Sequence record: PZ379182.1
Length of the DNA: 46,134 bases
Reading direction: 5' to 3' (one strand)
DNA from: a phage
Shown here: positions 1-46,134 of the stretch, piece after piece
How positions within the stretch are numbered: the stretch's first letter is position 1
Layout: every line of letters begins with the position of its first letter
Position numbers and translations under genes: made by a program
Notes under the pieces: model-generated
Database searches by the model: none
The model's input: the letters and a program-made list of their open reading frames with translations, nothing else
Told to the model about the DNA's origin: nothing

Positions 1-237
1 GTTATCAGAAGTCTTTTTACCGCTTGAACTATCAAGAGTGTCAACCTTAGAGTTCTTCACTTCAGCCTTTGCGCTGGAACTTGAATCAACCTTATTAGTT
101 ATCCCCACTCCAACCTTGTTATTCTCCGCACCTGCTTGAGCGCTAATCTCTGGCCTACTACCAATCAACCCGGTCAGCGCAGATGTTGCCGAGCAACCAG
201 AAAGTATAATTACCGCAGCAATTAACGCAGCCTTCAT
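1..237 (-). CDS. spanin, probable unimolecular (u-spanin-like) outer-membrane lipoprotein; N-terminal part only, truncated by window edge
   Basis: ATG at 235-237 overlaps the endolysin stop (ATGA); translation MKAALIAAVIILSGCSATSAL has a signal peptide with lipobox LSGC; sits last in the holin-endolysin-spanin order. Confidence 0.55.
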   Translation of the reverse strand, partial: MKAALIAAVIILSGCSATSALTGLIGSRPEISAQAGAENNKVGVGITNKVDSSSSAKAEVKNSKVDTLDSSSGKKTSDN

Positions 238-719
238 TTACCCACCCCACTTAAGCATAATTTAATCTCCTCGTTGCGCCTGTTGACGAGGCCTTTAACA
301 ACTTTTAGCTTGCCATTTACTCGAGCTTTATTCCAGGAGGCGAGAGCATTACAACCCTCTTCAATCTTGCCCTGATTAATCAGCCTTACTGCCGTTGACT
401 TCCTCATTGCAGCGCCACCAACGTTGTAGCTAAAGCTGATTAACGCCGCCCTTGTCTGTGGAGAGATTGGGTAAGTTACTGCATCCTGCACATACTTTCC
501 ATGAATCTGGATGTGTTTCTCCAGTAAGTTCCTGCACTCCCTTGCACTGTACTTTTTACCCCACACCACATCAGGACCAGTGATACCTGAACAAACCGTA
601 GGAATGCCTGCAATGTCCATGTAAGGCTTGTATTCCACACCTTCTACTAGCTCAATAATCGGCGCTGCGATGTATATTGCCACAGCCGTCGCTGCACTAA
701 TTACCAGCTTCTGCTTCAT
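234..719 (-). CDS. SAR endolysin (phage lysozyme with N-terminal signal-anchor-release domain)
   Basis: 161-aa ORF; hydrophobic Ala/Ile-rich N-terminus then lysozyme-like core resembling phage 21 R-type SAR endolysins; start overlaps holin stop (TAATG). Confidence 0.85.
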   Translation of the reverse strand: MKQKLVISAATAVAIYIAAPIIELVEGVEYKPYMDIAGIPTVCSGITGPDVVWGKKYSARECRNLLEKHIQIHGKYVQDAVTYPISPQTRAALISFSYNVGGAAMRKSTAVRLINQGKIEEGCNALASWNKARVNGKLKVVKGLVNRRNEEIKLCLSGVGK

Positions 720-934
720 TACTTACTCCTAATATTGATAGCTGTCTTTAAATCTCCTGACTCTAGCGCCTTCCTAATCGCCTGGCTATCCTTAAACTTC
801 CAATAAGCTCCCCACAAACCGAAAACGACTAGAGCTATAAGACTGATTATTGCGATTGTCATTTGACCAGTTGCGGCACCAGTTACAGCAGCGCCGCCGG
901 TTGATGCCGTAGCGGCGTTAATTACTTCCCTCAT
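719..934 (-). CDS. holin (small membrane protein, pinholin-like)
   Basis: ORF 719..982 in track; internal ATG at 934 is preceded by AAAGGTGA RBS giving about 71 aa with two hydrophobic segments; directly upstream of the SAR endolysin. Confidence 0.55.
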   Translation of the reverse strand: MREVINAATASTGGAAVTGAATGQMTIAIISLIALVVFGLWGAYWKFKDSQAIRKALESGDLKTAINIRSK

Positions 935-1008
935 GTGATCACCTTTAAATGCTAATTTGTCAATACATAGTGCAAATATCATACATTAGGCGGTGGCAAA
1001 TTATAAGC

Positions 1009-1034
1009 AAAAAAGGGGAGCCAAAAGGCCCCCC
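1009..1034 (-). terminator. putative intrinsic terminator (imperfect GC hairpin plus T-run on minus strand)
   Basis: GGGGGGCC-TTTT-GGCTCCCC followed by TTTTTT when read on the minus strand. Confidence 0.4.
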
Positions 1035-1060
1035 GCATGCAAATCTATGTTTTTGATGTG

Positions 1061-1234
1061 TTAATCTGCGATAATAAATTCCACCAAAGAGCCATCAATC
1101 GGCGCAAGGATGTGAGTCATATCGTCACCGTAAACTTTGTAGTAACCGTCACCTAGAGACTCTGCGCTGTACGGCTGGTTTTCGGTGAACGGCAGTGTCT
1201 TTGAGTTGTTTTTAACGCAGTATAATTTAGTCAT
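1061..1234 (-). CDS. hypothetical protein (57 aa)
   Basis: ORF below the track size cut-off; AGAGGA RBS before ATG; preceded by a copy of the intergenic cassette. Confidence 0.35.
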   Translation of the reverse strand: MTKLYCVKNNSKTLPFTENQPYSAESLGDGYYKVYGDDMTHILAPIDGSLVEFIIAD

Positions 1235-1239
1235 TTTTG

Positions 1240-1311
1240 AATCCTCTGTTGTTTTCGATGTAGTAATTATGCCGGATTACTCCGGCGATTGTTTAGCAAT
1301 TCGTGCTATTT
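1240..1311 (-). promoter_or_regulatory. intergenic cassette copy (palindromic motif, GC hairpin, CGAAA box) upstream of a small ORF
   Basis: Minus strand AAATAGCACGAATTGCTAAA, then GCCGGAGTAATCCGGC hairpin, then CATAATTACTACATCGAAAAC, RBS, ATG. Confidence 0.6.
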
Positions 1312-1846
1312 ATTACGTGCATTACCAAAGCAGAGGTTCCATCAATATCACCATCTACAACATGAACGTCAATTTCTCTTGCGCAGACACCGCGAATGTA
1401 GGAGCGGCTATCTCCATCAAAAGTATAGCCAGGCCTAAAAAGTCTAATCAAAGTAACTTCAACCCCTGAATCAATGAGAGTATTAATCTCGCTAGCGAAG
1501 CCACCATCAGCACAGATATAGCAACCATCACCAAGTGATTGCGCTAGCCTTTTACCGAAAACATCATCACCAAAGACTGGCTTCATAACTGACTCACTAA
1601 TCCAAATCATAAATTCACGAACCGTCATTCCACCAAGAAATTCATGTGGTGATTCTTTGTACTCTCGGTCATCGTAATTCTTAATAAATTCATCAAACTC
1701 ATCGCTTGATAGTATTCCTTTTGCAACATTAAACATTGGTGACTTGAATGAAACCTTATCCTTGCAAATTCCAAGATTAACAATGATATCTGCAACTGTA
1801 TCTTTTCCAGCACCAGGGGTGCATTAAGGATGATTAACTTTTTCAT
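1293..1846 (-). CDS. P-loop kinase, polynucleotide-kinase-like; reading frame interrupted near the 5' end
   Basis: ATG at 1846 with GGAGA RBS gives MKKLIILNA in one frame; Walker A PGAGKDT and the rest (track ORF 1293..1736) lie in another frame; the shift maps to a CCCC run. Confidence 0.6.
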
Positions 1847-1847
1847 T

Positions 1848-2322
1848 TTATTCTCCGTGAGATTCGCAGTCTTTTGGTAATTCTTTATATTCACAAACTG
1901 ACATTACAGTATATCCGCAATTCCTTAGGTGACTGATAACATTAGGATTATCCTCAAAGATTATCACACTTGCTTTGTCACCATTACACAAATCATTTAG
2001 CCACATCTCTTTAATGATATAGTCATTTGCTGTTATCCAATCTACTCCTCATATATATTCCATCATAATTAATATTATTATACTGAAGCCATTCAAGCGT
2101 CATACATTCGACTTCGTCACTTCTTGAAGTCATGATGTAAACTGGCGATAACTCAGCTAACGCATTCATCATGTTTATCATTGGAATTATCGGTGAATCT
2201 CCAGAACAGGCTCTATTGTAATCACTCCAACTTGAAGTCAAGTGAAGGTCACTAGATGGTAAGAGGTGGCTTCTATGTTCATTGTTAGCAATAGTTCCAT
2301 CAATATCAAACACGTAAATCAT
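1848..2322 (-). CDS. HAD-family phosphatase (Pnk 3'-phosphatase-like); reading frame interrupted
   Basis: Track ORF 2023..2322 has HAD motif I (FDIDGTIA) and motif II (IMTSRS); a C-terminal part with a FEDNP motif continues in another frame to a TAA just before the kinase ATG. Confidence 0.5.
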
Positions 2323-2395
2323 TACAACTCCTCATCTCGTTATCGTTTATTCATTTTGCCTCAATCCTTTGAGGCTTTATTAACAAAAAGTGCTA

Positions 2396-3529
2396 TTACT
2401 TAAACATTTCAGGTCGGCAAGTGAATCGACCAACTTCACCGTACTCTGAGCTATAGATAATTACTGAGGCCTGACGATAAGAGCGATACCCTCCGTTTGC
2501 GCTGTACGCATCTTTAGCACCCAACTGACCGTGTGACTCATCAATTCCAAGATTACCCTCAGTAACCGTCTGATGATGATAATGGCCACTATGTGTATAA
2601 ACGTATTCAGCATTACCAAATGCTTTGCGATGGTCGCGCGCAAGAGTTGAAAGACGAGTGTCAGGCTTTCGCAATTCATGACCATGGCAGTAACCCAACA
2701 ATGTTTTACCAAACTCCGTCACATGAAGAGCGGCTGGTGAGGCATCAACATTTACACGAGGCTCATCCATGTAGAAGGCAGCCATTGCAGCTCGAAGCCA
2801 AATCATCCCAGAAAGGTCGTGGTTGCCTGGTATAATCTGAACCTCAACCTCTTTATGCTTGTCAAGCATCTTACTGACTGCGCGGCGAGTTGCACGAACA
2901 GCTACGTAGACAAGTTTATGATAACGGCTATCTTGATCAAGTACGTGCTTGCTGGTTGGAGTTACAGCTTCCATTCCATCCGAGTGAAGGAAGTCTCCAC
3001 CAATCAGTAATACGGCTTTTGATGAATTCGGGGCCTTAGCAACTGCATAATCAAAGTATTGGTTAAGCACTCGCTCTGCAATTTCTGTACTGTAGTTCTC
3101 CCCACACTCTGCATGGTGAGCCATTGCGCCAATATGCATATCAAACACGGGGTAGAGGCTCAAGGTGTCCTCATAGCTTGATTCACTGAGTGGTTTCGGA
3201 GTCTCTCGAGGGAGCTCATCTGTAAGCGCCTGAACAATCTGCTGAAGCATCTCTTCTTGTTTCTGTTCGTCGATGGAAGTTTTAACCCAGCGCAGCTTCT
3301 CATTACCATCCGCATCAATCATTGTTGAAGTGCCTTTAACAAGATAGCCATCAGGAACTAGCTTCTTGATGCCTTCATTACCATGCCCAACCCCACTCTT
3401 AGCCAACTTGCTACGACGAAGCTCAACGTTTCGAATGTTCATTCCGTACTTCTCTGCAATCGCCTTGTTAGTCAGGCCGTTTTTCAGTTCTTCGATCAAC
3501 TGCTCGTTGGTAATCTTTGCTGCTGCCAT
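2396..3529 (-). CDS. calcineurin-like metallophosphoesterase with N-terminal helix-turn-helix domain
   Basis: 377 aa; motifs DMH, GDFLH, GNHD, GH, GHYHH of the metallophosphoesterase superfamily; N-terminal HTH-like segment. Confidence 0.8.
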   Translation of the reverse strand: MAAAKITNEQLIEELKNGLTNKAIAEKYGMNIRNVELRRSKLAKSGVGHGNEGIKKLVPDGYLVKGTSTMIDADGNEKLRWVKTSIDEQKQEEMLQQIVQALTDELPRETPKPLSESSYEDTLSLYPVFDMHIGAMAHHAECGENYSTEIAERVLNQYFDYAVAKAPNSSKAVLLIGGDFLHSDGMEAVTPTSKHVLDQDSRYHKLVYVAVRATRRAVSKMLDKHKEVEVQIIPGNHDLSGMIWLRAAMAAFYMDEPRVNVDASPAALHVTEFGKTLLGYCHGHELRKPDTRLSTLARDHRKAFGNAEYVYTHSGHYHHQTVTEGNLGIDESHGQLGAKDAYSANGGYRSYRQASVIIYSSEYGEVGRFTCRPEMFK

Positions 3530-3610
3530 TTTTAAGTCCTTAGTTCATCACGATAAAATATAAGATAGTAAAGCTAACCAGTGGTGCTAATGCTACTAGG
3601 GCTACGTACC

Positions 3611-3862
3611 TCATTCAACCTCTTTTAACCAGAAATCCAACAAATCAGCACTAATTGCTAATTTTTGGTCCATGTCTGTCATGCACAGATTACCGCACGC
3701 TGGAGAGTAGTAAATCTGTACCCATTTACCGTCCTTCGTCTTCGCGTTAACATCCACATAGTCAGGTGGAAACCAGTCATCAATAGGTATCGCTCTAAAC
3801 CTGGCTCCGCTACTACCATGCACTAAATCATAATGCTTTGGCTGGAAATCTAATCCAAACAT
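3611..3862 (-). CDS. hypothetical protein
   Basis: 83-aa ORF co-oriented with the leftward operon. Confidence 0.45.
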   Translation of the reverse strand: MFGLDFQPKHYDLVHGSSGARFRAIPIDDWFPPDYVDVNAKTKDGKWVQIYYSPACGNLCMTDMDQKLAISADLLDFWLKEVE

Positions 3863-3880
3863 AATTAACCCTTCGTTATC

Positions 3881-4108
3881 TTAAATTTGAATCCCTGTCT
3901 CTTTCAGGAACTCATTCGTGTTTATCGTGACGCCAGGTTTAACACTGAGATACTTGCGCGGCCTTTCATCCATGTACGTAAACTTACCGTTGAAGATGAC
4001 ACTGATATCTTTTATATCGAAGTACTTAGATATCATCTTAATGTCGTCCTGAATGCCAGCCTCTGCGCAGTGGGCCCAGACTGCGGCCCGTCCTGTTTCA
4101 ACTATCAT
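3881..4108 (-). CDS. hypothetical protein
   Basis: 75-aa ORF co-oriented with neighbours. Confidence 0.4.
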   Translation of the reverse strand: MIVETGRAAVWAHCAEAGIQDDIKMISKYFDIKDISVIFNGKFTYMDERPRKYLSVKPGVTINTNEFLKETGIQI

Positions 4109-4263
4109 AAGCCGTATGCCAATTTCAGGTATTCACGCGCACACATCCAATGACTCATTCTGATTGAAACTCAACTGCATCAACTCAGTATAAATGTTGG
4201 GCAATCCTAAACATCTCCTTATCTACGATTTTCATTATTCAAAATCCTCCGGGCAATCTTTTT

Positions 4264-4458
4264 TCATTTCCGCAATGTCTGCAACCATGCGGTCGCGCCA
4301 TGTTTCGATGTCCGTTCGCAAGTAATCTTCTTCAAAACTGTAATCAAGGCATCCAGGCTAAATCCCATAACATCACCTTTATAACCAGCATTGTGTAGCT
4401 CCTGAACCGCCATCGCCTGAAATAGTTCCCATTGTTTGTCAAATGTTAAAATTGCCAT
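4264..4458 (-). CDS. hypothetical protein; 3' part appears to continue in another frame
   Basis: 64-aa ORF; a protein-like continuation (DYSFEEDYLRTDIETWRDRMVADIAEMKKDCPEDFE) is readable in a second frame downstream to about 4190. Confidence 0.35.
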   Translation of the reverse strand: MAILTFDKQWELFQAMAVQELHNAGYKGDVMGFSLDALITVLKKITCERTSKHGATAWLQTLRK

Positions 4459-4463
4459 TACTC

Positions 4464-4658
4464 TTATACCTCATCAAATTTTTCGCCGAATTCGTTTTTA
4501 ACAGTTTCCAGATCATATCTGTAAGTTGGGCTAACTTCGAATGCATATGTGCAGTCTTCAATGTCAACCAAAACATAACCATCTTCAGTTACTTGCATCT
4601 CGTAGATGTAGCCAGTCTTGCGTGATTCGTAGAATTTACCAGTATAGATAGTAGCCAT
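4464..4658 (-). CDS. hypothetical protein
   Basis: 64-aa ORF; AGAGAGAAAG RBS region; preceded by intergenic cassette copy at 4680-4742. Confidence 0.5.
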   Translation of the reverse strand: MATIYTGKFYESRKTGYIYEMQVTEDGYVLVDIEDCTYAFEVSPTYRYDLETVKNEFGEKFDEV

Positions 4659-4679
4659 TTTCTTTCTCTCTTTGTGTGT

Positions 4680-4742
4680 TTCGTTTCGATGAGTTGATAA
4701 TACACCAACTCACCAATTCGTCTTTAGCAATTCGTGCTATTT
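4680..4742 (-). promoter_or_regulatory. intergenic cassette copy
   Basis: Minus strand AAATAGCACGAATTGCTAAAG ... TATTATCAACTCATCGAAACGAAAC then RBS. Confidence 0.6.
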
Positions 4743-5006
4743 TCTTATCATCTCTGCGAATGCCGCAAGAAAACCCTCTCTTCCATAAGCCACCGCTGCG
4801 AAACCGCCTGATTCCCTTACGCTTTTTAGGAATGACTTTTGCTCATTGCTAACTGGGCTTGCTTGCGTTTTACCAGCCCTCTTTAACTCTATGGCGCCAA
4901 ATGGATAACCGCCACGCAATGACTCAGGTATCAGAAATAAGCAGTCTGACACACCTTTGAGAAGCCCCTTGGCTTGGTCTTTCCTTGCTTGGCCAATGCT
5001 CTTCAT
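4737..5006 (-). CDS. VRR-NUC domain nuclease (PD-(D/E)xK fold)
   Basis: Track ORF 4737..5036 begins at a TTG; first ATG at about 5006; IPESLRGGYPFGAIELK resembles the VRR-NUC core. Confidence 0.6.
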   Translation of the reverse strand: MKSIGQARKDQAKGLLKGVSDCLFLIPESLRGGYPFGAIELKRAGKTQASPVSNEQKSFLKSVRESGGFAAVAYGREGFLAAFAEMIRK

Positions 5007-5159
5007 TGATTCATTAACTCGTGTGCCAATAGACAATCTGAGGGTAATTGATACTTAACCCAGTCAGAGCAAAATATTTGTTCGTCATCTTCCTTTGGGC
5101 ATGACTTTACAGGGCCGCCGTAGAACTCGAGGTAATCAATTTTGTCTGTAATTTTCATG
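4998..5159 (-). CDS. hypothetical small Cys-containing protein (about 53 aa)
   Basis: ORF read by eye (MKITDKIDYLEFYGGPVKSCPKEDDEQIFCSDW...); below track cut-off; coordinates approximate. Confidence 0.25.
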
Positions 5160-5393
5160 TTAATCCTCCATCGTGAATGATTTGTTGGCGATAATGTCTT
5201 GAGACTTCTGGTTTTTACGGTGTGTGATTCTCAATGGGGCACGGAATAGATGTGCATTTGTCATAATCATTCTAGCATTACGCAATCTGCCAATTCTGAA
5301 TGCCTCAGTCCTGTTCTCGATGTGTGTTGAGCAGAAACGCCTTCCATTTAACAGAGCAAACGCGATGGTCTGATTCAGGGAAGAATGTTTCAT
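5160..5393 (-). CDS. hypothetical basic protein
   Basis: 77-aa ORF; start overlaps helicase stop; Arg-rich, could be spurious. Confidence 0.3.
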   Translation of the reverse strand: MKHSSLNQTIAFALLNGRRFCSTHIENRTEAFRIGRLRNARMIMTNAHLFRAPLRITHRKNQKSQDIIANKSFTMED

Positions 5394-7159
5394 AAGCTCG
5401 GAATCTTATCTCCACTATGAGCCATAACCTCATATGAAGCAACAATCCCTGACTGGTTCTTTGTTAACCCAATCTTGAAGTCATAAACTCGCAACCAGTC
5501 CCCCTTACGATACATTTTTCCTGATAACTTAGCATTCGGGTCTATGAGCATCTCACCACAGCATCTGCAATTCTTAGCTGCAATATCATTCTTCTCACCG
5601 CATCCTTTCTTAATGATAGCTTTGGTCTGTGGGTCCGCTATATCTTCACACAGTCTAAACTGAAAGAAGTGCTCACAGCGCTTCCAGTCAATTACGTTAT
5701 TGCAGCGCCTGGCTAATGGAGAGTTCACATAAGAGCATACCTGACAGATTCTTGGCTCATCACCACGCTTTCTTGCTGACCTAAATTTCTGGTCTTGTAC
5801 CTCTTCTATAATTGGGTCGAAGTAAAGTTCAGCCATATCATCAAGCGTTCCAGCAAAATCAAGAACAACATGGTCATCTTTTACCATTCCAGCTTCTTTG
5901 TGCTTCTTCTTAAGGATACGCATACCACGACCAAGCAACTGAATGAGTAGAGTAATGCTACCAACCTTCCTCAGGATAATGCTTGTATCCCACGGGGGGC
6001 AGTTTACGCCAGTTGTGAGGCAACCAATCTGAAATATGAACTTATATTCTCCGTTGGCTGCTTTCTCAAGTATCTCCCTACGCTTTTTCTCACCTGTAGA
6101 GTCAGTAACTATGGCCCAAGTAACACCTTTAGGTAGCGCGCTCAGCCGCTTCAATCACAATGCTGTTTTCCAGCGCAAGTTACCAATGCAGCATTCCTTG
6201 TTTCCATAAACTTAGCAGCAAATCCCATTATCTTTTGTGTCATCGTTTGGTTTTCGTGAATCTTTGCAGCCATCGCATCCATTTCTTTCTTGCTGAAGTC
6301 CTTAACCCCATCACTTCCATCAGGAGTGAACTCACTAAGGTCGTAGCCCAAATCACCAACTTCACCGTAGACAGTAGGAACAACGAACCCCAAGTCAACA
6401 AGGTAGCTGGTTGGCACTTGCATTACAGTTTTGCGCCAGAATCCACGGACATTTGGGTTACTAACTACAATGTGGTCGTTGTTACGGTACGGGCTACCAG
6501 TTAACCCAAAGATACGAAGTTCGCGACCGTACTTCTCCTTGCATCGACGCTTCATTTCGGTAATGATTAACGTGTATTGCGCGCGACCAGTGCCAAGCAA
6601 GCCCGGTATTCACACCATCCTTAAAGACCATCTCACCCTTCTTCGTGCTCATCTGCTCGAATGTTTCCTCATTCTCTTCAGCTTCTACGATATCCATATG
6701 GTCAACCATATGACATTCATCTATCGCAATAACGGCAGGAACATAGTCACCAAGGCCCTTAAACAAGCCGTTAGCAGCTGTGCCCTCACTAGCCACTATG
6801 GTTGGGTAGTAAACTGATTTAACGTTAAGGCCAGCGCAATAGACGCTATTACGGATGCCGAAGTTACGAAGCTCTTCTGAGTTCTGGCTGATTATCTCTG
6901 ACTGGCGAGAAAGAACCATATAAGGAAGCCCAAGCTGCTCCATGCGCTTACCAATCATAGCAAGAATAATTGTCTTACCCGCAGACACCGAGAGGTCTGC
7001 GATAAATGGGGCCTCGTACTTTCCAATAGCCTTTCCGATTGCATCAAATGTCACGCACTGGAACTCGTAAGGTGTTATCTCTCCAAACTGATAATCTTTC
7101 TGAATCTGTTTAATTCTTTCTTTATCGAAATTTGCAACCAGCTTCTCGATAGGCAACAT
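5390..7159 (-). CDS. superfamily-2 DNA helicase (DEAD/DEAH-box type); reading frame interrupted twice
   Basis: Track ORFs 6494..7159 (motif I SVSAGKT, motif II DECH), 6151..6600 (LTGSPYR, motif IV-like ALVTCAGKQH) and 5390..6154 (motif V TTGVNCP, motif VI QLLGRGMR) are consecutive parts of one helicase in different frames; the two downstream track ORFs begin at TTG right after stops in their own frame. Confidence 0.7.
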
Positions 7160-7176
7160 ATCTAAATTCCTATAAA

Positions 7177-7205
7177 AATTGTCTTGTAGCGTTTAATTGA
7201 GTACA
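7177..7205 (+). promoter_or_regulatory. candidate sigma70-type promoter for rightward regulator/primase operon
   Basis: TTGTCT, 17-nt spacer, TACAAT about 55 nt upstream of the 7261 ATG. Confidence 0.35.
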
Positions 7206-7260
7206 ATACTACCATCAAATCGGAATGACTTTTAACAAAAAATGCTATTGAGGTAATGAA

Positions 7261-7743
7261 ATGAGCGCAATTGACAAGCGAACCATTAACGGTAACAACG
7301 GAACAGTCCGCACCGAAGACAAAAAGCAACGGAAACGACCTTCAGGTTACTACGTTTTAAAAGATGAAGTAAGAGCCGGACTACGCGCACGGCTTGAGAT
7401 GATCCTTGATTTCTTCGGCACAAAGGCAAATATCGCAAAGCAGTTAAAGGTGACACCTCAGGCTGTAGAAGAATGGTTTAAGCGTGGGATGATTTCTGCG
7501 CGTGGCGCTCAGTTGTCGCACAACTACTATAAGCGAAATGGAGAAGGTTTTCGCGCTACATTCTGCCGACCAGATCTGCAATTCGACGGTAACGGGAAAC
7601 CGCTAACTCTACGTTGCAAGAAGCGTCATATGCTGCGTGTTGTTACTGAGGCTGAGCTAGCAACTAAACCAGAGTGTCGCTCATGGCGCAAGATTAAGGC
7701 CGCTAACGAAGCAGCACGAAAAGATAAAGAGCAAGGGAAATAG
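7261..7743 (+). CDS. helix-turn-helix DNA-binding protein (Cro/YdaS-like putative transcriptional regulator)
   Basis: 160 aa; segment TKANIAKQLKVTPQAVEEWFKRG typical of a Cro/CI-type HTH. Confidence 0.6.
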   Translation: MSAIDKRTINGNNGTVRTEDKKQRKRPSGYYVLKDEVRAGLRARLEMILDFFGTKANIAKQLKVTPQAVEEWFKRGMISARGAQLSHNYYKRNGEGFRATFCRPDLQFDGNGKPLTLRCKKRHMLRVVTEAELATKPECRSWRKIKAANEAARKDKEQGK

Positions 7744-7808
7744 CACGAATTGATAAACAGTGGCGCTATACATTGTGTATAGTGCCTTTATTGTTTATGG
7801 AGGTAACT

Positions 7809-8735
7809 ATGAGTCACCATGATAAGAGCGAAGTGATAGCAAAAATGAAGGGAATGTGGGGCGAATTCTACTCATCGAACCTTGGATGGACAAAGGAGAA
7901 TCTCAGCAAGAAACATGGTCCGTGCCCTTACTGCTTTGGCAGGGATAGGTTTCGCTTCACTGATGAGTTAGGTCAGGAAAAGGGAAATGGCGCAGCAATA
8001 TGCAACCAGTGCGGAAATGATTCTGGTGTTGGCTGGGTTATGAAATGCTCGGGAATGAGTTATAGCGAAACAATAGATACGCTTGGTGATTGGCTGAATC
8101 TCGTTCCAGTAGAGGTTATATCAAAAGCAAACAAAAGAGCATCTCGTACATCACCATACAAAATTGGCGCCAAGATTGATCACGAAAGATGCTTAGAGAT
8201 AATGGAAAGGACGGAAAGAGTAGAATTAACTCCGCTCAGTACATACGAGGGTATCTATAGCGAATTTGGTTTTGATGTTGGCAGGACGAAATCAGGCGAA
8301 CTAATACACGCAGTACCGTGCTTTATGGCTTATAGTGACGGCATATCAGATGATATGTGCAATGTAATGTTTATCAATGAAGATGGAGATGTTAGCTATG
8401 CTGCAAAAGATTATACTCGCCAGTCTGTTTCTATTATTGGCACCTTTAAAGATGATGAGTACGCTTATCTGGTCGATAATTGGATTGATGGTGTTCGCGT
8501 TCATCTTGCTACTGGAAATCGCTGCGTGCTTGTTTGCCACTCCAGCTACAACATGGAAATGGTTGCTTATGCGCTTAGGAACTACAAGTTACGCGTCGCT
8601 TGTACTCGCAACTCTTTTGATTTACTTGCCGTTGCTGACGATCGCAATCTTGATATTGTAATTCCAAATGATGGTAATTTTTTCAAGTCAGGCATAAGAA
8701 AGAGAATATACAAGGCAAACGAATTACTAGACTAA
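7809..8735 (+). CDS. DNA primase (zinc-ribbon plus Toprim-like domain)
   Basis: Track ORF 7773..8735; ATG at 7809 preceded by GGAGG; zinc-binding CPYCFGRDRF...CNQCG followed by primase-like core. Confidence 0.7.
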   Translation: MSHHDKSEVIAKMKGMWGEFYSSNLGWTKENLSKKHGPCPYCFGRDRFRFTDELGQEKGNGAAICNQCGNDSGVGWVMKCSGMSYSETIDTLGDWLNLVPVEVISKANKRASRTSPYKIGAKIDHERCLEIMERTERVELTPLSTYEGIYSEFGFDVGRTKSGELIHAVPCFMAYSDGISDDMCNVMFINEDGDVSYAAKDYTRQSVSIIGTFKDDEYAYLVDNWIDGVRVHLATGNRCVLVCHSSYNMEMVAYALRNYKLRVACTRNSFDLLAVADDRNLDIVIPNDGNFFKSGIRKRIYKANELLD

Positions 8736-8756
8736 CCTCCTTCGGGAGGTTTTTTT
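8736..8756 (+). terminator. intrinsic terminator
   Basis: CCTCC-TTCG-GGAGG hairpin followed by TTTTTTT right after the primase stop. Confidence 0.75.
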
Positions 8757-8822
8757 ATACCTGAAAGATGATACAATCCACTTTAGCAATTAGTGCTACT
8801 TTACAAATGGAGACTTTACACA

Positions 8823-11351
8823 ATGGCAATTTATGACTTAGGAACAGCGTCGCTAGCCGCAAATGGCGAGGTTACTGGCGTCGGGACAACATGGAAAGCA
8901 CCACTTACACTTATTCGTGTAGGTGCAACCATTATTTTTAAAACCAGTCCACTTAAAATTTATACCATCTCTGAAATCATCAGCGACACTCAGATTAATG
9001 TTTACAACCCTAATTCTGAAACTGTTCCTGCCGGAACTGGTTACGCGATTCTTGCTCACGATGGCATTACCGTTCAGGGTTTAGCTCAGGATGTTGCTGA
9101 GACTCTGCGTTACTATCAGTCAAAGGAGACTTCTATTGAAAGTTTGCTGCAATTTATCGGGCAAGATAATTTCGATTGGCCTCGCTTCGAGCAATTAGCA
9201 AACCAATCAGTAACAGGGGCTGCCGAGTCTTTAGCTAGCCAGATTGCTGCCGCAGAGAGCGCCGCTACTGCCGTTAGCGCAAGGGATACAACCACATCAG
9301 CGAGAGATGCTACTATTGAGGCAATTAATAGTGCTGGTGATGCTGGCACAATGGTAACTCTTGCCAATATGGGTATCGGTGGCTCGCTTACACCTCAGTT
9401 GACAGAACTTGACTGGAATACGTTTGATTTCAAATCAGGAGCTAGATACCTATGCCAAAAGTCAGCAATGATCAACGCTCCAGAGGTGATAAATATAACC
9501 TACTCCGATAGCACGCTTTGTGCGATTGAGGTTAAGTCAGCAAGGGGGATTACTGGTGTTAAGAACATACAAGTGTCAGCATCAACCGGATCCGATAATA
9601 CGTACAGGTTGATTGATTTAACTCAGACTGGCACGGCACCAAACAAAACTTACTATTCAAGAGAGGCTCTTTATGTCGCATCAGGAAGTCAGGTTGGCGG
9701 CGCTAGCGCCCAGCGAGTAAGAGGCTTGCTTGATGTTTACTCAAAAAATGAGACTTTTCAAAAATCATTGAATTTATCTGATGTTGCAGATAAAGCAAAA
9801 GCAAGAACCAACCTTGATGTTTACTCAAAGAGCGAATTATCATCAATTTTAAATACAGATTCAAAAAGCACATCAAGCTATAGCGGCTCAATATCTTCAG
9901 CAATAGAAGCCGCTGGCGATGGCGGGTCGGTAGTTATAAGCCCGGGAACTTATGAGAGTAATAACTACTCCTTTGCTGGCAGGAACATATCAGGCTCTGG
10001 ATATAATACCGTAATAAGTGTTAAACCTTTTGAAACCGGACTCACCTCAACGCTATCGGTTCCGCACTGGAGGCAAAAGCATTTATCGGATTTGCAGTTT
10101 ACAGGTACTGCAATACAAGGTAATAACGGCTTTCAATTCCCGGATGACCCTTATGCTGGAAGGGTTGTATTGGATAGGCTTTACTTCAATGACCTGGATG
10201 TTGGTATAAGGAAAAATGCTGGCAACATTGGAAATACCTACAGAAACGTAAGTATTAGAAATGCGAATTACGGGTATCGAGCAAAAGCTCATGACGAAAT
10301 GCATATAGGAGCGGACACTTTATACGGATACCACTCAGATACAATCTCTCAATATTCAGTAATGCTAGATGCGACAAGCACAAGTAGCGCAACGAACCCT
10401 GGCGCTGGAGGAATTGGTGGGTGGTGGATTAGGGATTCAATAATGGAGGCCTCTGCTGGCGGCGGTATAAGGTTAAAGAATAAACCTGGAGATTGCCCAA
10501 CATCACCTTGCGGATTGTCTAACGTATGGTTTGAAGCGATAGCAACTGGTGGGGCAATTAACGTAGGTGAGGGAGCTGAACTCCCAAGGGTTTTGAAGCT
10601 CATCGATACGTCCGTTTTCTTTGCTGAGCATTCTTATATTAATAACATTGAGTTATCAAATTCAAACCTTGTAACTTATGGGTGCAGGTTTGATAACGCT
10701 GATGGGCACCAAAGTTTCTCTCTTGATTCGAACAGTATTATTTTTGCTAAGGATGCATACCTGAATGGCTCTTCAACATCAAACGTTATAGTTGAGTCAC
10801 TGGTATCACAGACAGCCAAGATAACGGGTACATCTGACTTATCTGTTAGAGGATATGTTACTAAAGGTCGAGTTTTTAACCCTGATTCCGGAACTGTTTT
10901 AGTAAGGAGGCCTTTTGGTACTGGTGGGAACAACTTTGGTGGAACAGGGTCGGCAAGTGAAGGTTCTGATACAAGGGGTATACACTCGCAATCATCTGGA
11001 TACTACGAATTGGCTGGTGCGGCTCAGTACGAATTGATAAATGGTGGCTTTAATATAACTTCCGGCAAATGGTATGCTTGGGGTATTTCTGCAAACAGGA
11101 TTCAAGGCGGTGCTGATGGTATTATAAACATTTTTGGTAGCGCATCATTAGGAACTGTATTCACAGAAGCTGGTAAGTGGGTTCATACATTTGGCGTTGG
11201 TAAGGCTTCGGTTTCTGGCGTTGCAAACCTTAACATTAACCTCAATGGATTAACTGGTATGGTATTAAGCCTTGCTGATTATTTTGTTGTAGAATTTGAT
11301 AATCAAAGGGACGCCTTGATATTTGCAAACTCAAGAGTTTCTCTTGCATAA
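8823..11351 (+). CDS. tail fiber / tailspike protein with candidate enzymatic central domain
   Basis: Track ORF 8793..11351; ATG at 8823 (MAIYDLGTASLAANGEVTG...); Gly/Ser/Thr/Asn-rich repetitive beta-type sequence typical of fibers; enzymatic domain is inferred, not shown. Confidence 0.65.
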   Translation: MAIYDLGTASLAANGEVTGVGTTWKAPLTLIRVGATIIFKTSPLKIYTISEIISDTQINVYNPNSETVPAGTGYAILAHDGITVQGLAQDVAETLRYYQSKETSIESLLQFIGQDNFDWPRFEQLANQSVTGAAESLASQIAAAESAATAVSARDTTTSARDATIEAINSAGDAGTMVTLANMGIGGSLTPQLTELDWNTFDFKSGARYLCQKSAMINAPEVINITYSDSTLCAIEVKSARGITGVKNIQVSASTGSDNTYRLIDLTQTGTAPNKTYYSREALYVASGSQVGGASAQRVRGLLDVYSKNETFQKSLNLSDVADKAKARTNLDVYSKSELSSILNTDSKSTSSYSGSISSAIEAAGDGGSVVISPGTYESNNYSFAGRNISGSGYNTVISVKPFETGLTSTLSVPHWRQKHLSDLQFTGTAIQGNNGFQFPDDPYAGRVVLDRLYFNDLDVGIRKNAGNIGNTYRNVSIRNANYGYRAKAHDEMHIGADTLYGYHSDTISQYSVMLDATSTSSATNPGAGGIGGWWIRDSIMEASAGGGIRLKNKPGDCPTSPCGLSNVWFEAIATGGAINVGEGAELPRVLKLIDTSVFFAEHSYINNIELSNSNLVTYGCRFDNADGHQSFSLDSNSIIFAKDAYLNGSSTSNVIVESLVSQTAKITGTSDLSVRGYVTKGRVFNPDSGTVLVRRPFGTGGNNFGGTGSASEGSDTRGIHSQSSGYYELAGAAQYELINGGFNITSGKWYAWGISANRIQGGADGIINIFGSASLGTVFTEAGKWVHTFGVGKASVSGVANLNINLNGLTGMVLSLADYFVVEFDNQRDALIFANSRVSLA

Positions 11352-11380
11352 AAAAAGCCCCGAAAGGGGCTTTATCTTTT
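11352..11380. terminator. bidirectional intrinsic terminator between convergent tail fiber and SSB genes
   Basis: AAAAAAAGCCCCGAAAGGGGCTTTATCTTTT; hairpin flanked by A-run and T-run. Confidence 0.75.
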
Positions 11381-11381
11381 A

Positions 11382-11837
11382 TCAGAATGGAATATCTCCG
11401 TCGAATGTGTTTTGCTGTTGTTGTTGTTGTTGTTGCTGTTGATGTTGTTGTTGCTGTTGATGTTGCGGTTGATGGCGCTGTTGTTGCTCTGTATTTTTAT
11501 GTTGCTGTGCACCCTCACCACGCTGACTAAACTCAAGACGAGGATTGTTCATGTTAATTGTTATGTAAGTCTTGCCATCTTTATCTCGAACATCTAATGC
11601 TAACGTCTCACAACTTACGCTAACAATCTTCCCTTCCTGAAACGCTTCGTTATACCATGTAAGCATTGATTCCTTTGCGAAGAAGACGGCACGATAGTTG
11701 CTATACTGAGATTGACCATCTTTATCCTTGTAACGCTCACTTAAATCAACCGCGTACATCTTCCAACTGCCATTTGCATTCTGACCTTCTTTAGTGAACG
11801 GAGCGCGACGGATAACACCAGTGATTACATGACTCAT
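11382..11837 (-). CDS. ssb: single-stranded DNA-binding protein with glutamine-rich linker
   Basis: 151 aa; OB-fold-like N-terminus, C-terminal acidic tail DGDIPF, poly-Q/H linker. Confidence 0.85.
   Translation of the reverse strand: MSHVITGVIRRAPFTKEGQNANGSWKMYAVDLSERYKDKDGQSQYSNYRAVFFAKESMLTWYNEAFQEGKIVSVSCETLALDVRDKDGKTYITINMNNPRLEFSQRGEGAQQHKNTEQQQRHQPQHQQQQQHQQQQQQQQQQNTFDGDIPF
11412..11495. repeat. CAG/CAA trinucleotide repeat tract encoding the SSB poly-glutamine linker
   Basis: Plus strand reads (TTG/CTG)n continuously over about 80 nt. Confidence 0.8.
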
Positions 11838-11877
11838 TTTCTTTCTCTCTTAATGTTGGGGCCGCAGCCCCGTTAAA

Positions 11878-12528
11878 TTAGAATGTGTCGATTTCTTGAG
11901 ATTGTACTTCAACTTTTTCTTCTTGAACAGACTTTTGTGCAACCTGTTTAGGTTTTGCAGGATTGAAGCCGTTAGTTGCATTAGCCTGAATTTCTGCCTT
12001 ACGCTCAATGATGTGAGGTTCAATCACCAGCCAACCAGCTGAATCAAGAGACTGCTTAGCTTCTTTGTATACATCACGCAGGTCATCAAGAGTGTTGCAC
12101 TTAGCTAAATCTTTCTTAAATGAGTTGATACCCTTAACTGCAAGCTGACCATCATCATCTGCCTGGCTCAAGCCTAATGCCGCTGTAATTGCATAACGGC
12201 GAGCATATGTAAGTGATGAGCCGTAACCTTGAGCATCTTGCTTGCTGATTGGGACGATTGTCAGGAAGCTGACCCACTCTCCAGATTCTGCATGATAGAC
12301 AGTTGTTTCAACCTTAATTCTAGTTGTGGCTTCATCATCAATCATGCCTTGAAACATGACCAGGCCGCTATCTGCAAGGCCAGGCTCTACAGCCGCCAGT
12401 ACGTCTTCCAGGGTGGCGTACCTGTTCTTTAGGTGCGAGTTCTGCTTTGACTTTTCAGCCTTTGCAAACTTTGATTTGGCCTCAAATAAAGCCTTCAATA
12501 CTTGCTTGTTTTGATCTGAAGTTTTCAT
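11878..12528 (-). CDS. erf: ERF-family single-strand annealing recombinase
   Basis: 216 aa; conserved core with GYGSSLTYARRYAITAALGL motif; located with exonuclease and SSB. Confidence 0.7.
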   Translation of the reverse strand: MKTSDQNKQVLKALFEAKSKFAKAEKSKQNSHLKNRYATLEDVLAAVEPGLADSGLVMFQGMIDDEATTRIKVETTVYHAESGEWVSFLTIVPISKQDAQGYGSSLTYARRYAITAALGLSQADDDGQLAVKGINSFKKDLAKCNTLDDLRDVYKEAKQSLDSAGWLVIEPHIIERKAEIQANATNGFNPAKPKQVAQKSVQEEKVEVQSQEIDTF

Positions 12529-12539
12529 TAACTATCTCT

Positions 12540-12606
12540 CTTTCGTTTCAGTGGGGAAATCATACCTCACCTTTTGATTTTGTCTTTAGCAATTAGTGCT
12601 ATTTTA
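12540..12606 (-). promoter_or_regulatory. intergenic cassette copy between exonuclease and ERF genes
   Basis: Minus strand AAATAGCACTAATTGCTAAAG ... CCCCACTGAAACGAAAGAGAG; motif contains the exonuclease stop codon. Confidence 0.6.
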
Positions 12607-13570
12607 GAAGTTCTTGATACTGCTTACTTACCCACTCAGGAATCATCAAATCTTGCTCTGTAATCCCATTGCTATACCCAGGCCATACATCAAGCTCCTT
12701 GCACTGTTTGTATGTTGCTAGTGCCTCACAATATTGTAAACGACCAATGCGAAGCTGTTCATCTGTAAGCGTGTAGCTCATTGGTAAGTAAGGCTCCGTT
12801 TTTTCCTGCGCCAGAAGTCGAGCCACAACCTTACGCTTCTCGTTAAATGTCTTCACGAACAAGTCACGCTGAAGGCTCATTTTGCACAGGTATCCATGGT
12901 CATAAGCTGACTTGCCAAATCCTCTCGGGCTTGCGTCCGCCGTCGTCTTGTAGTCAGTAATGAAAACCACGCCATCAACAACATCCACGTGATCAAGCCT
13001 AACCTTAACACCACACCCAAGAATCTCACCAAAGATTGATAGCTCTTTCTGTGCTGTTGGTGAGTTAATAATCGCATCGTAAGCTGGGATATTAGTCAGA
13101 ACCTCGCGCATTGAGATTACCTTATCGTAATCTTTCGCAGTAACGAGCTCTTTGCCACTAATTAACGCCTCAGCGCTCTCCTGCTGCTCAATTAACCATT
13201 TAACAGGCCAATCCTCACCAGATTTATACATCATCTCCACGAGCTCGCTATATCCCTTACCTGACGTGCCTGAAACTCCAACTTTTTTAAGCGCTGCGGA
13301 TAAAGCCGTTTGGCTAGTAATCAATCCTTCCACTTCGTCAAAGTCAGTAGCTCGCATGTATGTTGAGTCAAATACCTCGCGCTCTAGCATCATGCAGTGA
13401 CTTAGTGTGCCAAATTTAAGTGCTGCGCTAGAGTTGCTGCGCTGCTTAAATTTCCATTTTGCTGGAGAAGTAGCAAGAATCTCAGCCAGCGAAGAGCCAG
13501 AGATATGGTCTTTCTCTTCGTGATAGGCTTCATTGGTTAGCTCGTCGTTCGTATAAACTTTAAATGTCAT
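12599..13570 (-). CDS. recombination exonuclease (PD-(D/E)xK, RecE/YqaJ-like)
   Basis: 323 aa; D...D/E..K-type motif region (VRLDHVDVVDGVVFITDYKT); synteny with ERF and SSB. Confidence 0.6.
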   Translation of the reverse strand: MTFKVYTNDELTNEAYHEEKDHISGSSLAEILATSPAKWKFKQRSNSSAALKFGTLSHCMMLEREVFDSTYMRATDFDEVEGLITSQTALSAALKKVGVSGTSGKGYSELVEMMYKSGEDWPVKWLIEQQESAEALISGKELVTAKDYDKVISMREVLTNIPAYDAIINSPTAQKELSIFGEILGCGVKVRLDHVDVVDGVVFITDYKTTADASPRGFGKSAYDHGYLCKMSLQRDLFVKTFNEKRKVVARLLAQEKTEPYLPMSYTLTDEQLRIGRLQYCEALATYKQCKELDVWPGYSNGITEQDLMIPEWVSKQYQELLK

Positions 13571-13573
13571 GGC

Positions 13574-13768
13574 TCAATCCTTAATTTTAACAATCTTAAC
13601 AGCTTTCAAATCTTCCTCAGTGAAATATCCGGTCAGAATAGATTTTGCCTCTTCCTTGCTATCGAATCGGTCCGCTTCAGATTTGTGAACTGTATATCCA
13701 GCGGGGCCACCAAAGTAGCAATCGCCGAACAGTGCGTTGTTTTTCTCTTTAATAATGAAGTATGGCAT
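13574..13768 (-). CDS. hypothetical protein
   Basis: 64-aa ORF, first gene of the leftward SSB/ERF/exonuclease operon. Confidence 0.45.
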   Translation of the reverse strand: MPYFIIKEKNNALFGDCYFGGPAGYTVHKSEADRFDSKEEAKSILTGYFTEEDLKAVKIVKIKD

Positions 13769-13900
13769 TTCTCTATCTCTCTATTGTTGTTTGCTTTCGA
13801 TGCGTTAATGATGCCGCACGCAAGACACACAGTCCAATTGGTATCACCGATTAATTAATCAAGTATACGCGTATAAATCCGTAACTATGTGTAGACATTG

Positions 13901-14155
13901 CCATTAGTTACGTTTTTCACCACTTCAGCCCAGCTATAGCTCAATGTAAATAGTGCGTATACCGTGTATACCGATTTTTGCGGAGGGTGCATAGTTATAT
14001 GCGCCACGCAATACTGTATAAAATCACATTATATAAAAATTATAACCGGAACACTCCAGAACAGTAGTTACATGATATACACAGTAATATATATAATAAT
14101 AATAATAAGAGTAAATGGTTGATATATATAGATATTATTATGTAACTATGGCGTA
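13901..14155. repeat. AT-rich regulatory/origin-like module, copy 1 (palindrome, (ATA/TAA)n microsatellite, 30-bp conserved core)
   Basis: GTTACGTTTTTCACC...CAGCCCAGCTATAGCT at 13901-13941, (ATA)n at 14086-14108, core GGTTGATATATATAGATATTATTATGTAAC at 14117-14146; the same blocks recur at 41546-41785. Confidence 0.7.
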
Positions 14156-14309
14156 TCAAAGCGTAACTAGGCGTATACGATTTCCCGCTGATGCATATGG
14201 TATACATAGAGTTACATCGGTTACGCGTAACCAACAGCACGAATAGCTAAAACTAATCCGCAAAACCATGTATAGTTGGTCACACAAAAAAACGAGAGAG
14301 GATTTCAAA

Positions 14310-14999
14310 ATGGTTATCTGGTCTTTATTTGATGGTTCAGGGCTGGCTGTGAAAGATTGGGCCGAAGCTGGTCACGAGTGCTACTGTTTCAACTTTGATG
14401 AGTCTGACCACGGTAGTTACGGGGATTTAAATGCAAAATTTGAACATGAGAACATCACCTACGTTAATGCCTGGATAGATGGCAACTTCGACTTTGATGT
14501 GAAGCCTGATATCATTTTAGCGTTCCCGCCGTGTACGGATTTAGCCGTGAGCGGGTCAAGGCACTTTGAGCGAAAGCGACTGGTTAACCATAACTTCCAG
14601 ATTGAAGCTGCGGAAACATGTAAAGTTGCTTTTAACTTGGCTAATAAGTACGAAGTCCCATACATGATTGAGAATCCAATCAGCGTACTGTCATCACTCT
14701 GGAGAAAGCCTAATAAGACTTTCCACCCATATGAATACGGAGGCTATTTGCCGGAAGATGATTTACACCCGTTTTTTAGCGACCTAATAAAGCCAAAAGA
14801 CGCATATCCCAAGAAGACATGCATTTGGTATGGCAATGGGTTTAAATGGCCAGAGGCGATTCCTGTGGACGTTAACGATGGATTCTCTGACCAATACAAG
14901 AAGCTTGGTGGGAAGAGTAAGAAGACAAAGGTAATTCGCAGTCTAACTCCTCGCGGTTTTGCAAAAGCAGTCTTCATAGCAAATAGCACCAATTGCTAA
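14310..14999 (+). CDS. SAM-dependent DNA methyltransferase, cytosine-C5-like motifs
   Basis: Track ORF 14268..14999; ATG at 14310 with GAGAGGA RBS gives MVIWSLFDGSG (motif I-like), PPC-T-DLAVSG (PC catalytic-motif-like), ENP; short for a typical C5-MTase so specificity is uncertain. Confidence 0.5.
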   Translation: MVIWSLFDGSGLAVKDWAEAGHECYCFNFDESDHGSYGDLNAKFEHENITYVNAWIDGNFDFDVKPDIILAFPPCTDLAVSGSRHFERKRLVNHNFQIEAAETCKVAFNLANKYEVPYMIENPISVLSSLWRKPNKTFHPYEYGGYLPEDDLHPFFSDLIKPKDAYPKKTCIWYGNGFKWPEAIPVDVNDGFSDQYKKLGGKSKKTKVIRSLTPRGFAKAVFIANSTNC

Positions 15000-15060
15000 A
15001 GACAAATCTCAAGGATGAGATATCATTACTCCATTGAAACGAAACACACCTTCTAAGGAA
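14982..15060 (+). promoter_or_regulatory. intergenic cassette copy between methyltransferase and cor-like genes
   Basis: AAATAGCACCAATTGCTAAAG, ATCTCAAGGATGAGAT hairpin, TATCATTACTCCATTGAAACGAAAC. Confidence 0.6.
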
Positions 15061-15067
15061 TACGAAA

Positions 15068-15313
15068 ATGACTAACTTAATCAAACTTTCAATCATCGCA
15101 GCAGCAGCAATCATGATGGTGGGTTGTTCTTCTGCTCCGCGTCCTGACGGATGGTGTGCAACGCAAGCAAACGGCGTGTGCGTGGCTAAATGGGAAAATG
15201 GTGTGGTTGTACCGTCTGGTGAAGTTGATGTGCGATACGCTGGTATTGAGAGCAAGGCTGGCGGCGGTTACGGTGGCTCTGTTGCTGACCATGGGTCTAA
15301 GGAGTGGAAATAA
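15068..15313 (+). CDS. small lipoprotein, Cor-like superinfection-exclusion candidate
   Basis: 81 aa; signal peptide with lipobox MVGCSS; T1/phi80-type phages carry a small lipoprotein cor gene near tail genes. Confidence 0.5.
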
Positions 15314-16275
15314 TGCCTCAAGGAATATTGATTGACCTTAATGATGGAAGGCCACCTATGGAAATAACGGCAGGATTAAGAGCACCCGCTGTGACTGGCT
15401 CAATAAATACCAATGGACTTTCGACGCCAGCATCATCATGGGATTTTGGTTTAACCATGTCCCCAGGCTCAACAGCATTCTGCCTTCCAACAAAGGCTGT
15501 GCACGTTGACGCTTATGATGTTGTACCTGAAGTTTATTATATGAACGGGTTCCAGAAGGTAAATGACGGAACTGGCAGGATAAAACTTAGTAACTTCAAT
15601 GGCGCAAGAGGTCGTATAATTGACTTTGCTGGCAATTGCTTTGAGATACTAGCTGCTTCATCCTCTTCAAGCCCGGGCATACTTGTTGAGAACTCAACTG
15701 ACTTCCTGGCAATTTCAAGTAATTCGCGGTTAATGTCTGCGGCGTGGGTTGGTGGAATCCAAGTTAACGGCGCGGCTTCACTTCCAGTTAGCGGAGTTCC
15801 GTTTGGTAAGTGGGATAACCCAGGAGTTTCTCTGGAGAGCGACGGGAGCACAATTTGGTGCCGAAATATAAACTACACTGGTACAGATGACGTGGCGGCA
15901 AGCACTTACGTGCAACTGGTGATATTCAGAAACGAACCGCCGATAGCTGGACCCGGGCTTACAATGTCTAACAGCTTGGGCCAGATTGTCTTTTCCAGCG
16001 TTAGGCGACCGTTTGTGCTTGGTGGCTTTATACAAATGACTAACGGTTTCCAGTCAATAAATGGTGGATTCTTCCCACTACTTAGGTGTGGAGCTACAAC
16101 AAGGGTTACTGGAGGGTATAACAACTTAAGATACAAAGGCATATGCATGTCTGGCGGCGCCGTAAGGGCCGTTCCAGGGACTGTAATAGGTAACTACTCA
16201 ACGCAGACGGGAGCCCAATTCCCATTCGACACAAACATATCAATGGCTCTACCATTCATACCAAACTTCTACTAA
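15313..16275 (+). CDS. hypothetical Gly/Ser/Thr-rich beta-type protein (possible tail- or receptor-associated)
   Basis: Track ORF 15304..16275 begins at GTG; ATG at 15313 overlaps the cor-like stop and follows AAGGAG; composition resembles fiber proteins. Confidence 0.45.
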   Translation: MPQGILIDLNDGRPPMEITAGLRAPAVTGSINTNGLSTPASSWDFGLTMSPGSTAFCLPTKAVHVDAYDVVPEVYYMNGFQKVNDGTGRIKLSNFNGARGRIIDFAGNCFEILAASSSSSPGILVENSTDFLAISSNSRLMSAAWVGGIQVNGAASLPVSGVPFGKWDNPGVSLESDGSTIWCRNINYTGTDDVAASTYVQLVIFRNEPPIAGPGLTMSNSLGQIVFSSVRRPFVLGGFIQMTNGFQSINGGFFPLLRCGATTRVTGGYNNLRYKGICMSGGAVRAVPGTVIGNYSTQTGAQFPFDTNISMALPFIPNFY

Positions 16276-16300
16276 AAGAAAAGGCCCCGAAAGGGGCCTA
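16276..16300. terminator. bidirectional intrinsic terminator between convergent operons
   Basis: AAAAGAAAAGGCCCCGAAAGGGGCCTAATCATTT. Confidence 0.75.
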
Positions 16301-16305
16301 ATCAT

Positions 16306-19300
16306 TTACCACACTCCAACTACAACCCTTCCACCATTCGGTAAATTAACTGTAATTCCATTATTGTTAATCTGAACAGTGTTGTTGGTTCCGTTAAACG
16401 CAAAGTTGCCGTTACTTGCGTACAGACTACCCCTTACAGTTGCATTGTTAAGTTCCGCACTGCCTGACTTATCAATGGCCCAACCCTGAGAACCAGCCAC
16501 GTAGTTATTAGATTGAATCCGGTTACCAATCTTCGCGTTAGTGATTGAACCATCCTGAATCACTGCGCTTTGAATGAATACCTGATTACCTTCAACTACG
16601 AAAGGCAATGACCACTGACCGGATCCAGAGCTAATGCCGTTACTGATTGCGAACCTGTTAGCATCGAAAATGAACTGACTACGAACGTTGCCACCAGATC
16701 CGGTTAGTTCCATGCTCATCCCTGAATTGTACTCAACCCCATTGTAAGTAAGACCCAGCTTAATGCCGTACTGCGCACCAATTGAATCAGCTGTAACGTA
16801 AGTATCCAGCTTCTCATTTAAAGCAGCTTCATTCTCACCGAGCCTTGCAGATAAAGCAGTGTCCGCAGTGGTCCTTGCTTGCGTTTCTTCCGCTAGCGCC
16901 GTATCAATCCTTGTCAACGAAGCCACAATCTCATCATCAATCTGCGCTTTAAGCTGCGTCAGAGCCTCTACGCGAGCCCTTTCTTCATCGGCGATAAGAT
17001 TCACAGCCTGAACAAATTCGGCCTTCCTCTTGCCGTTTTCCTTCGTCATTCTACGCACGTCACCATCATTAGCCAGGGCGTTCTCAATTATTGATTCCGC
17101 TTGCGCCTGAATAGCTCCGTTTGACTCAATGGCATTCTGTTGGAGATACTTGAACCCATCTGAGTTTTCTATATCAACCTTAATATCACCAATGATTGAC
17201 GACACATCATCGCTTGCCATACCCCTTACAAAATCAGTCCATGGTGAGACGTTACCAATCTTGTCAATCAGTCGCGCCCTGTACCAGATAACCTTTCCTG
17301 CCGGTAATGTAGTGTGCCAATACTCGTAACCCGGGTAAGGAACTAGCGTTAACAAACTGGCGTTCTCTGGTGAGTAAGTACCATCACCATTGTCGGCTAC
17401 TTGCTGCAATTCAGTGTATGACGTATCGGCTGAGTTTTCAGGGAAACCCCACTTAACCCTAATGCCAAATATTTCATCATCTGAAGCTGTGATTACCGTA
17501 GGCTCAGACGGCGTTCCAATTTTACCAGTTAGGCTTACTGAAACAATGTCAGACCATGCGGATACGTTTTCAGTATCAGAAACGGCCCTTACGCGAACCT
17601 GGTAAATTCCGGCATAGATACCTTCAATATCAACCTCTGTGCTTGCTGTGCGCGGCACGTTAATCCAGTTTCCGTTCTCCTTGCGCCACTGGACCGTGTA
17701 GGTTTTCGCGTACTGAACCTTGTCCCACGTGATTACCATTGTCTCAACTGATAAACCCTGAACAACCTTACTGTAACTGCTAACCTGAACATTCTCGGGT
17801 GCCAGTAATGTATCTGGCTCCACGATTGAAGTTGGCCTATCCTGAATGTTTACGCCGTAATCAATTTCGTCGTATTTATTCGGGTCGTACTCGACTGCCG
17901 TAATGCTGTAACCGAACGCATCGTCTCCATCGCTGTCTGCTTTTTGAATCCCGGTCACAACATATTGCTGAAGAGCAAGATTTTCCTTATCAATCGCAAA
18001 TACTGTGTCAGGCTGAGGAGTAAAGCTAAACGCTGTATTAAGTTGCAGCGTCATACCATCTTCAGATACAGATGCAATGGTCCTGTACTCTGGCATTCCA
18101 TCAGGCTTGTTTATTAGAATCCTGTCGCCAGCAGTAGCATCAATCTTAAATGGCACAAAAACTTGCAACCCACTTACTGACTCGATACGACCAGAAAGGT
18201 TAAGGGTGTAGTTGCTAGACCATGCCTGGTCATTAACTGCAATAACCTCACCAATCATTGGAATCATACCTTCCAGACCAGTAGTGAAACTAATAGTCTC
18301 GCTGCGAATGTTCGTCTTTAATAACCAGCGCCCTCGGCGGTTTGCCTCACTCCTGCGAGTACATCCAATAGCTGTAAGGTCGACCGGGTTGTAACCAAAA
18401 CGCCTTGTTGCCTCTAACTCGAATACTGGCTCAACATCCTGTTGGTATGAGTTTTCAACGTCATCAAACTGAACGTTGGCAACCGTGTAAAGTGACTTAT
18501 CGCTACCAAATGTACGGTTGAACAATCCATCAACAACGTTGTCATTGGTGAATACGTACGATGGTTGACGCGGCTTATCGACAACAATCCCTATCTGCTC
18601 GCCGTCATAGAATGTCAGCCCACGGAAGATAGAGCAAATATCACGGATTACCTGATATGCTTCAACTTTCTGCTGAATGACAACATCACACAGGTAGCGC
18701 GGCTCAACTCCACCCTTACCATCTGGAACCATCTGGTCACAGAATTGCGCCGCCTCATACAGACCCCACTTATCAATAGTAATGCCAAGCTCTCGCTGGT
18801 CAAGTCCGTAACGCTGATTCGTCACCAAGTCGTAAAGAACCCACGCCGGGTTATTGGAATACGCCATCTTAAAGGTGCCGTTCCAGGTTCCGCTGTAAGT
18901 CCTTGTCTCTGGGTTGTAGTTAGTTGGAACGCGAATCAACTTCCACTTCTTCTTGATTGAAATCGTCGGGATTCCGTTAGGGAAGAGGTCAGAACTGAAC
19001 TCAACGTAAACCAGCGCTGTAAGTGGGTAGCGGAATTTAGCATCAATTACTTCCTGATAGGTCGTAATTTGCATGTCGTTAACCAGCGTCGAACTTTCTG
19101 AATATGCCGTGATCTTACGAACCCTCACCAACGCACTCGAGAACTCAGCAGGAAGGTTAACCCTGATACTTCTGTCGTACCCGCTAGTTGTCTTGCCATT
19201 AGCTACTCCGCGCGTGTACTCAGTGTATGTAGCGCCATCAACGGACAGGTCAATCGCATACTCGCAAGTGGTACCGTTAAGATCTCCGTTACTTTCCTGA

Positions 19301-19731
19301 TTAATCAGACGAGGCCAAAACAGCTTAACCCTAATCGCTGATAGCTGGGTGTTATTAACAGCAATGATGTAAGGAGTTGAGTTTTTAATCTCCCTGTTCA
19401 CTTGCACTTCCGAGTTAGCACCCTCTAGCCCGGCAATGTAATCCTGACTCTGTGTGCCAGGGCGAAACTCTGCCGTTACACCCTCGTAGTTGTATGTGCC
19501 ATTCTGGTTCTGTACAGGAACGTCAGCAAGGTAAAGGTCCTTTAGGGAGAATGAGCTATCAACCTCACCATCAGAAACAGCTAGCAAAACCTTAACCTTG
19601 TTTACGGATATCAGGTTATCAGGCTGCTCTACAGGTTGGTGCTGCTTTGGCTGTCCGCCCTTACTTCCATAAATCTTAATTTCTTCCGCCATATCACATA
19701 GCTCCGCATTTGTTTTGACCATTTGTGCCAT
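16306..19731 (-). CDS. central tail fiber / host specificity protein, lambda J-like
   Basis: 1141 aa; segment YSGTWNGTFKMAYSNNPAWVLYDLVTNQRYGL closely parallels lambda J; last gene of an M-L-K-I-J-like series. Confidence 0.9.
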   Translation of the reverse strand: MAQMVKTNAELCDMAEEIKIYGSKGGQPKQHQPVEQPDNLISVNKVKVLLAVSDGEVDSSFSLKDLYLADVPVQNQNGTYNYEGVTAEFRPGTQSQDYIAGLEGANSEVQVNREIKNSTPYIIAVNNTQLSAIRVKLFWPRLINQESNGDLNGTTCEYAIDLSVDGATYTEYTRGVANGKTTSGYDRSIRVNLPAEFSSALVRVRKITAYSESSTLVNDMQITTYQEVIDAKFRYPLTALVYVEFSSDLFPNGIPTISIKKKWKLIRVPTNYNPETRTYSGTWNGTFKMAYSNNPAWVLYDLVTNQRYGLDQRELGITIDKWGLYEAAQFCDQMVPDGKGGVEPRYLCDVVIQQKVEAYQVIRDICSIFRGLTFYDGEQIGIVVDKPRQPSYVFTNDNVVDGLFNRTFGSDKSLYTVANVQFDDVENSYQQDVEPVFELEATRRFGYNPVDLTAIGCTRRSEANRRGRWLLKTNIRSETISFTTGLEGMIPMIGEVIAVNDQAWSSNYTLNLSGRIESVSGLQVFVPFKIDATAGDRILINKPDGMPEYRTIASVSEDGMTLQLNTAFSFTPQPDTVFAIDKENLALQQYVVTGIQKADSDGDDAFGYSITAVEYDPNKYDEIDYGVNIQDRPTSIVEPDTLLAPENVQVSSYSKVVQGLSVETMVITWDKVQYAKTYTVQWRKENGNWINVPRTASTEVDIEGIYAGIYQVRVRAVSDTENVSAWSDIVSVSLTGKIGTPSEPTVITASDDEIFGIRVKWGFPENSADTSYTELQQVADNGDGTYSPENASLLTLVPYPGYEYWHTTLPAGKVIWYRARLIDKIGNVSPWTDFVRGMASDDVSSIIGDIKVDIENSDGFKYLQQNAIESNGAIQAQAESIIENALANDGDVRRMTKENGKRKAEFVQAVNLIADEERARVEALTQLKAQIDDEIVASLTRIDTALAEETQARTTADTALSARLGENEAALNEKLDTYVTADSIGAQYGIKLGLTYNGVEYNSGMSMELTGSGGNVRSQFIFDANRFAISNGISSGSGQWSLPFVVEGNQVFIQSAVIQDGSITNAKIGNRIQSNNYVAGSQGWAIDKSGSAELNNATVRGSLYASNGNFAFNGTNNTVQINNNGITVNLPNGGRVVVGVW

Positions 19732-19741
19732 TCTACACTAA

Positions 19742-19768
19742 ATAAAAAACCCGCACTAGGCGGGTCTT
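19742..19768 (-). terminator. putative intrinsic terminator/attenuator
   Basis: Minus strand CCCGCCTAGTGCGGG followed by TTTTTTATT. Confidence 0.5.
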
Positions 19769-19771
19769 AAT

Positions 19772-20347
19772 TTAAGCGATATCTTCTGAGTAACTCCCAG
19801 CACTAAATACAGAGCCGCCAACACTTCGATAACCGTATGGCAAACATATTGGGTATCCAGCAGCTACAGTGTTAACAGCCGACCCGAATGCGTATGAAGC
19901 CCTGTTTTGCGCAGACTCCTGCGTCTTTAATCCAGTTGCTTGTGGGGAAAGTAACTGAGCTACACCGCCAGCAGCTAGTGAGATACCAGCACCAAGAACA
20001 GCGGTTGCAATACCACCAGTAAGGAAGAAGCTAGCACCAATGAGCGCCGCACCTAGTACTGTCTGGAATAACCCTCCGCTTTTTCTTCCTTGAGGTATTG
20101 GCATAATACGAATCTCACCAACTGCCTTAAAATCCTTGATACGATGTTCATTAAGGTTCTTCCCGTCAGCAAATATTGCGAACCTAGTCCTTTGTCCAGC
20201 ATGGCTTTGCATGAACTCTTTAAATGCTGGAATGTTTACCGATAATGCTCGAAGTGCTTCCGGTACAGACTCCACGCACAACTCATGGACTTTCCCGTAC
20301 CTTCTGCCAAGTGACAAGCCCAGCTTAACCTTAATCAGTCTCTGCAT
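19772..20347 (-). CDS. tail assembly protein, lambda I-like
   Basis: Track ORF 19772..20416; probable start at about 20347 (MQRLIKVKLG); Gly/Ala-rich hydrophobic C-terminal region; position after the K-like gene. Confidence 0.55.
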   Translation of the reverse strand: MQRLIKVKLGLSLGRRYGKVHELCVESVPEALRALSVNIPAFKEFMQSHAGQRTRFAIFADGKNLNEHRIKDFKAVGEIRIMPIPQGRKSGGLFQTVLGAALIGASFFLTGGIATAVLGAGISLAAGGVAQLLSPQATGLKTQESAQNRASYAFGSAVNTVAAGYPICLPYGYRSVGGSVFSAGSYSEDIA

Positions 20348-21089
20348 TGTAATTTGCTCCTTCTGGTAAATCTTTGTGGCGAACGATTCGAACGGTACGC
20401 TCACGCCAGTAATCACTATAGGTATCCACTTTACTCATCTTGCCGTAAAGATGGTGCAAGAACTTATTGTCTCCAATGTAGATTCCTGCGTGGTTTGTGG
20501 CCTCACTTTGAATCTGCATCATAATCATGGAGCCAACTGGAATATCATCAGTTTCGACTAGCTCAAATCCTTCCTTAATCCAGTTGTCATCATAGATATT
20601 TTCTCCATACTCCTTGTTCCACCATGGGTAATTAACGCGGTAGTCAGCCAGTTTGACGCCGTGCTTTGCGTGGAATGACATTATCAATCCCCAGCAATCG
20701 AAGCTACCCAAACCCCACGGTCTTCCTGCTAGCGGCATATCAACTGGTTCAAGGATTCGCAGATCTCCTTCCGGGTAACTAACGATGACATATGGAATCT
20801 CGCACTCATTGCAACTGCATATGTCTGCCGGGCTAGGCCTTGTAGTTGCACCATCTCCAGTGTGTGAGTGAGCTACGTAAACAATTGACTCGCTGTAGCC
20901 AAGATTAAAGACAATATTCATGTACTCACTGGCGTCAAGAATGAACTCATTTTCAGGGTCTTTCGATGCGTTGGTGATTCTATGGTATTTTTGTGCCATG
21001 CCTTTTTGGGTGACTACGCCGCAGCACTCGTTTGGGTAATCCTCTTTTGCGTGGCGCATGATTTCTAGTTTAACTTTTGGTGTAAGCAT
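20331..21089 (-). CDS. tail assembly protein, lambda K-like (MPN/JAB plus NlpC/P60-type peptidase domains)
   Basis: Track ORF 20331..21173; ATG at about 21089 preceded by AAGGAG; Cys/His motifs consistent with JAB and NlpC/P60 signatures. Confidence 0.7.
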   Translation of the reverse strand: MLTPKVKLEIMRHAKEDYPNECCGVVTQKGMAQKYHRITNASKDPENEFILDASEYMNIVFNLGYSESIVYVAHSHTGDGATTRPSPADICSCNECEIPYVIVSYPEGDLRILEPVDMPLAGRPWGLGSFDCWGLIMSFHAKHGVKLADYRVNYPWWNKEYGENIYDDNWIKEGFELVETDDIPVGSMIMMQIQSEATNHAGIYIGDNKFLHHLYGKMSKVDTYSDYWRERTVRIVRHKDLPEGANYNAETD

Positions 21090-21099
21090 TTTAGACTCC

Positions 21100-21855
21100 T
21101 TAGTTCTGGTTATTCTTGGCTTGCAAGCTAGCGGAGGCACAACCTCCAAATGATAGCTGGTTGTTTTCACCAAACCTTAACTTACATGCATCAACAGTTC
21201 CGGCGCAGAAATCCAGGCCAGGGTCATCAACCGGATTATTGTCTTTATCAAAGTATCGATTCCCGGCATAATCACAACCGTTACCACTACGATACCAGCC
21301 ACGAGAAGCCCAATGGCATACTGACTGGACTAACCTCGCAGGAATATAAATACCATCCATGTCAATTGGACTAGATAGCTCAAAAGAAGCAGTTTTGTAG
21401 TCAACCTGCTTTGGTCGCTCAATAAAGTAAACCATCTTACGATAATCGCCATCTGCAATGCTGCCATCCTCATTGATATTATCCTTGATGGTAACCCAGA
21501 TTGTCACCTTAGCCTGAACCATACCATTATACTGACGGATTAGCGCTGAAACAGCCTGGTCAACGTTTGATAGAATTAGCGTGAGTTTGTTTGCTTTGCC
21601 GTCAGAAGTTAGGTTAATTCCGCTAATACCGAATGGCCTTGCTCCATATTCTTCACCACGAAATGTAATTGTCTTGGCTGGCAGTGGCTGGCCAGAGGAT
21701 TGTGATTGCATGATTTCTTCAGGCGTGTATGAGATGTTCTCACCATGGAACCTGTAAACCCTTGCGCCAAACTTACTGCCGTCAACCTCAATAAGCGTAA
21801 CCACCTCACCAGGGAAAAGTGATTGAAGCTGGTTCTCAAACTTTACACTTGCCAT
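21100..21855 (-). CDS. minor tail protein, lambda L-like
   Basis: 251 aa; C-terminal Cys cluster as in gpL-type tail tip proteins; synteny. Confidence 0.7.
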   Translation of the reverse strand: MASVKFENQLQSLFPGEVVTLIEVDGSKFGARVYRFHGENISYTPEEIMQSQSSGQPLPAKTITFRGEEYGARPFGISGINLTSDGKANKLTLILSNVDQAVSALIRQYNGMVQAKVTIWVTIKDNINEDGSIADGDYRKMVYFIERPKQVDYKTASFELSSPIDMDGIYIPARLVQSVCHWASRGWYRSGNGCDYAGNRYFDKDNNPVDDPGLDFCAGTVDACKLRFGENNQLSFGGCASASLQAKNNQN

Positions 21856-21893
21856 ATTCTCTCCAATAAAAAAAGGCCCACATGAGCCTTAGT

Positions 21894-22241
21894 TTAACTC
21901 ATTGACGTGAAAACTTCAGTAAATTGCATACTAACAGTCTGAACTTCTTTTGTGCTCGGAGAGACGCTAATGCTATCCTGCTGAATAACAAAAAGTTTTA
22001 GCTCACCCTGCGGCGTAGTCCATGCGAAAGGTTTTACGATATGGTCAAAGCAGAAGTTCATTACTGCCTCCCACTCACGACCAACGTAGCTAACCGTGTA
22101 AGTCCTTTTGTTTGTCCTGTACCCACCAGTTCCACGCTGCTGGAATCCATTCCCAAATGATACAACTCTGACGTTATTCTGGTTTGAGAATGATAATCCA
22201 GCCTGAACGTTCAAGCACCAATTAAAAGTTTGCAATGCCAT
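21894..22241 (-). CDS. minor tail protein, lambda M-like
   Basis: 115 aa immediately after the tape measure gene. Confidence 0.65.
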   Translation of the reverse strand: MALQTFNWCLNVQAGLSFSNQNNVRVVSFGNGFQQRGTGGYRTNKRTYTVSYVGREWEAVMNFCFDHIVKPFAWTTPQGELKLFVIQQDSISVSPSTKEVQTVSMQFTEVFTSMS

Positions 22242-22272
22242 TTAAAATCCTTAGGGGCCGAAGCCCCATTAA

Positions 22273-25245
22273 TTAGTTGTAACCGCGCAAGAACTGATAC
22301 GCTCTGCCACCCTGTTGGAATGATTTGCTGATTTCCTCAGCCACGATAACCTTAACTCCAGATTCTATCGCCTTAGCATCATTTCCGCCACCGATTCCAG
22401 AGTTTACGTTAACCGTCACACCACCAACACTGACATTAGTACCGCCGACAACCCCACCATTAGCATAACCAGATGGCCCACCAACAGCACCTCCATTTGC
22501 ATAACCGCGCATCAGCTTGTACAGATTCTTAACACCAATCCTGCTTGTAGCCTCTTTTGTGAATACAAACTCACCACGGTGAACAGTCCCAGCAGGTTGA
22601 TATTTCCCGCCATCACCAGTATAACCTCCGCCAGCAAAACCAAGCGCACTACCAATTGAACCAATAGCGCCGCCAGTACCACCAAAACTACTCAGACTTG
22701 ACTCAATGGCCTTAACAATTAAGAGTTGAGTCGCAATCCTGGCAATCTGTTTCAGGATCTCAACGGTAAAACTCCTGAAGTCTGCCGTGCCAGTTGTTAC
22801 AAGGCTGGTGATCTGCTCGGTAATTCCGGTAAAGACGGAAGTGGTCAATTCACCAGCGATAGAGAATGCATCTGTCGCGCTCTCTGCCCAATTAGCGAAG
22901 GATGATTGCACACCAGCAAGCCAGTTTTCACGTAGCGCATCCTCTTGAGCATAGAAATTACGCCTGGCTTCTAGTAATGCCTGAAAATCAGTATCATCTA
23001 CAGAACCACCTTTGTTTACCTGATTGGATTGAAGTGCCTGAAGCTCTTTTGCTCTTTGCTTCTCCCTGTCAGATAAATTAGCAGCAAGTGAAAAATTATT
23101 TGCTTCATTTGTAATCTGCACAGTCTTCTTAAGGTTGTCATCAAGTAACTTGTTTGACCTCTCCTGAAGCACAATCTGGTCACCAAGTTCAGCCTTCTGT
23201 TTAGCCTGTTCAAGAATGATATTCTTCTGCGCAAGTAGCTTAGCCTGTGATTTTGTAAGCGTACCATCCGCTTGTCTTTGTTCAAGTATTGCAAACTTCG
23301 CTTCTTCCTGGAATAACTGCTTTCTTTCATTGCTTATTACATCATTTATCGTTCTGTGCTCTTGTAAGACCTTTAACTGAGCCTGAAGTGCAAGAACGCC
23401 AGATTCATAAGATAAAGTTAAATCCCTTTCTTCTTTTACAGCCTTTTTCCTCTCACTCCTTGCTTTCTTTATCGCATCATACTCATCGGCAAGAGCCTTC
23501 TTCCTTGCTGCAAACTCCTTATCGGTTGATGCATTATTGCCGCTAAGGTTGGTGTTATTGTTGTTCTCGACATAACCAAGCTCACCCTTCCTGATTCTCG
23601 CATCTCGCTCAGCTATGCTTTTTGCTAACTCCTCATTTTGCTTCTTAGCTGCATCAACAATCTTTTGCTGCTCAGCGATTGCTTCATTGCCTAAATCGCC
23701 AAGTCCAGGTATTGACTGAAGTGTCTTGGTTGCTGCTATTGCAAACTCGCCCAATAGGATATCGCCGGAGTTTATTAACGACCTTATCTGCTCAATAGTC
23801 CCAGCAACAACGTCAGTTATTAAGTTAAGCGCCCCAAGCGTCCTTTTGCTTATATCATCCCAAATCTCACTTACAAACTTCCTGAAGCTATTCCATGCGC
23901 TCTCAAGAGGGTTAAGGCTTAGTGCTACGTCTGCTAGCCTGTTTTCCATAACGTTAGCGAATAGCTCAGTAGCTGCGGTTACAGCCTCTGTTTCTCCAGC
24001 CGTCTTCCTGATATTCTCAATGTATTTCAATTGCCCAGACTGAAGGAAGTTGAACTGCTTATCGAGTGCAATCAGACCTTGAATTGGGTCCTTTGTAATC
24101 TGATCAAAGTATCCAAGAATAGTTTTCGAGTCTGTTGATGTTACAGTTGCCCATTGTGCTGTCGCCTTGGTTATCTTATCTATCTGCGTAAGAGTCAGAT
24201 TACCGTTTGCTACCAGGCTGTTAGCTATCTCCTGGATAAGTCCGCGCGTGGCTAGTGTTGAACTCTCAATTCCATCAACAACCTGATTTATCTGCGCTGT
24301 CGACGTGATAGTTGAGTTGCCAACCAATGTTATCGTTGATGCTAGTCCGCGAGTGTTCTTGTCAGCCTGATAAGCAGCAACACCAAGAGCGCCGAGGGCC
24401 AAGCCCAAAGTCCCAACAACTGCCGTTAATGGGTTAATGGCTGCCAGTGCGAACCTTGCGGTGTTAGCAATACCACCAAAGCTATCCTTAATCTGCCCAC
24501 CCTGCTGAATTGCAATGAGCCAGATTGGGATGCCGCCAGCAAGAGATGTTCCGATATCTGTAATCTGAGCTGGTAGCTGTCGTATTGCTTGCTTGTACTG
24601 ACCGGCGCTTAAACCTGACTTAACAAAAGCGGAGCTTTGCTTCTGTAACTGAACAGCAGATGCCTCGGCGGCCTTGCCAATCCTGTCGATAATCGGTGCC
24701 GCTTGGTCACTAACTCCGAGTTGAGCAGCCTTAAGTTGAAGTAGTTCAGTCCTTGTAAGGCTTGCTGCATTCGCCTCGTTCTCAAGAGATTGAATGAACT
24801 TTTGCGCGGCTGCTGTTGCCTTTTCTTTATCTATTGATGCCTGTAGTGCAGCTCGCCCTTCCTCGCTAAGAGCTGCTTTAGACCTGTTTAGCTTATTTAT
24901 TTGAGTTTCAATAACAGAGCCAAGCCGGAAGAACTCATCATCAGGAACTATTCCAGATTCAAACGCCTTGTCTAATTCAGTTGCTGCTTTCTGAAGCTTC
25001 TGGAATTTAGCGGCAGTTGGGTCTATGACTTGTTGAAGTGATGCGAAAGATTTGCGCTGCTCCTCAAGCTGCCTTGCGGTGTCCCTTGCTTGAGTCTTGG
25101 CTACAAGTTCGGCGTTGACGAAGCTATTAATGCCTGTTGCAGCTTGCTCGTTTGCTTGCCTGAATTTCTGTAATGATTGTGTACCCTTATCGACCTGAGC
25201 GACGTCGACGGCTAGCGTGATACCAGCAATTTCGTTAGTTGCCAT
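22273..25245 (-). CDS. tail tape measure protein
   Basis: Track ORF 22273..25275; ATG at about 25245 preceded by GGAGGA; about 990 aa, coiled-coil-rich with Gly-rich C-terminal repeats. Confidence 0.85.
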   Translation of the reverse strand: MATNEIAGITLAVDVAQVDKGTQSLQKFRQANEQAATGINSFVNAELVAKTQARDTARQLEEQRKSFASLQQVIDPTAAKFQKLQKAATELDKAFESGIVPDDEFFRLGSVIETQINKLNRSKAALSEEGRAALQASIDKEKATAAAQKFIQSLENEANAASLTRTELLQLKAAQLGVSDQAAPIIDRIGKAAEASAVQLQKQSSAFVKSGLSAGQYKQAIRQLPAQITDIGTSLAGGIPIWLIAIQQGGQIKDSFGGIANTARFALAAINPLTAVVGTLGLALGALGVAAYQADKNTRGLASTITLVGNSTITSTAQINQVVDGIESSTLATRGLIQEIANSLVANGNLTLTQIDKITKATAQWATVTSTDSKTILGYFDQITKDPIQGLIALDKQFNFLQSGQLKYIENIRKTAGETEAVTAATELFANVMENRLADVALSLNPLESAWNSFRKFVSEIWDDISKRTLGALNLITDVVAGTIEQIRSLINSGDILLGEFAIAATKTLQSIPGLGDLGNEAIAEQQKIVDAAKKQNEELAKSIAERDARIRKGELGYVENNNNTNLSGNNASTDKEFAARKKALADEYDAIKKARSERKKAVKEERDLTLSYESGVLALQAQLKVLQEHRTINDVISNERKQLFQEEAKFAILEQRQADGTLTKSQAKLLAQKNIILEQAKQKAELGDQIVLQERSNKLLDDNLKKTVQITNEANNFSLAANLSDREKQRAKELQALQSNQVNKGGSVDDTDFQALLEARRNFYAQEDALRENWLAGVQSSFANWAESATDAFSIAGELTTSVFTGITEQITSLVTTGTADFRSFTVEILKQIARIATQLLIVKAIESSLSSFGGTGGAIGSIGSALGFAGGGYTGDGGKYQPAGTVHRGEFVFTKEATSRIGVKNLYKLMRGYANGGAVGGPSGYANGGVVGGTNVSVGGVTVNVNSGIGGGNDAKAIESGVKVIVAEEISKSFQQGGRAYQFLRGYN

Positions 25246-25275
25246 TTTTCCTCCACTAGTAGCTAATAGCACCAA

Positions 25276-25840
25276 AAGTCAAAAACAATAAATCTCAGTA
25301 TGTATAATACATTAACACTTCGACTTTGGGGGTAAAATGTTTAAATATTTGTTTGATTATGATGGAATGAAATTGATATGGAAAAACCCAACATCACCTA
25401 GATTCACAAAGGGCGACGTTGCGGGAACTAAGCATAAGAGAGGATACATTCAAGTTTGCTTTAATAGGAAGCTATACCTTGCTCATAGGATAATATGGGA
25501 GATGCATCATGGCGAGATACCTGAAGGGATGCAGATTGACCATGTAAATCAGGACAAATCAGATAACAGGATTTCAAACCTAAGGCTAGTCACGCAGCAG
25601 GAAAACAAAAAGAACAAACCAAAGCAAGTAAGAAACTCTAGCGGAGTTAATGGTGTATCTTGGAATAAATCAAATGGAAAATGGCAGGTAAGGATAGGTG
25701 TAGATGGAAAAGATGTTCATCTTGGGTATTTTGATAACATTTCAGACGCTAAAAAAGCAAGATTCGATGCTGACTTTAGATTTAAATACCATGAAAATCA
25801 CGGTAACAAAAAGCGCCAGTAGGCGCTTTATTTTTTATCT
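25276..25840 (+). mobile_element. free-standing homing endonuclease cassette (promoter-like sequence, HNH-AP2 gene, terminator-like hairpin) inserted in the tail module
   Basis: TATAAT at about 25310 and GGGGGTAAAATG RBS upstream; AGCGCC-AGTA-GGCGCT hairpin plus T-run at the 3' end; opposite strand to every flanking gene. Confidence 0.6.
25337..25822 (+). CDS. HNH homing endonuclease with AP2 DNA-binding domain
   Basis: 161 aa; HNH motif region IDHVNQDKSDNRISNLRLVTQQEN and AP2-like GVSWNKSNGKWQVRIGVDGKDVHLGYF; antisense to the tail operon. Confidence 0.8.
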   Translation: MFKYLFDYDGMKLIWKNPTSPRFTKGDVAGTKHKRGYIQVCFNRKLYLAHRIIWEMHHGEIPEGMQIDHVNQDKSDNRISNLRLVTQQENKKNKPKQVRNSSGVNGVSWNKSNGKWQVRIGVDGKDVHLGYFDNISDAKKARFDADFRFKYHENHGNKKRQ

Positions 25841-26127
25841 CTCATCATATCAAGGGCTTTAGCTTCCAGCACCCTGATATCGTTAAGTACCATTTGTCTA
25901 TCACTGACTTCGTAAACATCAAAAAGAAAATTCAAGCAGTTGTAATCAAGACCTGTGGCGCCGCATGTACCAACCCTCCACTGAGTAGACATGGCGCAGT
26001 ACAAATCCCAACTTTGCATCATATCCTCATCGAAGTATAACTCTTCAGGCTCCTCACCGTCATAGTCTGATCTTTTCATTCCAATCGCTTCGAGTTCAGC
26101 GTCAGTTGGTGGTGATTGGTACTGCAA
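25828..26127 (-). CDS. tail assembly chaperone C-terminal extension (lambda T-like), probably made as a G-T fusion by -1 frameshift
   Basis: Track ORF starts at TTG; its frame is open back across the end of the upstream chaperone gene and is the -1 frame; a GTAAAAATT run lies at the junction. Confidence 0.45.
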   Translation of the reverse strand: MQYQSPPTDAELEAIGMKRSDYDGEEPEELYFDEDMMQSWDLYCAMSTQWRVGTCGATGLDYNCLNFLFDVYEVSDRQMVLNDIRVLEAKALDMMRDKK

Positions 26128-26141
26128 AAATACAGCGCGCC

Positions 26142-26456
26142 TTAAATTTTTACCCTTTGTCCCGCTAACGCCTTCATGTATGAATCCATTAATGACGGAA
26201 CTGCGGCAGGGAAAAGGTTCGCGAACTCTTCTACGTTCTCATCGTTAAATGGTTCTTCTAAATCCCAATCAGAGCAGATTTCGTTAATCAATTCTTTGGT
26301 GCTGAAGTTCTCACGGTTAAGAATCTCCTGCAACTCAGATGATTTCTTGTGCTTAACTGTTAGCACTACTTCTGCATCATCGCCATTAGCTAACTGGAAC
26401 TTAACTGGAAGTTTAAAGTCAGGCAGCGCCTTAAGTGAAAGTTTAAATTTTGCCAT
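26142..26456 (-). CDS. tail assembly chaperone (lambda G-like)
   Basis: Track ORF 26142..26495; ATG at about 26456 preceded by AGGAGA; acidic protein between major tail and tape measure genes. Confidence 0.6.
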   Translation of the reverse strand: MAKFKLSLKALPDFKLPVKFQLANGDDAEVVLTVKHKKSSELQEILNRENFSTKELINEICSDWDLEEPFNDENVEEFANLFPAAVPSLMDSYMKALAGQRVKI

Positions 26457-26505
26457 CTCGTTATCTCCTTTGTTTGTGTTTGTTGATTGTAGCATAAAGT
26501 GCTAT

Positions 26506-26530
26506 CAATAAAAAACCCTCCGAAGAGGGT
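26506..26530 (-). terminator. intrinsic terminator after the major tail protein gene
   Basis: Minus strand CCCTC-TTCG-GAGGG followed by TTTTTTATT. Confidence 0.7.
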
Positions 26531-26535
26531 TAATT

Positions 26536-27195
26536 TTATACCAGTTCAGAAGCTACAGAACTCAGCCTACCACGGATAGATACTGCGATGGATACCGTTT
26601 CGATTTCGTTGACACCAATGCTAGGGGTGTCGTTGAAAGCGATAGTGCCAGACTGAAGGCGCATCTCACTAGCGCGAGGTACGAACAGACGAATAGCAAC
26701 AACAGTACCAGCTTCGTCATAGTTACGCAGAATCGGATATACCGGGTTGGTGTATTCGTGCGCAAACGTGTAGGTGTTGGTTACCGCAGACTTATAAGTT
26801 GGAATCTGCTGCTCACGATCATCAGATAAACACTGGAAGTTAACGAACTGCTGTTCGCCGCCATCAGTGGATACGTCCTGAACACAAGGAACTTCAAACC
26901 AAGTAAGAATCTTAACAACTTCACCAGTTAAGCCAGCTGGGAACTTAGTGGTGTTGGAGGTATCAATACCTTCAACAGTTACGGTTGAACCAGATACCTC
27001 GGTAACGCGAACTTGCTTATCAGCCAGCAGGGTCGAAGCTGAGCTGGTAAATAGCAGGTAATCACCGCGTGCAATATCAGCAACGCTGGACAAAGTTAAA
27101 ACAGGAGTAACAGCATTGGAAATTGCAGTTACGTCGATAGCAGCTCCGCGAGAGCCTTCTACGAACACCTGGGTGCCGTTTGATAAGTGAGCCAT
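26536..27195 (-). CDS. major tail protein
   Basis: 219 aa; position just upstream of the G/T chaperones, followed by a strong terminator. Confidence 0.7.
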   Translation of the reverse strand: MAHLSNGTQVFVEGSRGAAIDVTAISNAVTPVLTLSSVADIARGDYLLFTSSASTLLADKQVRVTEVSGSTVTVEGIDTSNTTKFPAGLTGEVVKILTWFEVPCVQDVSTDGGEQQFVNFQCLSDDREQQIPTYKSAVTNTYTFAHEYTNPVYPILRNYDEAGTVVAIRLFVPRASEMRLQSGTIAFNDTPSIGVNEIETVSIAVSIRGRLSSVASELV

Positions 27196-27210
27196 GTATT
27201 TTTCCTTTTG

Positions 27211-27612
27211 TTAGTCTAGACGAACATAAAAACGAACCGGGATAAACCACCCAGACTTGGATTTGATAACGGGGTTAACAACTCCAGACTCATAAATGGT
27301 CCCGCTGTCAAGCATTGTACCATCAACGATAGATTCTGCCAATTTATTAGCGATTTGTCTGGGCCTGTCAATTCCAGTACCAGGACTGAAGAATACTGAA
27401 ATTTGAACCATGCCTACGTAGTATTTGCACTTCCTGCTTAATCCGTAGGTTACGGTGTCAACCTCTGTATAGTCGTACTTAAGCCAGATTGATCCATCGG
27501 CAGGAGGAGTAAACTTACAGTTCTCCCAAGCGACTGGATATCTGACCGGAAATTCATTTACCAACAAATCGTTGACGAATTTCCTTGCTGCTAATGATAA
27601 TTCATATTGCAC
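27211..27612 (-). CDS. tail terminator protein (lambda U-like) candidate
   Basis: 133 aa immediately upstream of the major tail gene. Confidence 0.45.
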   Translation of the reverse strand: MQYELSLAARKFVNDLLVNEFPVRYPVAWENCKFTPPADGSIWLKYDYTEVDTVTYGLSRKCKYYVGMVQISVFFSPGTGIDRPRQIANKLAESIVDGTMLDSGTIYESGVVNPVIKSKSGWFIPVRFYVRLD

Positions 27613-28039
27613 GACGAGCCTCCTCTACAGCTTCCTGGAAATACCTGCCCAACCTTGCTTGCACCACGCCAAGAACGCCAGCCGGAGCCTGATTCGAAGC
27701 CCCATACTCAAGGTCGGCAGCGTAATCAAGTCGGTTAGTAATATAAATAACACTAGTAGCTTTTGAGTTAGCGACAGCTCTAGCCTGTCTGGCGAGATAT
27801 GTTTTGGTCTGCCCGCCAGTCTGATCGTACTCATTCAGTGATTGCTGAGCTGGTGAGTTTGCGGTGATTTGCCAGTTAGCCTTGAACCTACCAGTATCGA
27901 CCGGGGATAAGTCCACAATTGCGTTGGCTGTCTTGGTAACCGTGTTGGCGACTACAATTTCAAATCCCTTATCTGCTCTGTTAATCCAGTCAGCAATAGA
28001 TTTCTCAAAGGTAGCGACACTTCCAATATTTCTAGCCAT
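27602..28039 (-). CDS. tail completion / neck protein candidate
   Basis: Track ORF 27602..28216 overlaps the upstream gene; internal ATG at about 28039 gives about 145 aa. Confidence 0.45.
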   Translation of the reverse strand: MARNIGSVATFEKSIADWINRADKGFEIVVANTVTKTANAIVDLSPVDTGRFKANWQITANSPAQQSLNEYDQTGGQTKTYLARQARAVANSKATSVIYITNRLDYAADLEYGASNQAPAGVLGVVQARLGRYFQEAVEEARRAI

Positions 28040-28403
28040 AAGTAGCCACCCTACGAAGAATTGGTCTATACCCAACAACTGTACCAGTTGGCTTAACAGG
28101 TCGCGGATCAACAACAACAAAAGTCTCGCCATCAACTTTAATCTGATAACCCTGCTTGATTTCTGCCTGGGCCGTGAAGATTCCGCGCTTATCGCCAAAC
28201 TGGATAAACTCACCATCTATATCGCGCGTCTTGATTTCTCGCACCAAGCCCTTTAACTGAAATGTTTTTGCTGGTACCTCTACCTCAACGCCGTTAACGA
28301 TTTCAACATATCCAGCGCCTGTACTCATCTCGTAAACGCCATTTGCATCGCTGAAGAAGTTAATACCAGCGCGAGTGATTGATTCTATTTCGCTGTAGTT
28401 CAT
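28032..28403 (-). CDS. head-tail joining (head closure) protein candidate
   Basis: Track ORF 28032..28493; ATG at 28403 overlaps upstream stop (ATGA); about 123 aa. Confidence 0.45.
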   Translation of the reverse strand: MNYSEIESITRAGINFFSDANGVYEMSTGAGYVEIVNGVEVEVPAKTFQLKGLVREIKTRDIDGEFIQFGDKRGIFTAQAEIKQGYQIKVDGETFVVVDPRPVKPTGTVVGYRPILRRVATYG

Positions 28404-28816
28404 CGGCAACCGCACCCACCGCCAGCAGCGGAAGTAATCAATCCAAAGCCGCCACCTTTCTTGCGGAGAAGTGCTTTGTACATGCGGCCCCATGATGAAG
28501 ATGATAAGTCACCCTGGATTGCTGACTGGTTATCATAAGTGATAGAAAATTCACCGCTCAGCGCATAACTTGCCATTCTACGGCTGTATGTTTCCAGGCC
28601 TTCATTCTCACCCTTAAATGCGCCATCAGCAAGCATCAGGTGTAATGCGTAAAGTCCTACCGCCTTATCTTTGTCTGCGCCAAACTTGCTTTCGCATACG
28701 TAGAGACGTGCCAAATCAATCCATACATTAATTGATTCGTCATCCACCGCTTTGAGCGCAGGAACAAGAGATCGCATAAACGCCAAAATTGCATCATTCA
28801 TATTAGCTCCATACAA
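28400..28816 (-). CDS. head-tail connector / adaptor protein candidate
   Basis: 138 aa; position between capsid and tail genes. Confidence 0.45.
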   Translation of the reverse strand: MYGANMNDAILAFMRSLVPALKAVDDESINVWIDLARLYVCESKFGADKDKAVGLYALHLMLADGAFKGENEGLETYSRRMASYALSGEFSITYDNQSAIQGDLSSSSWGRMYKALLRKKGGGFGLITSAAGGGCGCR

Positions 28817-28842
28817 TAAAGGACGCCGAAGCGCCCTGTTTG

Positions 28843-29088
28843 TTATTTGTACTCGTTACCAGTCTCAGCCTCGGAGATGGTTTTCGGTTCTTTGCGCTTT
28901 TTCTTGCTAACAACTTCTTGCGCGATTTGTTTGGTTGCTTTGGTGTCACCCTCAATGGTGAGTTTACCCTCTGCGATTAAACGCTTGAGCCCGTCGCAAA
29001 TTACATCAACCTCGAAAGTGTCACCAGGCAAATATTTCTCACCTTTGTAAACGATAAGGCAAGCTCCAGTGTGTTCTAAACGAATCAT
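28843..29088 (-). CDS. hypothetical head-associated protein
   Basis: 81-aa ORF directly after the major capsid gene and its terminator. Confidence 0.4.
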   Translation of the reverse strand: MIRLEHTGACLIVYKGEKYLPGDTFEVDVICDGLKRLIAEGKLTIEGDTKATKQIAQEVVSKKKRKEPKTISEAETGNEYK

Positions 29089-29149
29089 TTTTGTCTCCTT
29101 TTATTAGTTGATGGTTGATTATAACCCAACAAATCCATTAGGTACAGAC

Positions 29150-29174
29150 GTAAAAAAGCCCTCATAAGAGGGCG
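29150..29174 (-). terminator. intrinsic terminator after the major capsid gene
   Basis: Minus strand GCCCTC-TTAT-GAGGGC followed by TTTTTTAC. Confidence 0.7.
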
Positions 29175-29179
29175 ATTTA

Positions 29180-30121
29180 TTACGCGAAGGTGATGCCTTT
29201 GATTACAGCCATCGTCAGAGGGCGATAAACAATCAATCCCGTCGCTTTTGATGTTACAGGATAGCGGAAATGCAGGTCTTTAGGTTGAGCTGGAAGCACG
29301 TTAGTAACCTCTGGAATCTCAATACTCATATTGAGTGGATCCTTCTCAAACGCCAGAGCAGCTTTGCCACCTGCGCCATCGTAGTTATCCAGGAACTGCA
29401 GATAACGCAGATTGATGCCCGAGTTGTTGGTAGCAAACAACTGCGCGTAACTGATAGAGGTGTTAGGAACCAGCTCTTGCATCAGGCGGCGAGCGGAAGC
29501 GGGCAGCAAGATATCAGTTGCGGTGTGAGTGCCATTGGTCGAAGTCTCGATCGCATCAATAAGTGCGGTGATATCAGTCATGGCGGCAGCTGCGGAGTTC
29601 CACGTACCAGCAACAACGTTGTTGATGTTAGGATGGTCGAATACGCTAGGGATACCGTGCGGGGTGGAGCCAGACCAAACCAGTTTATCAAGCAGGTTGT
29701 CGTGCGCTTCGAAAGCTAATGCCTGTTTGCGAGTTGACAGTGATTGACCAGTAGCAGCGCCAGCCTTGATTTCGTCAGTAGAAATCAGGAATGCGTTACC
29801 GAAACGGAACACTTTACCTTGTTTCTCGGTCATGAAAGCATCAACCAGCGGCAAGTCATCAGAGTAATCAGCGATAATCTGAGCAATACCAACACCATCA
29901 AACTCTGGATATTCGAAATACTTCGCGTGACCAGGAATTTCATTAGTTACCGGGAAGATATTAACAACTGAGTTTTCTGCGTATTCTTTTTCGTAAGCGC
30001 GATTCAGAGCAGCGGTAAGCTGGCTAACGGTCCAGATACCAGCGGCATCAGCTTTATCTACGCCCATTTGCTCAAGGTGAGAGGTGATTTTTGCTTGTTC
30101 TGCATCAAATTTAATGGCCAT
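29180..30121 (-). CDS. major capsid protein (HK97-fold type)
   Basis: 313 aa; position after scaffold/protease and an abundant-gene terminator/promoter arrangement. Confidence 0.85.
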   Translation of the reverse strand: MAIKFDAEQAKITSHLEQMGVDKADAAGIWTVSQLTAALNRAYEKEYAENSVVNIFPVTNEIPGHAKYFEYPEFDGVGIAQIIADYSDDLPLVDAFMTEKQGKVFRFGNAFLISTDEIKAGAATGQSLSTRKQALAFEAHDNLLDKLVWSGSTPHGIPSVFDHPNINNVVAGTWNSAAAAMTDITALIDAIETSTNGTHTATDILLPASARRLMQELVPNTSISYAQLFATNNSGINLRYLQFLDNYDGAGGKAALAFEKDPLNMSIEIPEVTNVLPAQPKDLHFRYPVTSKATGLIVYRPLTMAVIKGITFA

Positions 30122-30228
30122 TCTTGTTTATTCCTTTTCAGTTAGGTATGTACGAGTCAATTATACACGACTTTGTGGTTGTTACAATAGCATCATACAT
30201 GAGGCTTAAATCTGGATGGCAAAATACA

Positions 30229-30251
30229 CAAAAAAACCTCCCGAAGGAGGC
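30229..30251 (-). terminator. intrinsic terminator upstream of the capsid gene
   Basis: Minus strand GCCTCC-TTCG-GGAGG followed by TTTTTTTG; a TTGTAA-N16-TATAAT promoter-like sequence follows. Confidence 0.7.
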
Positions 30252-30271
30252 TTGTTTAATTAATGATAATC

Positions 30272-30769
30272 TTACTTCTGCTTAACCTGAACTTCTACCA
30301 GAGGACCATCAACGCTATCACCTTGAGTTGGCATTGCGCCATCTGCGGTTGCTGCGGGAATGAATCCGCCAGCGAATGTCCAGCCAGTTGCCACTCCGCC
30401 AGCTGCTGCGTCTGCAACAACTACGCCAGTTGAATCCACCAAAACGGCAATACCGAAGTTTGGCGCTACTGTAAGGTTAGTGCGCATCCAGATTCGGCCA
30501 GCGGTCATTACGTTAACAGCCTCTTTCACTTTAGCGGTGCCACCTGGAGTCTCGTAATGAGAACGAACAACTACGCCATAAGCCGCGTTTGCAGCAATAC
30601 CAGTTGCAACAACGGATTTGTGACCATCAACTAACGGTTCTAGCGTAGATACTCTAACAGCTACACCAACCGGAATTGCATCGCTGCCGCCAACCACGCA
30701 AGCTCCGTCGATGTTATACAGAGAAGTATCAGAAACCATACCAGCCAGTGCTACGGAACGAATTGCCAT
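30272..30769 (-). CDS. head decoration / accessory capsid protein candidate
   Basis: 165 aa, Gly/Ala/Val-rich, between scaffold and major capsid genes. Confidence 0.4.
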   Translation of the reverse strand: MAIRSVALAGMVSDTSLYNIDGACVVGGSDAIPVGVAVRVSTLEPLVDGHKSVVATGIAANAAYGVVVRSHYETPGGTAKVKEAVNVMTAGRIWMRTNLTVAPNFGIAVLVDSTGVVVADAAAGGVATGWTFAGGFIPAATADGAMPTQGDSVDGPLVEVQVKQK

Positions 30770-30781
30770 GTTTATAACTCC

Positions 30782-31888
30782 TTATTTCTTAATTTTAGCT
30801 AAACGAGCACGTGGGTCTAATTTCTTAGGCTCATCGGCGCTGTCAGATTTGTCGGAAGCGGTAGTCGCTTTACGTACTTCAGCCATTTTATCAGATTCTT
30901 TGGCAATGTCGAACGCTGCATCGATGTATGCGTCGGACTTCTCGGAAACATCAAGGCCGGAAACTTCTTTAACGTATAATACCTTAATGCCTTTAGCATC
31001 CAGGCCATCAGTCTTAACACCAGCTTCAGTGGCTACAGTAACCAGAGCGGCAAGTGCTTCAGCGTCAGCTTTGGCAGCTTTGACTGCTTTCTCGATTTCA
31101 GCGGGCATTGCGTCTACTTTGGCTTTCAGTGCGTCACGCTCAGCTTCGATGGAATCAACCTTAGCTTTCTGTGCTTCAACAGCGGAGTTAATTTTGGAGA
31201 TGTGGTCTGCAACCTCTTTAGACACCTCAACTTCAACAGAGTCAATCTTAATCTTAACTGTCATTTTGTTTTCCTTAGTATTTAAATCAACGTTGTCAGT
31301 ATACGGGTTTTCTTGCTGCCCGTCCATATTTAGCTTAGCAATTCCAGCCCTACCCCTGAAGACCATAGCTAAATGGTTTACCTTAATGTCTCTCTGGATT
31401 GCGTCGAACTCTTGCCAGTCAGGAGGTATGTCGAGCCCCTGTGTGTTGTCACTTCTAAGGATATAATTACCAGTTGCAGGGTCACCCCAACCCGGAGTTT
31501 CATCAAGAACGGCAGAGTAACCTACAGATAATTCCTTAGCGTTACCTGAGCGAGCCTCGTCAATAGCTTCTTGAGAGTATACGACAATTGGCGCAATTAC
31601 CGTACTTCCTAGAGCCTCAGCTTTACCAGTTACCGAGCCGACCACTACGTCTTTAGCGTTATCGGAGTTTACAAAGACGTGGTCAAGAGTCATTGGCTTA
31701 CCCTGGTAACTGGCTAGCGACTCCTCTTTGAAGACTTCTTCTGCTGGCCTGAACTCTCGAACAGTCGAACCGTCCTCTGTGAAATAAACCTGCACACCAA
31801 CCCTTGCTACTACTGGCGTATCGACGAGAAAACCATTCTCGTCAATGGTGGCTTTGAATGTTGCTGTATCAAAGCGATTCTTATACAT
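30782..31888 (-). CDS. prohead protease / scaffolding protein (N-terminal protease-like domain, C-terminal coiled-coil scaffold)
   Basis: Track ORF 30782..31903 begins at GTG; ATG at about 31888 preceded by GAGGAG; C-terminal Ala/Lys/Glu-rich coiled-coil. Confidence 0.6.
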   Translation of the reverse strand: MYKNRFDTATFKATIDENGFLVDTPVVARVGVQVYFTEDGSTVREFRPAEEVFKEESLASYQGKPMTLDHVFVNSDNAKDVVVGSVTGKAEALGSTVIAPIVVYSQEAIDEARSGNAKELSVGYSAVLDETPGWGDPATGNYILRSDNTQGLDIPPDWQEFDAIQRDIKVNHLAMVFRGRAGIAKLNMDGQQENPYTDNVDLNTKENKMTVKIKIDSVEVEVSKEVADHISKINSAVEAQKAKVDSIEAERDALKAKVDAMPAEIEKAVKAAKADAEALAALVTVATEAGVKTDGLDAKGIKVLYVKEVSGLDVSEKSDAYIDAAFDIAKESDKMAEVRKATTASDKSDSADEPKKLDPRARLAKIKK

Positions 31889-31936
31889 CCCAATTCTCCT
31901 CACTAAAATCCATCGAATTCATCTTTCATCCTCATG

Positions 31937-32665
31937 TTATGACTCCCAATCCGGCACAGCCCAACAACGACAGCCGTATTCCTGACCAGGGAAGAGATCG
32001 TTACCGCTCAACCTGAAGCTTAGGCCCTCTTTCTTGAAATGGGTCATTCGCTCCCTTTCATCAAGCATGCCGTGCCAAATGTAATGGGTAACACCAGCAT
32101 CCTCTAGCCTCCTGCGCATGAACGTAGAGTTAATACTGGACGTGATGCCTGAGGCTATATTAGCAGTTCTCTTGCGGTAAATCTTGTACCTTTCGTTAAT
32201 CTTAAGGTAGTCACCACTCTGTATGATTGATGCAGACTGAATAAAGTCGTCCTTGATATTGTTGAGTAACTTTTCAACGGACTTATTTGATGTGTAAAGC
32301 CACTGTTTTAAATCCGGCTGATACCAATCTTCATCTCCATTTATACCGTTAAGTCTCAAGTCCATAACTGACTGGACCGAGCCGCCACCGGTCTTGATTG
32401 CCAGCACAAGAAACTGCGATGAATTATACCTGTATATTGACGCTCCAATTGCCGGAAGTGTAGCTACAACAGAAGCTATAAGCGCTGCTATGATTGCGTC
32501 GAGATAATTATCTTCCTGCTCTAGCTCCTCGGCAGTGTCAATCTTAAGCCGCGTAGCTGATTCTTTCATTGCAGATATTAGCTCAGTTACCGCAACGCTA
32601 AGGTTGCGGTTTACCTGATTCTCAATTGTCTGCGGGTACTTCCAGCGGGTCTTCACTGGTTTCAT
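31937..32665 (-). CDS. head morphogenesis protein (Mu F / SPP1 gp7-like minor capsid protein)
   Basis: 242 aa; C-terminal GCRCW motif typical of this family; directly downstream of portal. Confidence 0.7.
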   Translation of the reverse strand: MKPVKTRWKYPQTIENQVNRNLSVAVTELISAMKESATRLKIDTAEELEQEDNYLDAIIAALIASVVATLPAIGASIYRYNSSQFLVLAIKTGGGSVQSVMDLRLNGINGDEDWYQPDLKQWLYTSNKSVEKLLNNIKDDFIQSASIIQSGDYLKINERYKIYRKRTANIASGITSSINSTFMRRRLEDAGVTHYIWHGMLDERERMTHFKKEGLSFRLSGNDLFPGQEYGCRCWAVPDWES

Positions 32666-33899
32666 TGATTGTTACCTCTGTCTCAATTGAACCTTCACCA
32701 ATCTTAACCTCAGGGGCTAATGCGCGCAAGGTATCTCGTGCTTCGTCTGCATCCATCACGCCGTTAGTGATAAGAGCAGTAATTGAATCAACGTTATTCT
32801 TCAGTACTTCAGCGCGGTCTTTCTTCGATTCCTGAGCTAGAGGGTTAAACTCAACTGACCATTCTTGCTCGGTTGTGACGAACGGGATTAAGAACCCAAG
32901 AACTGGAAGTAGCTCTTCGTTACGCTTGCGGTCAATCAACTTATGGAATGTCTCTAGCGCTGTGTTTTGGCTTGATGACAACCCGCCAACGTTACGACCT
33001 TTGAGAATGATTTCATGGATACCGCTCAGAGCAACAATTCTGTCGAACTTCTTATCGAGGAATCCATCAATCCCACCAATATCCGAGTTAAGAACGCTGT
33101 ACTCTTCAGCTTCAGCGTCGATACCAATCGCGCGACCAACGCCAGAGTTATCATCAACCTGGGCAAGCCTCAACCTGGCCGCACCAAAACCTTCCGCGTC
33201 GTCACACAGTTCAGCAAGGCCTTTAGCCTTCCACACCGCCTGCTGCTTGCGGCGCAATAACTGAGTTGCCAGTTTCTCACACGTCTGATAATCCTTGATT
33301 GATTCAAGCAGGTCAGGAACCAGAACGCTAGCACCCCACCCGTCATTACCGCGACGCAATGAACTAGGAATCTTCTCGCCATCCATAATGTGAACTCGCG
33401 AGTAGTGCACATCATAAAACATGGCGCCACCTTCTGGCGTGATGCGGTACGTTAATGGCTTACCGAATCGCACATTGCGAGGGTTTTCCTCCTTAGTCTG
33501 AACTCTTACCTGGCTACGCTCATAAACGCGAAGTGATTCAAGTTCCGCGCCTTCACGTACCGGGCTAGTTAGCGCACGATTGTCCTTAACGATAGCCACA
33601 ATTGCAGAGCCGCCAAATAACCTCGCCCATGACCATGCGTCAGAGATTGACTCGTTAACCCTCAGGTAATCCCACCTGGACCAGAATTCACCTTCGTCAT
33701 CAATACCATCGATATGGAAACCTGCGGCGATTGCTGTCTCCGGTATGGTGTCGACGATGCGGCGTACAATTGAGTTTGATGCGTACAGTGAATCAGCGAA
33801 AGGAGGTGTAAGATACGTGTTGCCAAAGTGCCCGTAAATCTCGCTACCATCACTGGAGCCACCAAGAAATTGCGTGGCGTATGAATCTGCTTTTACCAT
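32622..33899 (-). CDS. portal protein
   Basis: Track ORF 32622..33926; the first ATG lies inside a hairpin loop, the ATG at about 33899 has a GGAG RBS; about 425 aa downstream of terminase. Confidence 0.85.
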   Translation of the reverse strand: MVKADSYATQFLGGSSDGSEIYGHFGNTYLTPPFADSLYASNSIVRRIVDTIPETAIAAGFHIDGIDDEGEFWSRWDYLRVNESISDAWSWARLFGGSAIVAIVKDNRALTSPVREGAELESLRVYERSQVRVQTKEENPRNVRFGKPLTYRITPEGGAMFYDVHYSRVHIMDGEKIPSSLRRGNDGWGASVLVPDLLESIKDYQTCEKLATQLLRRKQQAVWKAKGLAELCDDAEGFGAARLRLAQVDDNSGVGRAIGIDAEAEEYSVLNSDIGGIDGFLDKKFDRIVALSGIHEIILKGRNVGGLSSSQNTALETFHKLIDRKRNEELLPVLGFLIPFVTTEQEWSVEFNPLAQESKKDRAEVLKNNVDSITALITNGVMDADEARDTLRALAPEVKIGEGSIETEVTINETSEDPLEVPADN

Positions 33900-33911
33900 T
33901 TTATTTGCTCC

Positions 33912-33937
33912 AATAAAAAGCCCCATTTAGGGGCTTA
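33912..33937 (-). terminator. putative intrinsic terminator
   Basis: Minus strand AAGCCCC-TAAAT-GGGGCTT followed by TTTATTGG. Confidence 0.5.
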
Positions 33938-33957
33938 GTTTAGCATAGCTTTTATGG

Positions 33958-34311
33958 TTACTCGAATTTTACTTCGAACTTGATTGATGATGTTTTCACT
34001 CCATTAAGTGTTAACTGGCGAACCTCCCTTCTGACTTCATAAAATGCCTCTTTAGTTACTATGTCTTTGTTGATGAAGTATTTAATCCCAGCCTTTTCAA
34101 CTTTAAAATTATCACCTTTAACGACAAAATCGGTAGGCTCTATAACTTCGAAATCATAAACACTAAGATTAATTACGCCCAAATAGCCTTTATCATCCTT
34201 AACTTTTACGTATTCATTATTACTTCCAGGCGTTCTTGATAAGTCATAAATCTTACCAACGGTAAAATCAAAATAACCAGCTTTTTTATACCCTTTAAAT
34301 ACTGCTTTCAT
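33958..34311 (-). CDS. hypothetical protein inserted between terminase large subunit and portal (moron candidate)
   Basis: 117 aa, Lys-rich; own upstream cassette copy (34330-34386) and downstream hairpin. Confidence 0.5.
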   Translation of the reverse strand: MKAVFKGYKKAGYFDFTVGKIYDLSRTPGSNNEYVKVKDDKGYLGVINLSVYDFEVIEPTDFVVKGDNFKVEKAGIKYFINKDIVTKEAFYEVRREVRQLTLNGVKTSSIKFEVKFE

Positions 34312-34329
34312 TTTTTACTCCTCTCGTTT

Positions 34330-34386
34330 GCGTGAAGTAACTATAAGCCATCCTTGGCGGCGCGTCTTTAGCAAAACGTGCTATTT
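34330..34386 (-). promoter_or_regulatory. intergenic cassette copy downstream of terL
   Basis: Minus strand AAATAGCACGTTTTGCTAAAG, GCCAAGGATGGC hairpin, TTATAGTTACTTCACGCAAACGAGAGGAG. Confidence 0.55.
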
Positions 34387-36000
34387 GATGCCAGCGAGGC
34401 GCATCATCCTCGATTTAGGGTCTTCTGCAATGTTCAGTACCAGGTTGACAGCCATTGTCAAACAGTCTATCTGGTCATCGTGAACATGTGAATCATCTGC
34501 CGTGAATGCCGCAATCTCCGTTAGCAAGCCATTAAGCCAAGTAGCAGACTCCGGAAGGATTACGTTACCAGCTTTAATCTGCGGCAATGCACTCATTACG
34601 CGAGTCAGCTTATCGTTATCAGGAACGTACGGCTCGATAGGCGTTCGCATAACCCTTCCGGCTGATTGAATCAGGCCAATACCAGAGGCTTTCTTCTCGA
34701 TGATGATTTTACGAAGGATACCATCTATCTGATTGGATGCCCTAGCCATCTTCTCGAAATCCAATAACTCAGCCTCGAGCTCAGGAGCTTCAAATTTACC
34801 GCGCCGCTGGTCAAGCAGATAAATCTTCCCATCCTTATAACCCCATAGCTGCATGACGCTAAAGTCGCTGTAACTTTTGGTTGTCATCGCAGTATCAAGG
34901 ACCATAAACCTGTAATCGTACTTAGCTGGCGGTCGCAGAGTGTCGCTAATGCGTTGAAGCCAGTCTACGTTAATCAGGTTGCCGCCAAGTGCTACTGGTT
35001 CTTGCTGATACTGGCTAAGGAATGTATAGCTATCAGAATCCCACATTGCAACTAGGTCGTGAACAGATTCCTTGCCAGGGAAATAGCTATAGTACCTAAC
35101 ACCATCACGCTCAATATATTCGCTTGATAGAACGTCATCAATGAATTGCTGCTTAATCCAGTCAGGGAGCGTGTCGACGTAATTCTCAGTTACGAGCGCC
35201 GGTATCTTAATCAAGTCGAAGCTAATACCCATACCGCCATTCATCATGAACCACGTACTATCATTCACATGAAGGCGCTGTTGGATAGAGATAATCGGCG
35301 TCGCCTTGCCTTTTACCGAGCTAGCCCTACGAGAACGTATGGTGTTCTTTAGCATCACATGGTTGTTGGCACGGAATACAGCCGAAAGCATATCTGCAGG
35401 TTTGTCAAAATCATCTAACAGTACTGCGCCACTATATGAATCTGTTATATACCCACCCCTTGCGCCGGTAATCTGACCGCCAGCAGCTTTTGAGATTGAT
35501 TCAAACCGGACCTTTCCAGACTCATCAAGGACCTGTAACTCATCGTCCTTGCACGTGCCGAACTTGCAAGGGAATAACTCCTGGAACTCAACAGACTTAA
35601 TCAGGTCGCGCACTCGCTTGGAGTTGCGCTTAACCAGTGAGTCAGCAAATGAGATGTTGAGGTTCCTTACCTTCTTTAGCTTCACCATTGAGTATGCTGG
35701 GAAGTGAATTGAGGCTATCTCTGTTTTTCCGCTACCTGGTGCTATGTTAATGATAGTGTCCTTGCGCTCACCTGCGATAATCTCGTCAATGATTCTGCAA
35801 AGGTATTTATGATGCCAGTTTGGGATGTACCGCTCTCCCTGAGTTAGCTGGAACCACACCCGCAAGAATCCCTCGAAGCTATGAGTGGATATCGCCTTAA
35901 CCGCCATCTTTTCTGCTGTCGTCATTTCCTCCCAAACTAAATTAGCCATAATTTCACCAATCCAACCATCACGCCAATTAAGAATCCAGTTGTGAAGCAT
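34381..36000 (-). CDS. terminase large subunit
   Basis: 539 aa; ATPase Walker A-like INIAPGSGKTE, C-terminal nuclease region; follows terS. Confidence 0.9.
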   Translation of the reverse strand: MLHNWILNWRDGWIGEIMANLVWEEMTTAEKMAVKAISTHSFEGFLRVWFQLTQGERYIPNWHHKYLCRIIDEIIAGERKDTIINIAPGSGKTEIASIHFPAYSMVKLKKVRNLNISFADSLVKRNSKRVRDLIKSVEFQELFPCKFGTCKDDELQVLDESGKVRFESISKAAGGQITGARGGYITDSYSGAVLLDDFDKPADMLSAVFRANNHVMLKNTIRSRRASSVKGKATPIISIQQRLHVNDSTWFMMNGGMGISFDLIKIPALVTENYVDTLPDWIKQQFIDDVLSSEYIERDGVRYYSYFPGKESVHDLVAMWDSDSYTFLSQYQQEPVALGGNLINVDWLQRISDTLRPPAKYDYRFMVLDTAMTTKSYSDFSVMQLWGYKDGKIYLLDQRRGKFEAPELEAELLDFEKMARASNQIDGILRKIIIEKKASGIGLIQSAGRVMRTPIEPYVPDNDKLTRVMSALPQIKAGNVILPESATWLNGLLTEIAAFTADDSHVHDDQIDCLTMAVNLVLNIAEDPKSRMMRLAGIK

Positions 36001-36067
36001 GTAGCCGCTATCATGTAATACGCCAATAATGCCTTAATCAATTTTATCATACCAACCCGCCATGTTC

Positions 36068-36592
36068 TTACAGTTTGCTAATCACAGACTCCAGCGCTTC
36101 CTTCATCGTATCGACGTCGTTAGCTGAAGAGTTGTTGCTGATGGTAATCTCCTGCGGCTTGTCGATTCCAAGCTCTTTGGAAATCATGCCAGGGTTAATG
36201 ATGCCAGATGCTGCAAGCTGGTATTTCTGCTCGCGAATCACGGAATCAATGAACGCAATCACCTCATCATAACCAGCCGACTTCCTCCATTTCTCGATAG
36301 CGCTATGGGTGACACCGCAGTAAAGGCAGAATCCGGTTAGCGTGAAGACTCGTGGTTTGTGCACCAGGCTCTCTTTTACCACACCCTGGAAGCTGGCTGT
36401 CTCGATTGCCTTGATTGCCTGGTCCTCAGCCCATGAGAAGTATTTCACGGCGAATTCAAATAGCTGTTCGGGTGTCATGCTTCGGTTTTTGGCTAGCGTT
36501 GTAATGTCTGAGTACTTTTTATTGTACATGGCTTTAAAGTTGCCAGAGCGGACCTTTTCTTGCGCCTGACTGGTGAAGTTTTCGTCTTTCAT
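36068..36592 (-). CDS. terminase small subunit
   Basis: 174 aa; AAGGAGG RBS; immediately upstream of terL. Confidence 0.7.
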   Translation of the reverse strand: MKDENFTSQAQEKVRSGNFKAMYNKKYSDITTLAKNRSMTPEQLFEFAVKYFSWAEDQAIKAIETASFQGVVKESLVHKPRVFTLTGFCLYCGVTHSAIEKWRKSAGYDEVIAFIDSVIREQKYQLAASGIINPGMISKELGIDKPQEITISNNSSANDVDTMKEALESVISKL

Positions 36593-36619
36593 TTTGTTAC
36601 CTCCTTTGTTTAGAGATGC

Positions 36620-36628
36620 ATTATATCA
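36620..36628 (-). promoter_or_regulatory. extended -10 promoter element (TGATATAAT) upstream of terS
   Basis: Minus strand TGATATAAT about 25 nt upstream of the terS RBS, just downstream of a terminator. Confidence 0.4.
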
Positions 36629-36638
36629 TATAGCAAAC

Positions 36639-36664
36639 GAAAAAAAGCCCTCAAGAAGAGGGCG
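36639..36664 (-). terminator. intrinsic terminator upstream of the packaging genes
   Basis: Minus strand GCCCTC-TTCTT-GAGGGC followed by TTTTTTT. Confidence 0.7.
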
Positions 36665-36716
36665 AAGTATCGAACAACAACGAGAGATATGAAACAAACA
36701 GAGAGTAGAACTTCTT

Positions 36717-36905
36717 TTACTTTCGCTCACGAACGTAAGCTACTAGGAATTTGTGGTAATCCGGGTCGGCACCAGACATTACCTTAACTTTCGCTACTGC
36801 TTCCTCTGAGGACTTAGCAGTAACCGACGCGATAAATTCTTGAGTGCAACTTTTGCAACTACGACCCATTAATCGGATTGAAAGCTTAACATCCCAGAGC
36901 TGCAT
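36717..36905 (-). CDS. hypothetical protein (possibly the C-terminal part of the 36886..37098 gene)
   Basis: 62-aa ORF; one fewer A in the AAAAAA run would fuse both ORFs into about 131 aa. Confidence 0.4.
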   Translation of the reverse strand: MQLWDVKLSIRLMGRSCKSCTQEFIASVTAKSSEEAVAKVKVMSGADPDYHKFLVAYVRERK

Positions 36906-37098
36906 TTTTTATCTTCCCGCTCTGATTGCTATAGTTTTGAGTTTCTCTTTCAAGCTCGAGATAACATTTAATATCCGCGCTAACTGAAACCCCGCCAATC
37001 ACACCCTTTAAGCATTTATGTTCACGGTCAAGTGTTGCGTTGAATTTTTGGGAAGTGCCGCTTTCAATATCTTTTACGATGATTGTTACTTTTTTCAT
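36886..37098 (-). CDS. hypothetical protein
   Basis: 70-aa ORF; overlaps the next ORF by 20 nt across an A6 run. Confidence 0.4.
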   Translation of the reverse strand: MKKVTIIVKDIESGTSQKFNATLDREHKCLKGVIGGVSVSADIKCYLELERETQNYSNQSGKIKNAALGC

Positions 37099-37129
37099 TT
37101 AATCCCCCAGGATTATTGGTTTCTTAATT

Positions 37130-37205
37130 TGGTGTTCCGCACTGGACTCGAACCAGTAACTAAGACTTAGGAGGTCTTTGCGTTATCCTGTTACGCCAGC
37201 AGAAC
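37130..37205 (-). tRNA. tRNA-Arg (anticodon CCU, reads AGG)
   Basis: 76 nt folded by eye: acceptor GTTCTGC/GCGGAAC (one G-U), D-arm GCGT/ACGC, anticodon stem AAGAC/GTCTT with loop CUCCUAA, T-arm ACTGG-TTCGAGT-CCAGT, encoded CCA. Confidence 0.8.
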
Positions 37206-37393
37206 AAATCCTTGAGTAGCGATTGCGCTATTGAAGGATTGCTGGTTACGCTTCCAGCGTCGAGTTTCTCGACCGATTTCGCCATATACGCTGCTTAGTG
37301 AGCTATGGACTTTGTGTTGCGCTCCGTGCGCCGTTGCCACTTGGTGGCCTCGTCTGTCTACAGTTGTTAATGTACCAGTCAGGGTTAGATGTG

Positions 37394-37591
37394 TCAACTT
37401 ACTCTTTCGAATTTCCCATAATTCTGGTCATACGGGTAGTCAATGCTCACCAATTCGCCATTATCGCTGTAGCAGAATACGTGGCCAGTCTTCGATACCT
37501 TTTCGACCTGGTAATCGCATCCATCCATGAAGTCATCCGATGCCGCCTTTGTGCACTTGATAGCATCGCCTTTCTTAATAATTTTATTCAT
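37394..37591 (-). CDS. hypothetical protein
   Basis: Track ORF 37394..37594; ATG preceded by GAGGAG. Confidence 0.5.
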   Translation of the reverse strand: MNKIIKKGDAIKCTKAASDDFMDGCDYQVEKVSKTGHVFCYSDNGELVSIDYPYDQNYGKFERVS

Positions 37592-38390
37592 CAAAACTCC
37601 TCAGTTATAAGCATCTTGCCACAATCTTTGCACTCGTAGAATGCACATGCTTTCACCAACTAATAGACTTGGTTTTGTTGACTCGTGGTACTTGCATCGT
37701 TTAGCGCTTTAATGTCAAAATCGTTAATGATTTGATGTGAACACGTAAACGTAGCGATGCTTGTGATTGATTTCTTTATTATTCATAAAGGCTATTCCCA
37801 TTCTGATCATGGCCTACGCGACATTTTCTATAACCAGCAATCCACACAAATTTGTCTCGAGCAATTAGTGTCGAAACCGGCCCCCACACTTGAGTAATCA
37901 GCGCTGCCACTACCTTATCATCTTTCTTCTTTGCGCCCAAGTTTGCCGTATTCGTCATTCAGCTTATCAGCCTGTCGCTTGACTGCGTTAAAGTATGCGT
38001 CGTCTAATCCGAACATTATTCATCATCCTCCTCGCATGCTATGAGACTATCGCAATTATCACGGCATCGCAAATGCCTTTGGTGCTTTAGCTATTCGTGG
38101 CTGTAAATCAAGTCAGCAATGACTTAACAAATTCGATCTGGAGTAACCATCTCATTCGCTTCGTATGGCTCTATGCAATCTCTTCGTTGTATGAATGAGT
38201 TGAACGTTATCATGGCAAATCCGATGCGCTGTCATGCAATTACGCAATTCGTGCGTATGCCATTTCTTATCTTCACGCTCTTTCCATAGATTTCAGTTAG
38301 CTCGTAAGTACATTCATGGCATCTTCGCCAGTCTTAGCCTCATCCATGCATCCGTGCAGGCCCACTGGCTTGGTGTTTCGTAGTTATCCA

Positions 38391-38516
38391 TTAGTAAACA
38401 AGAGCCTCGTGGTTTGCTATGTAAAGCTCCTCATCGTGCTTGTTTTTAATGAAGTACCCATTGCCATCTTCGCTAGGCTCTGCATAGAATACGTCGCCAT
38501 GCTTTAAGCGCGCCAT
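38391..38516 (-). CDS. hypothetical small protein (41 aa)
   Basis: Read by eye: GGTGAGGA RBS then MARLKHGDVFYAEPSEDGNGYFIKNKHDEELYIANHEALVY; below track cut-off. Confidence 0.3.
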   Translation of the reverse strand: MARLKHGDVFYAEPSEDGNGYFIKNKHDEELYIANHEALVY

Positions 38517-38571
38517 ATAATCATCCTCACCAATGATATACGATCTTAATCATGCAATCACCTCACTTAAA

Positions 38572-38706
38572 TTATAGTTCGTTAGAATCGCTTTTAGCGT
38601 CATCTACGGCTGCTGAAATCATGTAAATAATCATGAAGCCCAATGACCAGAGTAACCATGGCAATGCTTCAACCAGAAATTCACCCATCATTAACCCAGT
38701 ATGCAT
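38572..38706 (-). CDS. small membrane protein (about 44 aa)
   Basis: Track ORF 38572..38760; internal ATG at about 38706 follows GAGGAT; one hydrophobic helix LVEALPWLLWSLGFMIIYMI. Confidence 0.4.
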   Translation of the reverse strand: MHTGLMMGEFLVEALPWLLWSLGFMIIYMISAAVDDAKSDSNEL

Positions 38707-38716
38707 TTCTCTATCC

Positions 38717-39139
38717 TCAGATTTTGTTAATTTGCTCAAACTTCTCAAACCAGAAAACAACTGGATCCTCCACTATGGAGATGAGGCCGAACCGCTCTGC
38801 CGTGCGAAAATTCATGCTGCTCTTACGCCCGCGAGCTACTTGAAGAGACACCTGTTCCCTGAACATTTCAAGGGAATAGCAAGTTTTCATGAGGTTGCAT
38901 GGAGCACATGCAGGGTAAAGGTTTTCCATTCGATCAGCTTGTGGTCGATTAAACTCACCTGTCGCCTTCAGCTTGAAAGTTCCTTTCTCCGCTGCCTTCA
39001 TGCATACCTCAGATTTACGTAGCACCGGTTCAACATGGTCAGCATGCCAGCCTTTCTCAGGTAGTTCACACCCACAATAAGCGCAGCGACCACCGAACTT
39101 GCCCTTCAACTCTTCCCTTTGAGATTTGCTTAATTTCAT
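38717..39139 (-). CDS. HNH endonuclease (zinc-ribbon type)
   Basis: 140 aa; CAYCGC...H..H...CAPCN motif arrangement. Confidence 0.8.
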   Translation of the reverse strand: MKLSKSQREELKGKFGGRCAYCGCELPEKGWHADHVEPVLRKSEVCMKAAEKGTFKLKATGEFNRPQADRMENLYPACAPCNLMKTCYSLEMFREQVSLQVARGRKSSMNFRTAERFGLISIVEDPVVFWFEKFEQINKI

Positions 39140-39149
39140 TTTATAAACC

Positions 39150-39329
39150 TTAAATTTTATTCAATTGATCAAGAATCTCGAAAGCCAGTTCTCGAGCTTG
39201 CTCTTCATTTAAGTGGATAGTATGAACCTTAGGTTCATCATGCAAACCGAAAGCCTGGGCGATGATAAATGTTGTGTAACCATCGAAGTTGTTAGCCTGG
39301 AGCTTAGGGTTACTTTGCTGTAATTTCAT
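39150..39329 (-). CDS. hypothetical protein (about 59 aa)
   Basis: ORF read by eye (MKLQQSNPKLQANNFDGYTTFIIAQAFGLHDEPK...); start overlaps upstream stop. Confidence 0.35.
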   Translation of the reverse strand: MKLQQSNPKLQANNFDGYTTFIIAQAFGLHDEPKVHTIHLNEEQARELAFEILDQLNKI

Positions 39330-39544
39330 TCTTCGACCACCTTGTACTCGCCTTCTTCAAAACTAACCATCTGTCCTATTGATACTAACTCAGTATCACG
39401 AATCGCTCGAGCTGATAAGCTACCACACCCGAACCGACCGGTTACTTCTAATACGTCACCAACTCTTAAACCCGCATGTGCTTCAAGCTGTCAGAACGCC
39501 TTACTTCTGGTATGTAGTTCACGTCGATGAATTTTAATTTTCAT
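39326..39544 (-). CDS. hypothetical protein with an in-frame TGA at codon 18
   Basis: MKIKIHRRELHTRSKAF-TGA-QLEAHAGLRVGDVLEVTGRFGCGSLSARAIRDTELVSIGQMVSFEEGEYKVVEE read in one frame; coordinates approximate. Confidence 0.3.
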
Positions 39545-39770
39545 ATCTATACTCCATCTCGTTGTCGATGTGGTAATTATGCCGGATTTCTCCGGCAATT
39601 GTTTATGCAATGTCATGCTATTCACCGAGTTTCATCACGAAGAACATAACACTCAACACCTCTTCAAGAACGTCCAGCTGAGATTTCGCATCATTCGTAA
39701 TACTCATAAGCTCGAATATGCTTAACGCTGTTGAATTTTCCTGTATAGCTCATGTCCTGAACGTAATAAA

Positions 39771-40004
39771 TCATTTCTTTGTCGCCTTATCCCAGTTAGT
39801 GAGGTAGCCAGCATTCTGGATGCTTAGAGCTTCGTACTGGCGAGATGACTCGAAGTCTGATACGTCGAACTGCTGGTTGTTGATTTGTGCGCCAGTCTCT
39901 TTTACGACACGCATCTGCTCAAAGGTCAGCGTTGAATGCATTTGCTTCATGATGATTGATTTAAGGATTGCTGCATCTTTCTCTGACAGGTTAATTGTAA
40001 TCAT
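39771..40004 (-). CDS. hypothetical protein
   Basis: 77-aa ORF in the leftward early series. Confidence 0.45.
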   Translation of the reverse strand: MITINLSEKDAAILKSIIMKQMHSTLTFEQMRVVKETGAQINNQQFDVSDFESSRQYEALSIQNAGYLTNWDKATKK

Positions 40005-40234
40005 TTCGTTTGTTCCAGGTAAGTTTTCATCTTGTTCAGTGAGTCTATTGCGTCATCAAGGTCTGTAATTACGTCCTTGTGGCCTCGTAAACCCATGCAT
40101 AGAAGCTTTTTGATTGCATGCTGACACGCCGGGTCTGTAACGTTGAACGCTGATAGCGTGCGATACACATCAACAATAGCACGCTCGCCATTAAGCCCGA
40201 TAATCTCTCTTTCATATTTGCTCCTTTCCATCAC
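40001..40234 (-). CDS. hypothetical protein
   Basis: 77-aa ORF; stop/start overlap with the downstream gene. Confidence 0.45.
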   Translation of the reverse strand: MMERSKYEREIIGLNGERAIVDVYRTLSAFNVTDPACQHAIKKLLCMGLRGHKDVITDLDDAIDSLNKMKTYLEQTK

Positions 40235-40307
40235 ATCCTCTTTTGCTTTGCTTCAATAAGGCCACTATATCAAATGGCCTTGCGGAAGGTTTAGCAATTC
40301 GTGCTAT

Positions 40308-40493
40308 TCAAAACTTAACATCAATTATGACTTCAACCATCTCCTGCCCAAGCCGGTAGGAGTCGCCCCAAAGAAGTAGTCCCATAAACTCATCCTTACT
40401 AAAAGTGTTGGCATTTACAGTTCTAAGATAGCCACGATGGATAACAGTATCGCCAATCTTAACTTCGCTCTTATGTACCATTTTAGTTTTCAT
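40308..40493 (-). CDS. hypothetical protein
   Basis: 61-aa ORF; stop immediately precedes a cassette motif copy. Confidence 0.45.
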   Translation of the reverse strand: MKTKMVHKSEVKIGDTVIHRGYLRTVNANTFSKDEFMGLLLWGDSYRLGQEMVEVIIDVKF

Positions 40494-40548
40494 GCTGTTT
40501 CTCCAGTTGTCTTATTGAGGCACCCCGCGAGATGCCTTGTAAGATAAC

Positions 40549-40737
40549 TCAGTAGCAGGTAGCCAGGAAGTCGGCGATACCTTTTGAGGTTGCTTCCGGC
40601 ATACTACGTACTGCAACATCGTAACCAGCCTCAACCTTTGCAATCGCTGACTCTTCGTTGTATCCGAACATTGTCAGGATGGTGATTACGTTTTCTTTAT
40701 TCAGGACTTTAAGTTCTTTAGTGATGCGCTTAGCCAT
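40549..40737 (-). CDS. hypothetical protein
   Basis: Track ORF 40549..40809; ATG at about 40737 follows AAGGA and lies downstream of cassette copy 40745-40821. Confidence 0.45.
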   Translation of the reverse strand: MAKRITKELKVLNKENVITILTMFGYNEESAIAKVEAGYDVAVRSMPEATSKGIADFLATCY

Positions 40738-40744
40738 TTTCGTT

Positions 40745-40821
40745 TTCCTTTGTGCCTCTCGTTTCGATGAGATAATTATGCCATCCATGGCATTATATGC
40801 GTTAGGCAAAAAGTGCTATTT
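40745..40821 (-). promoter_or_regulatory. intergenic cassette copy
   Basis: Minus strand AAATAGCACTTTTTGCCTAA, TGCCATGGATGGCA hairpin, CATAATTATCTCATCGAAACGAGAGG. Confidence 0.55.
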
Positions 40822-40926
40822 CCATTCAGTAGTAATTTAGCTTTCCGATATAAATCCATAGCCACCCCAACCTCATCCTCATCCTCACTGTACCGCGGAT
40901 GGTATGGTAGTAGACTACCATACCCA

Positions 40927-41448
40927 CTATTTAGTCTCCTTAATCATTTCTTGGTATGCGTTAATCATTGATACTGCACCCTTAAGTTCATCACCTTCAA
41001 GACCAGCGACGCTTGGTGATAGTTTCAACAATCGAGCCTTGAACCTTTCAATGGTAGCCGCCTCCTTCTCTTGCTCTGCTTTGCTTCTTGAGCCGGATTT
41101 TACAGCGCCAGGAACCAGGCTAAGTGATGCGCAGTATGTCTCACTCTCGCCCTCAAAGTCGGTAAAACTAAGTGAGAACCTTGAGCGCACGTCAGCCGCC
41201 TTAATCTCAGGCATTCGGCTTACGGTGTTTGAAACGTATGACGCTTTTAGTTTTGGCATGTGGTATTCACCACCAGGTAGAAACTCCTCACCACTTAGCG
41301 ATACGAACGTCTCACGACTCATGCCGAAGTATTGACGAGCAATCATGGTCACAGGGACTGTGCACACTTTGTCTTCTGACTTGAGCGCCTGACTCGCCAT
41401 GTATCGAATGATTTCACCCAAACTTACTGCTTCTTTATGTTCTGACAT
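40927..41448 (-). CDS. hypothetical protein, first gene of the long leftward operon
   Basis: 173-aa ORF; AGGAG RBS 8 nt before the ATG. Confidence 0.55.
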   Translation of the reverse strand: MSEHKEAVSLGEIIRYMASQALKSEDKVCTVPVTMIARQYFGMSRETFVSLSGEEFLPGGEYHMPKLKASYVSNTVSRMPEIKAADVRSRFSLSFTDFEGESETYCASLSLVPGAVKSGSRSKAEQEKEAATIERFKARLLKLSPSVAGLEGDELKGAVSMINAYQEMIKETK

Positions 41449-41545
41449 ATTCGTTACTCCTGATTGGTTGCTCTTCGTTAAGATGAAACCATGGTATCAT
41501 GAATATACGCGTTATCAAGTGTTATGTTGTGTTTATATCTGCATT

Positions 41546-41785
41546 GGTTACGCTTTTTGACCTCTCAGCCCAGCTATAGCTGGTGTAATTACCCTGTGTA
41601 AGATTTTACGCGGATTCGCCGGGGGTATGCATATGTATCTATATAGATAAAATTAGTAGTTTTCATAGAAAAACTATCGACCCATCCATACGACCAATCT
41701 ACACCATATACATACATATATATAATAATAATAATAATATAGTAAAAGGTTGATATATATAGATATTATTATGTAACCATTGCGT
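41546..41785. repeat. AT-rich regulatory/origin-like module, copy 2
   Basis: GTTACGCTTTTTGACC, perfect 14-bp palindrome CCAGCTATAGCTGG at 41570-41583, (ATA/TAA)n at 41715-41740, core GGTTGATATATATAGATATTATTATGTAAC at 41748-41777. Confidence 0.7.
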
Positions 41786-42295
41786 AATCTAGCGTGGTAG
41801 GCGTGTATGATTCTTCGGAAGCGCACCTCATATACACACCATAACTTCGATAACGTGTATATCCAAATTGGCTCAGCAAGAATCAAAATCAACTTGTATG
41901 GTAGTCCATCCACCATTCATTCACCCCACATCGATCATTGCAAATTCTGCAACAATCAAAAACATCATTGCATTCGATGCAATATTGCTATATGTGCAAT
42001 AATGAGATGAATCATTGCAATAGCTGCAACAATCTATAAATCCAACGAATAGCACTTTTTGCTAATGCACAATCATTAGTAAGTTGCTACTATGTATTCA
42101 TCGAAACGGTGCTGGACTCTGAGTCACTTCCGAAAGGAACCAAAAGAGTGAACGACACCGCGCAATGTGAGGAAGCGTTACCTTACCCACCAAAGCGCCT
42201 TGCGGGTCCTTTTGATAGGATGCCGGGCCGGGTTTAAAATCCCGAGTTGTAGTGAGTACGTTGAAGAGATTTCGATAACAAGAAAACATAGAGAG

Positions 42296-42466
42296 ATGAC
42301 AGTGATGACAGAAAAAACAGTTGGTTACAGTTACAGTAATGGTCATTGGGTTGTTGAGTTAAAAGGGTTTCACAAGTACCCAAAATTAAGTTTCTTCATG
42401 ACAGAAGATGATGCAAAGTCTTGGGTTCAGGTTCTTAAAGAAAGGTGGTTTAAAAATGAAACTTAA
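42296..42466 (+). CDS. hypothetical protein (first rightward early gene)
   Basis: Track ORF 42167..42466; first ATG at about 42296 after a long leader. Confidence 0.4.
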   Translation: MTVMTEKTVGYSYSNGHWVVELKGFHKYPKLSFFMTEDDAKSWVQVLKERWFKNET

Positions 42467-42641
42467 AGACGAAGCATTTGAGCAATTAAAGCAGGAATGT
42501 GCGCTGACTGGATTGAACAGTGACTATACTGATATGGTTTTACGCGGACGCATCGATATCGACCTTGCTAAGCAATTCCAGTCAGATGATGAATATCTGT
42601 GCTGCGATGGCCTTGGCTGCGACGAATGTTTACCCTGGTAA
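42456..42641 (+). CDS. hypothetical small protein with C-terminal Cys cluster
   Basis: Track ORF 42408..42641; ATG at 42456 follows GGTGG; CCDGLGCDEC at C-terminus. Confidence 0.45.
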   Translation: MKLKDEAFEQLKQECALTGLNSDYTDMVLRGRIDIDLAKQFQSDDEYLCCDGLGCDECLPW

Positions 42642-42652
42642 GGAGCCGAATA

Positions 42653-42844
42653 ATGAAAGTTAAGTGCTTAAATAATCTTAATGATGGAACCTGGGAATTC
42701 AGTAGTGGAAAGCATTACAGTTATGATGAAATTTATGGTTACGTAGTTGGTGATAACTTCAAGCCAGTTTACTGCTACATTGAAAATGGCCTTGTTATTG
42801 CCGCTGTTAAGCGTCGATTGATTTTTGAAATTTTAGAGGATTAA
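42653..42844 (+). CDS. hypothetical protein
   Basis: Track ORF 42599..42844; ATG at 42653 follows AAGGAG. Confidence 0.45.
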   Translation: MKVKCLNNLNDGTWEFSSGKHYSYDEIYGYVVGDNFKPVYCYIENGLVIAAVKRRLIFEILED

Positions 42845-42845
42845 C

Positions 42846-43049
42846 ATGAAACTTCTTTGCACTAACATAATTAAAGACTTTAACGACGCCTTCAATAAGG
42901 GCTCTGAATACAACGCTACCGAGTTTAAAGATGATATGTGCCTTGTTACCGGCGAACGTCCACACAAGCATCACGACACGTTCCAGGCGCTTAAATGCCT
43001 TGATTACGTAATCATCCACGGCATCGCAACTTTTAAGGTGATTGAATAA
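42846..43049 (+). CDS. hypothetical protein
   Basis: 67-aa ORF; GAGGA RBS. Confidence 0.45.
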   Translation: MKLLCTNIIKDFNDAFNKGSEYNATEFKDDMCLVTGERPHKHHDTFQALKCLDYVIIHGIATFKVIE

Positions 43050-43213
43050 TGCTTTTACCATCTGATATAAACTATTTCGATCTGGAAATAATTAGTGCTT
43101 ACAGCGGAAAGGGTTGGCCTTGCGGGGACTGGTTTAACGAGGACCTGCTTGAGTCTCACGAGATTATGTTGAAGGCAATTGAGAAGGCCAGAAAAAATAG
43201 CACTAATTGCTAA
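43049..43213 (+). CDS. hypothetical protein (about 54 aa)
   Basis: Read by eye; 3' end overlaps a cassette motif and encodes NSTNC, as do two other genes. Confidence 0.35.
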   Translation: MLLPSDINYFDLEIISAYSGKGWPCGDWFNEDLLESHEIMLKAIEKARKNSTNC

Positions 43214-43270
43214 AACTCACCGCCACGGATGGCGTATATTTACTCCATCGAAACGAAAGAGAGCAAGAGA
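43193..43270 (+). promoter_or_regulatory. intergenic cassette copy
   Basis: AAAATAGCACTAATTGCTAAAA, CGCCACGGATGGCG hairpin, TATATTTACTCCATCGAAACGAAAGAGAG. Confidence 0.6.
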
Positions 43271-43272
43271 TC

Positions 43273-43392
43273 ATGTTCGACAACTTTTATGACGAGATGG
43301 AAGAGGCGGTTTTCATGGCGTCGCTAGATGGTAAGATTTACGGTTTAGTTCAGAAGTTTGATAAGATTGTTGTGCGTATTGTGCGCAAATAA
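43273..43392 (+). CDS. hypothetical small protein
   Basis: Track ORF 43207..43392 begins at TTG inside the cassette; ATG at 43273 follows the conserved CGAAACGAAAGAGAG box. Confidence 0.35.
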   Translation: MFDNFYDEMEEAVFMASLDGKIYGLVQKFDKIVVRIVRK

Positions 43393-43433
43393 GTACCAAA
43401 CAAATTCATGTGGAAAACTAAGAGATTAAAATA

Positions 43434-43823
43434 ATGACTACTACGATAACCAAAAATTTCATTAGCAACGACAACAAGCTATTTAAAGCTCGCGTTAAAA
43501 AGATTCACCAGTGGGTTAACGGTGTCGCTGAGGAAGTTGAATTTGAGCAAATCAAAAAAGACGGCAAATGGATCAACCTGGAAGAACGTGGAAAATACAT
43601 TAAAACCAAAACTCTTTACTGCACAAAGGTTAACCATAAGTCTGGCGTTAAGAAAGACTTCAAAGAAGGTAAGCGATACCAGGTCAACATGCATAGCGGA
43701 CTTGGTCAGTCAGCTGGATACATTTACGATGAAGATGGCAACGCCTGGCAGCTATATCGCAGCGAAGATGTTGGCTTTTATACGTTGTGTGAAACTTACC
43801 ACTTTGAGGCTCAATACAAATGA
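43434..43823 (+). CDS. hypothetical protein
   Basis: 129-aa ORF. Confidence 0.5.
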   Translation: MTTTITKNFISNDNKLFKARVKKIHQWVNGVAEEVEFEQIKKDGKWINLEERGKYIKTKTLYCTKVNHKSGVKKDFKEGKRYQVNMHSGLGQSAGYIYDEDGNAWQLYRSEDVGFYTLCETYHFEAQYK

Positions 43824-43990
43824 AATTATACATTGTAAGTGGTTGCACACACTATGATGGAAGCGAAGTGATTGCCGCTTTCGATGAAGAATTCAAAGCA
43901 CAGGAGTTTAAATATAACAAAGAAATATCTTCAGAAAATCACTTTGACTACTACAAGATAGATTGCATCTTACTAAATAGCACTAATTGA
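43820..43990 (+). CDS. hypothetical protein (about 56 aa)
   Basis: Read by eye; ATGA overlap with upstream stop; ends in a cassette motif variant. Confidence 0.3.
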   Translation: MKLYIVSGCTHYDGSEVIAAFDEEFKAQEFKYNKEISSENHFDYYKIDCILLNSTN

Positions 43991-44050
43991 TAATGCATTA
44001 TAAGCGGCTATTGATATAATGGCCGCTCAGAAACAATGCGGAGAGAAGTA

Positions 44051-45634
44051 ATGTTTGATTTCAATGAAGATAAACTATCTGTTGAGCAAGTTATGGCGAT
44101 CGCTGCCAATGACAACCTACCACCGCTTCGCGTGGCTATTAATGCCAATGGCTATCGACAGTCTCAATCGTTCTGGAAAGCACCTGTCGAGATTGATACA
44201 GGTAATGATAAGTATCCAGTAATCTCACTCGGTAATGATATTGATGTTGTTGGTAAGCTATCGGCTAATATCGCTCGCTCGGTTCAGTTCCCTGAGTCGT
44301 CAGCTTACATGCACTTTCTTGGTTGTGTTTCTGCTGCAATGCTTGGGCGTTTTACTGTCGAGTATCATGGAACCCAACAGCCAACATCTTTGTACGTGGT
44401 AACAAGTCAGCCGCCTTCAACTGGTAAATCAGCCATTAACTCGCTATCAATTGCGCCGATGATTGCTGAGACTGAGCGGTTGAATGAAGTACGTAAACGT
44501 GATCGAAAAAAGATTATGGCTAAACTGTCCGCTCTGGCTAAAGAGATGAAGCAGGAGAAATCACCTTCTGAAATGGCTTCACTTTTTGAGGAGAAGGAGG
44601 ATTTAGAGGAGAAGCTCGAGAAGCTATGCGATATAGTATTCCCTGTCTCCGATACTACTCCGGAAGGTCTTGCGCGAATCAACAATCGCCAGGGTAATTT
44701 TGCGGTAATCTCTGATGAGGCTACTAGCGTCAACTCACTGTTAGGCATGACTTACGGTGATGGCTCGAAGAAAACGAACAGCGAGCTCGTGCTGAAAGCA
44801 TGGGATGCAGGTAATGTGTCAATTGCCCGTGCGAACGCAGAAAATAACATGAGCTTTGTGGCTATGGGATGCATCTCCGTAATTGCTCAGGATGAAACAA
44901 TCAATGCCATTATGAATGCTGGTGCGCGTGGTATTGGTGTATCTGAGCGTTTCCTTCTGGTGCGTGAAAAATCATTTCTTGGCGACCGTGTATTTGTTGA
45001 TGAAAATGGTGATTCAACCTATGAGGCTATTGATGGCGGCCTGAAAGCAGACTATTTCCGTCTTGTTCATGAGATTATGAATGAAGTTGAAGTGAAACTT
45101 ACTGTAAGCGCGTCATCAATGCGTTACCTTAACCGCGCTCGTCAAGAGATGGAGCCTCATCTTGGTGATGGTGGCAAGTATTCTCACACAATGTTGCGCG
45201 GTGCTCTTGGTAAGTTTGATAAGCAAGCAATCCGCATCGCTTCTGTTCTGCACGTAATTCGTAACTGGTTCTCACCAGCCGGATCCAGCCCTCAAAAGTC
45301 AAGAGAGATTGAACTGGATACAATGCAGGAAGCGGTTATGATTTTCAACGAACTAAGCAAGACTTATTTATCATCCGCTAGTGCTGCTGGTCATGCTGGT
45401 GACAATGCCGAGATGAACAAGCTGGTTGATATCCTGATTAAGCAGGGCAAGAATGGTAAAGGTGTTGTTGGTGTTCGCTCGTTGTATGAGGCTGCACGCA
45501 AGGTTAAACCTTTTGAAGCTCAGGCTGGAATTATGACTCGCATTAAGGACCACTTGATTCCTATGCTTGATGAGAAAAACTACACATGCCTGATTGGTGA
45601 TAAAATTTACATTAATCCACGATTGCTGGGGTAA
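44051..45634 (+). CDS. P-loop NTPase (Walker A/B), possible replication ATPase/helicase
   Basis: Track ORF 44036..45634; ATG at 44051 follows GGAGAG; Walker A-like SQPPSTGKSA and Walker B-like FAVISDE. Confidence 0.55.
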   Translation: MFDFNEDKLSVEQVMAIAANDNLPPLRVAINANGYRQSQSFWKAPVEIDTGNDKYPVISLGNDIDVVGKLSANIARSVQFPESSAYMHFLGCVSAAMLGRFTVEYHGTQQPTSLYVVTSQPPSTGKSAINSLSIAPMIAETERLNEVRKRDRKKIMAKLSALAKEMKQEKSPSEMASLFEEKEDLEEKLEKLCDIVFPVSDTTPEGLARINNRQGNFAVISDEATSVNSLLGMTYGDGSKKTNSELVLKAWDAGNVSIARANAENNMSFVAMGCISVIAQDETINAIMNAGARGIGVSERFLLVREKSFLGDRVFVDENGDSTYEAIDGGLKADYFRLVHEIMNEVEVKLTVSASSMRYLNRARQEMEPHLGDGGKYSHTMLRGALGKFDKQAIRIASVLHVIRNWFSPAGSSPQKSREIELDTMQEAVMIFNELSKTYLSSASAAGHAGDNAEMNKLVDILIKQGKNGKGVVGVRSLYEAARKVKPFEAQAGIMTRIKDHLIPMLDEKNYTCLIGDKIYINPRLLG

Positions 45635-45637
45635 TTT

Positions 45638-45973
45638 ATGTACCTGCTCGACCTGTATAATTTCTGCGAAGGATACAAGAACTTCAACCGCCAGCACCTG
45701 GCAAGATTCATCTATAAGCACAAGGATTGCGCAAGGATGGCCAAGGCTGCCGGGGTTGATGAAAGGTATTTTGCCTCAAGTTGCTCGAAGGAGTTTATGG
45801 CGAGAATGCTTACGGCTGGGTATCTTGATGGAGTTAATGGAGTGTACTGGTGTAAGGGTTCAATTAAGCGACCATTTCAGTTTGAATTCATGAGCCTTGA
45901 AGGTAGGTCCAGTGATTACGTCAGTGAGATGATGAACATAGCCAACATGAGTGATGACGAATTGTTTGCATAA
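45638..45973 (+). CDS. hypothetical protein
   Basis: 111-aa ORF followed by a strong terminator. Confidence 0.5.
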   Translation: MYLLDLYNFCEGYKNFNRQHLARFIYKHKDCARMAKAAGVDERYFASSCSKEFMARMLTAGYLDGVNGVYWCKGSIKRPFQFEFMSLEGRSSDYVSEMMNIANMSDDELFA

Positions 45974-46006
45974 AAATAGCCCCATTACGGGGCTTTTTTG
46001 TTTTTC
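45974..46006. terminator. bidirectional intrinsic terminator
   Basis: AGCCCC-ATTAC-GGGGCT flanked by A-run and T-run. Confidence 0.7.
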
Positions 46007-46134
46007 CTGAATATCATTAAGAGCAGAATGATGATGACGCAAAACATGATTCCACTCCCAATCCACGGGATTGCAGACGAATCATTGTTGGTGATTTCAA
46101 TCTTCTCAGCCGTGATTGTTGATGCCTTGATTGA
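45985..46134 (-). CDS. hypothetical membrane protein, C-terminal fragment (gene continues beyond window)
   Basis: Frame open from the window edge to a TAA in the terminator loop; C-terminal hydrophobic segment IMFCVIIILLLMIF. Confidence 0.3.
   Translation of the reverse strand, partial: SIKASTITAEKIEITNNDSSAIPWIGSGIMFCVIIILLLMIFRKNKKAP

Follow-up and report, generated by a model that had tools for sequence, protein, structure and literature searches.

A 46,134-nucleotide stretch of DNA from a T1-like coliphage (sequence record PZ379182.1), analysed at its full length and referred to here as the window, appears to contain two adjacent, independent units where a single rightward gene island had been proposed: a receptor-binding protein (RBP) locus of the LptD type known from small T1-like siphophages (14984-16299) and a separately promoted methyltransferase cargo gene (14235-14999). 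We give this reading a probability of roughly 0.88. Among the loci compared, the slot upstream of the lipoprotein-RBP gene pair is empty in eight, holds a C5 methyltransferase in three, an N6/N4 methyltransferase in two and an anti-repressor-like gene in two, and contains a small ORF in one; it is empty in phages ES and Rtp, and is occupied by a PF01555 methyltransferase in IMM-001 and OzMSK. Judged from these sequences, the methyltransferase gene is a separate, exchangeable cargo cassette located between two promoter-like boxes and outside the receptor module. The grouping of three genes into one module, made in an earlier note on this DNA, was thus not upheld, the methyltransferase being separately promoted and absent or replaced in close relatives that keep the lipoprotein-RBP pair. 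The features of the region are as follows.

14235-14276, + strand: promoter-like element upstream of the methyltransferase gene (sequence pattern), with a 17-nt box CAGCACGAATAGCTAAA (14235-14251), a 19-nt spacer and a -10-like TATAGT (14271-14276)
14310-14999, + strand: predicted mini Dcm-like C5-cytosine DNA methyltransferase, 229 aa (ORF1; phrog_757, motifs)
14984-15026, + strand: promoter-like element for the lipoprotein-RBP pair (sequence pattern), with a box TAGCACCAATTGCTAAA (14984-15000), a 20-nt spacer and a -10-like TATCAT (15021-15026)
15068-15313, + strand: predicted Rtp45-type superinfection-exclusion lipoprotein, 81 aa (ORF2; PF24052, PDB 9rps_D)
15313-16275, + strand: predicted LptD-targeting RBP of the DUF6453, Rtp44/RBP_Oeko family, 320 aa (ORF3; PF20051, PDB 9rpt_C)
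16282-16299, no strand assigned: hairpin AGGCCCCGAAAGGGGCCT, rich in G+C, in the gap where the RBP and J genes converge (hairpin/terminator scan)
16306-19731, - strand: J-like central tail-fibre or tail-tip gene, 1141 aa (ORF scan; annotated as J-like tail tip protein in JeanPiccard and OzMSK)

Homology, motifs, gene order, translational coupling and the modularity of the cassettes were read directly from the sequence. The ORF scan confirmed the three ORFs described earlier on the + strand (14268-14999, 15068-15313 and 15304/15313-16275), which converge on the J-type gene, with 30 nt between the end of ORF3 and the stop codon of the J-like gene. Translational coupling, which had been suggested for all three genes, holds for ORF2 and ORF3, which overlap in the sequence TAATG (stop codon TAA at 15311-15313, ATG at 15313) with a TAAGGAG ribosome-binding site upstream, but not for ORF1 and ORF2, which are separated by a gap of 68 nt that contains a promoter-like element. 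The hairpin between the convergent genes has seven pairs, six of them G-C, and a loop of four; a T-run tail (TTTCTTTT) is present on the minus (J) strand only, and the scan flagged the hairpin as terminator-like for that strand only. At the gathering threshold, no Rfam RNA family was found in the region, the sole match being a tRNA at 37133-37205.

ORF3 matches Pfam family PF20051 (DUF6453) with an E value of 6e-136 (452.9 bits against a gathering score of 25), its residues 7-300 covering positions 1-291 of the 291-position profile, and it aligns over residues 2-320 with residues 2-321 of PDB 9rpt_C, the Oekolampad RBP on LptDE, at 42% identity (E value 8.1e-63); in this alignment Gln299 of RBP_Oeko, which contacts loop EL4, is matched by Gln in ORF3. 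Identities at 100% coverage are 96.6% to the homologue of phage ES, 92.5% to that of OzMSK, 41.1% to JeanPiccard (Bas02), 39.9% to AugustePiccard (Bas01) and 38.6% to ChristophMerian. In a screen of 255 phages, the DUF6453-type RBP family, delimited by >30% identity and >99% coverage, was tied specifically to LptD (bioRxiv 10.64898/2026.04.02.716166), and ORF3 falls within these limits when compared with the RBPs of LptD-dependent phages. OzMSK does not plate on two lptD loop-deletion mutants or on an engineered loop-11 deletion (PMC13035648), and resistant host mutants map to lptD for both Bas01 and Bas02 (PMC8594841). The gene has a gpJ homologue on one side and a small lipoprotein gene on the other, an arrangement that recurs in the loci of relatives. 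No NCBIfam family was found for ORF3.

By extension from these relatives, ORF3 is predicted with good confidence to be an LptD-binding tail-tip RBP, with the caution that it is only 40-42% identical to the RBPs best characterised structurally or genetically; members of the family vary most in the loops by which they touch LptD (PMC13035648). The product had been described as a Gly/Ser/Thr-rich protein of 320 aa, which is accurate from the ATG at 15313 (Gly, Ser and Thr together make up 28.8%); its role had been called unknown, which is superseded by full-length homology to an RBP whose structure with LptDE has been solved, and receptor binding, offered only as a possibility, is now favoured by the match to the LptD-type RBP family. 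According to the attachment model of PMC8594841, the 320-aa protein would be attached by its conserved N-terminus to the J-like tail tip, at the distal end, and its engagement of LptD would commit the phage to irreversible adsorption. A second receptor is possible for this phage, because Bas01 additionally requires NupG, via its GpJ (bioRxiv 10.64898/2026.04.02.716166).

ORF2 encodes a small lipoprotein, as was noted previously, with a signal peptide and a lipobox (MVGC) that places the lipidated cysteine at Cys20. It matches PF24052 with an E value of 2.8e-40 (136.6 bits against a gathering score of 27) and Rtp45 (PDB 9rps_D) with an E value of 7.7e-38 at 87% identity, and is 85-96% identical to the alleles of OzMSK, ACG-M12 and IMM-001. 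Residues 1-22, which include the signal peptide, lipobox and Cys20, are identical to those of Rtp45, and Cys30 and Cys38, which form a disulfide in Rtp45 (PMC12685063), are invariant in all six aligned alleles. Relative to Rtp45, ORF2 has a five-residue insertion near the C-terminus (SKAGG region) that is common to the OzMSK, ACG-M12 and IMM-001 alleles. The cryo-EM structure of Rtp45 with LptDE(M) and the mechanism of exclusion have been described: Rtp45 wedges into LptDE from the periplasm and displaces loop EL4 (PMC12685063, PDB 9rps).

If ORF2 behaves as its relatives do, its product, coupled in translation to the RBP, would be made from the same transcript, exported, lipidated at Cys20, and bound from the periplasmic side to LptD between LptE and LptM, where a hairpin pushed up the lumen of the LptD barrel would displace loop EL4. 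The LptD of infected cells and of lysis debris would then be unable to bind RBPs of the matching type, which would result in superinfection exclusion and protection of progeny phage. Exclusion in vivo by Rtp45 is reportedly documented only in a paper of 2006, the resistance phenotype being known by way of Dunbar et al. Among the alleles compared, the lipoprotein is 72-96% identical, even in one that is paired with an RBP only ~41% identical, which fits a single conserved periplasmic docking site that would serve divergent RBPs.

For ORF1, the start codon used in the earlier note (ATG at 14268) lacks a ribosome-binding site and adjoins the predicted -10 box at 14271-14276, whereas the ATG at 14310 is preceded by GAGAGAGGA and yields a protein of 229 aa, equal to the JeanPiccard annotation and to the length found throughout the family; translation probably starts at 14310, the former start being 42 nt too far upstream. 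The description of ORF1 as a short DNA methyltransferase with C5-like motifs is borne out. Motif I (F7-D-G-S-G11), motif IV (P73-P-C75) and motif VI (E121-N-P123) are present, followed by K168-K169, and an alignment of 26 family members shows F7, G9, G11, P74, C75, E121, N122 and P123 to be invariant. ORF1 matches phrog_757 with an E value of 1.1e-85, is 91% identical to the JeanPiccard 'Dcm-like C5 cytosine methyltransferase', and is 58% identical to the KarlJaspers Dcm, of which residues C82, E128, K175 and K176 correspond to C75, E121, K168 and K169. More than 1895 homologues exist, and those listed are about 215-250 aa in length. The match to PF00145 is below the gathering score (16 bits against 22; residues 17-104 of the 243-aa ORF on positions 3-87 of the 324-position profile), NCBIfam has no family for ORF1, and PADLOC returned only a marginal Type II methyltransferase match (E value 0.0017). 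Because searches of PDB sequences, with ORF1 alone and with a profile of 26 sequences, gave no meaningful homologue, a fold search was used: with an AF2 model of ORF1 (pLDDT 86.7, pTM 0.87), the top 33 Foldseek matches in the PDB were DNMT3A/3B, DNMT1 or DIM2, although the similarity is moderate (best E value 1.6e-5, TM about 0.5). Only ~25-30 residues separate KKTC (168-171) from LGGKS (about 199-203), which is the norm for the family and not a truncation. ORF1 is predicted to be a SAM-dependent C5-cytosine methyltransferase, apparently with almost no target-recognition domain.

ORF1 most likely deposits 5-methylcytosine (5mC) on phage DNA, possibly at CCWGG as reported for its K42 homologue; both the activity and the site are carried over from relatives. 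The K42 Dcm raised 5mC in retron msDNA, an effect lost in a catalytic mutant (C82, E128, K175 and K176 were mutated), and the K42/KarlJaspers Dcm triggers retron Ec86, retron defence having required the CC of CCTGG; the CCWGG specificity of the K42 enzyme was assumed in that study and not mapped. The specificity of ORF1 may differ from that of K42, because the segment between K169 and LGGKS differs (GFSDQY in ORF1 versus DNPGW in K42 Dcm). In the window CCWGG is not depleted (80 observed versus 61 expected) and GATC is strongly depleted (42 observed versus 172 expected), and no DPPY-type methyltransferase is present among the ORFs of the window. By analogy with relatives, we infer an anti-restriction role for ORF1, in which 5mC would blunt restriction in hosts without matching methylation, at a cost, in that homologues trigger retron Ec86.

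Both elements are promoter-like on the basis of sequence pattern. The upstream box (14235-14251) is the most degenerate copy of its family, and the same box occurs at the syntenic site in JeanPiccard, IMM-001, OzMSK and ACG-M12. The downstream box (14984-15000) contains the methyltransferase stop codon (14997-14999); promoter prediction at this element returned AAGACA-16-TATCAT, TATCAT (15021-15026) is followed by a conserved leader (TACTCCATTGAAACGAAA), and in 16 of the 21 loci examined the distance from the element to the RBP start downstream of it is 313-329 nt. In the cassette as a whole, the 17-nt box is partly dyad-symmetric (TAGCA-N5-TGCTA) and has its centre near -41/-42; the -10 box follows at a distance of 20 nt, and after it comes the conserved leader. 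A different identity for the box, as an RNA hairpin with a possible 5-bp stem and 5-nt loop, was set aside, since a frequent T-to-A variant (AATAGCT) disrupts one pair with no compensation and since a -10 box follows at a fixed distance of 20 nt; TTGCTA was rejected as a -35 hexamer, its spacing to the -10 box being 23 nt.

Other readings of the region were weighed against two independent units. It is improbable that the three genes together make up a co-regulated host-interaction operon in which genome protection is coupled to receptor choice. They are adjacent and in the same orientation, JeanPiccard and one IMG/VR contig have the identical three-gene order, and transcription from the upstream promoter may continue into the lipoprotein-RBP genes, since the scan showed no terminator behind the methyltransferase gene. 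However, the content of the slot varies among loci that conserve the lipoprotein-RBP pair, two copies of the promoter box bound the cargo, homology to ACG-M12-type and OzMSK-type phages starts exactly at the downstream box, and the KarlJaspers homologue of ORF1 is encoded remote from any RBP locus, at ~40 kb of that genome. Extremely improbable is the proposal, close to the original guess of superinfection exclusion, that ORF2 is a Cor/Llp-type protein blocking FhuA allosterically from the periplasm in a phage that uses FhuA as T1, phi80 and T5 do: a small phage lipoprotein does adjoin the J gene, as cor does in T1, the related genome vB_Ec-G8 annotates the ORF2 homologue as Cor, and there is a weak match to the PHROG 'Cor superinfection exclusion protein' (phrog_1119, E value 0.0071), but this match covers residues 6-34 only, i.e. 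signal peptide and lipobox, and neither Pfam nor NCBIfam gave a Cor match for ORF2. The far stronger resemblances are to PF24052 and to LptDE-bound Rtp45, and the adjacent RBP belongs to an LptD-specific family and not to a FhuA-specific one. The exclusion part of the guess is thus retained through Rtp45 homology, the Cor family and the FhuA target being set aside; ORF2 is a predicted Rtp45-family exclusion lipoprotein acting on LptDE, not FhuA.

A third alternative concerns the function of ORF1, which could be a C5 methyltransferase of relaxed specificity or active on single strands, used perhaps to tag replicating DNA or to disturb host processes and not for anti-restriction, or one that is catalytically weak. 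This is rather unlikely, although several observations point towards it, namely the short distance between KKTC and the LGGKS...RSLTPRGF segment, the score below the PF00145 gathering score, and the fact that a stem-loop in retron msDNA is the sole substrate documented for a homologue. In addition, the Dcm of host MG1655, which targets CCWGG, evidently does not trigger the retron, which we take as a hint that the phage enzyme differs in specificity or activity, and in the BASEL study of Maffei et al. (PMC8594841) the resistance of Drexlerviridae to restriction did not follow in any simple way from their methyltransferase genes. Against it, a family of more than 1895 proteins from many phage types keeps the catalytic motifs unchanged, which points to an enzymatic function under selection; K42 Dcm lost 5mC formation upon catalytic mutation; and CCWGG is not avoided in the genome of this phage. 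A predicted C5-cytosine methyltransferase with a putative anti-restriction benefit is the preferred reading of ORF1.

A possible though doubtful explanation is that the slot is a recombination hot-spot set by promoter cassettes conserved in Drexlerviridae, which would both drive an activator-dependent regulon and act as portable homology arms that shuffle anti-defence cargo into and out of T1-like genomes, ORF1 being a cargo enzyme without a target-recognition domain and of non-Dcm specificity. The cargo seen so far consists of C5 or N6/N4 methyltransferases and anti-repressor-like genes. PeSL cassettes shuffle anti-defence cargo in T4-type phages. The promoter-flanked slot may explain the movement of anti-restriction genes among Drexlerviridae; it is only mildly new, and the other elements of the region are already known, the LptD RBP/exclusion module having been described genetically in 2021, 2025 and 2026 and structurally in 2025, and the mini Dcm family in one functional study. 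For annotation, we can predict with good confidence that the terminal receptor of the phage is the essential LptDE translocon and that it excludes other phages dependent on LptD, and the labels "membrane protein", "hypothetical protein", "Cor" and "carbohydrate ABC transporter permease" in related records need correcting.

The region was compared with characterised systems. The Rtp44/Rtp45 genes of Rtp and the RBP locus of Bas01, Bas02 and Bas18 (PMC8594841; Dunbar 2025, PDB 9rpt/9rpw/9rqi, 9rps) likewise place the lipoprotein gene before the RBP gene, with both running towards gpJ, and their products also fall in the PF24052 and PF20051 families; the RBP described here aligns end-to-end with RBP_Oeko (42%) and has the conserved N-terminal segment in common, but is only 39-42% identical to the Rtp44, Bas01, Bas02 and Bas18 alleles and belongs to the OzMSK/ACG-M12/Rogue1-type subgroup, and the methyltransferase cassette upstream has no counterpart in Rtp. 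The same logic, an RBP beside a small periplasmic lipoprotein that disables the receptor for that RBP, is found in T5 (pb5/Llp) and in T1 and phi80 (Cor), although these lipoproteins are of unrelated families and the receptor is the TonB-dependent transporter FhuA; Llp acts on FhuA by long-range reverse allostery, whereas Rtp45 physically displaces loop EL4 of LptD inside the barrel (PMC12685063 for Rtp45).

The K42/KarlJaspers (Bas06) Dcm belongs to the same mini family as ORF1 (236 aa versus 229 aa), with the four probed residues kept and a DNMT3A-like predicted fold, but its gene in KarlJaspers is in the early region at ~40 kb, not beside an RBP locus. Motifs I, IV (catalytic Pro-Cys) and VI and, as modelled, a Rossmann-type catalytic fold are common to ORF1 and to M.HhaI and E. 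coli Dcm (PF00145), from which ORF1 differs in being roughly 100-250 residues shorter and in having no recognisable target-recognition domain. A locus from a phage to which LptD dependence has been assigned genetically is OzMSK_038/039 of vB_ecoS_OzMSK (Black et al. 2025, PMC13035648), in which the RBP is 92.5% and the lipoprotein 85% identical (both lipoproteins are 81 aa) and a promoter box likewise lies on each side of methyltransferase cargo, although that cargo is a PF01555 (N6/N4-type) enzyme and not a C5-type one; elsewhere, OzMSK is ~78% identical over ~64% of the 24.7-kb stretch compared (window positions 16300-41000).

The genome is that of a T1-like siphophage of the Drexlerviridae, near Braunvirinae, and its closest records are those of Escherichia phages ES, AN_ECEAS and IMM-001 (85-91% nucleotide identity, with partial coverage). 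Three plus-strand ORFs occupy 14268-16275 and converge, as the earlier note had described, on a minus-strand gene for a J-like tail tip protein of 1141 aa, ending 30 nt from its stop. A G+C-rich hairpin at 16282-16299, between ORF3 and the J-like gene, was terminator-like on the J strand only in a scan. ORF1, encoding a methyltransferase, is better started at 14310 than at 14268: no ribosome-binding site precedes the ATG at 14268, whereas that at 14310 is preceded by GAGAGAGGA and gives a product of 229 aa, the length annotated in phage JeanPiccard. Translational coupling had been proposed for all three genes. It holds for ORF2, which encodes a lipoprotein, and ORF3, which encodes a receptor-binding protein (RBP), because the stop of the former overlaps the start of the latter (TAATG, 15311-15315) downstream of a TAAGGAG ribosome-binding site, but not for ORF1 and ORF2, which are separated by 68 nt and show no coupling.

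A 17-nt promoter-like box, aAATAGCAC(G/T)AATTGCTAAA, with the partial dyad TAGCA-N5-TGCTA, is present in 12 copies in the window (0.04 expected in shuffles), and its exact pattern recurs in at least 120 IMG/VR stretches, chiefly on contigs of 45-53 kb.

Promoter-like boxes in the window, located by pattern scan (position, strand, description)
1308, minus, promoter-like box
3646, plus, promoter-like box, weak
4739, minus, promoter-like box
7741, plus, promoter-like box
8798, minus, promoter-like box
12601, minus, promoter-like box (first base)
14235, plus, promoter-like box upstream of ORF1
14984, plus, promoter-like box upstream of ORF2 and ORF3
34383, minus, promoter-like box
40306, minus, promoter-like box
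43198, plus, promoter-like box
43978, plus, promoter-like box

Every copy points the same way as its downstream gene and is followed about 20 nt on by a TATNAT hexamer, and in most copies by a conserved leader (ACTCCATCGAAACGAAA; also written tACTCCATCGAAACGAAA), a ribosome-binding site and an ATG. On the strength of this pattern, we infer that box, hexamer and leader are putative promoter cassettes; if TATNAT is the -10 box, the 17-nt box would be centred at about -41/-42, a position fitting a promoter that needs an activator. With the boxes read as promoter cassettes, ORF1 and the lipoprotein-RBP pair would probably be under separate putative promoters.

Alignment with ES, IMM-001 and JeanPiccard places ORF1 between a pair of boxes of approximately 17-20 nt each (AGCACGAATWGCTAAA). 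Phage ES has a single box copy and no methyltransferase, and IMM-001 has a different, DLPY-type methyltransferase (PF01555, N6/N4) between perfect box copies. A census of 21 loci with the RBP family of ORF3 found this slot empty in eight (ES, Rtp and six others); elsewhere it holds a C5 methyltransferase (three loci: the window, JeanPiccard and record L014), a PF01555 N6/N4 methyltransferase (two: IMM-001 and OzMSK), an anti-repressor-like gene (two: records L009 and L012) or a small ORF of 101 aa (one: ACG-M12), and the box is wholly absent from the remaining five, which are the more distant ones. Megablast homology to the group of ACG-M12 and OzMSK starts exactly at the downstream box (query position 1182, window position 14981). 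These flanking boxes and the variable content of the slot speak against the single three-gene module envisaged in the earlier note: judged by comparison of sequences, the three genes are two units, and ORF1 is a neighbour of the lipoprotein-RBP module, not a component of it. On this reading, box-to-box recombination would explain how cargo is gained, lost or swapped. A literature search of incomplete coverage found no account of a promoter-flanked cargo slot, which is the one part of these observations that may be undescribed; the rest is already known, since studied homologues exist for all three genes and solved structures for two of them.

At 12529-12598, between an Erf-like gene (11878-12528, minus strand) and an exonuclease VIII-like gene (12599-13570, minus strand), there is only a promoter box, and the same junction in JeanPiccard and IMM-001 contains an N6-adenine methyltransferase gene with or without a small ORF. 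This junction is possibly another such cargo slot.

ORF1 matches Pfam family PF00145 weakly and in its N-terminal part only (16 bits, below the gathering score of 22) but matches phrog_757 with an E value of 1e-85. A family search returned more than 1895 matches, those listed being of about 215-250 aa, and 1537 phage records contain a match to the family, in which the motifs FDGSG, PPC, ENP, KKTC and LGGKS..IRSLTPRGF are invariant or almost so. An AlphaFold2 model (pLDDT 86.7, pTM 0.87) resembles the catalytic domains of DNMT3A/3B and DNMT1 as top PDB fold matches (best E value 1.6e-5, TM about 0.5), while sequence searches of PDB gave no match. The family match, the FDGSG, PPC and ENP motifs and the DNMT-like predicted fold bear out the original assignment as a methyltransferase. 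ORF1 is 91% identical to the "Dcm-like C5 cytosine methyltransferase" of JeanPiccard and 58% identical to the Dcm of KarlJaspers (Bas06), a phage to which K42 is 95% identical (bioRxiv 10.1101/2023.08.16.553469). All mutations by which K42 escaped retron Ec86 fell in its 711-bp dcm gene. Expression of this gene increased 5mC in the msDNA of the retron, and activity was lost in a C82A/E128A/K175A/K176A mutant (bioRxiv 10.1101/2023.08.16.553469); by alignment, these residues correspond to C75, E121, K168 and K169 of ORF1. Only about 25-30 residues occupy the position of the target recognition domain, and this segment is of the GFSDQY type in ORF1 and the DNPGW type in K42, so the specificities of the two enzymes may differ. 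We classify ORF1 as a mini Dcm-like enzyme with predicted C5 methyltransferase activity.

We infer an anti-restriction benefit for ORF1; Maffei et al. found methyltransferase genes without a simple correlation to restriction resistance (PMC8594841). Over the whole window, CCWGG is not avoided but slightly enriched (80 sites observed, 61 ± 8 expected), GATC is depleted approximately four-fold (42 observed, 172 ± 12 expected), GCGC is enriched (184 versus 108), and there are slightly fewer GGCC and CCGG sites than expected. No ORF of at least 100 aa in the window contains a (D/N/S)PP(Y/F/W) or DLPY motif, and therefore the phage seems to lack the N6-adenine methyltransferase of JeanPiccard, IMM-001 and KarlJaspers.

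ORF3, which the earlier note had considered an unknown protein and a possible receptor binder, belongs to a well-characterized type of RBP. It matches PF20051 (DUF6453) with 452.9 bits, and its end-to-end alignment to the RBP of phage Oekolampad (Bas18; PDB chain 9rpt_C) shows 42% identity over 316 positions (E value 8e-63). The intuition of receptor binding was largely right, and the description of the protein as Gly/Ser/Thr-rich (28.8%) is borne out. By tblastn at 100% coverage throughout, identity is 96.6% to phage ES, 92.5% to OzMSK_038, 41% to JeanPiccard (Bas02) and 39.9% to AugustePiccard (Bas01). Host mutations conferring resistance to Bas01 and Bas02 lie in lptD (PMC8594841), two strains with lptD loop deletions do not support plating of OzMSK, which is also defeated by an engineered deletion of loop 11, and relatives of ORF3 fold as two lectin-like beta-sandwiches (PMC13035648). 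By homology, ORF3 is a receptor-binding protein, and the PHROGs label of its family, "membrane protein / moron", is outdated.

The product of ORF2 had been likened to Cor superinfection exclusion proteins. The exclusion type was correct, but the family is that of Rtp45 and the predicted target is LptDE: ORF2 matches PF24052 (E value 3e-40) and is 87% identical to Rtp45 of phage Rtp (PDB 9rps_D, E value 8e-38), with residues 1-22 identical, including lipobox Cys20, and with Cys30 and Cys38 kept. The sole link to Cor was a PHROG match with an E value of 0.007, limited to residues 6-34. Rtp45 docks on the periplasmic face of closed LptDE between LptE and LptM, pairs with LptD residues 318-323 in a beta-sheet, runs a hairpin up the lumen, and pushes loop EL4 aside by as much as 20 Å, a displacement that is not compatible with binding of the RBP (Dunbar et al., PMC12685063). 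A five-residue insertion in ORF2, absent from Rtp45 and JeanPiccard, is common to OzMSK, ACG-M12 and IMM-001, the phages with the same RBP subtype as the window. Taken with its homologues, ORF2 is the predicted cognate exclusion lipoprotein, not Cor.

The lipoproteins of the compared alleles, including those of JeanPiccard and Rtp, are 72-96% identical, whereas the RBPs that partner the JeanPiccard and Rtp45 lipoproteins are only about 40% identical to ORF3; the RBPs of OzMSK and Rtp are 39% identical to each other (PMC13035648). DNA homology to JeanPiccard extends through ORF1, ORF2 and roughly 60 nt at the start of the RBP gene and then ends, which suggests a recombination junction just past the conserved N-terminal tail-attachment segment. 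Within the 540-nt AT-rich stretch that separates the divergent gene blocks, 13881-14169 contains five of the 15 window copies of GTAACTA/TAGTTAC in about 290 nt and further short repeats, both direct and inverted (GCGTATA.., GGTTACGCGTAACC), its centre (about 14060-14150) being almost invariant among four phages; it may serve in regulation or as a divergent promoter.

The functional guesses of a methyltransferase, an exclusion lipoprotein and a possible receptor binder were largely right by homology. Public records of the module are often wrong or uninformative, with the RBP named 'membrane protein' or 'hypothetical protein', the lipoprotein 'Cor superinfection exclusion protein', and a spurious antisense ORF 'carbohydrate ABC transporter permease'. 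The phage ES record names the Erf-like gene 'head morphogenesis protein' and the exonuclease gene 'capsid maturation protease'. At its gathering threshold Rfam gives a single match in the window, a tRNA gene at 37133-37205 on the minus strand (RF00005, 58.9 bits).

Follow-up and report, generated by a model that had tools for sequence, protein, structure and literature searches.

A predicted free-standing homing endonuclease gene of the HNH-AP2 type, in antisense orientation between the tape measure and tail assembly chaperone genes of a T1-like coliphage

Introduction

In the phage genome recorded as PZ379182.1, a single gene between the tape measure gene and the tail assembly chaperone genes runs against the direction of the late operon that surrounds it. 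What this gene encodes, how it came to occupy this junction, and whether it serves the phage or its own spread are the questions addressed here, using the entire 46,134-nucleotide stretch of DNA that was analysed, referred to below as the window. The passage of PMC10448857 that cites Magnani et al. 2004 presents the combination of HNH and AP2 domains as a recognised homing endonuclease architecture, occurring in phages, cyanobacteria and protists, and HNH-AP2 genes are concentrated next to essential genes, those for tape measure and chaperone proteins among them (Barth et al. 2023, PMC10448857). Free-standing HNH genes with precise insertion junctions lie in the structural operons of mycobacteriophages (PMC3706429), and the coliphage genomes of the BASEL collection are infested with endonuclease genes, with associated gene conversion (PMC8594841).

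Results

Gene neighbourhood and strand

Between positions 16306 and 36592 the endonuclease gene is the sole gene on the plus strand, every other plausible gene lying on the minus strand. One flank is formed by the tape measure gene (Pfam TMP_2 and Tape_meas_lam_C; minus strand), whose ORF spans 22273-25275, with a likely ATG start at 25245-25243 (MATNEIAG) and a ribosome-binding site, GGAGG, at 25254-25250 on the same strand, directly after which the insert starts. The other flank comprises the 'T' part of the tail assembly chaperone (25828-26127; DUF1799, Pfam E=8.3e-15), the 'G'-type tail assembly chaperone (26142-26495; Phage_TAC_4, Pfam E=1.2e-31) and the tail tube gene (26536-27195), all three on the minus strand. 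The T reading frame is the -1 frame of the upstream chaperone gene, and a -1 shift at A AAA A produces an open 222-aa fusion with no internal stop; the chaperone and DUF1799 ORFs are therefore the usual G/GT tail-assembly chaperone pair. The frameshift site itself, at 26139-26156 on the minus strand, carries the variant AGGGTAAAAATTTAAGGC (A AAA ATT TAA), and the -1 frame is open in the window. These neighbours and strands agree with the first-pass annotation, which had placed a plus-strand gene within a minus-strand operon, flanked by the tape measure and chaperone genes.

Domain architecture of the endonuclease

The endonuclease ORF occupies positions 25337-25822 on the plus strand, stop codon included, begins with ATG and encodes 161 aa. 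Its nuclease part, a predicted beta-beta-alpha-metal core at residues 47-91 (25475-25609, plus strand), matches Pfam HNH_3 with an E-value of 5.5e-24 and 84 bits against a cut-off of 24.8, in agreement with the 161-aa ORF and HNH motif reported earlier. The protein falls in the PHROGs family PHROG 99, 'HNH endonuclease', with E=1e-67. The C-terminal part, a predicted AP2-type DNA-binding domain of three strands followed by a helix, covers residues ~103-148 (25643-25780, plus strand); searched with the single sequence, Pfam AP2 (PF00847) gives a sub-threshold match over residues 103-141 (20.8 bits against a cut-off of 33.3, E=4.7e-4), and some of the homologues carry a precomputed PF00847 match.

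The family profile, built from 62 aligned homologues found in a search of 5.8 billion proteins, matches the intron-encoded nuclease I-HmuI (PDB 1u3e) over residues 1-106 with E=7.8e-9, and over residues ~98-150 it matches the solved AP2 domains of WRI1 (7wq5, E=2.4e-5), TEM1 (7et4, E=4.9e-3) and a Plasmodium AP2 protein (3igm, E=0.11). An AlphaFold model built on the homologue alignment reached a mean pLDDT of 87.8. In the modelled HNH region, strands at 65-69 and 82-86 and a helix at 87-91, with pLDDT of ~90, form a beta-beta-alpha fold, while the modelled AP2 region consists of a three-stranded antiparallel sheet (107-110, 115-122, 125-132) and one helix (135-148). When the model was compared with the PDB using Foldseek, I-HmuI (1u3e_M) ranked first, with a probability of 1.00 and an rmsd of 2.7 A over 74 columns, at an E-value of only 8e-3, and was followed by a run of AP2 domains (7et5, 3igm, 1gcc and 7wq5). 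Among these, AtERF1 (1gcc) superposes on the model with an rmsd of 1.4 A over 50 columns and a TM-score of 0.66 normalised to the target.

The family-profile alignment pairs the proposed catalytic residues D68, H69, N81 and N90 with D74, H75, N87 and N96 of I-HmuI. Across the 62 homologues D68, N81 and N90 are invariant, and H69 is conserved in at least 90%. In I-HmuI the histidine is the general base, with the aspartate adjacent to it and the asparagines in structural and metal-binding roles. Because the family-profile matches, the model with its Foldseek matches and the conservation of D68, H69, N81 and N90 all point the same way, the two-domain (HNH plus AP2) reading of the predicted protein is sound, and the nuclease looks catalytically intact as judged by its conserved residues. 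The earlier proposal of an AP2 domain joined to the HNH motif is thus borne out by the family profile and the fold matches, the single-sequence Pfam score remaining below threshold.

An exact-protein look-up returned no identical protein on record, and the nearest relative among the 5.8 billion proteins is 58-59% identical. The window holds no paralogue of the endonuclease.

The insertion point and its empty counterparts

BLAST comparison with the phages TR2, ES and IMM-001 places the boundaries of shared sequence at 25255 and 25829. The window segments 24002-25255 and 25829-26480 align to segments of the relatives that lie just 28 bp apart, and the 573 bp at 25256-25828 stand in place of the relatives' ~28-bp spacer, ...CCATAATAAAAAAGCCACCCCGAAGGATGGCTATTT.... 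The inserted DNA, read on the plus strand and absent from close relatives, accordingly measures ~555-573 bp, extending over 25256-25828, or over 25256-25809 if the hairpin at its end is counted as resident. The range given by the first-pass annotation, 25276-25840, came close; the empty sites shift it to 25256-25828. The gene and its ~80-bp leader occupy the spacer, normally of 28-40 bp, between the T stop codon and the tape measure ribosome-binding site.

All seven close relatives from the GenBank phage collection (TR2, TR3, CY1_Cui-2023, Rao1, ES, AN_ECEAS and IMM-001) have an empty site; they belong to the Drexlerviridae, subfamily Braunvirinae, TR2 being a Christensenvirus, and their flanks are ~88% identical to those of the window. 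The site is likewise empty in 39 of 39 IMG/VR loci and in two Logan loci. The IMG/VR loci were found with the T-protein alignment as query, the single T protein as query having given none; in them 28-40 bp lie between the T stop codon and the tape measure start, with one locus at 167 bp, and an HNH gene stands there in none. For the GenBank survey, an artificial empty-site query was made by joining the two flanks, and junction-spanning records were sampled evenly down 161 hits; every junction-spanning phage record sampled gave a single-piece alignment, ~30 bp longer than the empty-site query. Altogether, the junction is occupied in just 2 of ~90 surveyed. The comparison of this junction in relatives that had been proposed as a check on mobility therefore finds the gene absent from the seven relatives, the 41 metagenomic loci and all sampled GenBank junctions.

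The insert has a GC content of 36.8%, below the 44.1% of the window. Neither direct nor terminal inverted repeats of the kind that form transposon-like ends flank it, and a search of the insert against the Rfam intron families gave no match. Given the intergenic site, the lack of an Rfam intron match and the lack of flanking repeats, the endonuclease gene stands free of any intron, intein or transposon.

The junction hairpin and the expression signals

At its 3' end the endonuclease gene, opposite to the late operon, reads into a bidirectional GC hairpin, AAAGCGCC-AGTA-GGCGCTTT, at 25810-25829 (both strands), with an 8 bp stem containing five GC pairs and a folding energy of -14 kcal/mol (z=-4.25 on the plus strand and z=-3.5 on the minus strand). 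Most of the last four codons of the endonuclease (KKRQ) fall within the left arm; their final base and the TAG stop codon are in the loop. On the minus strand the hairpin follows the T stop codon (TAA, 25828-25830), and the last two lysine codons of the T gene, together with that stop codon, are the antisense of the hairpin's plus-strand T-run.

A GC hairpin with a T-run stands between the T stop codon and the tape measure ribosome-binding site in every T1-like locus examined, and because of this counterpart the hairpin is interpreted as a resident element of the junction, probably acting as an attenuator of the late operon or as a stabiliser of its 3' end. The terminator-like hairpin that the first-pass annotation had ascribed to the cassette is thus real, but it is resident at T1-like junctions rather than private to the gene. 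Its AGCGCC type is found, nearly the same as in the window (AAAGCGCC-loop-GGCGCTTTT), in six loci (L033, L036, L039, L041, L047 and L050). In the second occupied junction, on the Logan contig L007 described below, the hairpin is the same as the window's and is called as a terminator on both strands. The hairpin of the window's close relatives is different, GCCATCC-TTCG-GGGTGGC, and the nearest empty relatives of L007 carry AACCCGC-TTCG-GCGGGTT; since the empty relatives on both sides bear other hairpins, the AGCGCC type seems to travel with the endonuclease gene. A pattern scan for the hairpin in IMG/VR gave no match. The one match to the pattern in the metagenomes, L015, was discarded as an unrelated bacterial contig and a chance match to a generic terminator.

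Upstream of the gene, a TATAAT hexamer at 25303-25308 (plus strand), 29 nt before the ATG, is a candidate -10 element, and a Shine-Dalgarno-like run, GGGGG, lies at 25328-25332 (plus strand), 4 nt before the ATG. The promoter scan called no -35/-10 pair on the plus strand. The window holds 30 copies of this hexamer against 31.5 expected, so that a lone TATAAT is not above chance, and no equivalent was called in L007, the hexamer not being conserved there. The claim of a promoter is therefore weak: the TATAAT noticed in the first-pass annotation is present, but it occurs at chance frequency, has no -35 partner and is not conserved in the second occupied locus.

A second occupied junction and relatives at other sites

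L007, a 944-bp Logan contig, carries at the same junction and in the same orientation a 161-aa homologue (P0001) that is 58% identical to the window protein, its best protein match, with a matching N-terminus. The layout consists of the tape measure start (ATGGCAACAAATGA) on the opposite strand, a ~90-nt leader, the endonuclease ORF, the same hairpin and, 5 nt further on, the end of the T gene, whose product is 71% identical to that of the window. The L007 insert matched none of the phage collection records. The tape measure start, tape measure ribosome-binding site and chaperone 3' end of L007 resemble those of the Rtp-like locus L016, an assignment of its backbone made from ~60 nt of this short contig, while the backbone of the window resembles TR2. 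This homologue at the identical junction, together with the empty relatives, favours the earlier suggestion of a mobile element at the tape measure/chaperone junction.

Other close homologues occupy other sites, namely upstream of the portal gene, near the terminase, beside capsid and protease genes and in the recombination module, and the next-best homologues, P0002-P0006, all lie at other sites in the contexts inspected. Four HNH genes are present in TR2, and the corresponding sites in the window are all empty. This sporadic, site-specific distribution of HNH genes matches what homing endonuclease genes show.

Divergence and shared bases in the T-gene flank

The two flanks of the insert differ in their similarity to relatives. 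On the tape measure side, identity is 92-98% right up to the tape measure ribosome-binding site. On the T side, the stretch from 25829 to ~26230, covering the T gene and ~85 bp at the end of the chaperone gene, is 55-86% identical to relatives, after which identity rises to 88-100%; the relatives match one another at 91-98% over this stretch. Across the whole genome the window is 82% identical to TR2 at 78% coverage, with a 10th-percentile 400-bp window of 69%, and the T patch stands at 77%. The ~400-bp patch was initially a candidate for a clear co-conversion tract and was downgraded, such divergence being common genome-wide against TR2; because 77% lies well inside that spread, the patch is at most consistent with co-conversion, and ordinary mosaic recombination could be its source.

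The bases shared by the two occupied loci were also compared. Of the 157 columns at which at least 85% of the 44 empty loci agree, both occupied loci differ at nine, against 1.95 expected if they were independent (Fisher p=6e-6, a value that comes from two occupied loci, one of them the very short L007, and ignores kinship). Both carry the same base at eight of the nine deviating columns, and at three the shared state is seen in none of the 44 empty loci. From these alignments, it thus appears that the endonuclease gene and a portion of the T gene descend from one source and now stand in two unlike backbones, and the shared derived bases fit joint movement of gene and flank. Searching for homologues of the T protein gave just seven proteins, none closer than 81%, and the two contexts checked are empty sites; neither this search nor that with the endonuclease found a donor of the T segment or of the endonuclease gene.

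The programmed frameshift site as a candidate target

In most of the 44 empty loci, the three close relatives examined among them, the frameshift site has the canonical slippery heptamer A AAA AAC followed by TAA (GTAAAAAACTAAA), and one subgroup carries GCAAAGGTCTAAAG. The form GTAAAAATTTAAGGCGCGC occurs in the window and L007 and in 0 of the 44 empty loci, and IMG/VR contains no exact match to the variant. Being almost invariant across T1-like phages and needed for translation, GTAAAAAACTAAA would make an ideal homing target, and it is conceivable, though doubtful, that the enzyme recognises this programmed -1 frameshift site of the G/GT genes, ~320 bp away, rather than the spacer that it occupies. 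The variant GTAAAAATTTAAGG, found only in the two endonuclease carriers, could then be a cleavage-resistant allele travelling with the gene and, if this is true, might also shift the G:GT ratio. As a specific mark of the cleavage site the variant was set aside, the shared derived bases being scattered along T and not confined to it. Hitch-hiking would account equally well for the variant and for the other shared T bases.

Discussion

Proposed homing of the gene

The gene is probably a free-standing HNH-AP2 homing endonuclease gene, inserted antisense in a T1-like coliphage (Drexlerviridae, Braunvirinae) and predicted to home. The first-pass annotation had named it as such, and both the domains and the pattern of presence and absence support that identification. 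In the proposed mechanism, an I-HmuI-like DNA-contacting N-terminal sheet and the HNH nuclease would form the first module of the enzyme, with the C-terminal AP2 domain responsible for sequence recognition. The gene would be transcribed from a weak sigma-70-type promoter of its own, earlier than the late operon or independently of it, and late-operon transcripts across the gene would be antisense to it. During co-infection with a gene-free relative, the enzyme would cut or nick the empty allele at or near the junction, and the break would be repaired by recombination against the carrier genome, bringing in the endonuclease gene with a portion of the neighbouring T gene; a recombinase and an exonuclease are encoded by this phage group itself. 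The carrier genome would be protected, its target being altered by the insertion and the co-transferred flank. I-HmuI is a nickase that nicks one strand; for this reason double-strand cleavage cannot be assumed, and conversion induced by a nick is as likely as double-strand-break repair.

Alternative explanations

The same observations can be arranged around a passive passenger or decaying homing gene, which would have arrived with the T segment by mosaic recombination between co-infecting T1-like phages and lost its capacity for self-spread. Mosaic identity is the rule across the genome, ranging from 60% to 92% against TR2, the T patch is no genome-wide outlier, and an occupancy of two junctions in ~90 is low for an actively invading element, with no close copy found elsewhere. 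Against it, the ORF is intact and of equal length in both occupied loci despite 58% protein identity, the catalytic residues are conserved, and the left edge of the foreign DNA falls exactly at the cassette edge, at the tape measure ribosome-binding site. We consider this explanation unlikely.

Domestication would make the protein a nuclease or DNA-binding protein in the service of the phage, either degrading or excluding competing phage or host DNA, or tuning tape measure expression through the AP2 domain and antisense transcription. Recruitment of endonuclease DNA-binding domains, AP2 among them, as regulators has happened repeatedly (PMC10448857), and the insertion parts the conserved hairpin from the tape measure ribosome-binding site by ~555 nt, setting an antisense gene in the late transcript. 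Nevertheless, all close relatives manage without the gene, the nuclease residues are kept, and nothing points to a regulatory target, which leaves domestication very improbable. HNH proteins that aid terminases exist in siphophages, HK97 gp74 being an example, and in TR2 an HNH gene separates the two terminase genes, but a packaging role of this kind is scarcely credible for a gene that lies ~9-10 kb from the terminase genes (34381-36592) on the opposite strand, encodes a protein of the HNH_3/I-HmuI family with an AP2 domain, and is absent from all close relatives, which package normally.

Comparison with known systems

The predicted homing endonuclease shares with I-HmuI of Bacillus phage SPO1 (PDB 1u3e), its top match by sequence profile as well as by structure, the N-terminal sheet and the HNH_3 core, with the Asp-His pair and both asparagines aligned. 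The two differ in setting and in their C-terminal parts, I-HmuI being encoded within a group I intron, whereas the window protein is free-standing and ends in an AP2 domain. The C-terminal DNA-binding part of I-HmuI is helical, with a helix-turn-helix, in the published structure.

Free-standing endonuclease genes of phage T4 and of mycobacteriophages spread by cleavage near, and not necessarily at, their insertion site, and flanking markers are co-converted. In T4, the seg genes code for GIY-YIG enzymes, and the products of the mob genes are HNH enzymes whose DNA-binding modules are of other kinds. Like the window gene, the seg and mob genes and the endonuclease genes of mycobacteriophages are intergenic and polymorphic in presence and absence between close relatives, but homing of the T4 genes is experimentally proven, while the window gene is known from sequence alone.

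Within the Drexlerviridae, PHROG 99 and related HNH genes, found for example in BEK6, ESCO41, MezzoGao and Webervirus phages, belong to the same family at 44-57% full-length identity, and many are annotated as 'AP2 domain protein' or 'homing endonuclease'. These genes occupy other sites, mostly in the same orientation as their neighbours, and none of those examined lies at the T/tape measure junction. The 'IPA-HNH' genes of vibriophage ICP1, which count among the HNH-AP2 homing endonuclease genes, are free-standing beside essential genes, as in the window; their HNH domains are too divergent for Pfam HNH_3 (PMC10448857), whereas the window protein matches that family strongly.

Conclusion

Among mobile elements of its kind, which is well known, the gene is unremarkable, and it leaves the knowledge of homing endonucleases unchanged. 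Several of its features merit attention nonetheless: the insertion site is rare, no relative exceeds 59% identity, the hairpin of the operon is borrowed for both stop codon and terminator, and the frameshift site is altered in the carriers only. With no protein relative closer than 59%, a new DNA specificity is possible. The exact insertion point can be placed between the resident junction hairpin and the tape measure ribosome-binding site. The insert marks a putative gene-conversion hotspot, and the T gene is for that reason better kept out of the phylogeny of these phages. With its defined empty sites, the locus offers a clean example of how endonuclease genes turn over in a coliphage family that has been heavily sampled.

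Junction between the chaperone and tape-measure genes

All T1-like phages examined carry a GC-rich hairpin followed by a T-run between the stop codon of T, the DUF1799 part of the G/GT tail assembly chaperone, and the ribosome-binding site of the tape-measure gene. The hairpin lies at 25810-25829 in the window and at about 2790-2840 in the T1-like metagenomic loci with an empty junction (L016-L054), and the length of the junction spacer is kept tightly at 28-40 bp in the T1-like loci examined. The hairpin may be a conserved attenuator or a stabiliser of RNA 3' ends, setting the ratio of chaperone to tape measure. In one IMG/VR locus, L053, the distance from the T stop to the matched tape-measure start is apparently ~167 bp as against 28-40 bp (about 2790-2970), in a stretch where the alignment is weak; this gap may be an artefact of the alignment or reflect another small insert.

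A weak promoter-like site, TTTCCA-17-CATAAT, with 9 of 12 matches, occurs at 25356-25384 on the minus strand, within the 5' end of the HNH-AP2 endonuclease gene and directed at the tape-measure gene. The regional count of such sites equals the chance expectation.

Slippery heptamer and tail gene annotation

Both loci carrying the endonuclease gene, namely the window (26139-26156, minus strand) and the short Logan metagenomic contig L007 (about 890-910), have A AAA ATT as the slippery heptamer of G/GT. Most of the 44 empty loci have A AAA AAC, which is replaced by GCAAAGGTCTAAAG in a subgroup comprising L026-L029 and L032. The gap separating the tail tube gene from the chaperone gene is ~320 bp longer in the relatives than in the window (window 26480-26535; 2936-3258 in a relative's record, L001), and the additional DNA encodes an uncharacterised 82-aa ORF (phrog_22925), which the window lacks.

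GenBank labels for the tail region differ between the relatives' records. The T ORF is named variously 'TfmS', 'minor tail protein' and 'tail length tape measure protein', and the tail tube gene 'major capsid protein' or 'tail assembly protein'. Some records that match tail genes of T1-like coliphages bear the names of Campylobacter phages (A110b, A136 and others) or of Pseudomonas phage PsgS01F, suggesting that the host was given wrongly or that the records are contaminated.

Other HNH genes and their turnover

The window contains a second HNH ORF of 140 aa at 38717-39139 on the minus strand (phrog_2118, E=7e-55; Pfam HNH, 23 bits), unrelated to the HNH-AP2 gene. Comparison with the close relative TR2 shows no counterpart there of the stretch housing this ORF (window ~38739-39148), which is probably a further endonuclease gene insertion. 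Both phages have a tRNA-Arg gene, that of the window (anticodon CCT) lying at 37130-37205 on the minus strand.

An HNH homologue with 40% identity is present in the IMG/VR phage L026 at 969-1406, ~1.1-1.5 kb upstream of the T gene, within the tail-gene region yet at a different site from the window's endonuclease gene. TR2 itself carries four annotated HNH endonuclease genes (15129-15653, 19365-19844, 37811-38407 and 44072-44578 in its record, L056), located before the primase gene, in the recombinase/exonuclease gap, adjoining the major capsid gene and in the gap between the terminase subunits. The matching sites in the window (~7803-7979, 12557-12604, 29123-29178 and 35939-36069) are all empty, indicating rapid turnover of endonuclease gene content in this group.

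What the first reader, a model, noticed from the sequence alone, without database searches (positions are those of the whole stretch)
33912..34386. Extra gene inserted between terminase large subunit and portal
Terminase and portal genes are normally adjacent. Here a 117-aa Lys-rich protein (33958..34311) sits between them with its own upstream cassette copy and a downstream hairpin, as expected for a moron-type insertion. Such positions often carry host-interaction or anti-defence cargo.
Basis: partly seen in the sequence, partly recalled or inferred. Interest (0 to 1): 0.5.

Follow-up and report, generated by a model that had tools for sequence, protein, structure and literature searches.

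The report
Mobile accessory gene between terminase and portal
A small gene of unknown function, with its own promoter-like element, sits between the DNA-packaging and portal genes of this T1-like coliphage; most relatives lack it, so it is a real but fairly ordinary optional phage gene.

Summary
A 117-aa ORF (33958-34311, minus strand; 17 Lys; strong RBS) lies between TerL and portal. A copy of the phage's repeated palindromic cassette lies upstream and a terminator hairpin downstream.

The window is a Drexlerviridae (Braunvirinae) phage about 99% identical to phages ES and AN_ECEAS. About 830 family genomes match this region, and only 38 carry a detectable homologue. Near relatives (TR2, 12210I, Rogue1) and a T1-like Tunavirus have TerL, terminator and portal directly adjacent.

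The insert is about 435 bp and consists of the cassette plus the ORF. The terminator also occurs at empty sites, so it is not part of the insert. The gene has 32.5% GC against 47-49% in its flanks. IMM-001 has 97% identical flanking proteins but a 34% identical allele.

Family members, each with the same cassette, also occupy two tail-gene junctions (M|L and L|K), sometimes as a second copy in one genome. Distant members lie in early regions of ~140-kb rV5-like myoviruses.

The predicted protein has an SH3-like barrel and a small beta-beta-alpha-beta domain joined by a variable linker. No function could be assigned by homology, and I found no experimental source for the database label "virion structural protein".

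Verdict: a moron-like mobile accessory gene. An intracellular host-directed or counter-defence role is plausible but untested.

The parts
34358..34386 (-). 5' end of the inserted unit: the repeated cassette core AAATAGCACGTTTTGCTAAAGAC. The palindrome TAGCA-N5-TGCTA lies at 34369-34383 and overlaps the TerL stop codon TAG (34381-34383).
   Evidence: Repeat family D4. 16 sites in the window against 1.9 expected. The exact palindrome accompanies the gene in 15 gene-bearing loci and is absent from 5 gene-less junctions.
34347..34358 (-). Short hairpin GCCA-AGGA-TGGC inside the cassette.
   Evidence: Read from the sequence. In other cassette copies the stem differs but stays complementary (CTCA/TGAG, CCGGA/TCCGG, GCCTCA/TGAGGC). 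Not tested statistically.
34340..34345 (-). -10-like hexamer TATAGT. It lies 23 nt after TTGCTA, which is too far for that hexamer to serve as a sigma-70 -35.
   Evidence: the same hexamer is at the same distance in homologous units of other phages. The consensus promoter scan did not call it. Promoter activity is inferred.
34312..34339 (-). Conserved leader TACTTCACGCAAACGAGAGGAGTAAAAA, containing the RBS GAGAGGAG (34318-34325).
   Evidence: Mean DNA identity to six other phages over the bin 34351-34322, which covers the hairpin, the -10-like hexamer and the first part of this leader, is 0.87, higher than in the flanking TerL gene at 0.57-0.68.
33958..34311 (-). Accessory gene, 117 aa. Residues 1-58 (34138-34311) form an SH3-like beta-barrel. 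Residues 59-74 (34090-34137) are a variable, low-confidence linker. Residues 75-117 (33961-34089) form a beta-beta-alpha-beta domain. The stop codon is at 33958-33960.
33937..33957 (-). Conserved 3' untranslated stretch CCATAAAAGCTATGCTAAACT. It contains the 3' boundary of the insert relative to gene-less phages, with homology to empty sites resuming around AAGC..TGATAAACTA.
   Evidence: DNA identity 0.96 over 33973-33944. Junction comparison with TR2, 12210I and Rogue1.
33909..33936 (-). Intrinsic-terminator hairpin AAGCCCC-TAAAT-GGGGCTT plus T-run, running into the portal RBS (TTTTATTGGAG). This is resident punctuation of the site, not part of the insert.
   Evidence: Terminator scan. The same element is at empty TerL|portal junctions of TR2, 12210I, Rogue1 and SA32RD, where it is annotated as a terminator. 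A sister copy lies at the window's empty M|L junction, 21857-21890.
34381..36000 (-). Terminase large subunit, the upstream flank of the slot.
   Evidence: PF17289, and phrog_38 at E=4.5e-107.
32622..33899 (-). Portal protein, the downstream flank of the slot. The start at 33899 (MVKADSY) follows the phage ES annotation.
   Evidence: PF06381 at E=2.5e-66; ES annotation.

Best explanation
The feature is a self-contained accessory unit of about 435 bp inserted directly after the TerL stop codon and just upstream of the terminator that normally separates TerL from portal in T1-like phages. The unit consists of the phage's repeated palindromic promoter-like cassette, a conserved leader with RBS, and a 117-aa ORF.

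Shown:
- The unit is optional in the family.
- It is compositionally foreign.
- Very different alleles sit between nearly identical flanks.
- Its two ends are more conserved than the neighbouring essential genes.
- Family members with the same cassette also sit at two tail-gene junctions that carry the same kind of terminator-plus-RBS punctuation, sometimes as a second copy in one genome.
- Distant members lie among small early genes of rV5-like myoviruses.

Inferred:
- The unit spreads by recombination between co-infecting phages. This uses either the conserved flanking genes or its own conserved ends and the repeated punctuation, as described for morons of lambdoid phages and PeSL cassettes of T4-type phages.
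- The cassette lets the gene be transcribed independently of the late operon. The same cassette precedes the primase, helicase, Erf recombinase, tail-fibre and several small genes.
- The product is a soluble cytoplasmic two-domain protein with no signal peptide or membrane segment. Its core residues are conserved but its surface and charge vary widely.

My best guess is that it binds a host or defence protein during infection (host takeover or counter-defence) and is dispensable for virion assembly.

Approximate probabilities: real gene 0.97; optional mobile moron-like unit 0.8; non-structural intracellular role 0.5; counter-defence specifically 0.25.
For: Distribution:
- 830 Drexlerviridae records match the TerL-portal segment and 38 hold a homologue.
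- Gene-less junctions in TR2, 12210I, Rogue1, SA32RD and Skenny show a TerL stop, then a hairpin (plus a T-run and GGAG-type RBS in the first four), then the portal start.

Foreign composition:
- 32.5% GC against 46.7% and 49.3% in the flanks.
- Other copies have 33-40% GC against 42-49% in their flanks.

Allele replacement:
- IMM-001 has TerL C-terminal and portal N-terminal regions 97% and 96.5% identical to the window, but its accessory protein is 34% identical.
- The ends of the unit have DNA identity of 0.87 and 0.96, while the interior has 0.21-0.5.

Several insertion sites, all with the same cassette:
- M|L: L018, L022, L023 and JulesPiccard.
- L|K: AugustePiccard and ACG-M12.
- AugustePiccard, JulesPiccard, ACG-M12 and phiEB49 each have two copies.

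Outside the family:
- L010 is a ~140-kb Vequintavirinae-like contig. The gene lies there after DNA polymerase, and a Drexlerviridae-type cassette follows it.
- In UPEC06, LTH01 and A5-4 a distant member lies next to DNA ligase.

Cassette:
- The exact palindrome accompanies the gene in 15 gene-bearing loci and is absent from 5 gene-less junctions.
- It precedes primase, helicase, Erf, tail-fibre and small genes.

Protein:
- Only the termini and core residues are conserved, and pI ranges from 4.4 to 9.1.
Against: - No experiment or homology assigns a function.
- PHROGs (phrog_14592) and RefSeq label the family "virion structural protein", and one GenBank record calls it "putative minor outer capsid protein". 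I could not trace these labels to data, but I cannot exclude that data exist.
- Every Drexlerviridae copy lies inside the head or tail operon, which would also suit a virion accessory protein.
- The cassette does not fit a sigma-70 promoter (22-23 nt between TTGCTA and TATAGT) and was not called by the promoter scan. Independent transcription is therefore inferred from its position before many genes.
- The direction of events (insertion versus repeated loss) is not resolved. The empty and filled junctions share AAA(T/A)AGC microhomology that fits either direction.
- The memberships of the most distant members (P0039 at E=5e-6, P0040 at E=2e-5) are significant and full-length but rest on sequence only.
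Confidence: 0.6

Rival explanations
1. The protein is a genuine minor virion component, such as an optional decoration or accessory protein of head or tail, as the database label says. Its surface would be hypervariable because it is exposed.
For: - phrog_14592 is labelled "virion structural protein", and RefSeq uses the same name for Rtp, Jk06, ACG-M12, phiEB49, CEB_EC3a and Sd1.
- AN_ECEAS calls it "putative minor outer capsid protein".
- All Drexlerviridae copies lie within morphogenesis operons.
Against: - No proteomic source for the label was found. The Rogue1, AHP24-group and ACG-M12 papers do not report it.
- The gene is absent from phages whose TerL and portal are 93-97% identical (TR2) and from most of the family.
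- The same family sits at head and tail junctions and in early or replication regions of rV5-like myoviruses. This is hard to reconcile with one docking site on a virion.
- Charge is not conserved.
Confidence: 0.2
2. The protein is a slot-specific helper of DNA packaging or head assembly that works with TerL or portal. This would be comparable in position to lambda gpW, which is encoded between the terminase large subunit and portal genes.
For: - Its position is directly between TerL and portal.
- In RobRod40 an HNH endonuclease gene shares the same gap.
- Lambda's A-W-B gene order is from my own knowledge.
Against: - Most Drexlerviridae package DNA without it.
- Paralogues sit at the tail junctions M|L and L|K and in myovirus early regions.
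Confidence: 0.05
3. The unit is a selfish or nearly neutral ORFan. It persists because its conserved ends and the repeated punctuation make it recombine efficiently, and it gives the phage no benefit.
For: - Distribution is patchy, with several copies and several sites.
- The ends are more conserved than the interior.
- In phiEB49 the TerL|portal copy is interrupted in an A-run: gp57 is annotated as 68 aa and tblastn covers residues 1-102. This could also be a homopolymer sequencing error.
Against: - The fold-determining residues (G7, G19, Y22, D39, F54, N81, F90, G104, E113) and both termini are kept across members that are only 30-40% identical.
- All indels are in frame.
- A confident two-domain fold is predicted from the alignment.

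Together these indicate purifying selection on a working protein.
Confidence: 0.12

Closest known systems
Morons of lambdoid phages (HK97/HK022 type: an extra gene with its own promoter and terminator between two late genes). The concept is cited from my own knowledge (Juhala et al. 2000; Hendrix et al. 2000).
   Same: An extra gene sits between two genes that are adjacent in relatives. Its base composition differs from its neighbours. A promoter-like element lies upstream and a terminator downstream. It is located in the late operon.
   Different: The host phage is virulent, so there is no expression from a prophage and no benefit to a lysogen. The terminator is resident at the site. The upstream element is the phage's own repeated cassette rather than a foreign sigma-70 promoter.
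PeSL mobile regulatory cassettes of T4-type phages (PMC2839356, PMC4122927)
   Same: Short conserved promoter and stem-loop motifs are repeated through the genome and flank small non-essential ORFs. Insertions, deletions and replacements between close relatives have their boundaries at these motifs.
   Different: The sequence motif is different (palindrome TAGCA-N5-TGCTA plus a small hairpin and TATAGT). It is not a canonical sigma-70 promoter. The sites lie inside the morphogenesis operon of a siphovirus, not in hyperplastic early regions. Mini-circle intermediates were not tested.
phrog_14592 / Rtp22 / Jk06 JK_35P / phiEB49 gp57 and gp37 (uncharacterised, labelled "virion structural protein")
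   Same: The window protein matches phrog_14592 over its whole length (E=9e-29) and is 32-50% identical to these proteins.
   Different: None of these proteins has a demonstrated function. The window allele is the only basic one among 35 aligned members. Apart from ES and AN_ECEAS, it is at most 67% identical to any other homologue found.
Gp54 of phage Bas11, a small beta-barrel protein that triggers CapRel-SJ46 (PDB 9axb; PMC11578894)
   Different: The resemblance is at fold level only (15% identity), and many cellular SH3 domains score as well or better. Gp54 has a single domain of 66 aa and comes from an unrelated phage group. No homology is claimed.

Membership tests
Moron (lambdoid-phage sense) | Extra gene between two genes that are adjacent in related phages | tested here: met
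   TerL and portal are adjacent in TR2, 12210I, Rogue1, SA32RD, Skenny and about 40 sampled records. The gene is present in 38 records.
Moron (lambdoid-phage sense) | Base composition differs from neighbouring genes | tested here: met
   GC is 32.5% in the gene against 46.7% (TerL) and 49.3% (portal). Other copies show the same trend.
Moron (lambdoid-phage sense) | Own promoter upstream and own terminator downstream | tested here: inconclusive
   A promoter-like cassette travels with the gene, but it is not a sigma-70 consensus promoter and its activity is untested. The terminator is real but belongs to the empty site too.
Moron (lambdoid-phage sense) | Expressed from the prophage, independently of late transcription | not testable with these tools
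   Drexlerviridae are virulent. The timing of expression would need transcript mapping.
PeSL-type mobile regulatory cassette system | Conserved regulatory motif repeated many times in the genome | tested here: met
   16 palindrome sites against 1.9 expected; repeat families D3, D4 and D5.
PeSL-type mobile regulatory cassette system | Boundaries of indels and replacements between relatives coincide with the motifs | tested here: met
   The left boundary is at the cassette and TerL stop. The right boundary is just before the resident terminator. Identity peaks at both ends of the unit.
PeSL-type mobile regulatory cassette system | Motif is a strong sigma-70 early promoter plus a terminator stem-loop | tested here: not met
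   There is no sigma-70 -35 hexamer at 16-18 nt. The hairpin inside the cassette has only 4-6 bp and is not followed by a T-run.
PeSL-type mobile regulatory cassette system | Excised mini-circles | not testable with these tools
   Would need PCR or sequencing of phage DNA.
phrog_14592 protein family | Significant full-length profile match | tested here: met
   E=9.3e-29, residues 1-117 on profile positions 2-116 of 116.
Virion structural protein (functional class) | Detected in purified particles, or homologous to a protein of known virion location | tested here: inconclusive
Known anti-phage defence components (PADLOC) | Match to a defence-system protein model | tested here: not met
   No match at E<=1. 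No library of anti-defence proteins was available.

The most novel reading that the evidence does not exclude
Virulent T1-like phages may carry a family of promoter-equipped small genes that move among a few terminator-marked junctions of the late operon (TerL|portal, M|L, L|K) and into unrelated coliphages. The genes encode a conserved SH3-like scaffold with a rapidly changing surface. On this reading the scaffold acts as an interchangeable binder of host immunity or host-takeover targets. That would make it a moron and PeSL-like counter-defence toolkit in a phage group where none has been described.
Probability: 0.2. Interest if true: 0.6.

Novelty: new member of a known kind. Interest (0 to 1): 0.4.

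Why it matters
The gene is small, optional and fast-evolving, has its own regulatory element, and sits inside an otherwise conserved structural operon. Genes of this kind are a common place to find phage counter-defence or host-takeover functions.

The family is compact (about 26 clusters at 50% identity) and easy to delete. It is present in the well-studied BASEL phages Bas01 and Bas03, so its role could be tested directly.

The recurring cassette and terminator punctuation also offer a concrete model for how virulent siphoviruses exchange accessory genes. If the protein turns out to be a minor virion component, the result instead corrects or confirms a database label that I could not trace to published data.

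Tried and rejected
Protein searches that found nothing:
- Pfam, NCBIfam and PADLOC gave no match for the protein.
- Profile searches of PDB sequences, with the whole protein and with the C-domain, gave only chance-level or designed-protein hits.
- Foldseek against viral models returned family members and many unannotated ~60-aa barrels.

Leads rejected:
- Four long proteins at the tail of the representative search (P0041-P0044) are Ig-like, lectin or secretion-tail repeat proteins. I treated them as compositional matches.
- Rfam found only a sub-threshold match over the terminator.
- I compared the palindrome with the sigma-54 consensus (TGGCAC-N5-TTGC) by eye. The spacing is 2 nt short and GG is replaced by AG, so I rejected it.
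- A sigma-70 reading with TTGCTA as the -35 was rejected because of the 22-23 nt spacer.

Literature:
- Searches for the origin of the \"virion structural protein\" label and for any description of the cassette found nothing relevant.

Technical:
- The search for related loci with the wide alignment A2 failed for lack of a conserved stretch. With A1 it returned 5 loci.
- Weak matches of the N-domain profile to three other small ORFs of the window (E 0.008-0.03) are too marginal to claim paralogy.

Full report
**What is there**

On the minus strand the order is TerS (36068-36592), TerL (34381-36000), a 117-aa ORF (33958-34311) and portal (32622-33899). The ORF has an ATG start and a strong RBS. 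It has 17 lysines, a pI of 9.1 and 32.5% GC, against 46.7% for TerL and 49.3% for portal.

Directly after the TerL stop codon lies AAATAGCACGTTTTGCTAAAGAC. This is one of 16 copies in the window of the palindrome TAGCA-N5-TGCTA, where 1.9 copies are expected by chance. It is followed by a 4-bp hairpin, TATAGT and a conserved leader.

After the ORF come 21 nt and then a terminator hairpin with a T-run that runs into the portal RBS.

**Where the window comes from, and how common the gene is**

The region is 99.5% identical to Escherichia phages ES and AN_ECEAS (Drexlerviridae, Braunvirinae). A 3-kb TerL-portal query matches 830 phage records. Only 38 of them encode a detectable homologue, at 32-50% identity apart from ES and AN_ECEAS.

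In the evenly sampled rows, every record that spans both genes is 380-439 nt shorter than the window, apart from four: ES, the gene-bearing Veterinaerplatzvirus T145P1, RobRod40 and Jk06. That deficit is the size of the unit.

Annotated gene-less junctions were read in five phages:
- TR2 (Christensenvirus)
- 12210I (Veterinaerplatzvirus)
- Rogue1 (Rogunavirus)
- SA32RD (Tunavirus, T1-like)
- Skenny (Webervirus)

All five show a TerL stop, 10-20 nt, then a hairpin before the portal start. In the first four the hairpin is followed by a T-run and a GGAG-type RBS. The terminator therefore belongs to the site. The insert is the cassette plus the ORF plus about 13 nt, roughly 435 bp.

Presence and absence both occur within single genera.

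**Signs of exchange rather than slow divergence**

IMM-001 has a TerL C-terminus and a portal N-terminus 97% and 96.5% identical to the window, but its accessory protein is only 34% identical. TR2 has 96% and 93% identical flanks and no gene at all.

Across seven phages, DNA identity to the window is as follows:
- 0.87 in the cassette hairpin and leader bin (34351-34322)
- 0.96 in the last 30 nt of the gene plus the 3' UTR
- 0.57-0.68 in TerL
- 0.21-0.5 in the interior of the gene

At protein level, the first 8 and last 10 residues are about 80% conserved, while residues 25-36 and 59-75 are 9-15% conserved.

**More than one insertion site**

Looking up distant family members showed the same kind of unit elsewhere:
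- Between the tail genes M and L in L018, L022, L023 and JulesPiccard.
- Between the tail genes L and K in AugustePiccard and ACG-M12.

AugustePiccard, JulesPiccard, ACG-M12 and phiEB49 each carry two copies.

Every Drexlerviridae copy has the same structure. It starts right at the stop codon of the upstream gene with the same cassette: palindrome, GCCAnGGATGGC hairpin, TATAGT and ACTTCACACAAACGAGAGGAG. It ends in front of a TAAACTA-hairpin-TTTTTTATTGGAG punctuation.

The window has exactly two such punctuations. One is at the occupied TerL|portal site and the other is at its empty M|L site.

The exact palindrome lies about 70 nt upstream of the gene in the 14 Drexlerviridae loci that carry it and have an exact match, and in none of the five gene-less TerL|portal loci. 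phiEB49's copy has one mismatch.

Distant members also occur in ~140-kb Vequintavirinae-like myoviruses:
- In a metagenomic contig (L010), the gene lies after DNA polymerase among small ORFs. A consensus sigma-70 promoter precedes it and a Drexlerviridae-type cassette follows it.
- In UPEC06, LTH01 and A5-4, the gene lies next to DNA ligase.

**The protein**

The family is small: about 26 representatives at 50% identity among 1.8 billion proteins, all 100-140 aa. There is no match in Pfam, NCBIfam, PADLOC or PDB sequences.

AlphaFold2 with a 35-sequence alignment gives pLDDT 86. It predicts three parts:
- An N-terminal five-stranded barrel, residues 1-58.
- A low-confidence, length-variable linker, residues 60-71.
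- A C-terminal beta-beta-alpha-beta domain, residues 75-117. This domain reaches pLDDT 96.8 when modelled alone.

By eye the sequence has no signal peptide or hydrophobic segment. Charge is not conserved: 32 of 35 members are acidic and this one is basic. That argues against a conserved nucleic-acid-binding role and shows that lysine richness is peculiar to this allele.

**The \"virion structural protein\" label**

PHROGs and RefSeq use this name. I found no experimental basis for it. The Rogue1 and AHP24-group proteomics papers and the ACG-M12 genome paper do not report the protein. GenBank submitters mostly call it hypothetical.

The family is absent from close relatives with nearly identical head proteins. 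It also occurs at head and tail junctions and in myovirus early regions. Both facts make one fixed structural role unlikely, though it is not excluded.

**Interpretation**

The data fit a moron-like, horizontally exchanged accessory unit. It is optional, AT-rich, carries its own promoter-like element, and sits upstream of a terminator inside the late operon.

[quoted passage not shown] The motif itself is different, however, and it is not a canonical sigma-70 promoter: TTGCTA and TATAGT are 22-23 nt apart.

The same cassette precedes the primase, helicase, Erf recombinase, a PNK-like gene, the tail fibre gene and several small ORFs. It is therefore the phage's general transcription signal and not something foreign.

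I infer, without direct evidence, that the gene is transcribed independently of TerL. I also infer that its product is an intracellular protein-binding factor acting on a host or defence component.

**Verdict**

The finding is a new, uncharacterised member of a known kind of phage feature. Interest is moderate.

Noticed in passing
window 36001-36067 (TerS-TerL gap): The window has no HNH endonuclease gene between TerS and TerL. ES, AN_ECEAS, Rtp and TR2 carry one there, so this is a second presence/absence polymorphism in the packaging module.
   Followed up: partly
window 15068-15313 (+): An 81-aa ORF with a lipoprotein-type signal (..IMMVGCSS..) is preceded by a full cassette copy and matches phrog_4281 (unknown function). 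It is a candidate Cor/Llp-like superinfection-exclusion lipoprotein.
   Followed up: no
window, 16 sites, e.g. 1294, 4725, 12587, 14984, 34369, 40292, 43198, 43978: The cassette has a fixed layout: palindrome TAGCA-N5-TGCTA, a short hairpin whose stem sequence changes between copies but stays complementary (in some copies it encloses the -10), a TATAGT-like hexamer 22-23 nt after TTGCTA, and a leader ACTyCAyCGAAACGA. It does not fit sigma-70 or sigma-54 spacing, so a phage-encoded or host dimeric regulator may be involved.
   Followed up: partly
window 21857-21890 (-) and 33909-33936 (-): The punctuation TAAACTAAG-hairpin-TTTTTTATTGGAG occurs exactly twice in the window. Both are at junctions (M|L and TerL|portal) where this gene family inserts in other phages.
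   Followed up: partly
window 1061-1234 (-), 4464-4658 (-), 37394-37594 (-): Three small ORFs (57-66 aa), at least two of them cassette-driven, weakly match the N-domain profile (E 0.008-0.03 among 289 ORFs). They may be stand-alone SH3-like proteins.
   Followed up: partly
window 14069-14164 and 41700-41795: A pair of 96-nt AT-rich direct repeats, 75% identical and containing TATATATAATAATAATAA runs, lies 27.6 kb apart. A second repeat pair lies nearby at 13888-13941 and 41528-41581.
   Followed up: no
window 11400-11508: A run of TTG/CTG triplets with period 9-12 (repeat family D1) lies inside the minus-strand ORF 11382-11837. It would encode a Gln-rich stretch.
   Followed up: no
L010 2832-5673 (IMG/VR 140-kb Vequintavirinae-like contig): The homologue lies in a row of small ORFs that share the motif hydrophobic-x-x-G-x-x-Y ... 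DDxG with its N-domain. This suggests a tandem array of SH3-like mini-proteins downstream of DNA polymerase. The gene there is preceded by a perfect TTGACA-17-TATAAT promoter with a hairpin over the -10.
   Followed up: partly
L004 3505-3981 (RobRod40); L022 5194-5691 and L025 2759-3241: The same junctions also hold other optional genes. RobRod40 has an HNH endonuclease with its own cassette-like copy (one mismatch in the palindrome) in the TerL|portal gap. L022 has a pRha-domain gene between tail genes L and K, and JulesPiccard has an unannotated 160-aa gene in that same gap. These junctions appear to be general hot spots.
   Followed up: no

Follow-up and report, generated by a model that had tools for sequence, protein, structure and literature searches.

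The 46,134-nucleotide stretch of phage DNA analysed here (the window) carries on its minus strand a gene for a tRNA-Arg with anticodon CCU, which probably yields a functional elongator tRNA that adds decoding capacity for AGG and supports the translation of late proteins; its expression, processing, charging and effect on fitness we infer from sequence comparisons. The original prediction had described a 76-nt cloverleaf with CCA encoded and CUCCUAA as its anticodon loop, and had named ARAGORN as a means of checking it. ARAGORN called a tRNA-Arg with anticodon CCT at this very position (Table 1), as the single tRNA of the window, and together with the Rfam match and a direct reading of the sequence it bore out the predicted fold in every detail, as well as the identity of a tRNA-Arg(CCU) that decodes AGG, a rare codon of the host.

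In a covariance-model search, Rfam family RF00005 matched at 37133-37205 on the minus strand with 58.9 bits (gathering score 29) and E = 2.6e-10, spanning model positions 1-71 of 71 with 0 non-standard pairs. Read from the sequence, the first part of the RNA is GUUCUGC-UG-GCGU-AACAGGAUA-ACGC-A-AAGAC-CUCCUAA-GUCUU, followed by AGUU-ACUGG-UUCGAGU-CCAGU-GCGGAAC-A-CCA, with the anticodon at 37169-37171 (AGG on the plus strand). The cloverleaf is complete, with a 7-bp acceptor stem, a 4-bp D stem, 5-bp anticodon and T stems and a 7-nt anticodon loop. U8, A14, G18-G19, U33, G53-U54-U55-C56, A58 and C61 are all present, read at the DNA level as T8, A14, the GG of the D loop, CT 5' of the anticodon and the T arm GGTTCGAGTCC.

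Table 1. Features of the window that bear on the tRNA-Arg(CCU) gene, its transcription unit and its codon usage
Feature	Position	Strand	Basis and remarks
HNH-domain ORF	38717-39139	-	Pfam PF01844; followed by small ORFs toward the tRNA
ORF	37394-37594	-	Last ORF before the tRNA; followed by a 188-nt non-coding gap
Sigma-70-type promoter-like site	37369-37397	-	TTGACA, 17-nt spacer, TG-extended TACATT; 10/12 in consensus scan
Structured 5' leader RNA, ~157 nt	37206-37362	-	Between promoter and tRNA
Leader hairpins	~37349-37337, 37332-37320, 37309-37282, 37273-37259, 37258-37241, 37240-37206	-	
tRNA-Arg(CCU) gene, 76 nt, CCA encoded	37130-37205	-	ARAGORN, Rfam RF00005, stem covariation
Small ORF, 70 aa	36886-37098	-	ORF list; GGGGGA ribosome-binding site; starts 31 nt past the tRNA 3' end
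Small ORF, 62 aa	36717-36905	-	ORF list; final gene of the putative tRNA transcription unit
Intrinsic terminator-like hairpin	36647-36663	-	Terminator scan; GCCCTC-TTCTT-GAGGGC, then T7; upstream of terS
terS	36068-36592	-	Pfam GP3_package, PF16677
terL	34381-36000	-	Next in minus-strand order come the portal and the remaining virion genes
Tape measure gene	22273-25275	-	PHROG 24; 23 AGG of 41 Arg codons
Central tail fibre J gene	16306-19731	-	PHROG 31; 22 AGG of 52 Arg codons
Tail fibre gene	8793-11351	+	PHROG 24092; 17 AGG of 33 Arg codons, one AGG-AGG tandem
Endolysin gene	234-719	-	PHROG 7; 6 AGG of 8 Arg codons

For the analysis of selection, 18 distinct tRNA-Arg sequences at the syntenic position were compared, taken from the window, its GenBank relatives and IMG/VR loci. 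Pairs were counted on a structural parse, since MAFFT, given a variable loop of 4 or 5 nt, opened gaps within stems when aligning the tRNAs. The parse shows a single non-standard pair among the 306 cells of the acceptor, anticodon and T stems, and both sides of the pair have changed at 2-71 (UA/CG 9:9), 7-66, 27-43 (AU/GC), 28-42 (AU/CG), 29-41, 30-40, 49-65 (AU/GC), 50-64 and, in the D stem, 12-24 (GC/UA). A chance match is ruled out, since the 18 homologues keep every stem through such compensatory changes. Score, cloverleaf, universal nucleotides and compensatory changes agree in pointing to a bacterial-type elongator tRNA.

The identity set of E. coli ArgRS comprises A20 in the D loop, C35, U36 or G36, and A73 or G73 as discriminator. 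A20, C35 and U36 are invariant in 17 of the 17 aligned tRNA-Arg sequences, with A or G at position 73, and U36-A37-A38 is invariant among the homologues. The window gene has all of these identity nucleotides and would accordingly be expected to specify an arginine-accepting tRNA, its charging being likely on the same grounds.

A blastn search of 5,426 E. coli genomes with the tRNA returned no match, even at E <= 10, and identity to the host genes argW and argU is 67% and 62%, respectively; the absent match and the low identity to argW rule out a recent host copy. The D arm and anticodon arm, searched as an exact pattern that misses divergent relatives, gave 0 matches in 185,579 bacterial and archaeal species genomes. 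By these comparisons the tRNA-Arg is an old phage gene and not a recent host capture. The T1-like phage family is virulent. An attP fragment of a temperate phage was considered and rejected on three grounds: there is no host match, the tRNA is complete and not a 3' fragment, and no integrase was found among the 20 largest ORFs of the window (PHROGs).

Identity of the region is 95% to Escherichia phage AN_ECEAS and in part about 90% to phages TR3, Rao1 and CY1, which all belong to the Braunvirinae, and the window is classed as a T1-like coliphage of the Drexlerviridae, subfamily Braunvirinae (an Rtp-like T1-type siphovirus). Pfam matches to terS and to the HNH-domain ORF confirmed that the tRNA lies between terS-proximal small genes and the HNH region. 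The two small ORFs that follow the tRNA are without a Pfam domain; the 70-aa ORF is the orthologue of rtp16 and AHP24_77 as annotated in relatives, and the orthologue of the 62-aa ORF is annotated as a DUF3667 protein in TR3. A 41-aa ORF at 37160-37285 ('hypothetical protein' in phage IMM-001) was not accepted as a gene, given its overlap with the tRNA and the indels that break it in relatives. Elsewhere in the window, terS and terL are adjacent, 67 nt apart (36000-36068), and in TR3 and AN_ECEAS an HNH homing endonuclease gene lies between the two. The helicase homologue (PHROG 16) at 5390-7159 on the minus strand is apparently split, with three overlapping ORFs that differ in frame (6494-7159, 6151-6600 and 5390-6154), its T1 counterpart being one gene of 672 aa; this could reflect frameshifts, sequencing errors or a real split.

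The original prediction had also placed the tRNA within a leftward operon. The minus-strand gene context agrees with this, but the tRNA is not simply embedded in it, having its own promoter-like site and a structured leader. The hexamers and the spacing of this site are kept in 17 relatives of both subfamilies. Transcription is predicted to start near 37362, and megablast homology to TR3, Rao1 and CY1 stops at about 37361. The tRNA-Arg thus probably has its own conserved sigma-70 promoter. At the other end of the putative unit, T1 has an annotated terminator at the place before terS that is equivalent to that of the terminator-like hairpin of the window.

The tRNA-Arg gene is already known in the T1-like phage family, as about 114 GenBank records hold it, many of them annotated, and it was published in 2014. 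Specifically, 114 phage records contain a match to the 76-nt sequence, 39 of them at 90% identity or more, and almost all come from Escherichia or Shigella T1-like phages. Three records are at least 99% identical, including AN_ECEAS and IMM-001 at 100%, both of which lack a tRNA annotation at this site. Copies that are 92-97% identical are annotated as tRNA-Arg in AKS96, Sf12, phiEB49 and AHP24, and the annotation is also found in AHS24 and TR3, while many other GenBank records leave the gene unannotated. Niu et al. (2014) list '1 arginyl-tRNA' in AHP24, AHS24, AHP42 and AKS96 (PMC4070988), and the paper on phage MSK reports 'one tRNA-arg' (PMC8421802); neither analyses its function. According to the latter paper, the gene is absent from Rtp and DTL. 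Contrary to this, ARAGORN found a tRNA-Arg(UCU), unannotated in GenBank, in both DTL (locus L006, 9121-9198) and Rtp (locus L007, 4893-4969). The order of early-region small ORFs, tRNA, one or two small ORFs and terS recurs in TR3, AN_ECEAS, AHP24, SU57, OzMSK and JeanPiccard. With its homologous sequence and syntenic position, the window gene is assigned to the Drexlerviridae tRNA-Arg locus.

No sense codon of E. coli is rarer than AGG, which is read there by only two minor tRNAs, Arg4 (argU, anticodon UCU, AGA and AGG) and Arg5 (argW, anticodon CCU, AGG only) (PMC4652775). Codons were counted over ORFs of at least 100 aa, by the same method for the window, an E. coli sample and T1. In the window phage AGG is the top arginine codon, with 141 of 519 arginine codons (27.2%; 12.9 per 1000 codons); its share is 4.6% in a 50-kb sample of E. 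coli K-12 and 10.1% in T1, which is without the tRNA gene. Genes were then classed by PHROG as late (virion, packaging, lysis) or early (DNA metabolism). AGG makes up 114 of 321 arginine codons (35.5%) in late genes of the window but 12 of 143 (8.4%) in early genes (odds ratio 6.0, p = 1.2e-10), and the share of AGA does not differ between the two classes. In T1 the corresponding shares of AGG are 10.2% and 7.0%, a difference that is not significant (p = 0.26). Early genes thus look similar in the window phage and in T1, and the shift is confined to the late genes of the tRNA carrier. The overall enrichment and the late/early count, on which the original prediction had staked its suggestion of codon-usage compensation, thus both came out in its favour, and the contrast with the tRNA-less T1 lends this suggestion further support.

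Within the late genes, those for the tape measure, J and tail fibre together hold 62 AGG among 126 arginine codons, which would make the tape measure gene a main user of the tRNA. The two most abundant virion proteins avoid AGG (0 codons for the major head protein, 1 for the major tail protein), so most of the virion protein by mass does not require the tRNA. In the lysis region (234-982, minus strand) AGG is nearly the sole arginine codon, with 3 of 3 in an 87-aa ORF beside the endolysin gene; the endolysin of T1 has AGG at 0 of 10 arginine codons. This AGG-rich region may link the timing of lysis to the supply of phage tRNA. Tandem AGR codons were considered as a sign of dependence and discarded, because the window and T1 have 4 each, although AGG-AGG occurs in the window only.

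For comparison across relatives, a TerL-based search retrieved 80 T1-like loci, 68 of which cover the tRNA site. Among these 68, the AGG share of arginine codons is 0.14-0.29 in tRNA-Arg carriers and 0.03-0.14 in non-carriers, an association that is not phylogenetically independent. The carriers are essentially one clade plus ESCO41, so one shared history could produce much of it. GC content was rejected as the cause of AGG richness: in a regression on AGG share, GC had no effect (t = 0.9) and tRNA presence had one (t = 10.6), and all of 14 GC-matched T1-like non-carriers (GC 0.454-0.465) have shares of 0.089 or below. At arginine sites conserved between orthologous proteins, AGG in the window corresponds to a CGN codon in T1 in 19 cases and the reverse is seen once (binomial p = 4e-5); for AGA the counts are 6 and 5. 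Only the late/early contrast and the contrast between CCU and UCU carriers within the clade escape the problem of shared history, and these in part.

The latter contrast rests on two versions of the gene, for which the window was compared with relative loci L005-L007, L012, L015, L067, L092, L098 and L103-L106. The CCU version is carried by the window, TR3, AN_ECEAS, phiKP26, phiEB49, e4/1c, Sf12, AHP24, AKS96 and Opt-719, the UCU version by Rtp, DTL, IME542, CEB_EC3a, SU57, JeanPiccard, OzMSK, ZL19 and ESCO41. The two have the acceptor and T arms in common and differ in the D and anticodon arms (78% identity between window and Rtp), and over its core (positions 8-48) the UCU version shares 93% identity with E. 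coli argU. Usage of the two AGR codons follows the version carried: CCU carriers have more AGG than AGA and UCU carriers at least as much AGA as AGG, with AGG/(AGG+AGA) at 0.52-0.70 and 0.43-0.55, respectively (small groups, p = 0.02), and at conserved arginine sites AGG was gained 22 times in the window against 10 in Rtp. We found no earlier description of this dimorphism with matching codon usage. With a cognate codon commoner than in the host, concentrated in late genes and tracking the tRNA among relatives, the gene looks like a codon-compensating tRNA in the sense of the model summarised in PMC10264068.

The window itself is of mixed type. Most Braunvirinae carry the UCU version, the window leader is 80-86% identical to those of Rtp-type phages and about 53% to those of Rogunavirinae, and the ORF downstream of the tRNA resembles rtp16; the tRNA, however, is 92-97% identical to the CCU gene of Rogunavirinae and 66-82% to the Rtp-type gene. 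This pairing of Rtp-type flanks with a Rogunavirinae-type CCU gene suggests that the tRNA allele was replaced by recombination. Further tRNA-like genes were seen at the locus in three relatives. In phiEB49 (L011, 3275-3351), the tRNA-Arg(CCU) is directly followed by a gene that ARAGORN calls 'Val(AAC)', with a near-identical T arm, the acceptor-stem pattern of the Arg tRNA and a diverged anticodon arm; it looks like a tandem duplicate of the tRNA-Arg. In L009 (8633-8706), a tRNA-Trp(CCA) is inserted between leader and tRNA-Arg. In Opt-719 (L102, ~480-580 of the locus), a tRNA-like element of about 100 nt, not called by ARAGORN, lies downstream of the tRNA-Arg, with the T arm GGTTCGATTCC and with ends that are complementary to each other (GCTCACG…CGTGAGC-ACCA).

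The leader of the window is more than a spacer: it folds better than its shuffled versions (z = -2.8) and, in the predicted precursor, independently of the cloverleaf. RNAalifold with ten Braunvirinae-type leaders gave 36 pairs, 11 of which stay paired through changes on both sides. In this structure 98.5% of the cells are paired, compared with 22-42% when the partners are slid by 1-3 columns; the slid versions retain 0-1 covarying pairs, and none of 500 shuffles scores as high as observed. The structure is formed at the RNA level, since G-U pairs occur on the tRNA-sense strand. Leaders of Rogunavirinae differ in sequence but share, beside the tRNA, two covarying hairpins whose loops (…UGUGAAA… and …CGUAA) are conserved; leader length in relatives is 144-242 nt. 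A permissive Rfam search (E <= 10) assigned the leader to no family, returning the tRNA only, and nhmmer did not find it in tRNA-less relatives. A scan of IMG/VR for an 18-nt leader motif (16 specified bases) gave 28 loci, 21 of which are not known tRNA-leader carriers; these have no credible match to the leader HMM and no adjacent tRNA-Arg, and are taken to be chance matches for this reason. In both the nhmmer search and the IMG/VR scan, the leader was found only directly upstream of the tRNA-Arg and fused to it. A decayed tRNA as its source was discounted, as ARAGORN found no second tRNA and the tRNA-Trp of L009 does not align to the window leader. We found no earlier description of the leader, the literature search on small RNAs of Drexlerviridae being too broad to be informative.

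In the mechanism that we propose, host RNA polymerase would transcribe the unit from the sigma-70 promoter at 37397-37369, giving a precursor that consists of the 157-nt structured leader, the tRNA and the two small ORFs and stops at the terminator ahead of terS. Cleavage by RNase P would give the tRNA its 5' end, and host nucleases would trim the 3' end, whose CCA the gene itself encodes. Charging would fall to host ArgRS, a step that we propose because A20, C35 and U36 are present. The phage tRNA would thus add capacity for a codon that is read in the host by two minor tRNAs only. AGG is the main arginine codon of the late genes, for tape measure, tail tip, tail fibre, head assembly, terminase and lysis, with early replication genes staying host-like in their codons, and the tRNA would accumulate during infection and support the translation of late proteins. 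The benefit may be modest, since T1, at 10% AGG, propagates in the same host without the tRNA, and high AGG usage could be a consequence of the tRNA (relaxed selection) and not the reason for keeping it.

A different role was put forward by the original prediction, namely that phage tRNAs replace host tRNAs cut by anticodon nucleases, and this finds no support here, the anticodon loop being identical to that of host argW. More broadly, the tRNA might serve counter-defence, as a resistant replacement for a host tRNA-Arg cut by a defence system or toxin (colicin D-like, retron or PARIS-like), which we consider improbable. To our knowledge, no E. coli system targets AGR-reading Arg tRNAs specifically. 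Phage tRNAs do act in this way elsewhere, according to papers as cited in PMC12916289 and PMC10264068; colicin D and retron Eco2 cut Arg tRNAs (PMC10264068, PMC12916289), retron Eco2 doing so, among other host tRNAs, by nicking acceptor stems in T5 infection (PMC12916289). A nuclease that reads the acceptor or D arm could spare the phage tRNA, because its body is only 67% identical to argW and without a blastn match in E. coli. However, the nuclease-evasion model (van den Berg et al. 2023) rests on differences from the host tRNA in the anticodon loop (PMC10264068), and the window tRNA shows no such differences from its host isoacceptor in loop or cleavage site: loop CUCCUAA and G39 are those of argW, and the whole anticodon arm of the UCU version is that of argU. 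Nor does counter-defence predict AGG enrichment in late genes or the match between anticodon and codon usage.

The conserved leader invites another reading, in which decoding is secondary and the tRNA is a site for RNase P and 3' trimming that frees the leader as a stable small RNA and fixes where the downstream mRNA begins. The independent folding of the leader, its 11 covarying pairs and its constant fusion to the tRNA agree with this. Phage T4 makes stable small RNAs that are co-transcribed with its tRNA cluster, which we also count in its favour. Yet a mere processing site needs neither invariant ArgRS nucleotides, nor an anticodon restricted to CCU and UCU, nor codon usage that tracks the anticodon, and it is the tRNA that is conserved where leader sequence differs greatly between the subfamilies, making this reading unlikely too. 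The leader is most plainly read as a processing leader that RNase P would cut off from a decoding tRNA. Somewhat less remote, though still doubtful, is the idea that the tRNA makes up the 3' half of a conserved RNA gene in two parts, that the leader is released by RNase P as a stable small RNA with its own function and that leader and tRNA together form a translational timer for late-protein synthesis and lysis, for which the near-exclusive AGG of the lysis genes and its heavy use in tail genes would speak. That the gene is a neutral passenger or decaying relic, acquired by chance and without present function, might be argued from the many GenBank records that leave it unannotated and from T1 doing well without it. 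Its retention at the same position in the ~114 records, its conserved promoter, the compensatory substitutions in every stem and the co-adapted codon usage make this scarcely credible, and we regard it as excluded by the stem covariation.

The tRNA itself changes little in what is known, being a further clean example of a virulent phage tRNA for a codon poorly read by the host. The case is nevertheless tidy, with a single tRNA for a single rare codon and relatives that lack the gene (T1) or carry its UCU version. Because of these tidy states, and because the late-gene shift is absent in T1, the phage group offers a convenient natural test of compensation against anti-defence. What is added here is a late-gene shift to AGG for which T1 serves as control, two anticodon versions (CCU and UCU) with matching codon usage and a putative allele swap in the lineage of the window, and the conserved structured leader; these additions are modest and all come from sequence analysis. 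Of the elements seen, only the structured leader might open a new direction.

Compared with known systems, the gene is closest to the tRNA-Arg genes of Rogunavirus and Rtp-like phages (AHP24, AHS24, AKS96, phiEB49, Sf12, TR3, MSK, JeanPiccard), of which it is the same gene at the same site upstream of terS; nothing essential differs, apart from the combination of flanks and allele described above. With E. coli argW (tRNA-Arg5, CCU) it has in common the anticodon, the identical anticodon loop, A20, C35, U36, A73 and the same decoding task, but is only 67% identical to it. The tRNA-Arg(UCU) of phage T4 (PMC4652775) is likewise an AGR-reading tRNA of a virulent coliphage, with the matching codons commoner in phage genes than in the host; unlike it, the window tRNA stands alone and not in a cluster, reads AGG only with its CCU anticodon and has its own long structured leader. 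The tRNase-evading tRNAs (T5 tRNA-Tyr against retron, T5 tRNA-Lys against PARIS, mycobacteriophage tRNAs against VapC) resemble the window tRNA in having a body that differs from the host isoacceptor, but are defined by differences in anticodon loop or stem that the window tRNA does not share.

Follow-up and report, generated by a model that had tools for sequence, protein, structure and literature searches.

A conserved small-gene block in the genome of an Rtp-like Escherichia coli phage, with reading frames probably broken by insertion-type sequence errors

The 46,134-nt stretch of phage DNA analysed here in full (hereafter the window) carries on its minus strand, between 37591 and 38553, the conserved small-gene block of the Rtp-like phages (Braunvirinae), located upstream of the tRNA-Arg and the terminase genes. 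The block probably consists of ordinary conserved genes overlaid by insertion-type consensus or assembly errors, and the true phage is likely to have five intact genes. In the window all five are interrupted; in 18 related loci, some from isolates and others from independent metagenome contigs, whichever of the five genes are present occupy a single frame each, with no internal stop. The gene-poor look of the interval, on which a first-pass annotation had remarked, arises because window-specific extra bases shift every frame. All five frames are shifted by about 31 extra-base events (about 55 nt), along with a small number of private substitutions and a stop that arose by substitution, and the extra bases also stretch the spacer of a promoter-type cassette.

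The small-gene block and its genomic setting

The window comprises the entire genome, in circularly permuted form, of an Rtp-like phage of E. coli (Drexlerviridae, Braunvirinae). Its closest matches are the Escherichia phages ES (OR466728) and AN_ECEAS (PP944860), both belonging to the Drexlerviridae, Braunvirinae, with an identity of about 91% over most of the genome. At the 46134/1 junction, a 128-aa gene of AN_ECEAS aligns at 237-1 and resumes at 46134-45988; since this gene spans both ends, the sequence represents a whole, circularly permuted genome opened within a gene. Every gene from about 34.4 to 41.4 kb is carried on the minus strand.

Small minus-strand proteins of the relatives, searched against the window with tblastn, accounted for the whole interval and did so in the same order as in the relatives. 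The broken block thus delimited (37591-38553) contains five genes and is slightly wider than the interval 37600-38390 that had originally been singled out. Within the latter, the minus strand has only very short ORFs, as had been noticed, none of them exceeding 59 aa. The 53-aa gene (phrog_38524; 38391-38553, minus strand, as are all members of the block) loses its frame after codon 6 and leaves a 41-aa remnant ORF (38391-38516). The Rtp12-like gene (phrog_1312, 46 aa in ES; 38263-38391) has stops in every frame; the products of its relatives carry Pfam DUF8272. The Rtp13-like gene (phrog_22596, 47 aa in Rtp, G8 and FP; 38118-38263) is diverged, with an in-frame TGA and indels. Next to it lies a promoter-type intergenic cassette (38017-38105), made up of a 21-nt repeat, a hairpin, a -10-like hexamer and an RBS, and then the 78-aa Rtp15/T1 gp59-like gene (phrog_303; 37779-38016), which is distributed over two frames (ORFs 37918-38016 and 37779-37958); rtp15 of phage Rtp is itself annotated as similar to T1 gp59. 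The last member (37591-37786) is a homologue of a 63-aa CxxC protein (ES WNO47652, FP_0012) for which no family was found, and it is matched by tblastn in two frames, with stops. None of the seven small proteins had a match in Pfam. From their position and size, the small proteins would be products of accessory genes, a class usually assigned to host take-over.

In the direction of transcription, the order runs from the 53-aa gene through the Rtp12-like and Rtp13-like genes to the 21-nt repeat with its -10-like hexamer and the Rtp15-like gene, and then continues through the 63-aa CxxC gene, a 65-aa gene and a conserved, putatively structured leader to the tRNA-Arg. The genes that flank the broken block are intact. 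On the lower side lies the 65-aa gene (phrog_4927; 37394-37594, minus strand, ATG start at 37591), the exact protein product of which occurs on eight metagenome contigs, and on the upper side lies a gene for a 44-aa hydrophobic small protein (38572-38706, minus strand), found as an exact protein on a Logan contig, followed by an intact 140-aa gene (38717-39139). Some of the product names in OR466728 and PP944860 appear unsupported, namely 'endolysin' for the 53-aa protein, 'u-spanin' for the 44-aa hydrophobic protein and 'DNA repair ATPase' for the 140-aa protein, in which an HNH-like Cys/His motif can be made out by eye. The interval had been described as lying next to the tRNA. The only tRNA gene, an intact tRNA-Arg with the anticodon CCT (37130-37205, minus strand; ARAGORN; Rfam RF00005, 58.9 bits), is indeed in the vicinity, but it is separated from the broken interval, first by a conserved non-coding element and then by the 65-aa gene (37394-37591).

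The assignment of the Rtp15-like gene is supported by its corrected 78-aa product, which matches phrog_303 with E=5e-23 and is 94-97% identical to the proteins of ES and TR1 and to protein P0019. In tblastn, the Rtp15-like proteins align in two different frames, with residues 1-31 at 38016-37924 and residues 26-78 at 37940-37782, which bears out the earlier remark that the ORF MFGLDDAYFNAVKRQADKLNDEYGKLGRKEER (37918-38016) continues in another frame. The Rtp13-like gene, the frame of which is not intact, occupies its syntenic place between the Rtp12-like and the Rtp15-like genes; it was detected by tblastn with a local E-value of 4e-5 and matches 62 phage records at about 50% identity, with database-wide E-values of 0.01-0.06. 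Its DNA aligns to the corresponding genes of Rtp, G8 and FP with z = 10.8-12.5, as against z = 1.2-4.8 for the repeat cassettes, and its 3' end leads straight into a 21-nt repeat, as it does in G8, FP and Rtp. A motif-like start and a leader-like stretch had made 38104-38267 a candidate for a second full repeat/promoter cassette; this was rejected on the far higher z of the Rtp13-like alignment and on the way in which the gene end meets the next repeat, as in these three phages. A direct DNA search of the phage collection with 38095-38275 returned no match.

The counterparts of the block are the rtp12-rtp15 block of phage Rtp and those of other Braunvirinae (ES, AN_ECEAS, G8, FP and TR1/TR2), which have in common with the window the proteins, their order and strand, the location between the early small genes and the tRNA-Arg/terminase region, and the repeat upstream of the Rtp15-like gene. 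The window differs from all of them in having a frameshift or a stop in each of the five genes, from the 53-aa to the 63-aa one. The block is mosaic among the relatives, with ES and AN_ECEAS being devoid of the Rtp13-like gene and Rtp and TR1 of the 63-aa gene; the gene complement of the window combines the Rtp13-like gene of Rtp, G8 and FP with the 63-aa and 53-aa genes of ES. In ES (1218-1462), AN_ECEAS and related contigs, about 244 bp of unannotated DNA lie between the 63-aa and the Rtp15-like genes and are absent from the window (37779-37787); these contigs, too, are without the Rtp13-like gene (38104-38267 in the window).

Nature and probable origin of the interruptions

The private events that break the block are all insertions, with no internal deletion among them. 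In base-level alignments to ES and AN_ECEAS, the window has 21 insertion events, amounting to 27 nt and falling between 37648 and 38536, and not one deletion. Aligned to G8, the Rtp13-like segment shows about ten events (28 nt), of which one adds 11 nt and about nine are shorter, and here, too, internal deletions are absent; this segment is strongly diverged (about 67% identity), so that the event count depends on the alignment and some of the gaps could be real. The in-frame TGA of the Rtp13-like gene is a substitution-derived stop and not the result of an insertion. Among the other members, the 63-aa CxxC gene has 4 private extra nt from three events, near 37648, 37692-37696 and 37729-37731, and a single additional base at about 37939 splits the Rtp15-like gene; the latter gene is uninterrupted in 17 relatives, and at the eighteenth locus (L016) it is cut by the contig end. 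Six private +1 insertions fall in the Rtp12-like gene (38293, 38296, 38305, 38314, 38348 and 38360) and one extra base in the 53-aa gene, at about 38536. The spacer 38017-38105 contains eleven insertion events (16 nt) and no deletions relative to the ES-type relatives. Deleting the private bases restores four full-length ORFs, of 63, 78, about 46 and 53 aa.

These insertions are found in the window only, when it is compared with 11 metagenome contigs derived from different samples and assemblers (L011-L016, L023-L026 and L033), which had been retrieved through exact matches to neighbouring proteins, and they are shared by none of the 13 close relatives formed by these contigs together with ES and AN_ECEAS. 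By eye, most of the inserted bases lie outside homopolymers, and no common motif was seen when a shared context, such as homopolymers or methylation-type motifs (e.g. GATC), was looked for. The insertion patch has a sharp boundary in the comparison with contig L014, which has 4 mismatches to the window in the 2100 nt up to 37600, whereas the following 168 nt contain 14 mismatches and 4 inserted nt. This independent metagenome contig (GCA_048607545.1) ends exactly at window position 37768.

Breaks of the same kind were observed elsewhere in the genome. The helicase, which is one ORF of 664 aa in TR2 and of 557 aa in AN_ECEAS, is broken by private +1 insertions into five frame pieces in the window (7159-5163). 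Insertions of this kind interrupt, in addition, a nuclease gene (5158-4740), two small genes (4458-4108) and the gene for the polynucleotide kinase (2322-1851); AN_ECEAS and TR2 have single-ORF orthologues of all of these. A further insertion-rich patch (39464-39770), with 11 insertion events, one deletion and few mismatches relative to contig L012, disrupts the homologues of a 70-aa and a 48-aa gene of AN_ECEAS. The structural genes between 8 and 36 kb are, every one, in a single frame. In the capsid region, which is truly diverged (73% identical), 28 insertion and 20 deletion events were counted and the ORFs are intact.

The codons beneath the interruptions show purifying selection. Comparison of the corrected Rtp15-like gene with its nearest allele (L023; protein P0019) revealed 24 synonymous and 2 non-synonymous codon differences, with 22 of the 26 changed bases at third positions, and the gene was under such selection throughout its divergence. 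The two non-synonymous changes, G64C and E69Q, fall on residues that are otherwise conserved and occur in no other sampled member of the cluster, and Gly64 is invariant in all the others. Part of the patch is a genuinely different allele, with a divergence over the Rtp15-like gene of about 15% that is mostly synonymous; the nearest alleles found (P0019 contigs and L033) share with it 81-85% of the DNA sequence in the Rtp15-like gene and the spacer, as against 97% of the protein sequence. Because part of the patch is a different allele, some of the gaps in the non-coding spacer 38017-38104, like some of the Rtp13-like events, could be real.

The first-pass annotation had offered four readings of the interval, namely a decaying accessory region, a set of tiny genes, a non-coding RNA locus and degraded tRNA remnants. 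The first corresponds to a recent and real pseudogenisation, in which the extra bases would be genuine mutations by which five accessory genes and their promoter had been lost, either from the phage or from a defective genome in the sample. It accords with the broken frames present in the sequence as given, with accessory small genes being the class most easily lost and with the mosaic nature of the block. However, some 31 insertions without a deletion do not form a natural mutation spectrum, whereas diverged parts of the genome show both kinds of event; the codon differences, at 24 against 2, retain strong purifying selection and not the relaxed selection expected of a pseudogene; none of the close relatives shares the insertions; and the same lesions are present in the helicase, nuclease and polynucleotide kinase, which a viable lytic phage should need. 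Decay is not favoured, because the lesions are all private insertions in codons under purifying selection and recur in the helicase, and pseudogenisation is regarded as unlikely. It is very unlikely that the extra bases are real in another sense, as insertion-only hypermutation patches that disable five accessory genes, the promoter and the helicase in a T1-like genome that is defective or helper-dependent or that has come from an insertion-generating process at mosaic junctions.

Of the four readings, the set of tiny genes comes closest, in that the interval does hold five conserved small genes; these are, however, not the short fragments visible as ORFs. Some of the fragments do keep a start and an RBS, such as 37918-38016 behind AGGAGG (38027-38032), and the fragment 38314-38391 also retains its start, as would be expected of genuine micro-genes (20-59 aa) expressed as they stand. 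Yet each fragment corresponds to one end, N- or C-terminal, of a longer conserved protein that continues in another frame, none of the 18 related loci encodes the truncated forms, and exact look-ups of two window-specific broken products found none, the 59-aa fragment being absent among about 15 billion proteins; micro-genes are highly improbable. An RNA locus, or degraded tRNA genes clustered with the tRNA-Arg, would suit an interval that is near a tRNA and without long ORFs. The relaxed-threshold searches for tRNAs and non-coding RNAs that had been proposed were run and produced no further example of either. ARAGORN found the tRNA-Arg(CCT) at 37130-37205 as the only tRNA of the window, and a scan of 36900-38800 with the 4227 models of Rfam 15 at E<=10 returned, by RF00005, the same tRNA and otherwise three chance-level hits (E 4-5) far below gathering scores. 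The folding energy of 37600-38390 is not below that of shuffled sequences on either strand (z = +0.53 and +0.05), so that no excess structure is seen, and protein-coding homology covers the whole interval. A single arginyl-tRNA is, moreover, typical of T1-like phages (PMC4070988), and both RNA readings, which these results do not support, are extremely improbable. That the frames are rejoined when the genes are expressed, through programmed ribosomal frameshifting or through transcriptional slippage, is a formal possibility for which nothing specific was found. It would take no fewer than 13 separate shifts, spread over five genes and mostly away from slippery or homopolymeric sites; the relatives encode the same proteins in one frame, and the likelihood of such rejoining is practically negligible.

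The lesions are thus most probably errors and not mutations. Error is preferred because the same type of lesion hits the helicase, the nuclease and the kinase, which a lytic phage should need, and because the insertion-only spectrum is unlike the divergence of the capsid region, with the promoter cassette stretched in the same manner. Residual insertion errors in assemblies arise from uncorrected long-read gap closure or from mixed-strain consensus. The lesions of the window resemble such errors in being insertion-only, mostly outside homopolymers and accompanied by a few odd substitutions, and in occurring in patches, in a single record and without regard to whether a gene is essential, although the attribution is inferential. 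Insertion-type consensus errors may have been left in assembly patches by uncorrected long reads or by a mixed-strain consensus at mosaic junctions, and an origin of either kind at such junctions is plausible; errors restricted to patches require a special technical history, at which we can only guess. Exact-pattern scans of IMG/VR and JGI metagenomes for the window, or for a twin with the identical allele, found none, the window was likewise absent from the phage and protein collections searched, and a search of IMG/VR for related loci gave three, all of them already-known isolates.

The comparison with relatives, which had also been proposed, was carried out and revealed intact conserved small proteins in this interval, which is the first part of what had been named as refuting evidence; the second part, intactness in the window after correction, is reached only conceptually, four of the ORFs being restored once the private bases are taken out. 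The outcome serves mainly as a quality flag: annotation of the interval as pseudogenes, micro-ORFs or an RNA locus should be avoided, and polishing of the record is called for at 37.6-38.6 kb, 39.46-39.77 kb and 1.8-7.2 kb. For about a dozen genes, automated gene calls, pangenome counts and pseudogene statistics derived from it would be in error.

The 21-nt repeat and its promoter-type context

The cassette motif, AATAGCAC[T/G]AATTGCTAA, has 14 occurrences in the window at <=3 mismatches, against 0.06 expected, and its 10-nt core has 11 occurrences against 0.5 expected, including those at 37861, 38090 and 38244. Copies of the 18-nt repeat lie at 1293, 2380, 3644, 4724, 7739, 8783, 12586, 14233, 14982, 34368, 40291, 42048, 43196 and 43976. 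The motif is the already published intergenic direct repeat of the T1 family, a 21-nt element with the consensus aaATAGCACnnnTTGnTAAAA that is present in 18 intergenic copies in phage TLS and also occurs in T1, Rtp and Rogue1, and that in TLS is oriented with transcription about 76 nt upstream of start codons (PMC11447400). The motif of the window has the same consensus and the same orientation relative to transcription, and start codons follow it at a distance of about 75 nt.

A -10-like hexamer follows the TTGnTA of the repeat at 21-23 nt in 12 of the 14 copies, at exactly 22 nt in nine of them, and in these twelve the start codon is mostly 74-77 nt from the repeat start (range 70-100 nt). 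Random positions satisfy the hexamer spacing in 5.9% of cases, which corresponds to P ~1.6e-13. This fixed spacing supports a promoter-type role for the repeat, in which its small palindrome, TAGCA-N5-TGCTA, would occupy a -35 or an activator position, and such support for the T1-family repeat is a by-product of the present analysis.

Three degenerate copies of the motif had been reported within the interval, of which one is genuine. On the minus strand, 38087-38105 reads TACAGcCACGAATAGCTAA, which is the ES copy, AACAGCACGAATAGCTAA, with one extra C; the same variant, AACAGCACGAATAGCTAA, is also present at 14233. The copy is intergenic, between the Rtp13-like and the Rtp15-like genes, is oriented in the sense of transcription and is followed by a hairpin (38063-38077), the -10-like hexamer GATAAT (38055-38060), the RBS AGGAGG (38027-38032) and the ATG at 38016. 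Its distances exceed those typical of the repeat (about 76 nt to the start codon and, in twelve of the 14 other copies of the window, 21-23 nt to the hexamer), with 27 nt from TTGnTA to the hexamer and 89 nt from the repeat to the ATG, as compared to 21 nt and about 74 nt in the ES orthologue; the excess is made up of window-private inserted bases. The other two are matches to the core only and lie in coding sequence, not between genes. The match at 37861 falls within the Rtp15-like CDS, where it encodes the conserved codons T-L-I-A-R, and that at 38244 falls in the sequence coding for the N-terminus of the Rtp13-like protein and arises from the 11-nt window-specific insertion relative to phage G8.

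A conserved hairpin element beside tRNA-Arg

The non-coding element that separates the 65-aa gene from the tRNA-Arg is a candidate structured RNA (37282-37397, minus strand), comprising a sigma70-like promoter, TTGACA-17-TACATT (37369-37397), and three hairpins (37336-37348, 37319-37331 and 37282-37308). The Rfam scan of 36900-38800 gave no family match to it. Since no intrinsic terminator was found downstream, the element is probably either a structured 5' leader co-transcribed with the tRNA-Arg or a small RNA.

Support for the structure comes from covariation. In an alignment of 18 distinct sequences, 93.8% of the cells pair and compensatory changes are seen in 10 of the 16 pairs; hairpin 1, for instance, occurs as GCCAC/GTGGC, CCATC/GATGG and CTAGC/GCTAG. 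None of 500 shuffles matched the observed values, and slid controls collapsed. The second by-product of the analysis is thus a covariation-backed structured RNA candidate in about 100 Drexlerviridae genomes that has never been annotated: the element is kept in 103 phage records of the family and annotated in none of them, and it persists in Rtp, the record of which annotates no tRNA at the locus.

Follow-up and report, generated by a model that had tools for sequence, protein, structure and literature searches.

This study analyzed the region at positions 41449-42295 of a 46,134-nucleotide phage DNA (sequence record PZ379182.1; this whole stretch is referred to as the window), and the results revealed that positions 42100-42276 on the plus strand very probably form a structured RNA domain of approximately 177 nt. 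The RNA is a new family-level entity that had not been catalogued previously. Immediately downstream lies a gene for a 53-aa protein, and the RNA and the gene co-occurred without exception among the homologues found. The best overall explanation, in which we place middling confidence, is that the new structured RNA and the small gene constitute one accessory unit, with a cis-acting leader as the likeliest role of the RNA.

The window belongs to a T1-like phage (Drexlerviridae, Braunvirinae), and its closest genome is that of Escherichia phage ES (approximately 94% identity across 85% of 38000-46134). T1-like phages are classic coliphages and frequent laboratory and industrial contaminants, and they are genetically tractable; to our knowledge, gene regulation in these phages has hardly been studied. 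The region 41449-42295 is a conserved divergent control region that matched 134 phage records. Its left neighbour is the leftward DUF7174 gene (40927-41448), and on its right a block of small rightward genes leads to the rightward DUF3987 helicase gene (44036-45634), with a strong bidirectional terminator at 45978-45994 closing the block. GC-hairpin terminators with A-runs and T-runs to either side (AAAAAGCCCCGAAAGGGGCTTT-type) were found at 11352-11384, 16279-16311, 25808-25840, 26511-26543, and 45978-45994; they sit at convergent or module boundaries and probably act as intrinsic terminators in both directions. Between the DUF7174 gene and the first rightward gene, the ORFs were all short, of low complexity, or non-conserved, and relatives showed 1- and 2-nt indels within 41449-42295, which confirmed the description of this interval as non-coding in an initial annotation made from the sequence alone. 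That annotation had missed the strict linkage to the small gene, the insertion-like character of the unit, and the fact that the RNA accounts for only about a third of the 850 bp, the remainder being DNA-level control sequence.

Structure and conservation of the leader RNA

The RNA domain was delimited by using alignments, RNAalifold, pair counts, and a covariance model. It comprises six helices on the plus strand, of which P1 (AUCGAAA/UUUCGAU; 42100-42106/42270-42276) closes a junction of the five others. P2 (42108-42111/42156-42159, plus 42113-42114/42154-42155), together with P2b (42116-42120/42145-42149) and P2c (42128-42131/42136-42139), contains an internal loop and then a hairpin capped on P2c by an invariant GAAA tetraloop (42132-42135). 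The remaining pairings are P3 (42160-42163/42195-42198), P3a (42167-42172/42181-42186), P4 (42203-42210/42217-42225), P5 (42226-42232/42241-42248), and P6 (42250-42254/42259-42263). The GC-rich inverted repeat that the initial annotation had singled out in the leader (GCCGGGCCGGG..CCCGAG) proved to be real and corresponded to the 3' strand of P4 together with helix P5.

The comparative evidence for this fold was obtained from 14 distinct homologous sequences, which span just 82-97% identity. Standard pairs occupied 98.4% of the 728 pair cells, and compensatory double changes were identified in eight pairs (one in P1, two in P2, two in P2c, one in P4, and two in P5). P2c occurred in three haplotypes (UUCC/GGAA, UCUC/GAGA, and UCCC/GGGA), and P5 carried two compensatory pairs in L147, a contig locus described below. 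None of 500 shuffles matched the observed paired cells, double-change cells, or covariation score; two further shuffle measures failed to beat their controls, and slid controls were 36-43% paired with 0-2 double-change pairs. G.U pairs constituted 12.9% of the cells, and the minus-strand reading paired in only 87.0% of them. This strand-asymmetric pairing indicates that the plus strand is the functional single strand. Junction and loop nucleotides of the RNA were near-invariant and the stems covaried; across the wider alignment, a near-invariant core was set against a variable promoter spacer, linker, and coding sequence.

The minimum free energy (MFE) fold of 42097-42280 alone recovered P1, P2, P2b, P2c, P3, P4, and P5, and the single-sequence MFE was not significant (z = -0.83). 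P3, P3a, and P6 never varied, and their support thus comes from folding alone. Pseudoknot and tetraloop-receptor pairings considered by eye (GAGUCAC, CCCACCAAA, and the P4/P5 loops) received no covariation support. A covariance model (R1), for which 10 sequences were used, gave scores of 211-231 bits at 15 loci and matched nothing else in 389 kb, a set that included T1-like loci lacking the RNA. The initial annotation had suggested a structured 5' UTR, to be checked by structure prediction and covariance analysis across related phages. This suggestion was supported: across those phages the fold was kept with its eight compensated pairs, and the comparative evidence points to a P1-closed, multi-helix, plus-strand RNA. 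A short conserved ORF that would explain the interval, which the annotation had named as a finding that would speak against its proposal, was sought inside the RNA and was not found.

Several frames across the RNA were considered as coding sequences and rejected. The longest (GTG at 42167; ORF 42167-42466) contains a stop codon in L144, one of the homologous contigs; it showed approximately 10 non-synonymous versus approximately 2 synonymous changes in a hand count, and it is in frame with the first gene here and out of frame in other lineages. The ORF at 42109-42237 is broken by a 1-nt indel. Two hypothetical proteins have been annotated over the RNA in database records, namely ATI17140 (IMM-001; L008, 100-246) and ACG-M12_0077 (L010, 147-302). 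Because their frames were not conserved between lineages, neither was accepted as a gene, and these database ORFs are probably over-annotations.

The RNA did not correspond to a known family. An Rfam 15 scan of the whole window at gathering thresholds returned only a tRNA gene at 37133-37205 (minus strand, 58.9 bits); a tRNA-Arg has been reported for related T1-like phages in the AHP24 and SU57 papers. Rfam 15 E-value scans (E <= 10) of 42030-42330 and of the L147 copy, the most divergent one, yielded best scores of 9.8-18 bits against thresholds of 30-70, and no credible family emerged from permissive scanning of three sub-regions in all. The RNA had no BLASTN match in 5,426 complete E. coli genomes, which suggests that it is no obvious host-RNA mimic or prophage element, and the RNA sequence itself was not found in literature searches.

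Partner gene, linkage, and distribution of the unit

The RNA is followed by an A-rich, unstructured linker with a ribosome-binding site (GAGAG; 42277-42304, plus strand) and then by the partner gene (42305-42466, plus strand). In all homologues, 21-27 nt separate the RNA model from the ATG, although the linker sequence diverges. The partner protein has 53 aa (56 aa if started at 42296), and its homologues have 50-58 aa. Its model adopts a beta-beta-beta-alpha fold (AF2 pLDDT 91.5), a predicted topology like that of small nucleic-acid-binding proteins. Searches with the protein found no Pfam match (nothing beyond noise at E <= 10) and no PHROG family; the weak matches included dsRBDs, AP2 domains, and UPF0339.

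Among 50,697 phage records, BLASTN detected the whole leader in 10 (IMM-001, four T145P1 records, two ACG-M12 records, SCS31, ECH1, and G8), and the partner protein, searched by tblastn, matched the same 10 records as the RNA. Most T1-like phages shared only the cassette and the first approximately 40 nt of the leader in the BLASTN comparison. Further copies of the RNA were present in the metagenome contig L138, the only real one among eight matches of the metagenome scan, and in contigs L144-L151, which encode homologues of the downstream protein. IMG/VR scans with three specific RNA patterns revealed no copy; an IMG/VR scan with a GC-rich 15-mer returned 120 chance loci, a subset of which served as negative background for the covariance model only. 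The GTDB genome scans yielded no true copy and one chance match, which the model rejected, and none of five IMG/VR loci seeded by the neighbouring DUF7174 protein carried the RNA. Searched exhaustively with HMMER, 1.8 billion representatives yielded only three clusters of the small protein (50% identity), each with the RNA upstream, and one of the three was present in 83 index blocks of the assembly collection.

The comparison with phage ES revealed that the RNA and the gene together form a single clean insertion of approximately 390 bp, which lies between the cassette motif described below and a gene that ranks second here but first in ES. Judged from this alignment, the RNA and the gene are a moron-like unit placed at the putative cassette promoter. 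The absence of the module from the closest relative makes isogenic comparisons straightforward. The nucleotide identity of the RNA far exceeded that of the ORF in the same pairs of loci (90.8% versus 51.2% between L009 and L147, and 93.0% versus 60.7% between L009 and L138), which indicates a much stronger constraint on the RNA than on its partner.

The unit was also identified at positions 2257-2653 of L147, a Logan SRR32406211 contig with a context that is not T1-like; an Ant/pRha gene lies downstream, and the neighbours had no PHROG matches. In L147, the unit stands behind its own canonical sigma-70 promoter (TTGACT-17-TACATT), and P1 starts at the predicted +1, the same RNA position as A42100 in the window. 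The L147 RNA was 90.8% identical to the T145P1 copy, the DNA upstream of it was unrelated, and the L147 ORF showed 43% amino-acid identity to the protein of the window. This occurrence suggests that the unit moves horizontally as a whole, and the evidence indicates that the RNA and the gene have probably moved between unrelated phages.

Putative cassette promoter and upstream DNA elements

The region 41449-42295 contains one copy of the ATAGCACnnnTTGCTAA family cassette, whose motif ATAGCACTTTTTGCTAA (TAGCA-N5-TGCTA) at 42049-42065 on the plus strand is an exact match to the family motif, as the initial annotation had recognized. The cassette set comprised 17 copies with <=2 mismatches, aligned across the window; the 15 best are at 1293 (-), 2380 (-), 4724 (-), 7232 (-), 7740 (+), 8783 (-), 12586 (-), 14234 (+), 14983 (+), 34368 (-), 40291 (-), 40803 (-), 42049 (+), 43197 (+), and 43977 (+). 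The motif always points with local transcription (about 15 copies in the window). A TAnnnT-like hexamer follows approximately 21-23 nt past the motif at most cassettes, and 11 cassettes exhibit CA or TA exactly 7 nt beyond this hexamer, usually inside a conserved CATCGAAACGA; a ribosome-binding site and then a start codon come next. The motif also often overlaps the stop codon of the preceding gene, an (A)GACA-like sequence occupies the -35 position after it, and the spacer usually contains an inverted repeat with a CA-AGGA-TG centre. One spacer hairpin with a T-rich -10 was flagged as terminator-like (43221-43234).

A 21-nt intergenic direct repeat, aaATAGCACnnnTTGnTAAAA, has been described in phage TLS and noted also in T1, Rtp, and Rogue1, and its authors list the function of the TLS-type repeat as unknown (PMC11447400). 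The sequence at 42049-42065 is an exact member of this Drexlerviridae 21-nt repeat, ATAGCACnnnTTGnTAA(AA), according to the published consensus (PMC11447400). Similar to the TLS repeat, the 42049 copy is intergenic and oriented with transcription; unlike the norm of the family, in which the repeat lies approximately 76 nt upstream of a start codon, it lies 256 nt away. The corresponding distance from motif start to start codon was 69-89 nt at 13 other measured cassettes, and relatives without the insert displayed a normal distance of approximately 80 nt. The long distance at 42049 is thus explained by the inserted structured RNA, and the 42049 copy is a member of the repeat family with an expanded leader. 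The long leader proposed by the initial annotation was therefore upheld, whereas its placement of the first gene at 42296 was not, the conserved start codon being the ATG at 42305.

The arrangement of the cassette looks like that of a promoter, possibly an activator-dependent one, with a fixed +1, and the 21-nt repeat may be its upstream half. This provides a testable model for the 21-nt repeats as upstream promoter halves with a fixed +1. For the 42049 cassette, the -10-like hexamer is TACTAT (42088-42093, plus strand), and a CA context 7 nt further on gives A42100 as the predicted +1. With transcription starting at A42100, the structured domain would be the extreme 5' end of the rightward mRNA. 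A transcription start site map of T1-like phages was not found in the searchable literature.

A 45-nt segment occurs at 1251-1295 and at 39561-39605 (91% identity between the two sites), and its minus strand carries the cassette spacer hairpin (GCCGGAnnnnTCCGGC), the -10, and CATCGA(A/C)AAC. No ATAGCAC motif was detected at <=3 mismatches upstream of the 39561-39605 copy, which may thus be a cassette variant without the upstream motif.

Upstream of the cassette, a consensus scan identified a leftward candidate promoter of the sigma-70 type, TTGATA-16-TACCAT, whose -10 is preceded by TG (41491-41518, minus strand), from which we infer a putative promoter of the DUF7174 gene starting at 41448. 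The TATACGCGT part of this candidate is kept in the other copy of an AT-rich non-coding module. The two copies, 41490-41880 and 13850-14230, are direct copies of approximately 400 bp with an alignment-wide column identity of 75%, so that the second module copy mentioned in the initial annotation was verified, and both sit in divergent intergenic regions. Within the copy at 41490-41880 lie a perfect palindrome, CAGCTATAGCTG, at 41571-41582 and, at 41700-41795, an (ATA)n/TATATATAGATATTATTATGTAAC core; the elements shared between the copies are the palindrome CAGCTATAGCT(G/C), TATACGCGT, and the (ATA)n core. The module is widely conserved in Drexlerviridae, and its copies are candidates for paired promoter/UP regions or for ori/crr-like replication elements.

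Between the module and the cassette, 41935-42030 holds four 15-bp palindromes, TTGCA-N5-TGCAA (41938-41952, 41968-41982, 41985-41999, and 42015-42029), embedded in GCAACAATC repeats. They are the only exact copies in the window and its sole cluster, and they share the format of the cassette palindrome TAGCA-N5-TGCTA. The array was near-invariant across several Drexlerviridae genera (14 loci), both where the RNA occurs and where it is missing. The palindromes presumably bind a dimeric protein immediately ahead of the putative cassette promoter, and an operator array or an origin-like function is a candidate role for the DNA-level elements upstream of the RNA.

Mechanistic interpretation and relation to known systems

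As a particular mechanism, we tentatively propose a cis-acting RNA, which would serve its partner gene as a leader and be bound by the partner protein. The foot of P1 would sit at the 5' edge of the ribosome footprint, and a protein-RNA complex at this foot could set the translation of the message, the stability of its 5' end, or both; the same complex may be the working form of the module. A more doubtful extension is that the RNA and its 53-aa partner are a mobile phage ribonucleoprotein (RNP) module of a new kind. The near-invariant RNA would then be the first product of the early promoter, chaperoned by a mini nucleic-acid-binding protein, and its target may be a conserved host component, such as a defence sensor, an RNase, or the translation or transcription machinery.

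The features that set this RNA apart also bear on other readings. Its P1 encloses an autonomous domain whose edge coincides with the predicted 5' end, the copy in an unrelated phage is still approximately 91% identical, suggesting that an external partner is conserved, and the unit is a moron-like insertion in the early region, the typical home of host-takeover and anti-defence functions. These observations would suit a stable non-coding RNA acting in trans, either as an RNP subunit with its target elsewhere or by sponging up or decoying a host factor or defence protein, that is released from the 5' end of the mRNA, with the small protein as a cofactor or merely co-transferred. We consider this unlikely, given that no terminator or recognisable processing site follows P1, that the RNA resembles neither E. 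coli sequences nor Rfam families, and that the constant spacing of 21-27 nt to the start codon fits a cis role better. A riboswitch, that is, an aptamer that senses the state of the host through a small molecule or ion and gates the first early gene or genes, would likewise place the RNA in cis and would account for its 5'-UTR position, its P1-closed multi-helix junction, and its near-invariant junctions and loops among covarying stems. It would, however, require an expression platform, and the leader has no terminator, no conserved anti-Shine-Dalgarno pairing, and a linker that is A-rich and unpaired. What follows the RNA is in every case the gene for one tiny phage protein rather than a metabolic or transport gene, the taxonomic range of the RNA is very narrow, and no riboswitch model matched at E <= 10 except for a 9.8-bit Lysine fragment outside the RNA, all of which make this reading decidedly improbable. 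The regulatory attenuator put forward in the initial annotation is also unsupported because no intrinsic-terminator-like site occurs in 41200-42600; the RNA leads instead into the A-rich linker, the ribosome-binding site, and the start codon. A small RNA, which the annotation had also listed, may be produced from the interval.

The layout of a promoter, a long structured leader, and a small first gene of an early operon also recalls processive antitermination of the lambda nutL-N or HK022 put type, in which RNA polymerase would be altered by the RNA, alone or together with the protein, so as to pass through downstream hairpins. Downstream cassettes do carry hairpins before T-rich -10s, one of them the terminator-like 43221-43234. 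Against this, the operon is expressed in most T1-like phages even though they lack the unit, boxA- or boxB-like sequence was not visible by reading, the partner protein lacks an arginine-rich motif, and each cassette seemingly has its own promoter, so that read-through is not obviously needed; we regard antitermination as even less probable than a riboswitch. The least probable reading is that the segment does not function as RNA at all and is a DNA element (an origin, a single-strand initiation signal, a pac site, or a protein-binding site), a small ORF, or a product of recent horizontal spread. It lies in a conserved control region beside replication genes, several database records are linearised in this intergenic region upstream of the RNA, and the homologues are closely related. 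A DNA element would nevertheless not be expected to exhibit strand-asymmetric G.U pairing (98.4% versus 87.0%) or eight compensated pairs, and the segment is absent from most relatives, which replicate and package normally; the frames of a small ORF are broken by an indel and a stop codon. Flanks and the adjacent ORF have diverged to 34-61% identity with the RNA held at 89-93%, which argues against mere recency.

The analysis identified an RNA of approximately 177 nt with comparative support and linked it to one particular tiny protein; the two form a unit that appears to have moved between unrelated phages. If a riboswitch, an RNP, or an anti-defence decoy were the true function, the RNA would represent a new RNA class in a readily dissected E. 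coli system.

The unit shares features with several known systems. Similar to lambda pL-nutL-N and HK022 put, it places a promoter-proximal structured leader before a small first gene of an early operon, and the RNA could be bound by the protein encoded behind it. It differs from them in that no boxA (CGCTCTTTA-like) was recognized by reading in 42049-42305, no boxB was present, and the protein is not an arginine-rich peptide; moreover, the lambda and HK022 elements consist of one or two hairpins, whereas this RNA has six helices and most relatives do without it. Type III toxin-antitoxin loci (ToxIN-like) also combine an RNA directly upstream of a protein gene in a mobile two-part unit and are often phage-related. 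The present unit has no tandem repeats inside 42100-42276 and no terminator between RNA and gene, and its partner has 53 aa and no family, unlike the endoribonuclease toxins of approximately 150-200 aa. With riboswitch aptamers and Rfam orphans, the RNA has in common a 5'-UTR site, a P1-closed junction, conserved junction nucleotides, and covarying stems, and it differs from riboswitches in lacking an expression platform, an association with a metabolic gene, and a model match. Autogenous operators are usually small and co-evolve with their protein, whereas this RNA has approximately 177 nt and is far more conserved than the protein. Nevertheless, similar to ribosomal-protein leaders, the T4 gene 32 and regA operators, and Mu com-mom, the unit sets a structured element beside a ribosome-binding site, and, as in autogenous leaders, the spacing is fixed to the start codon of a gene whose product may bind the RNA.
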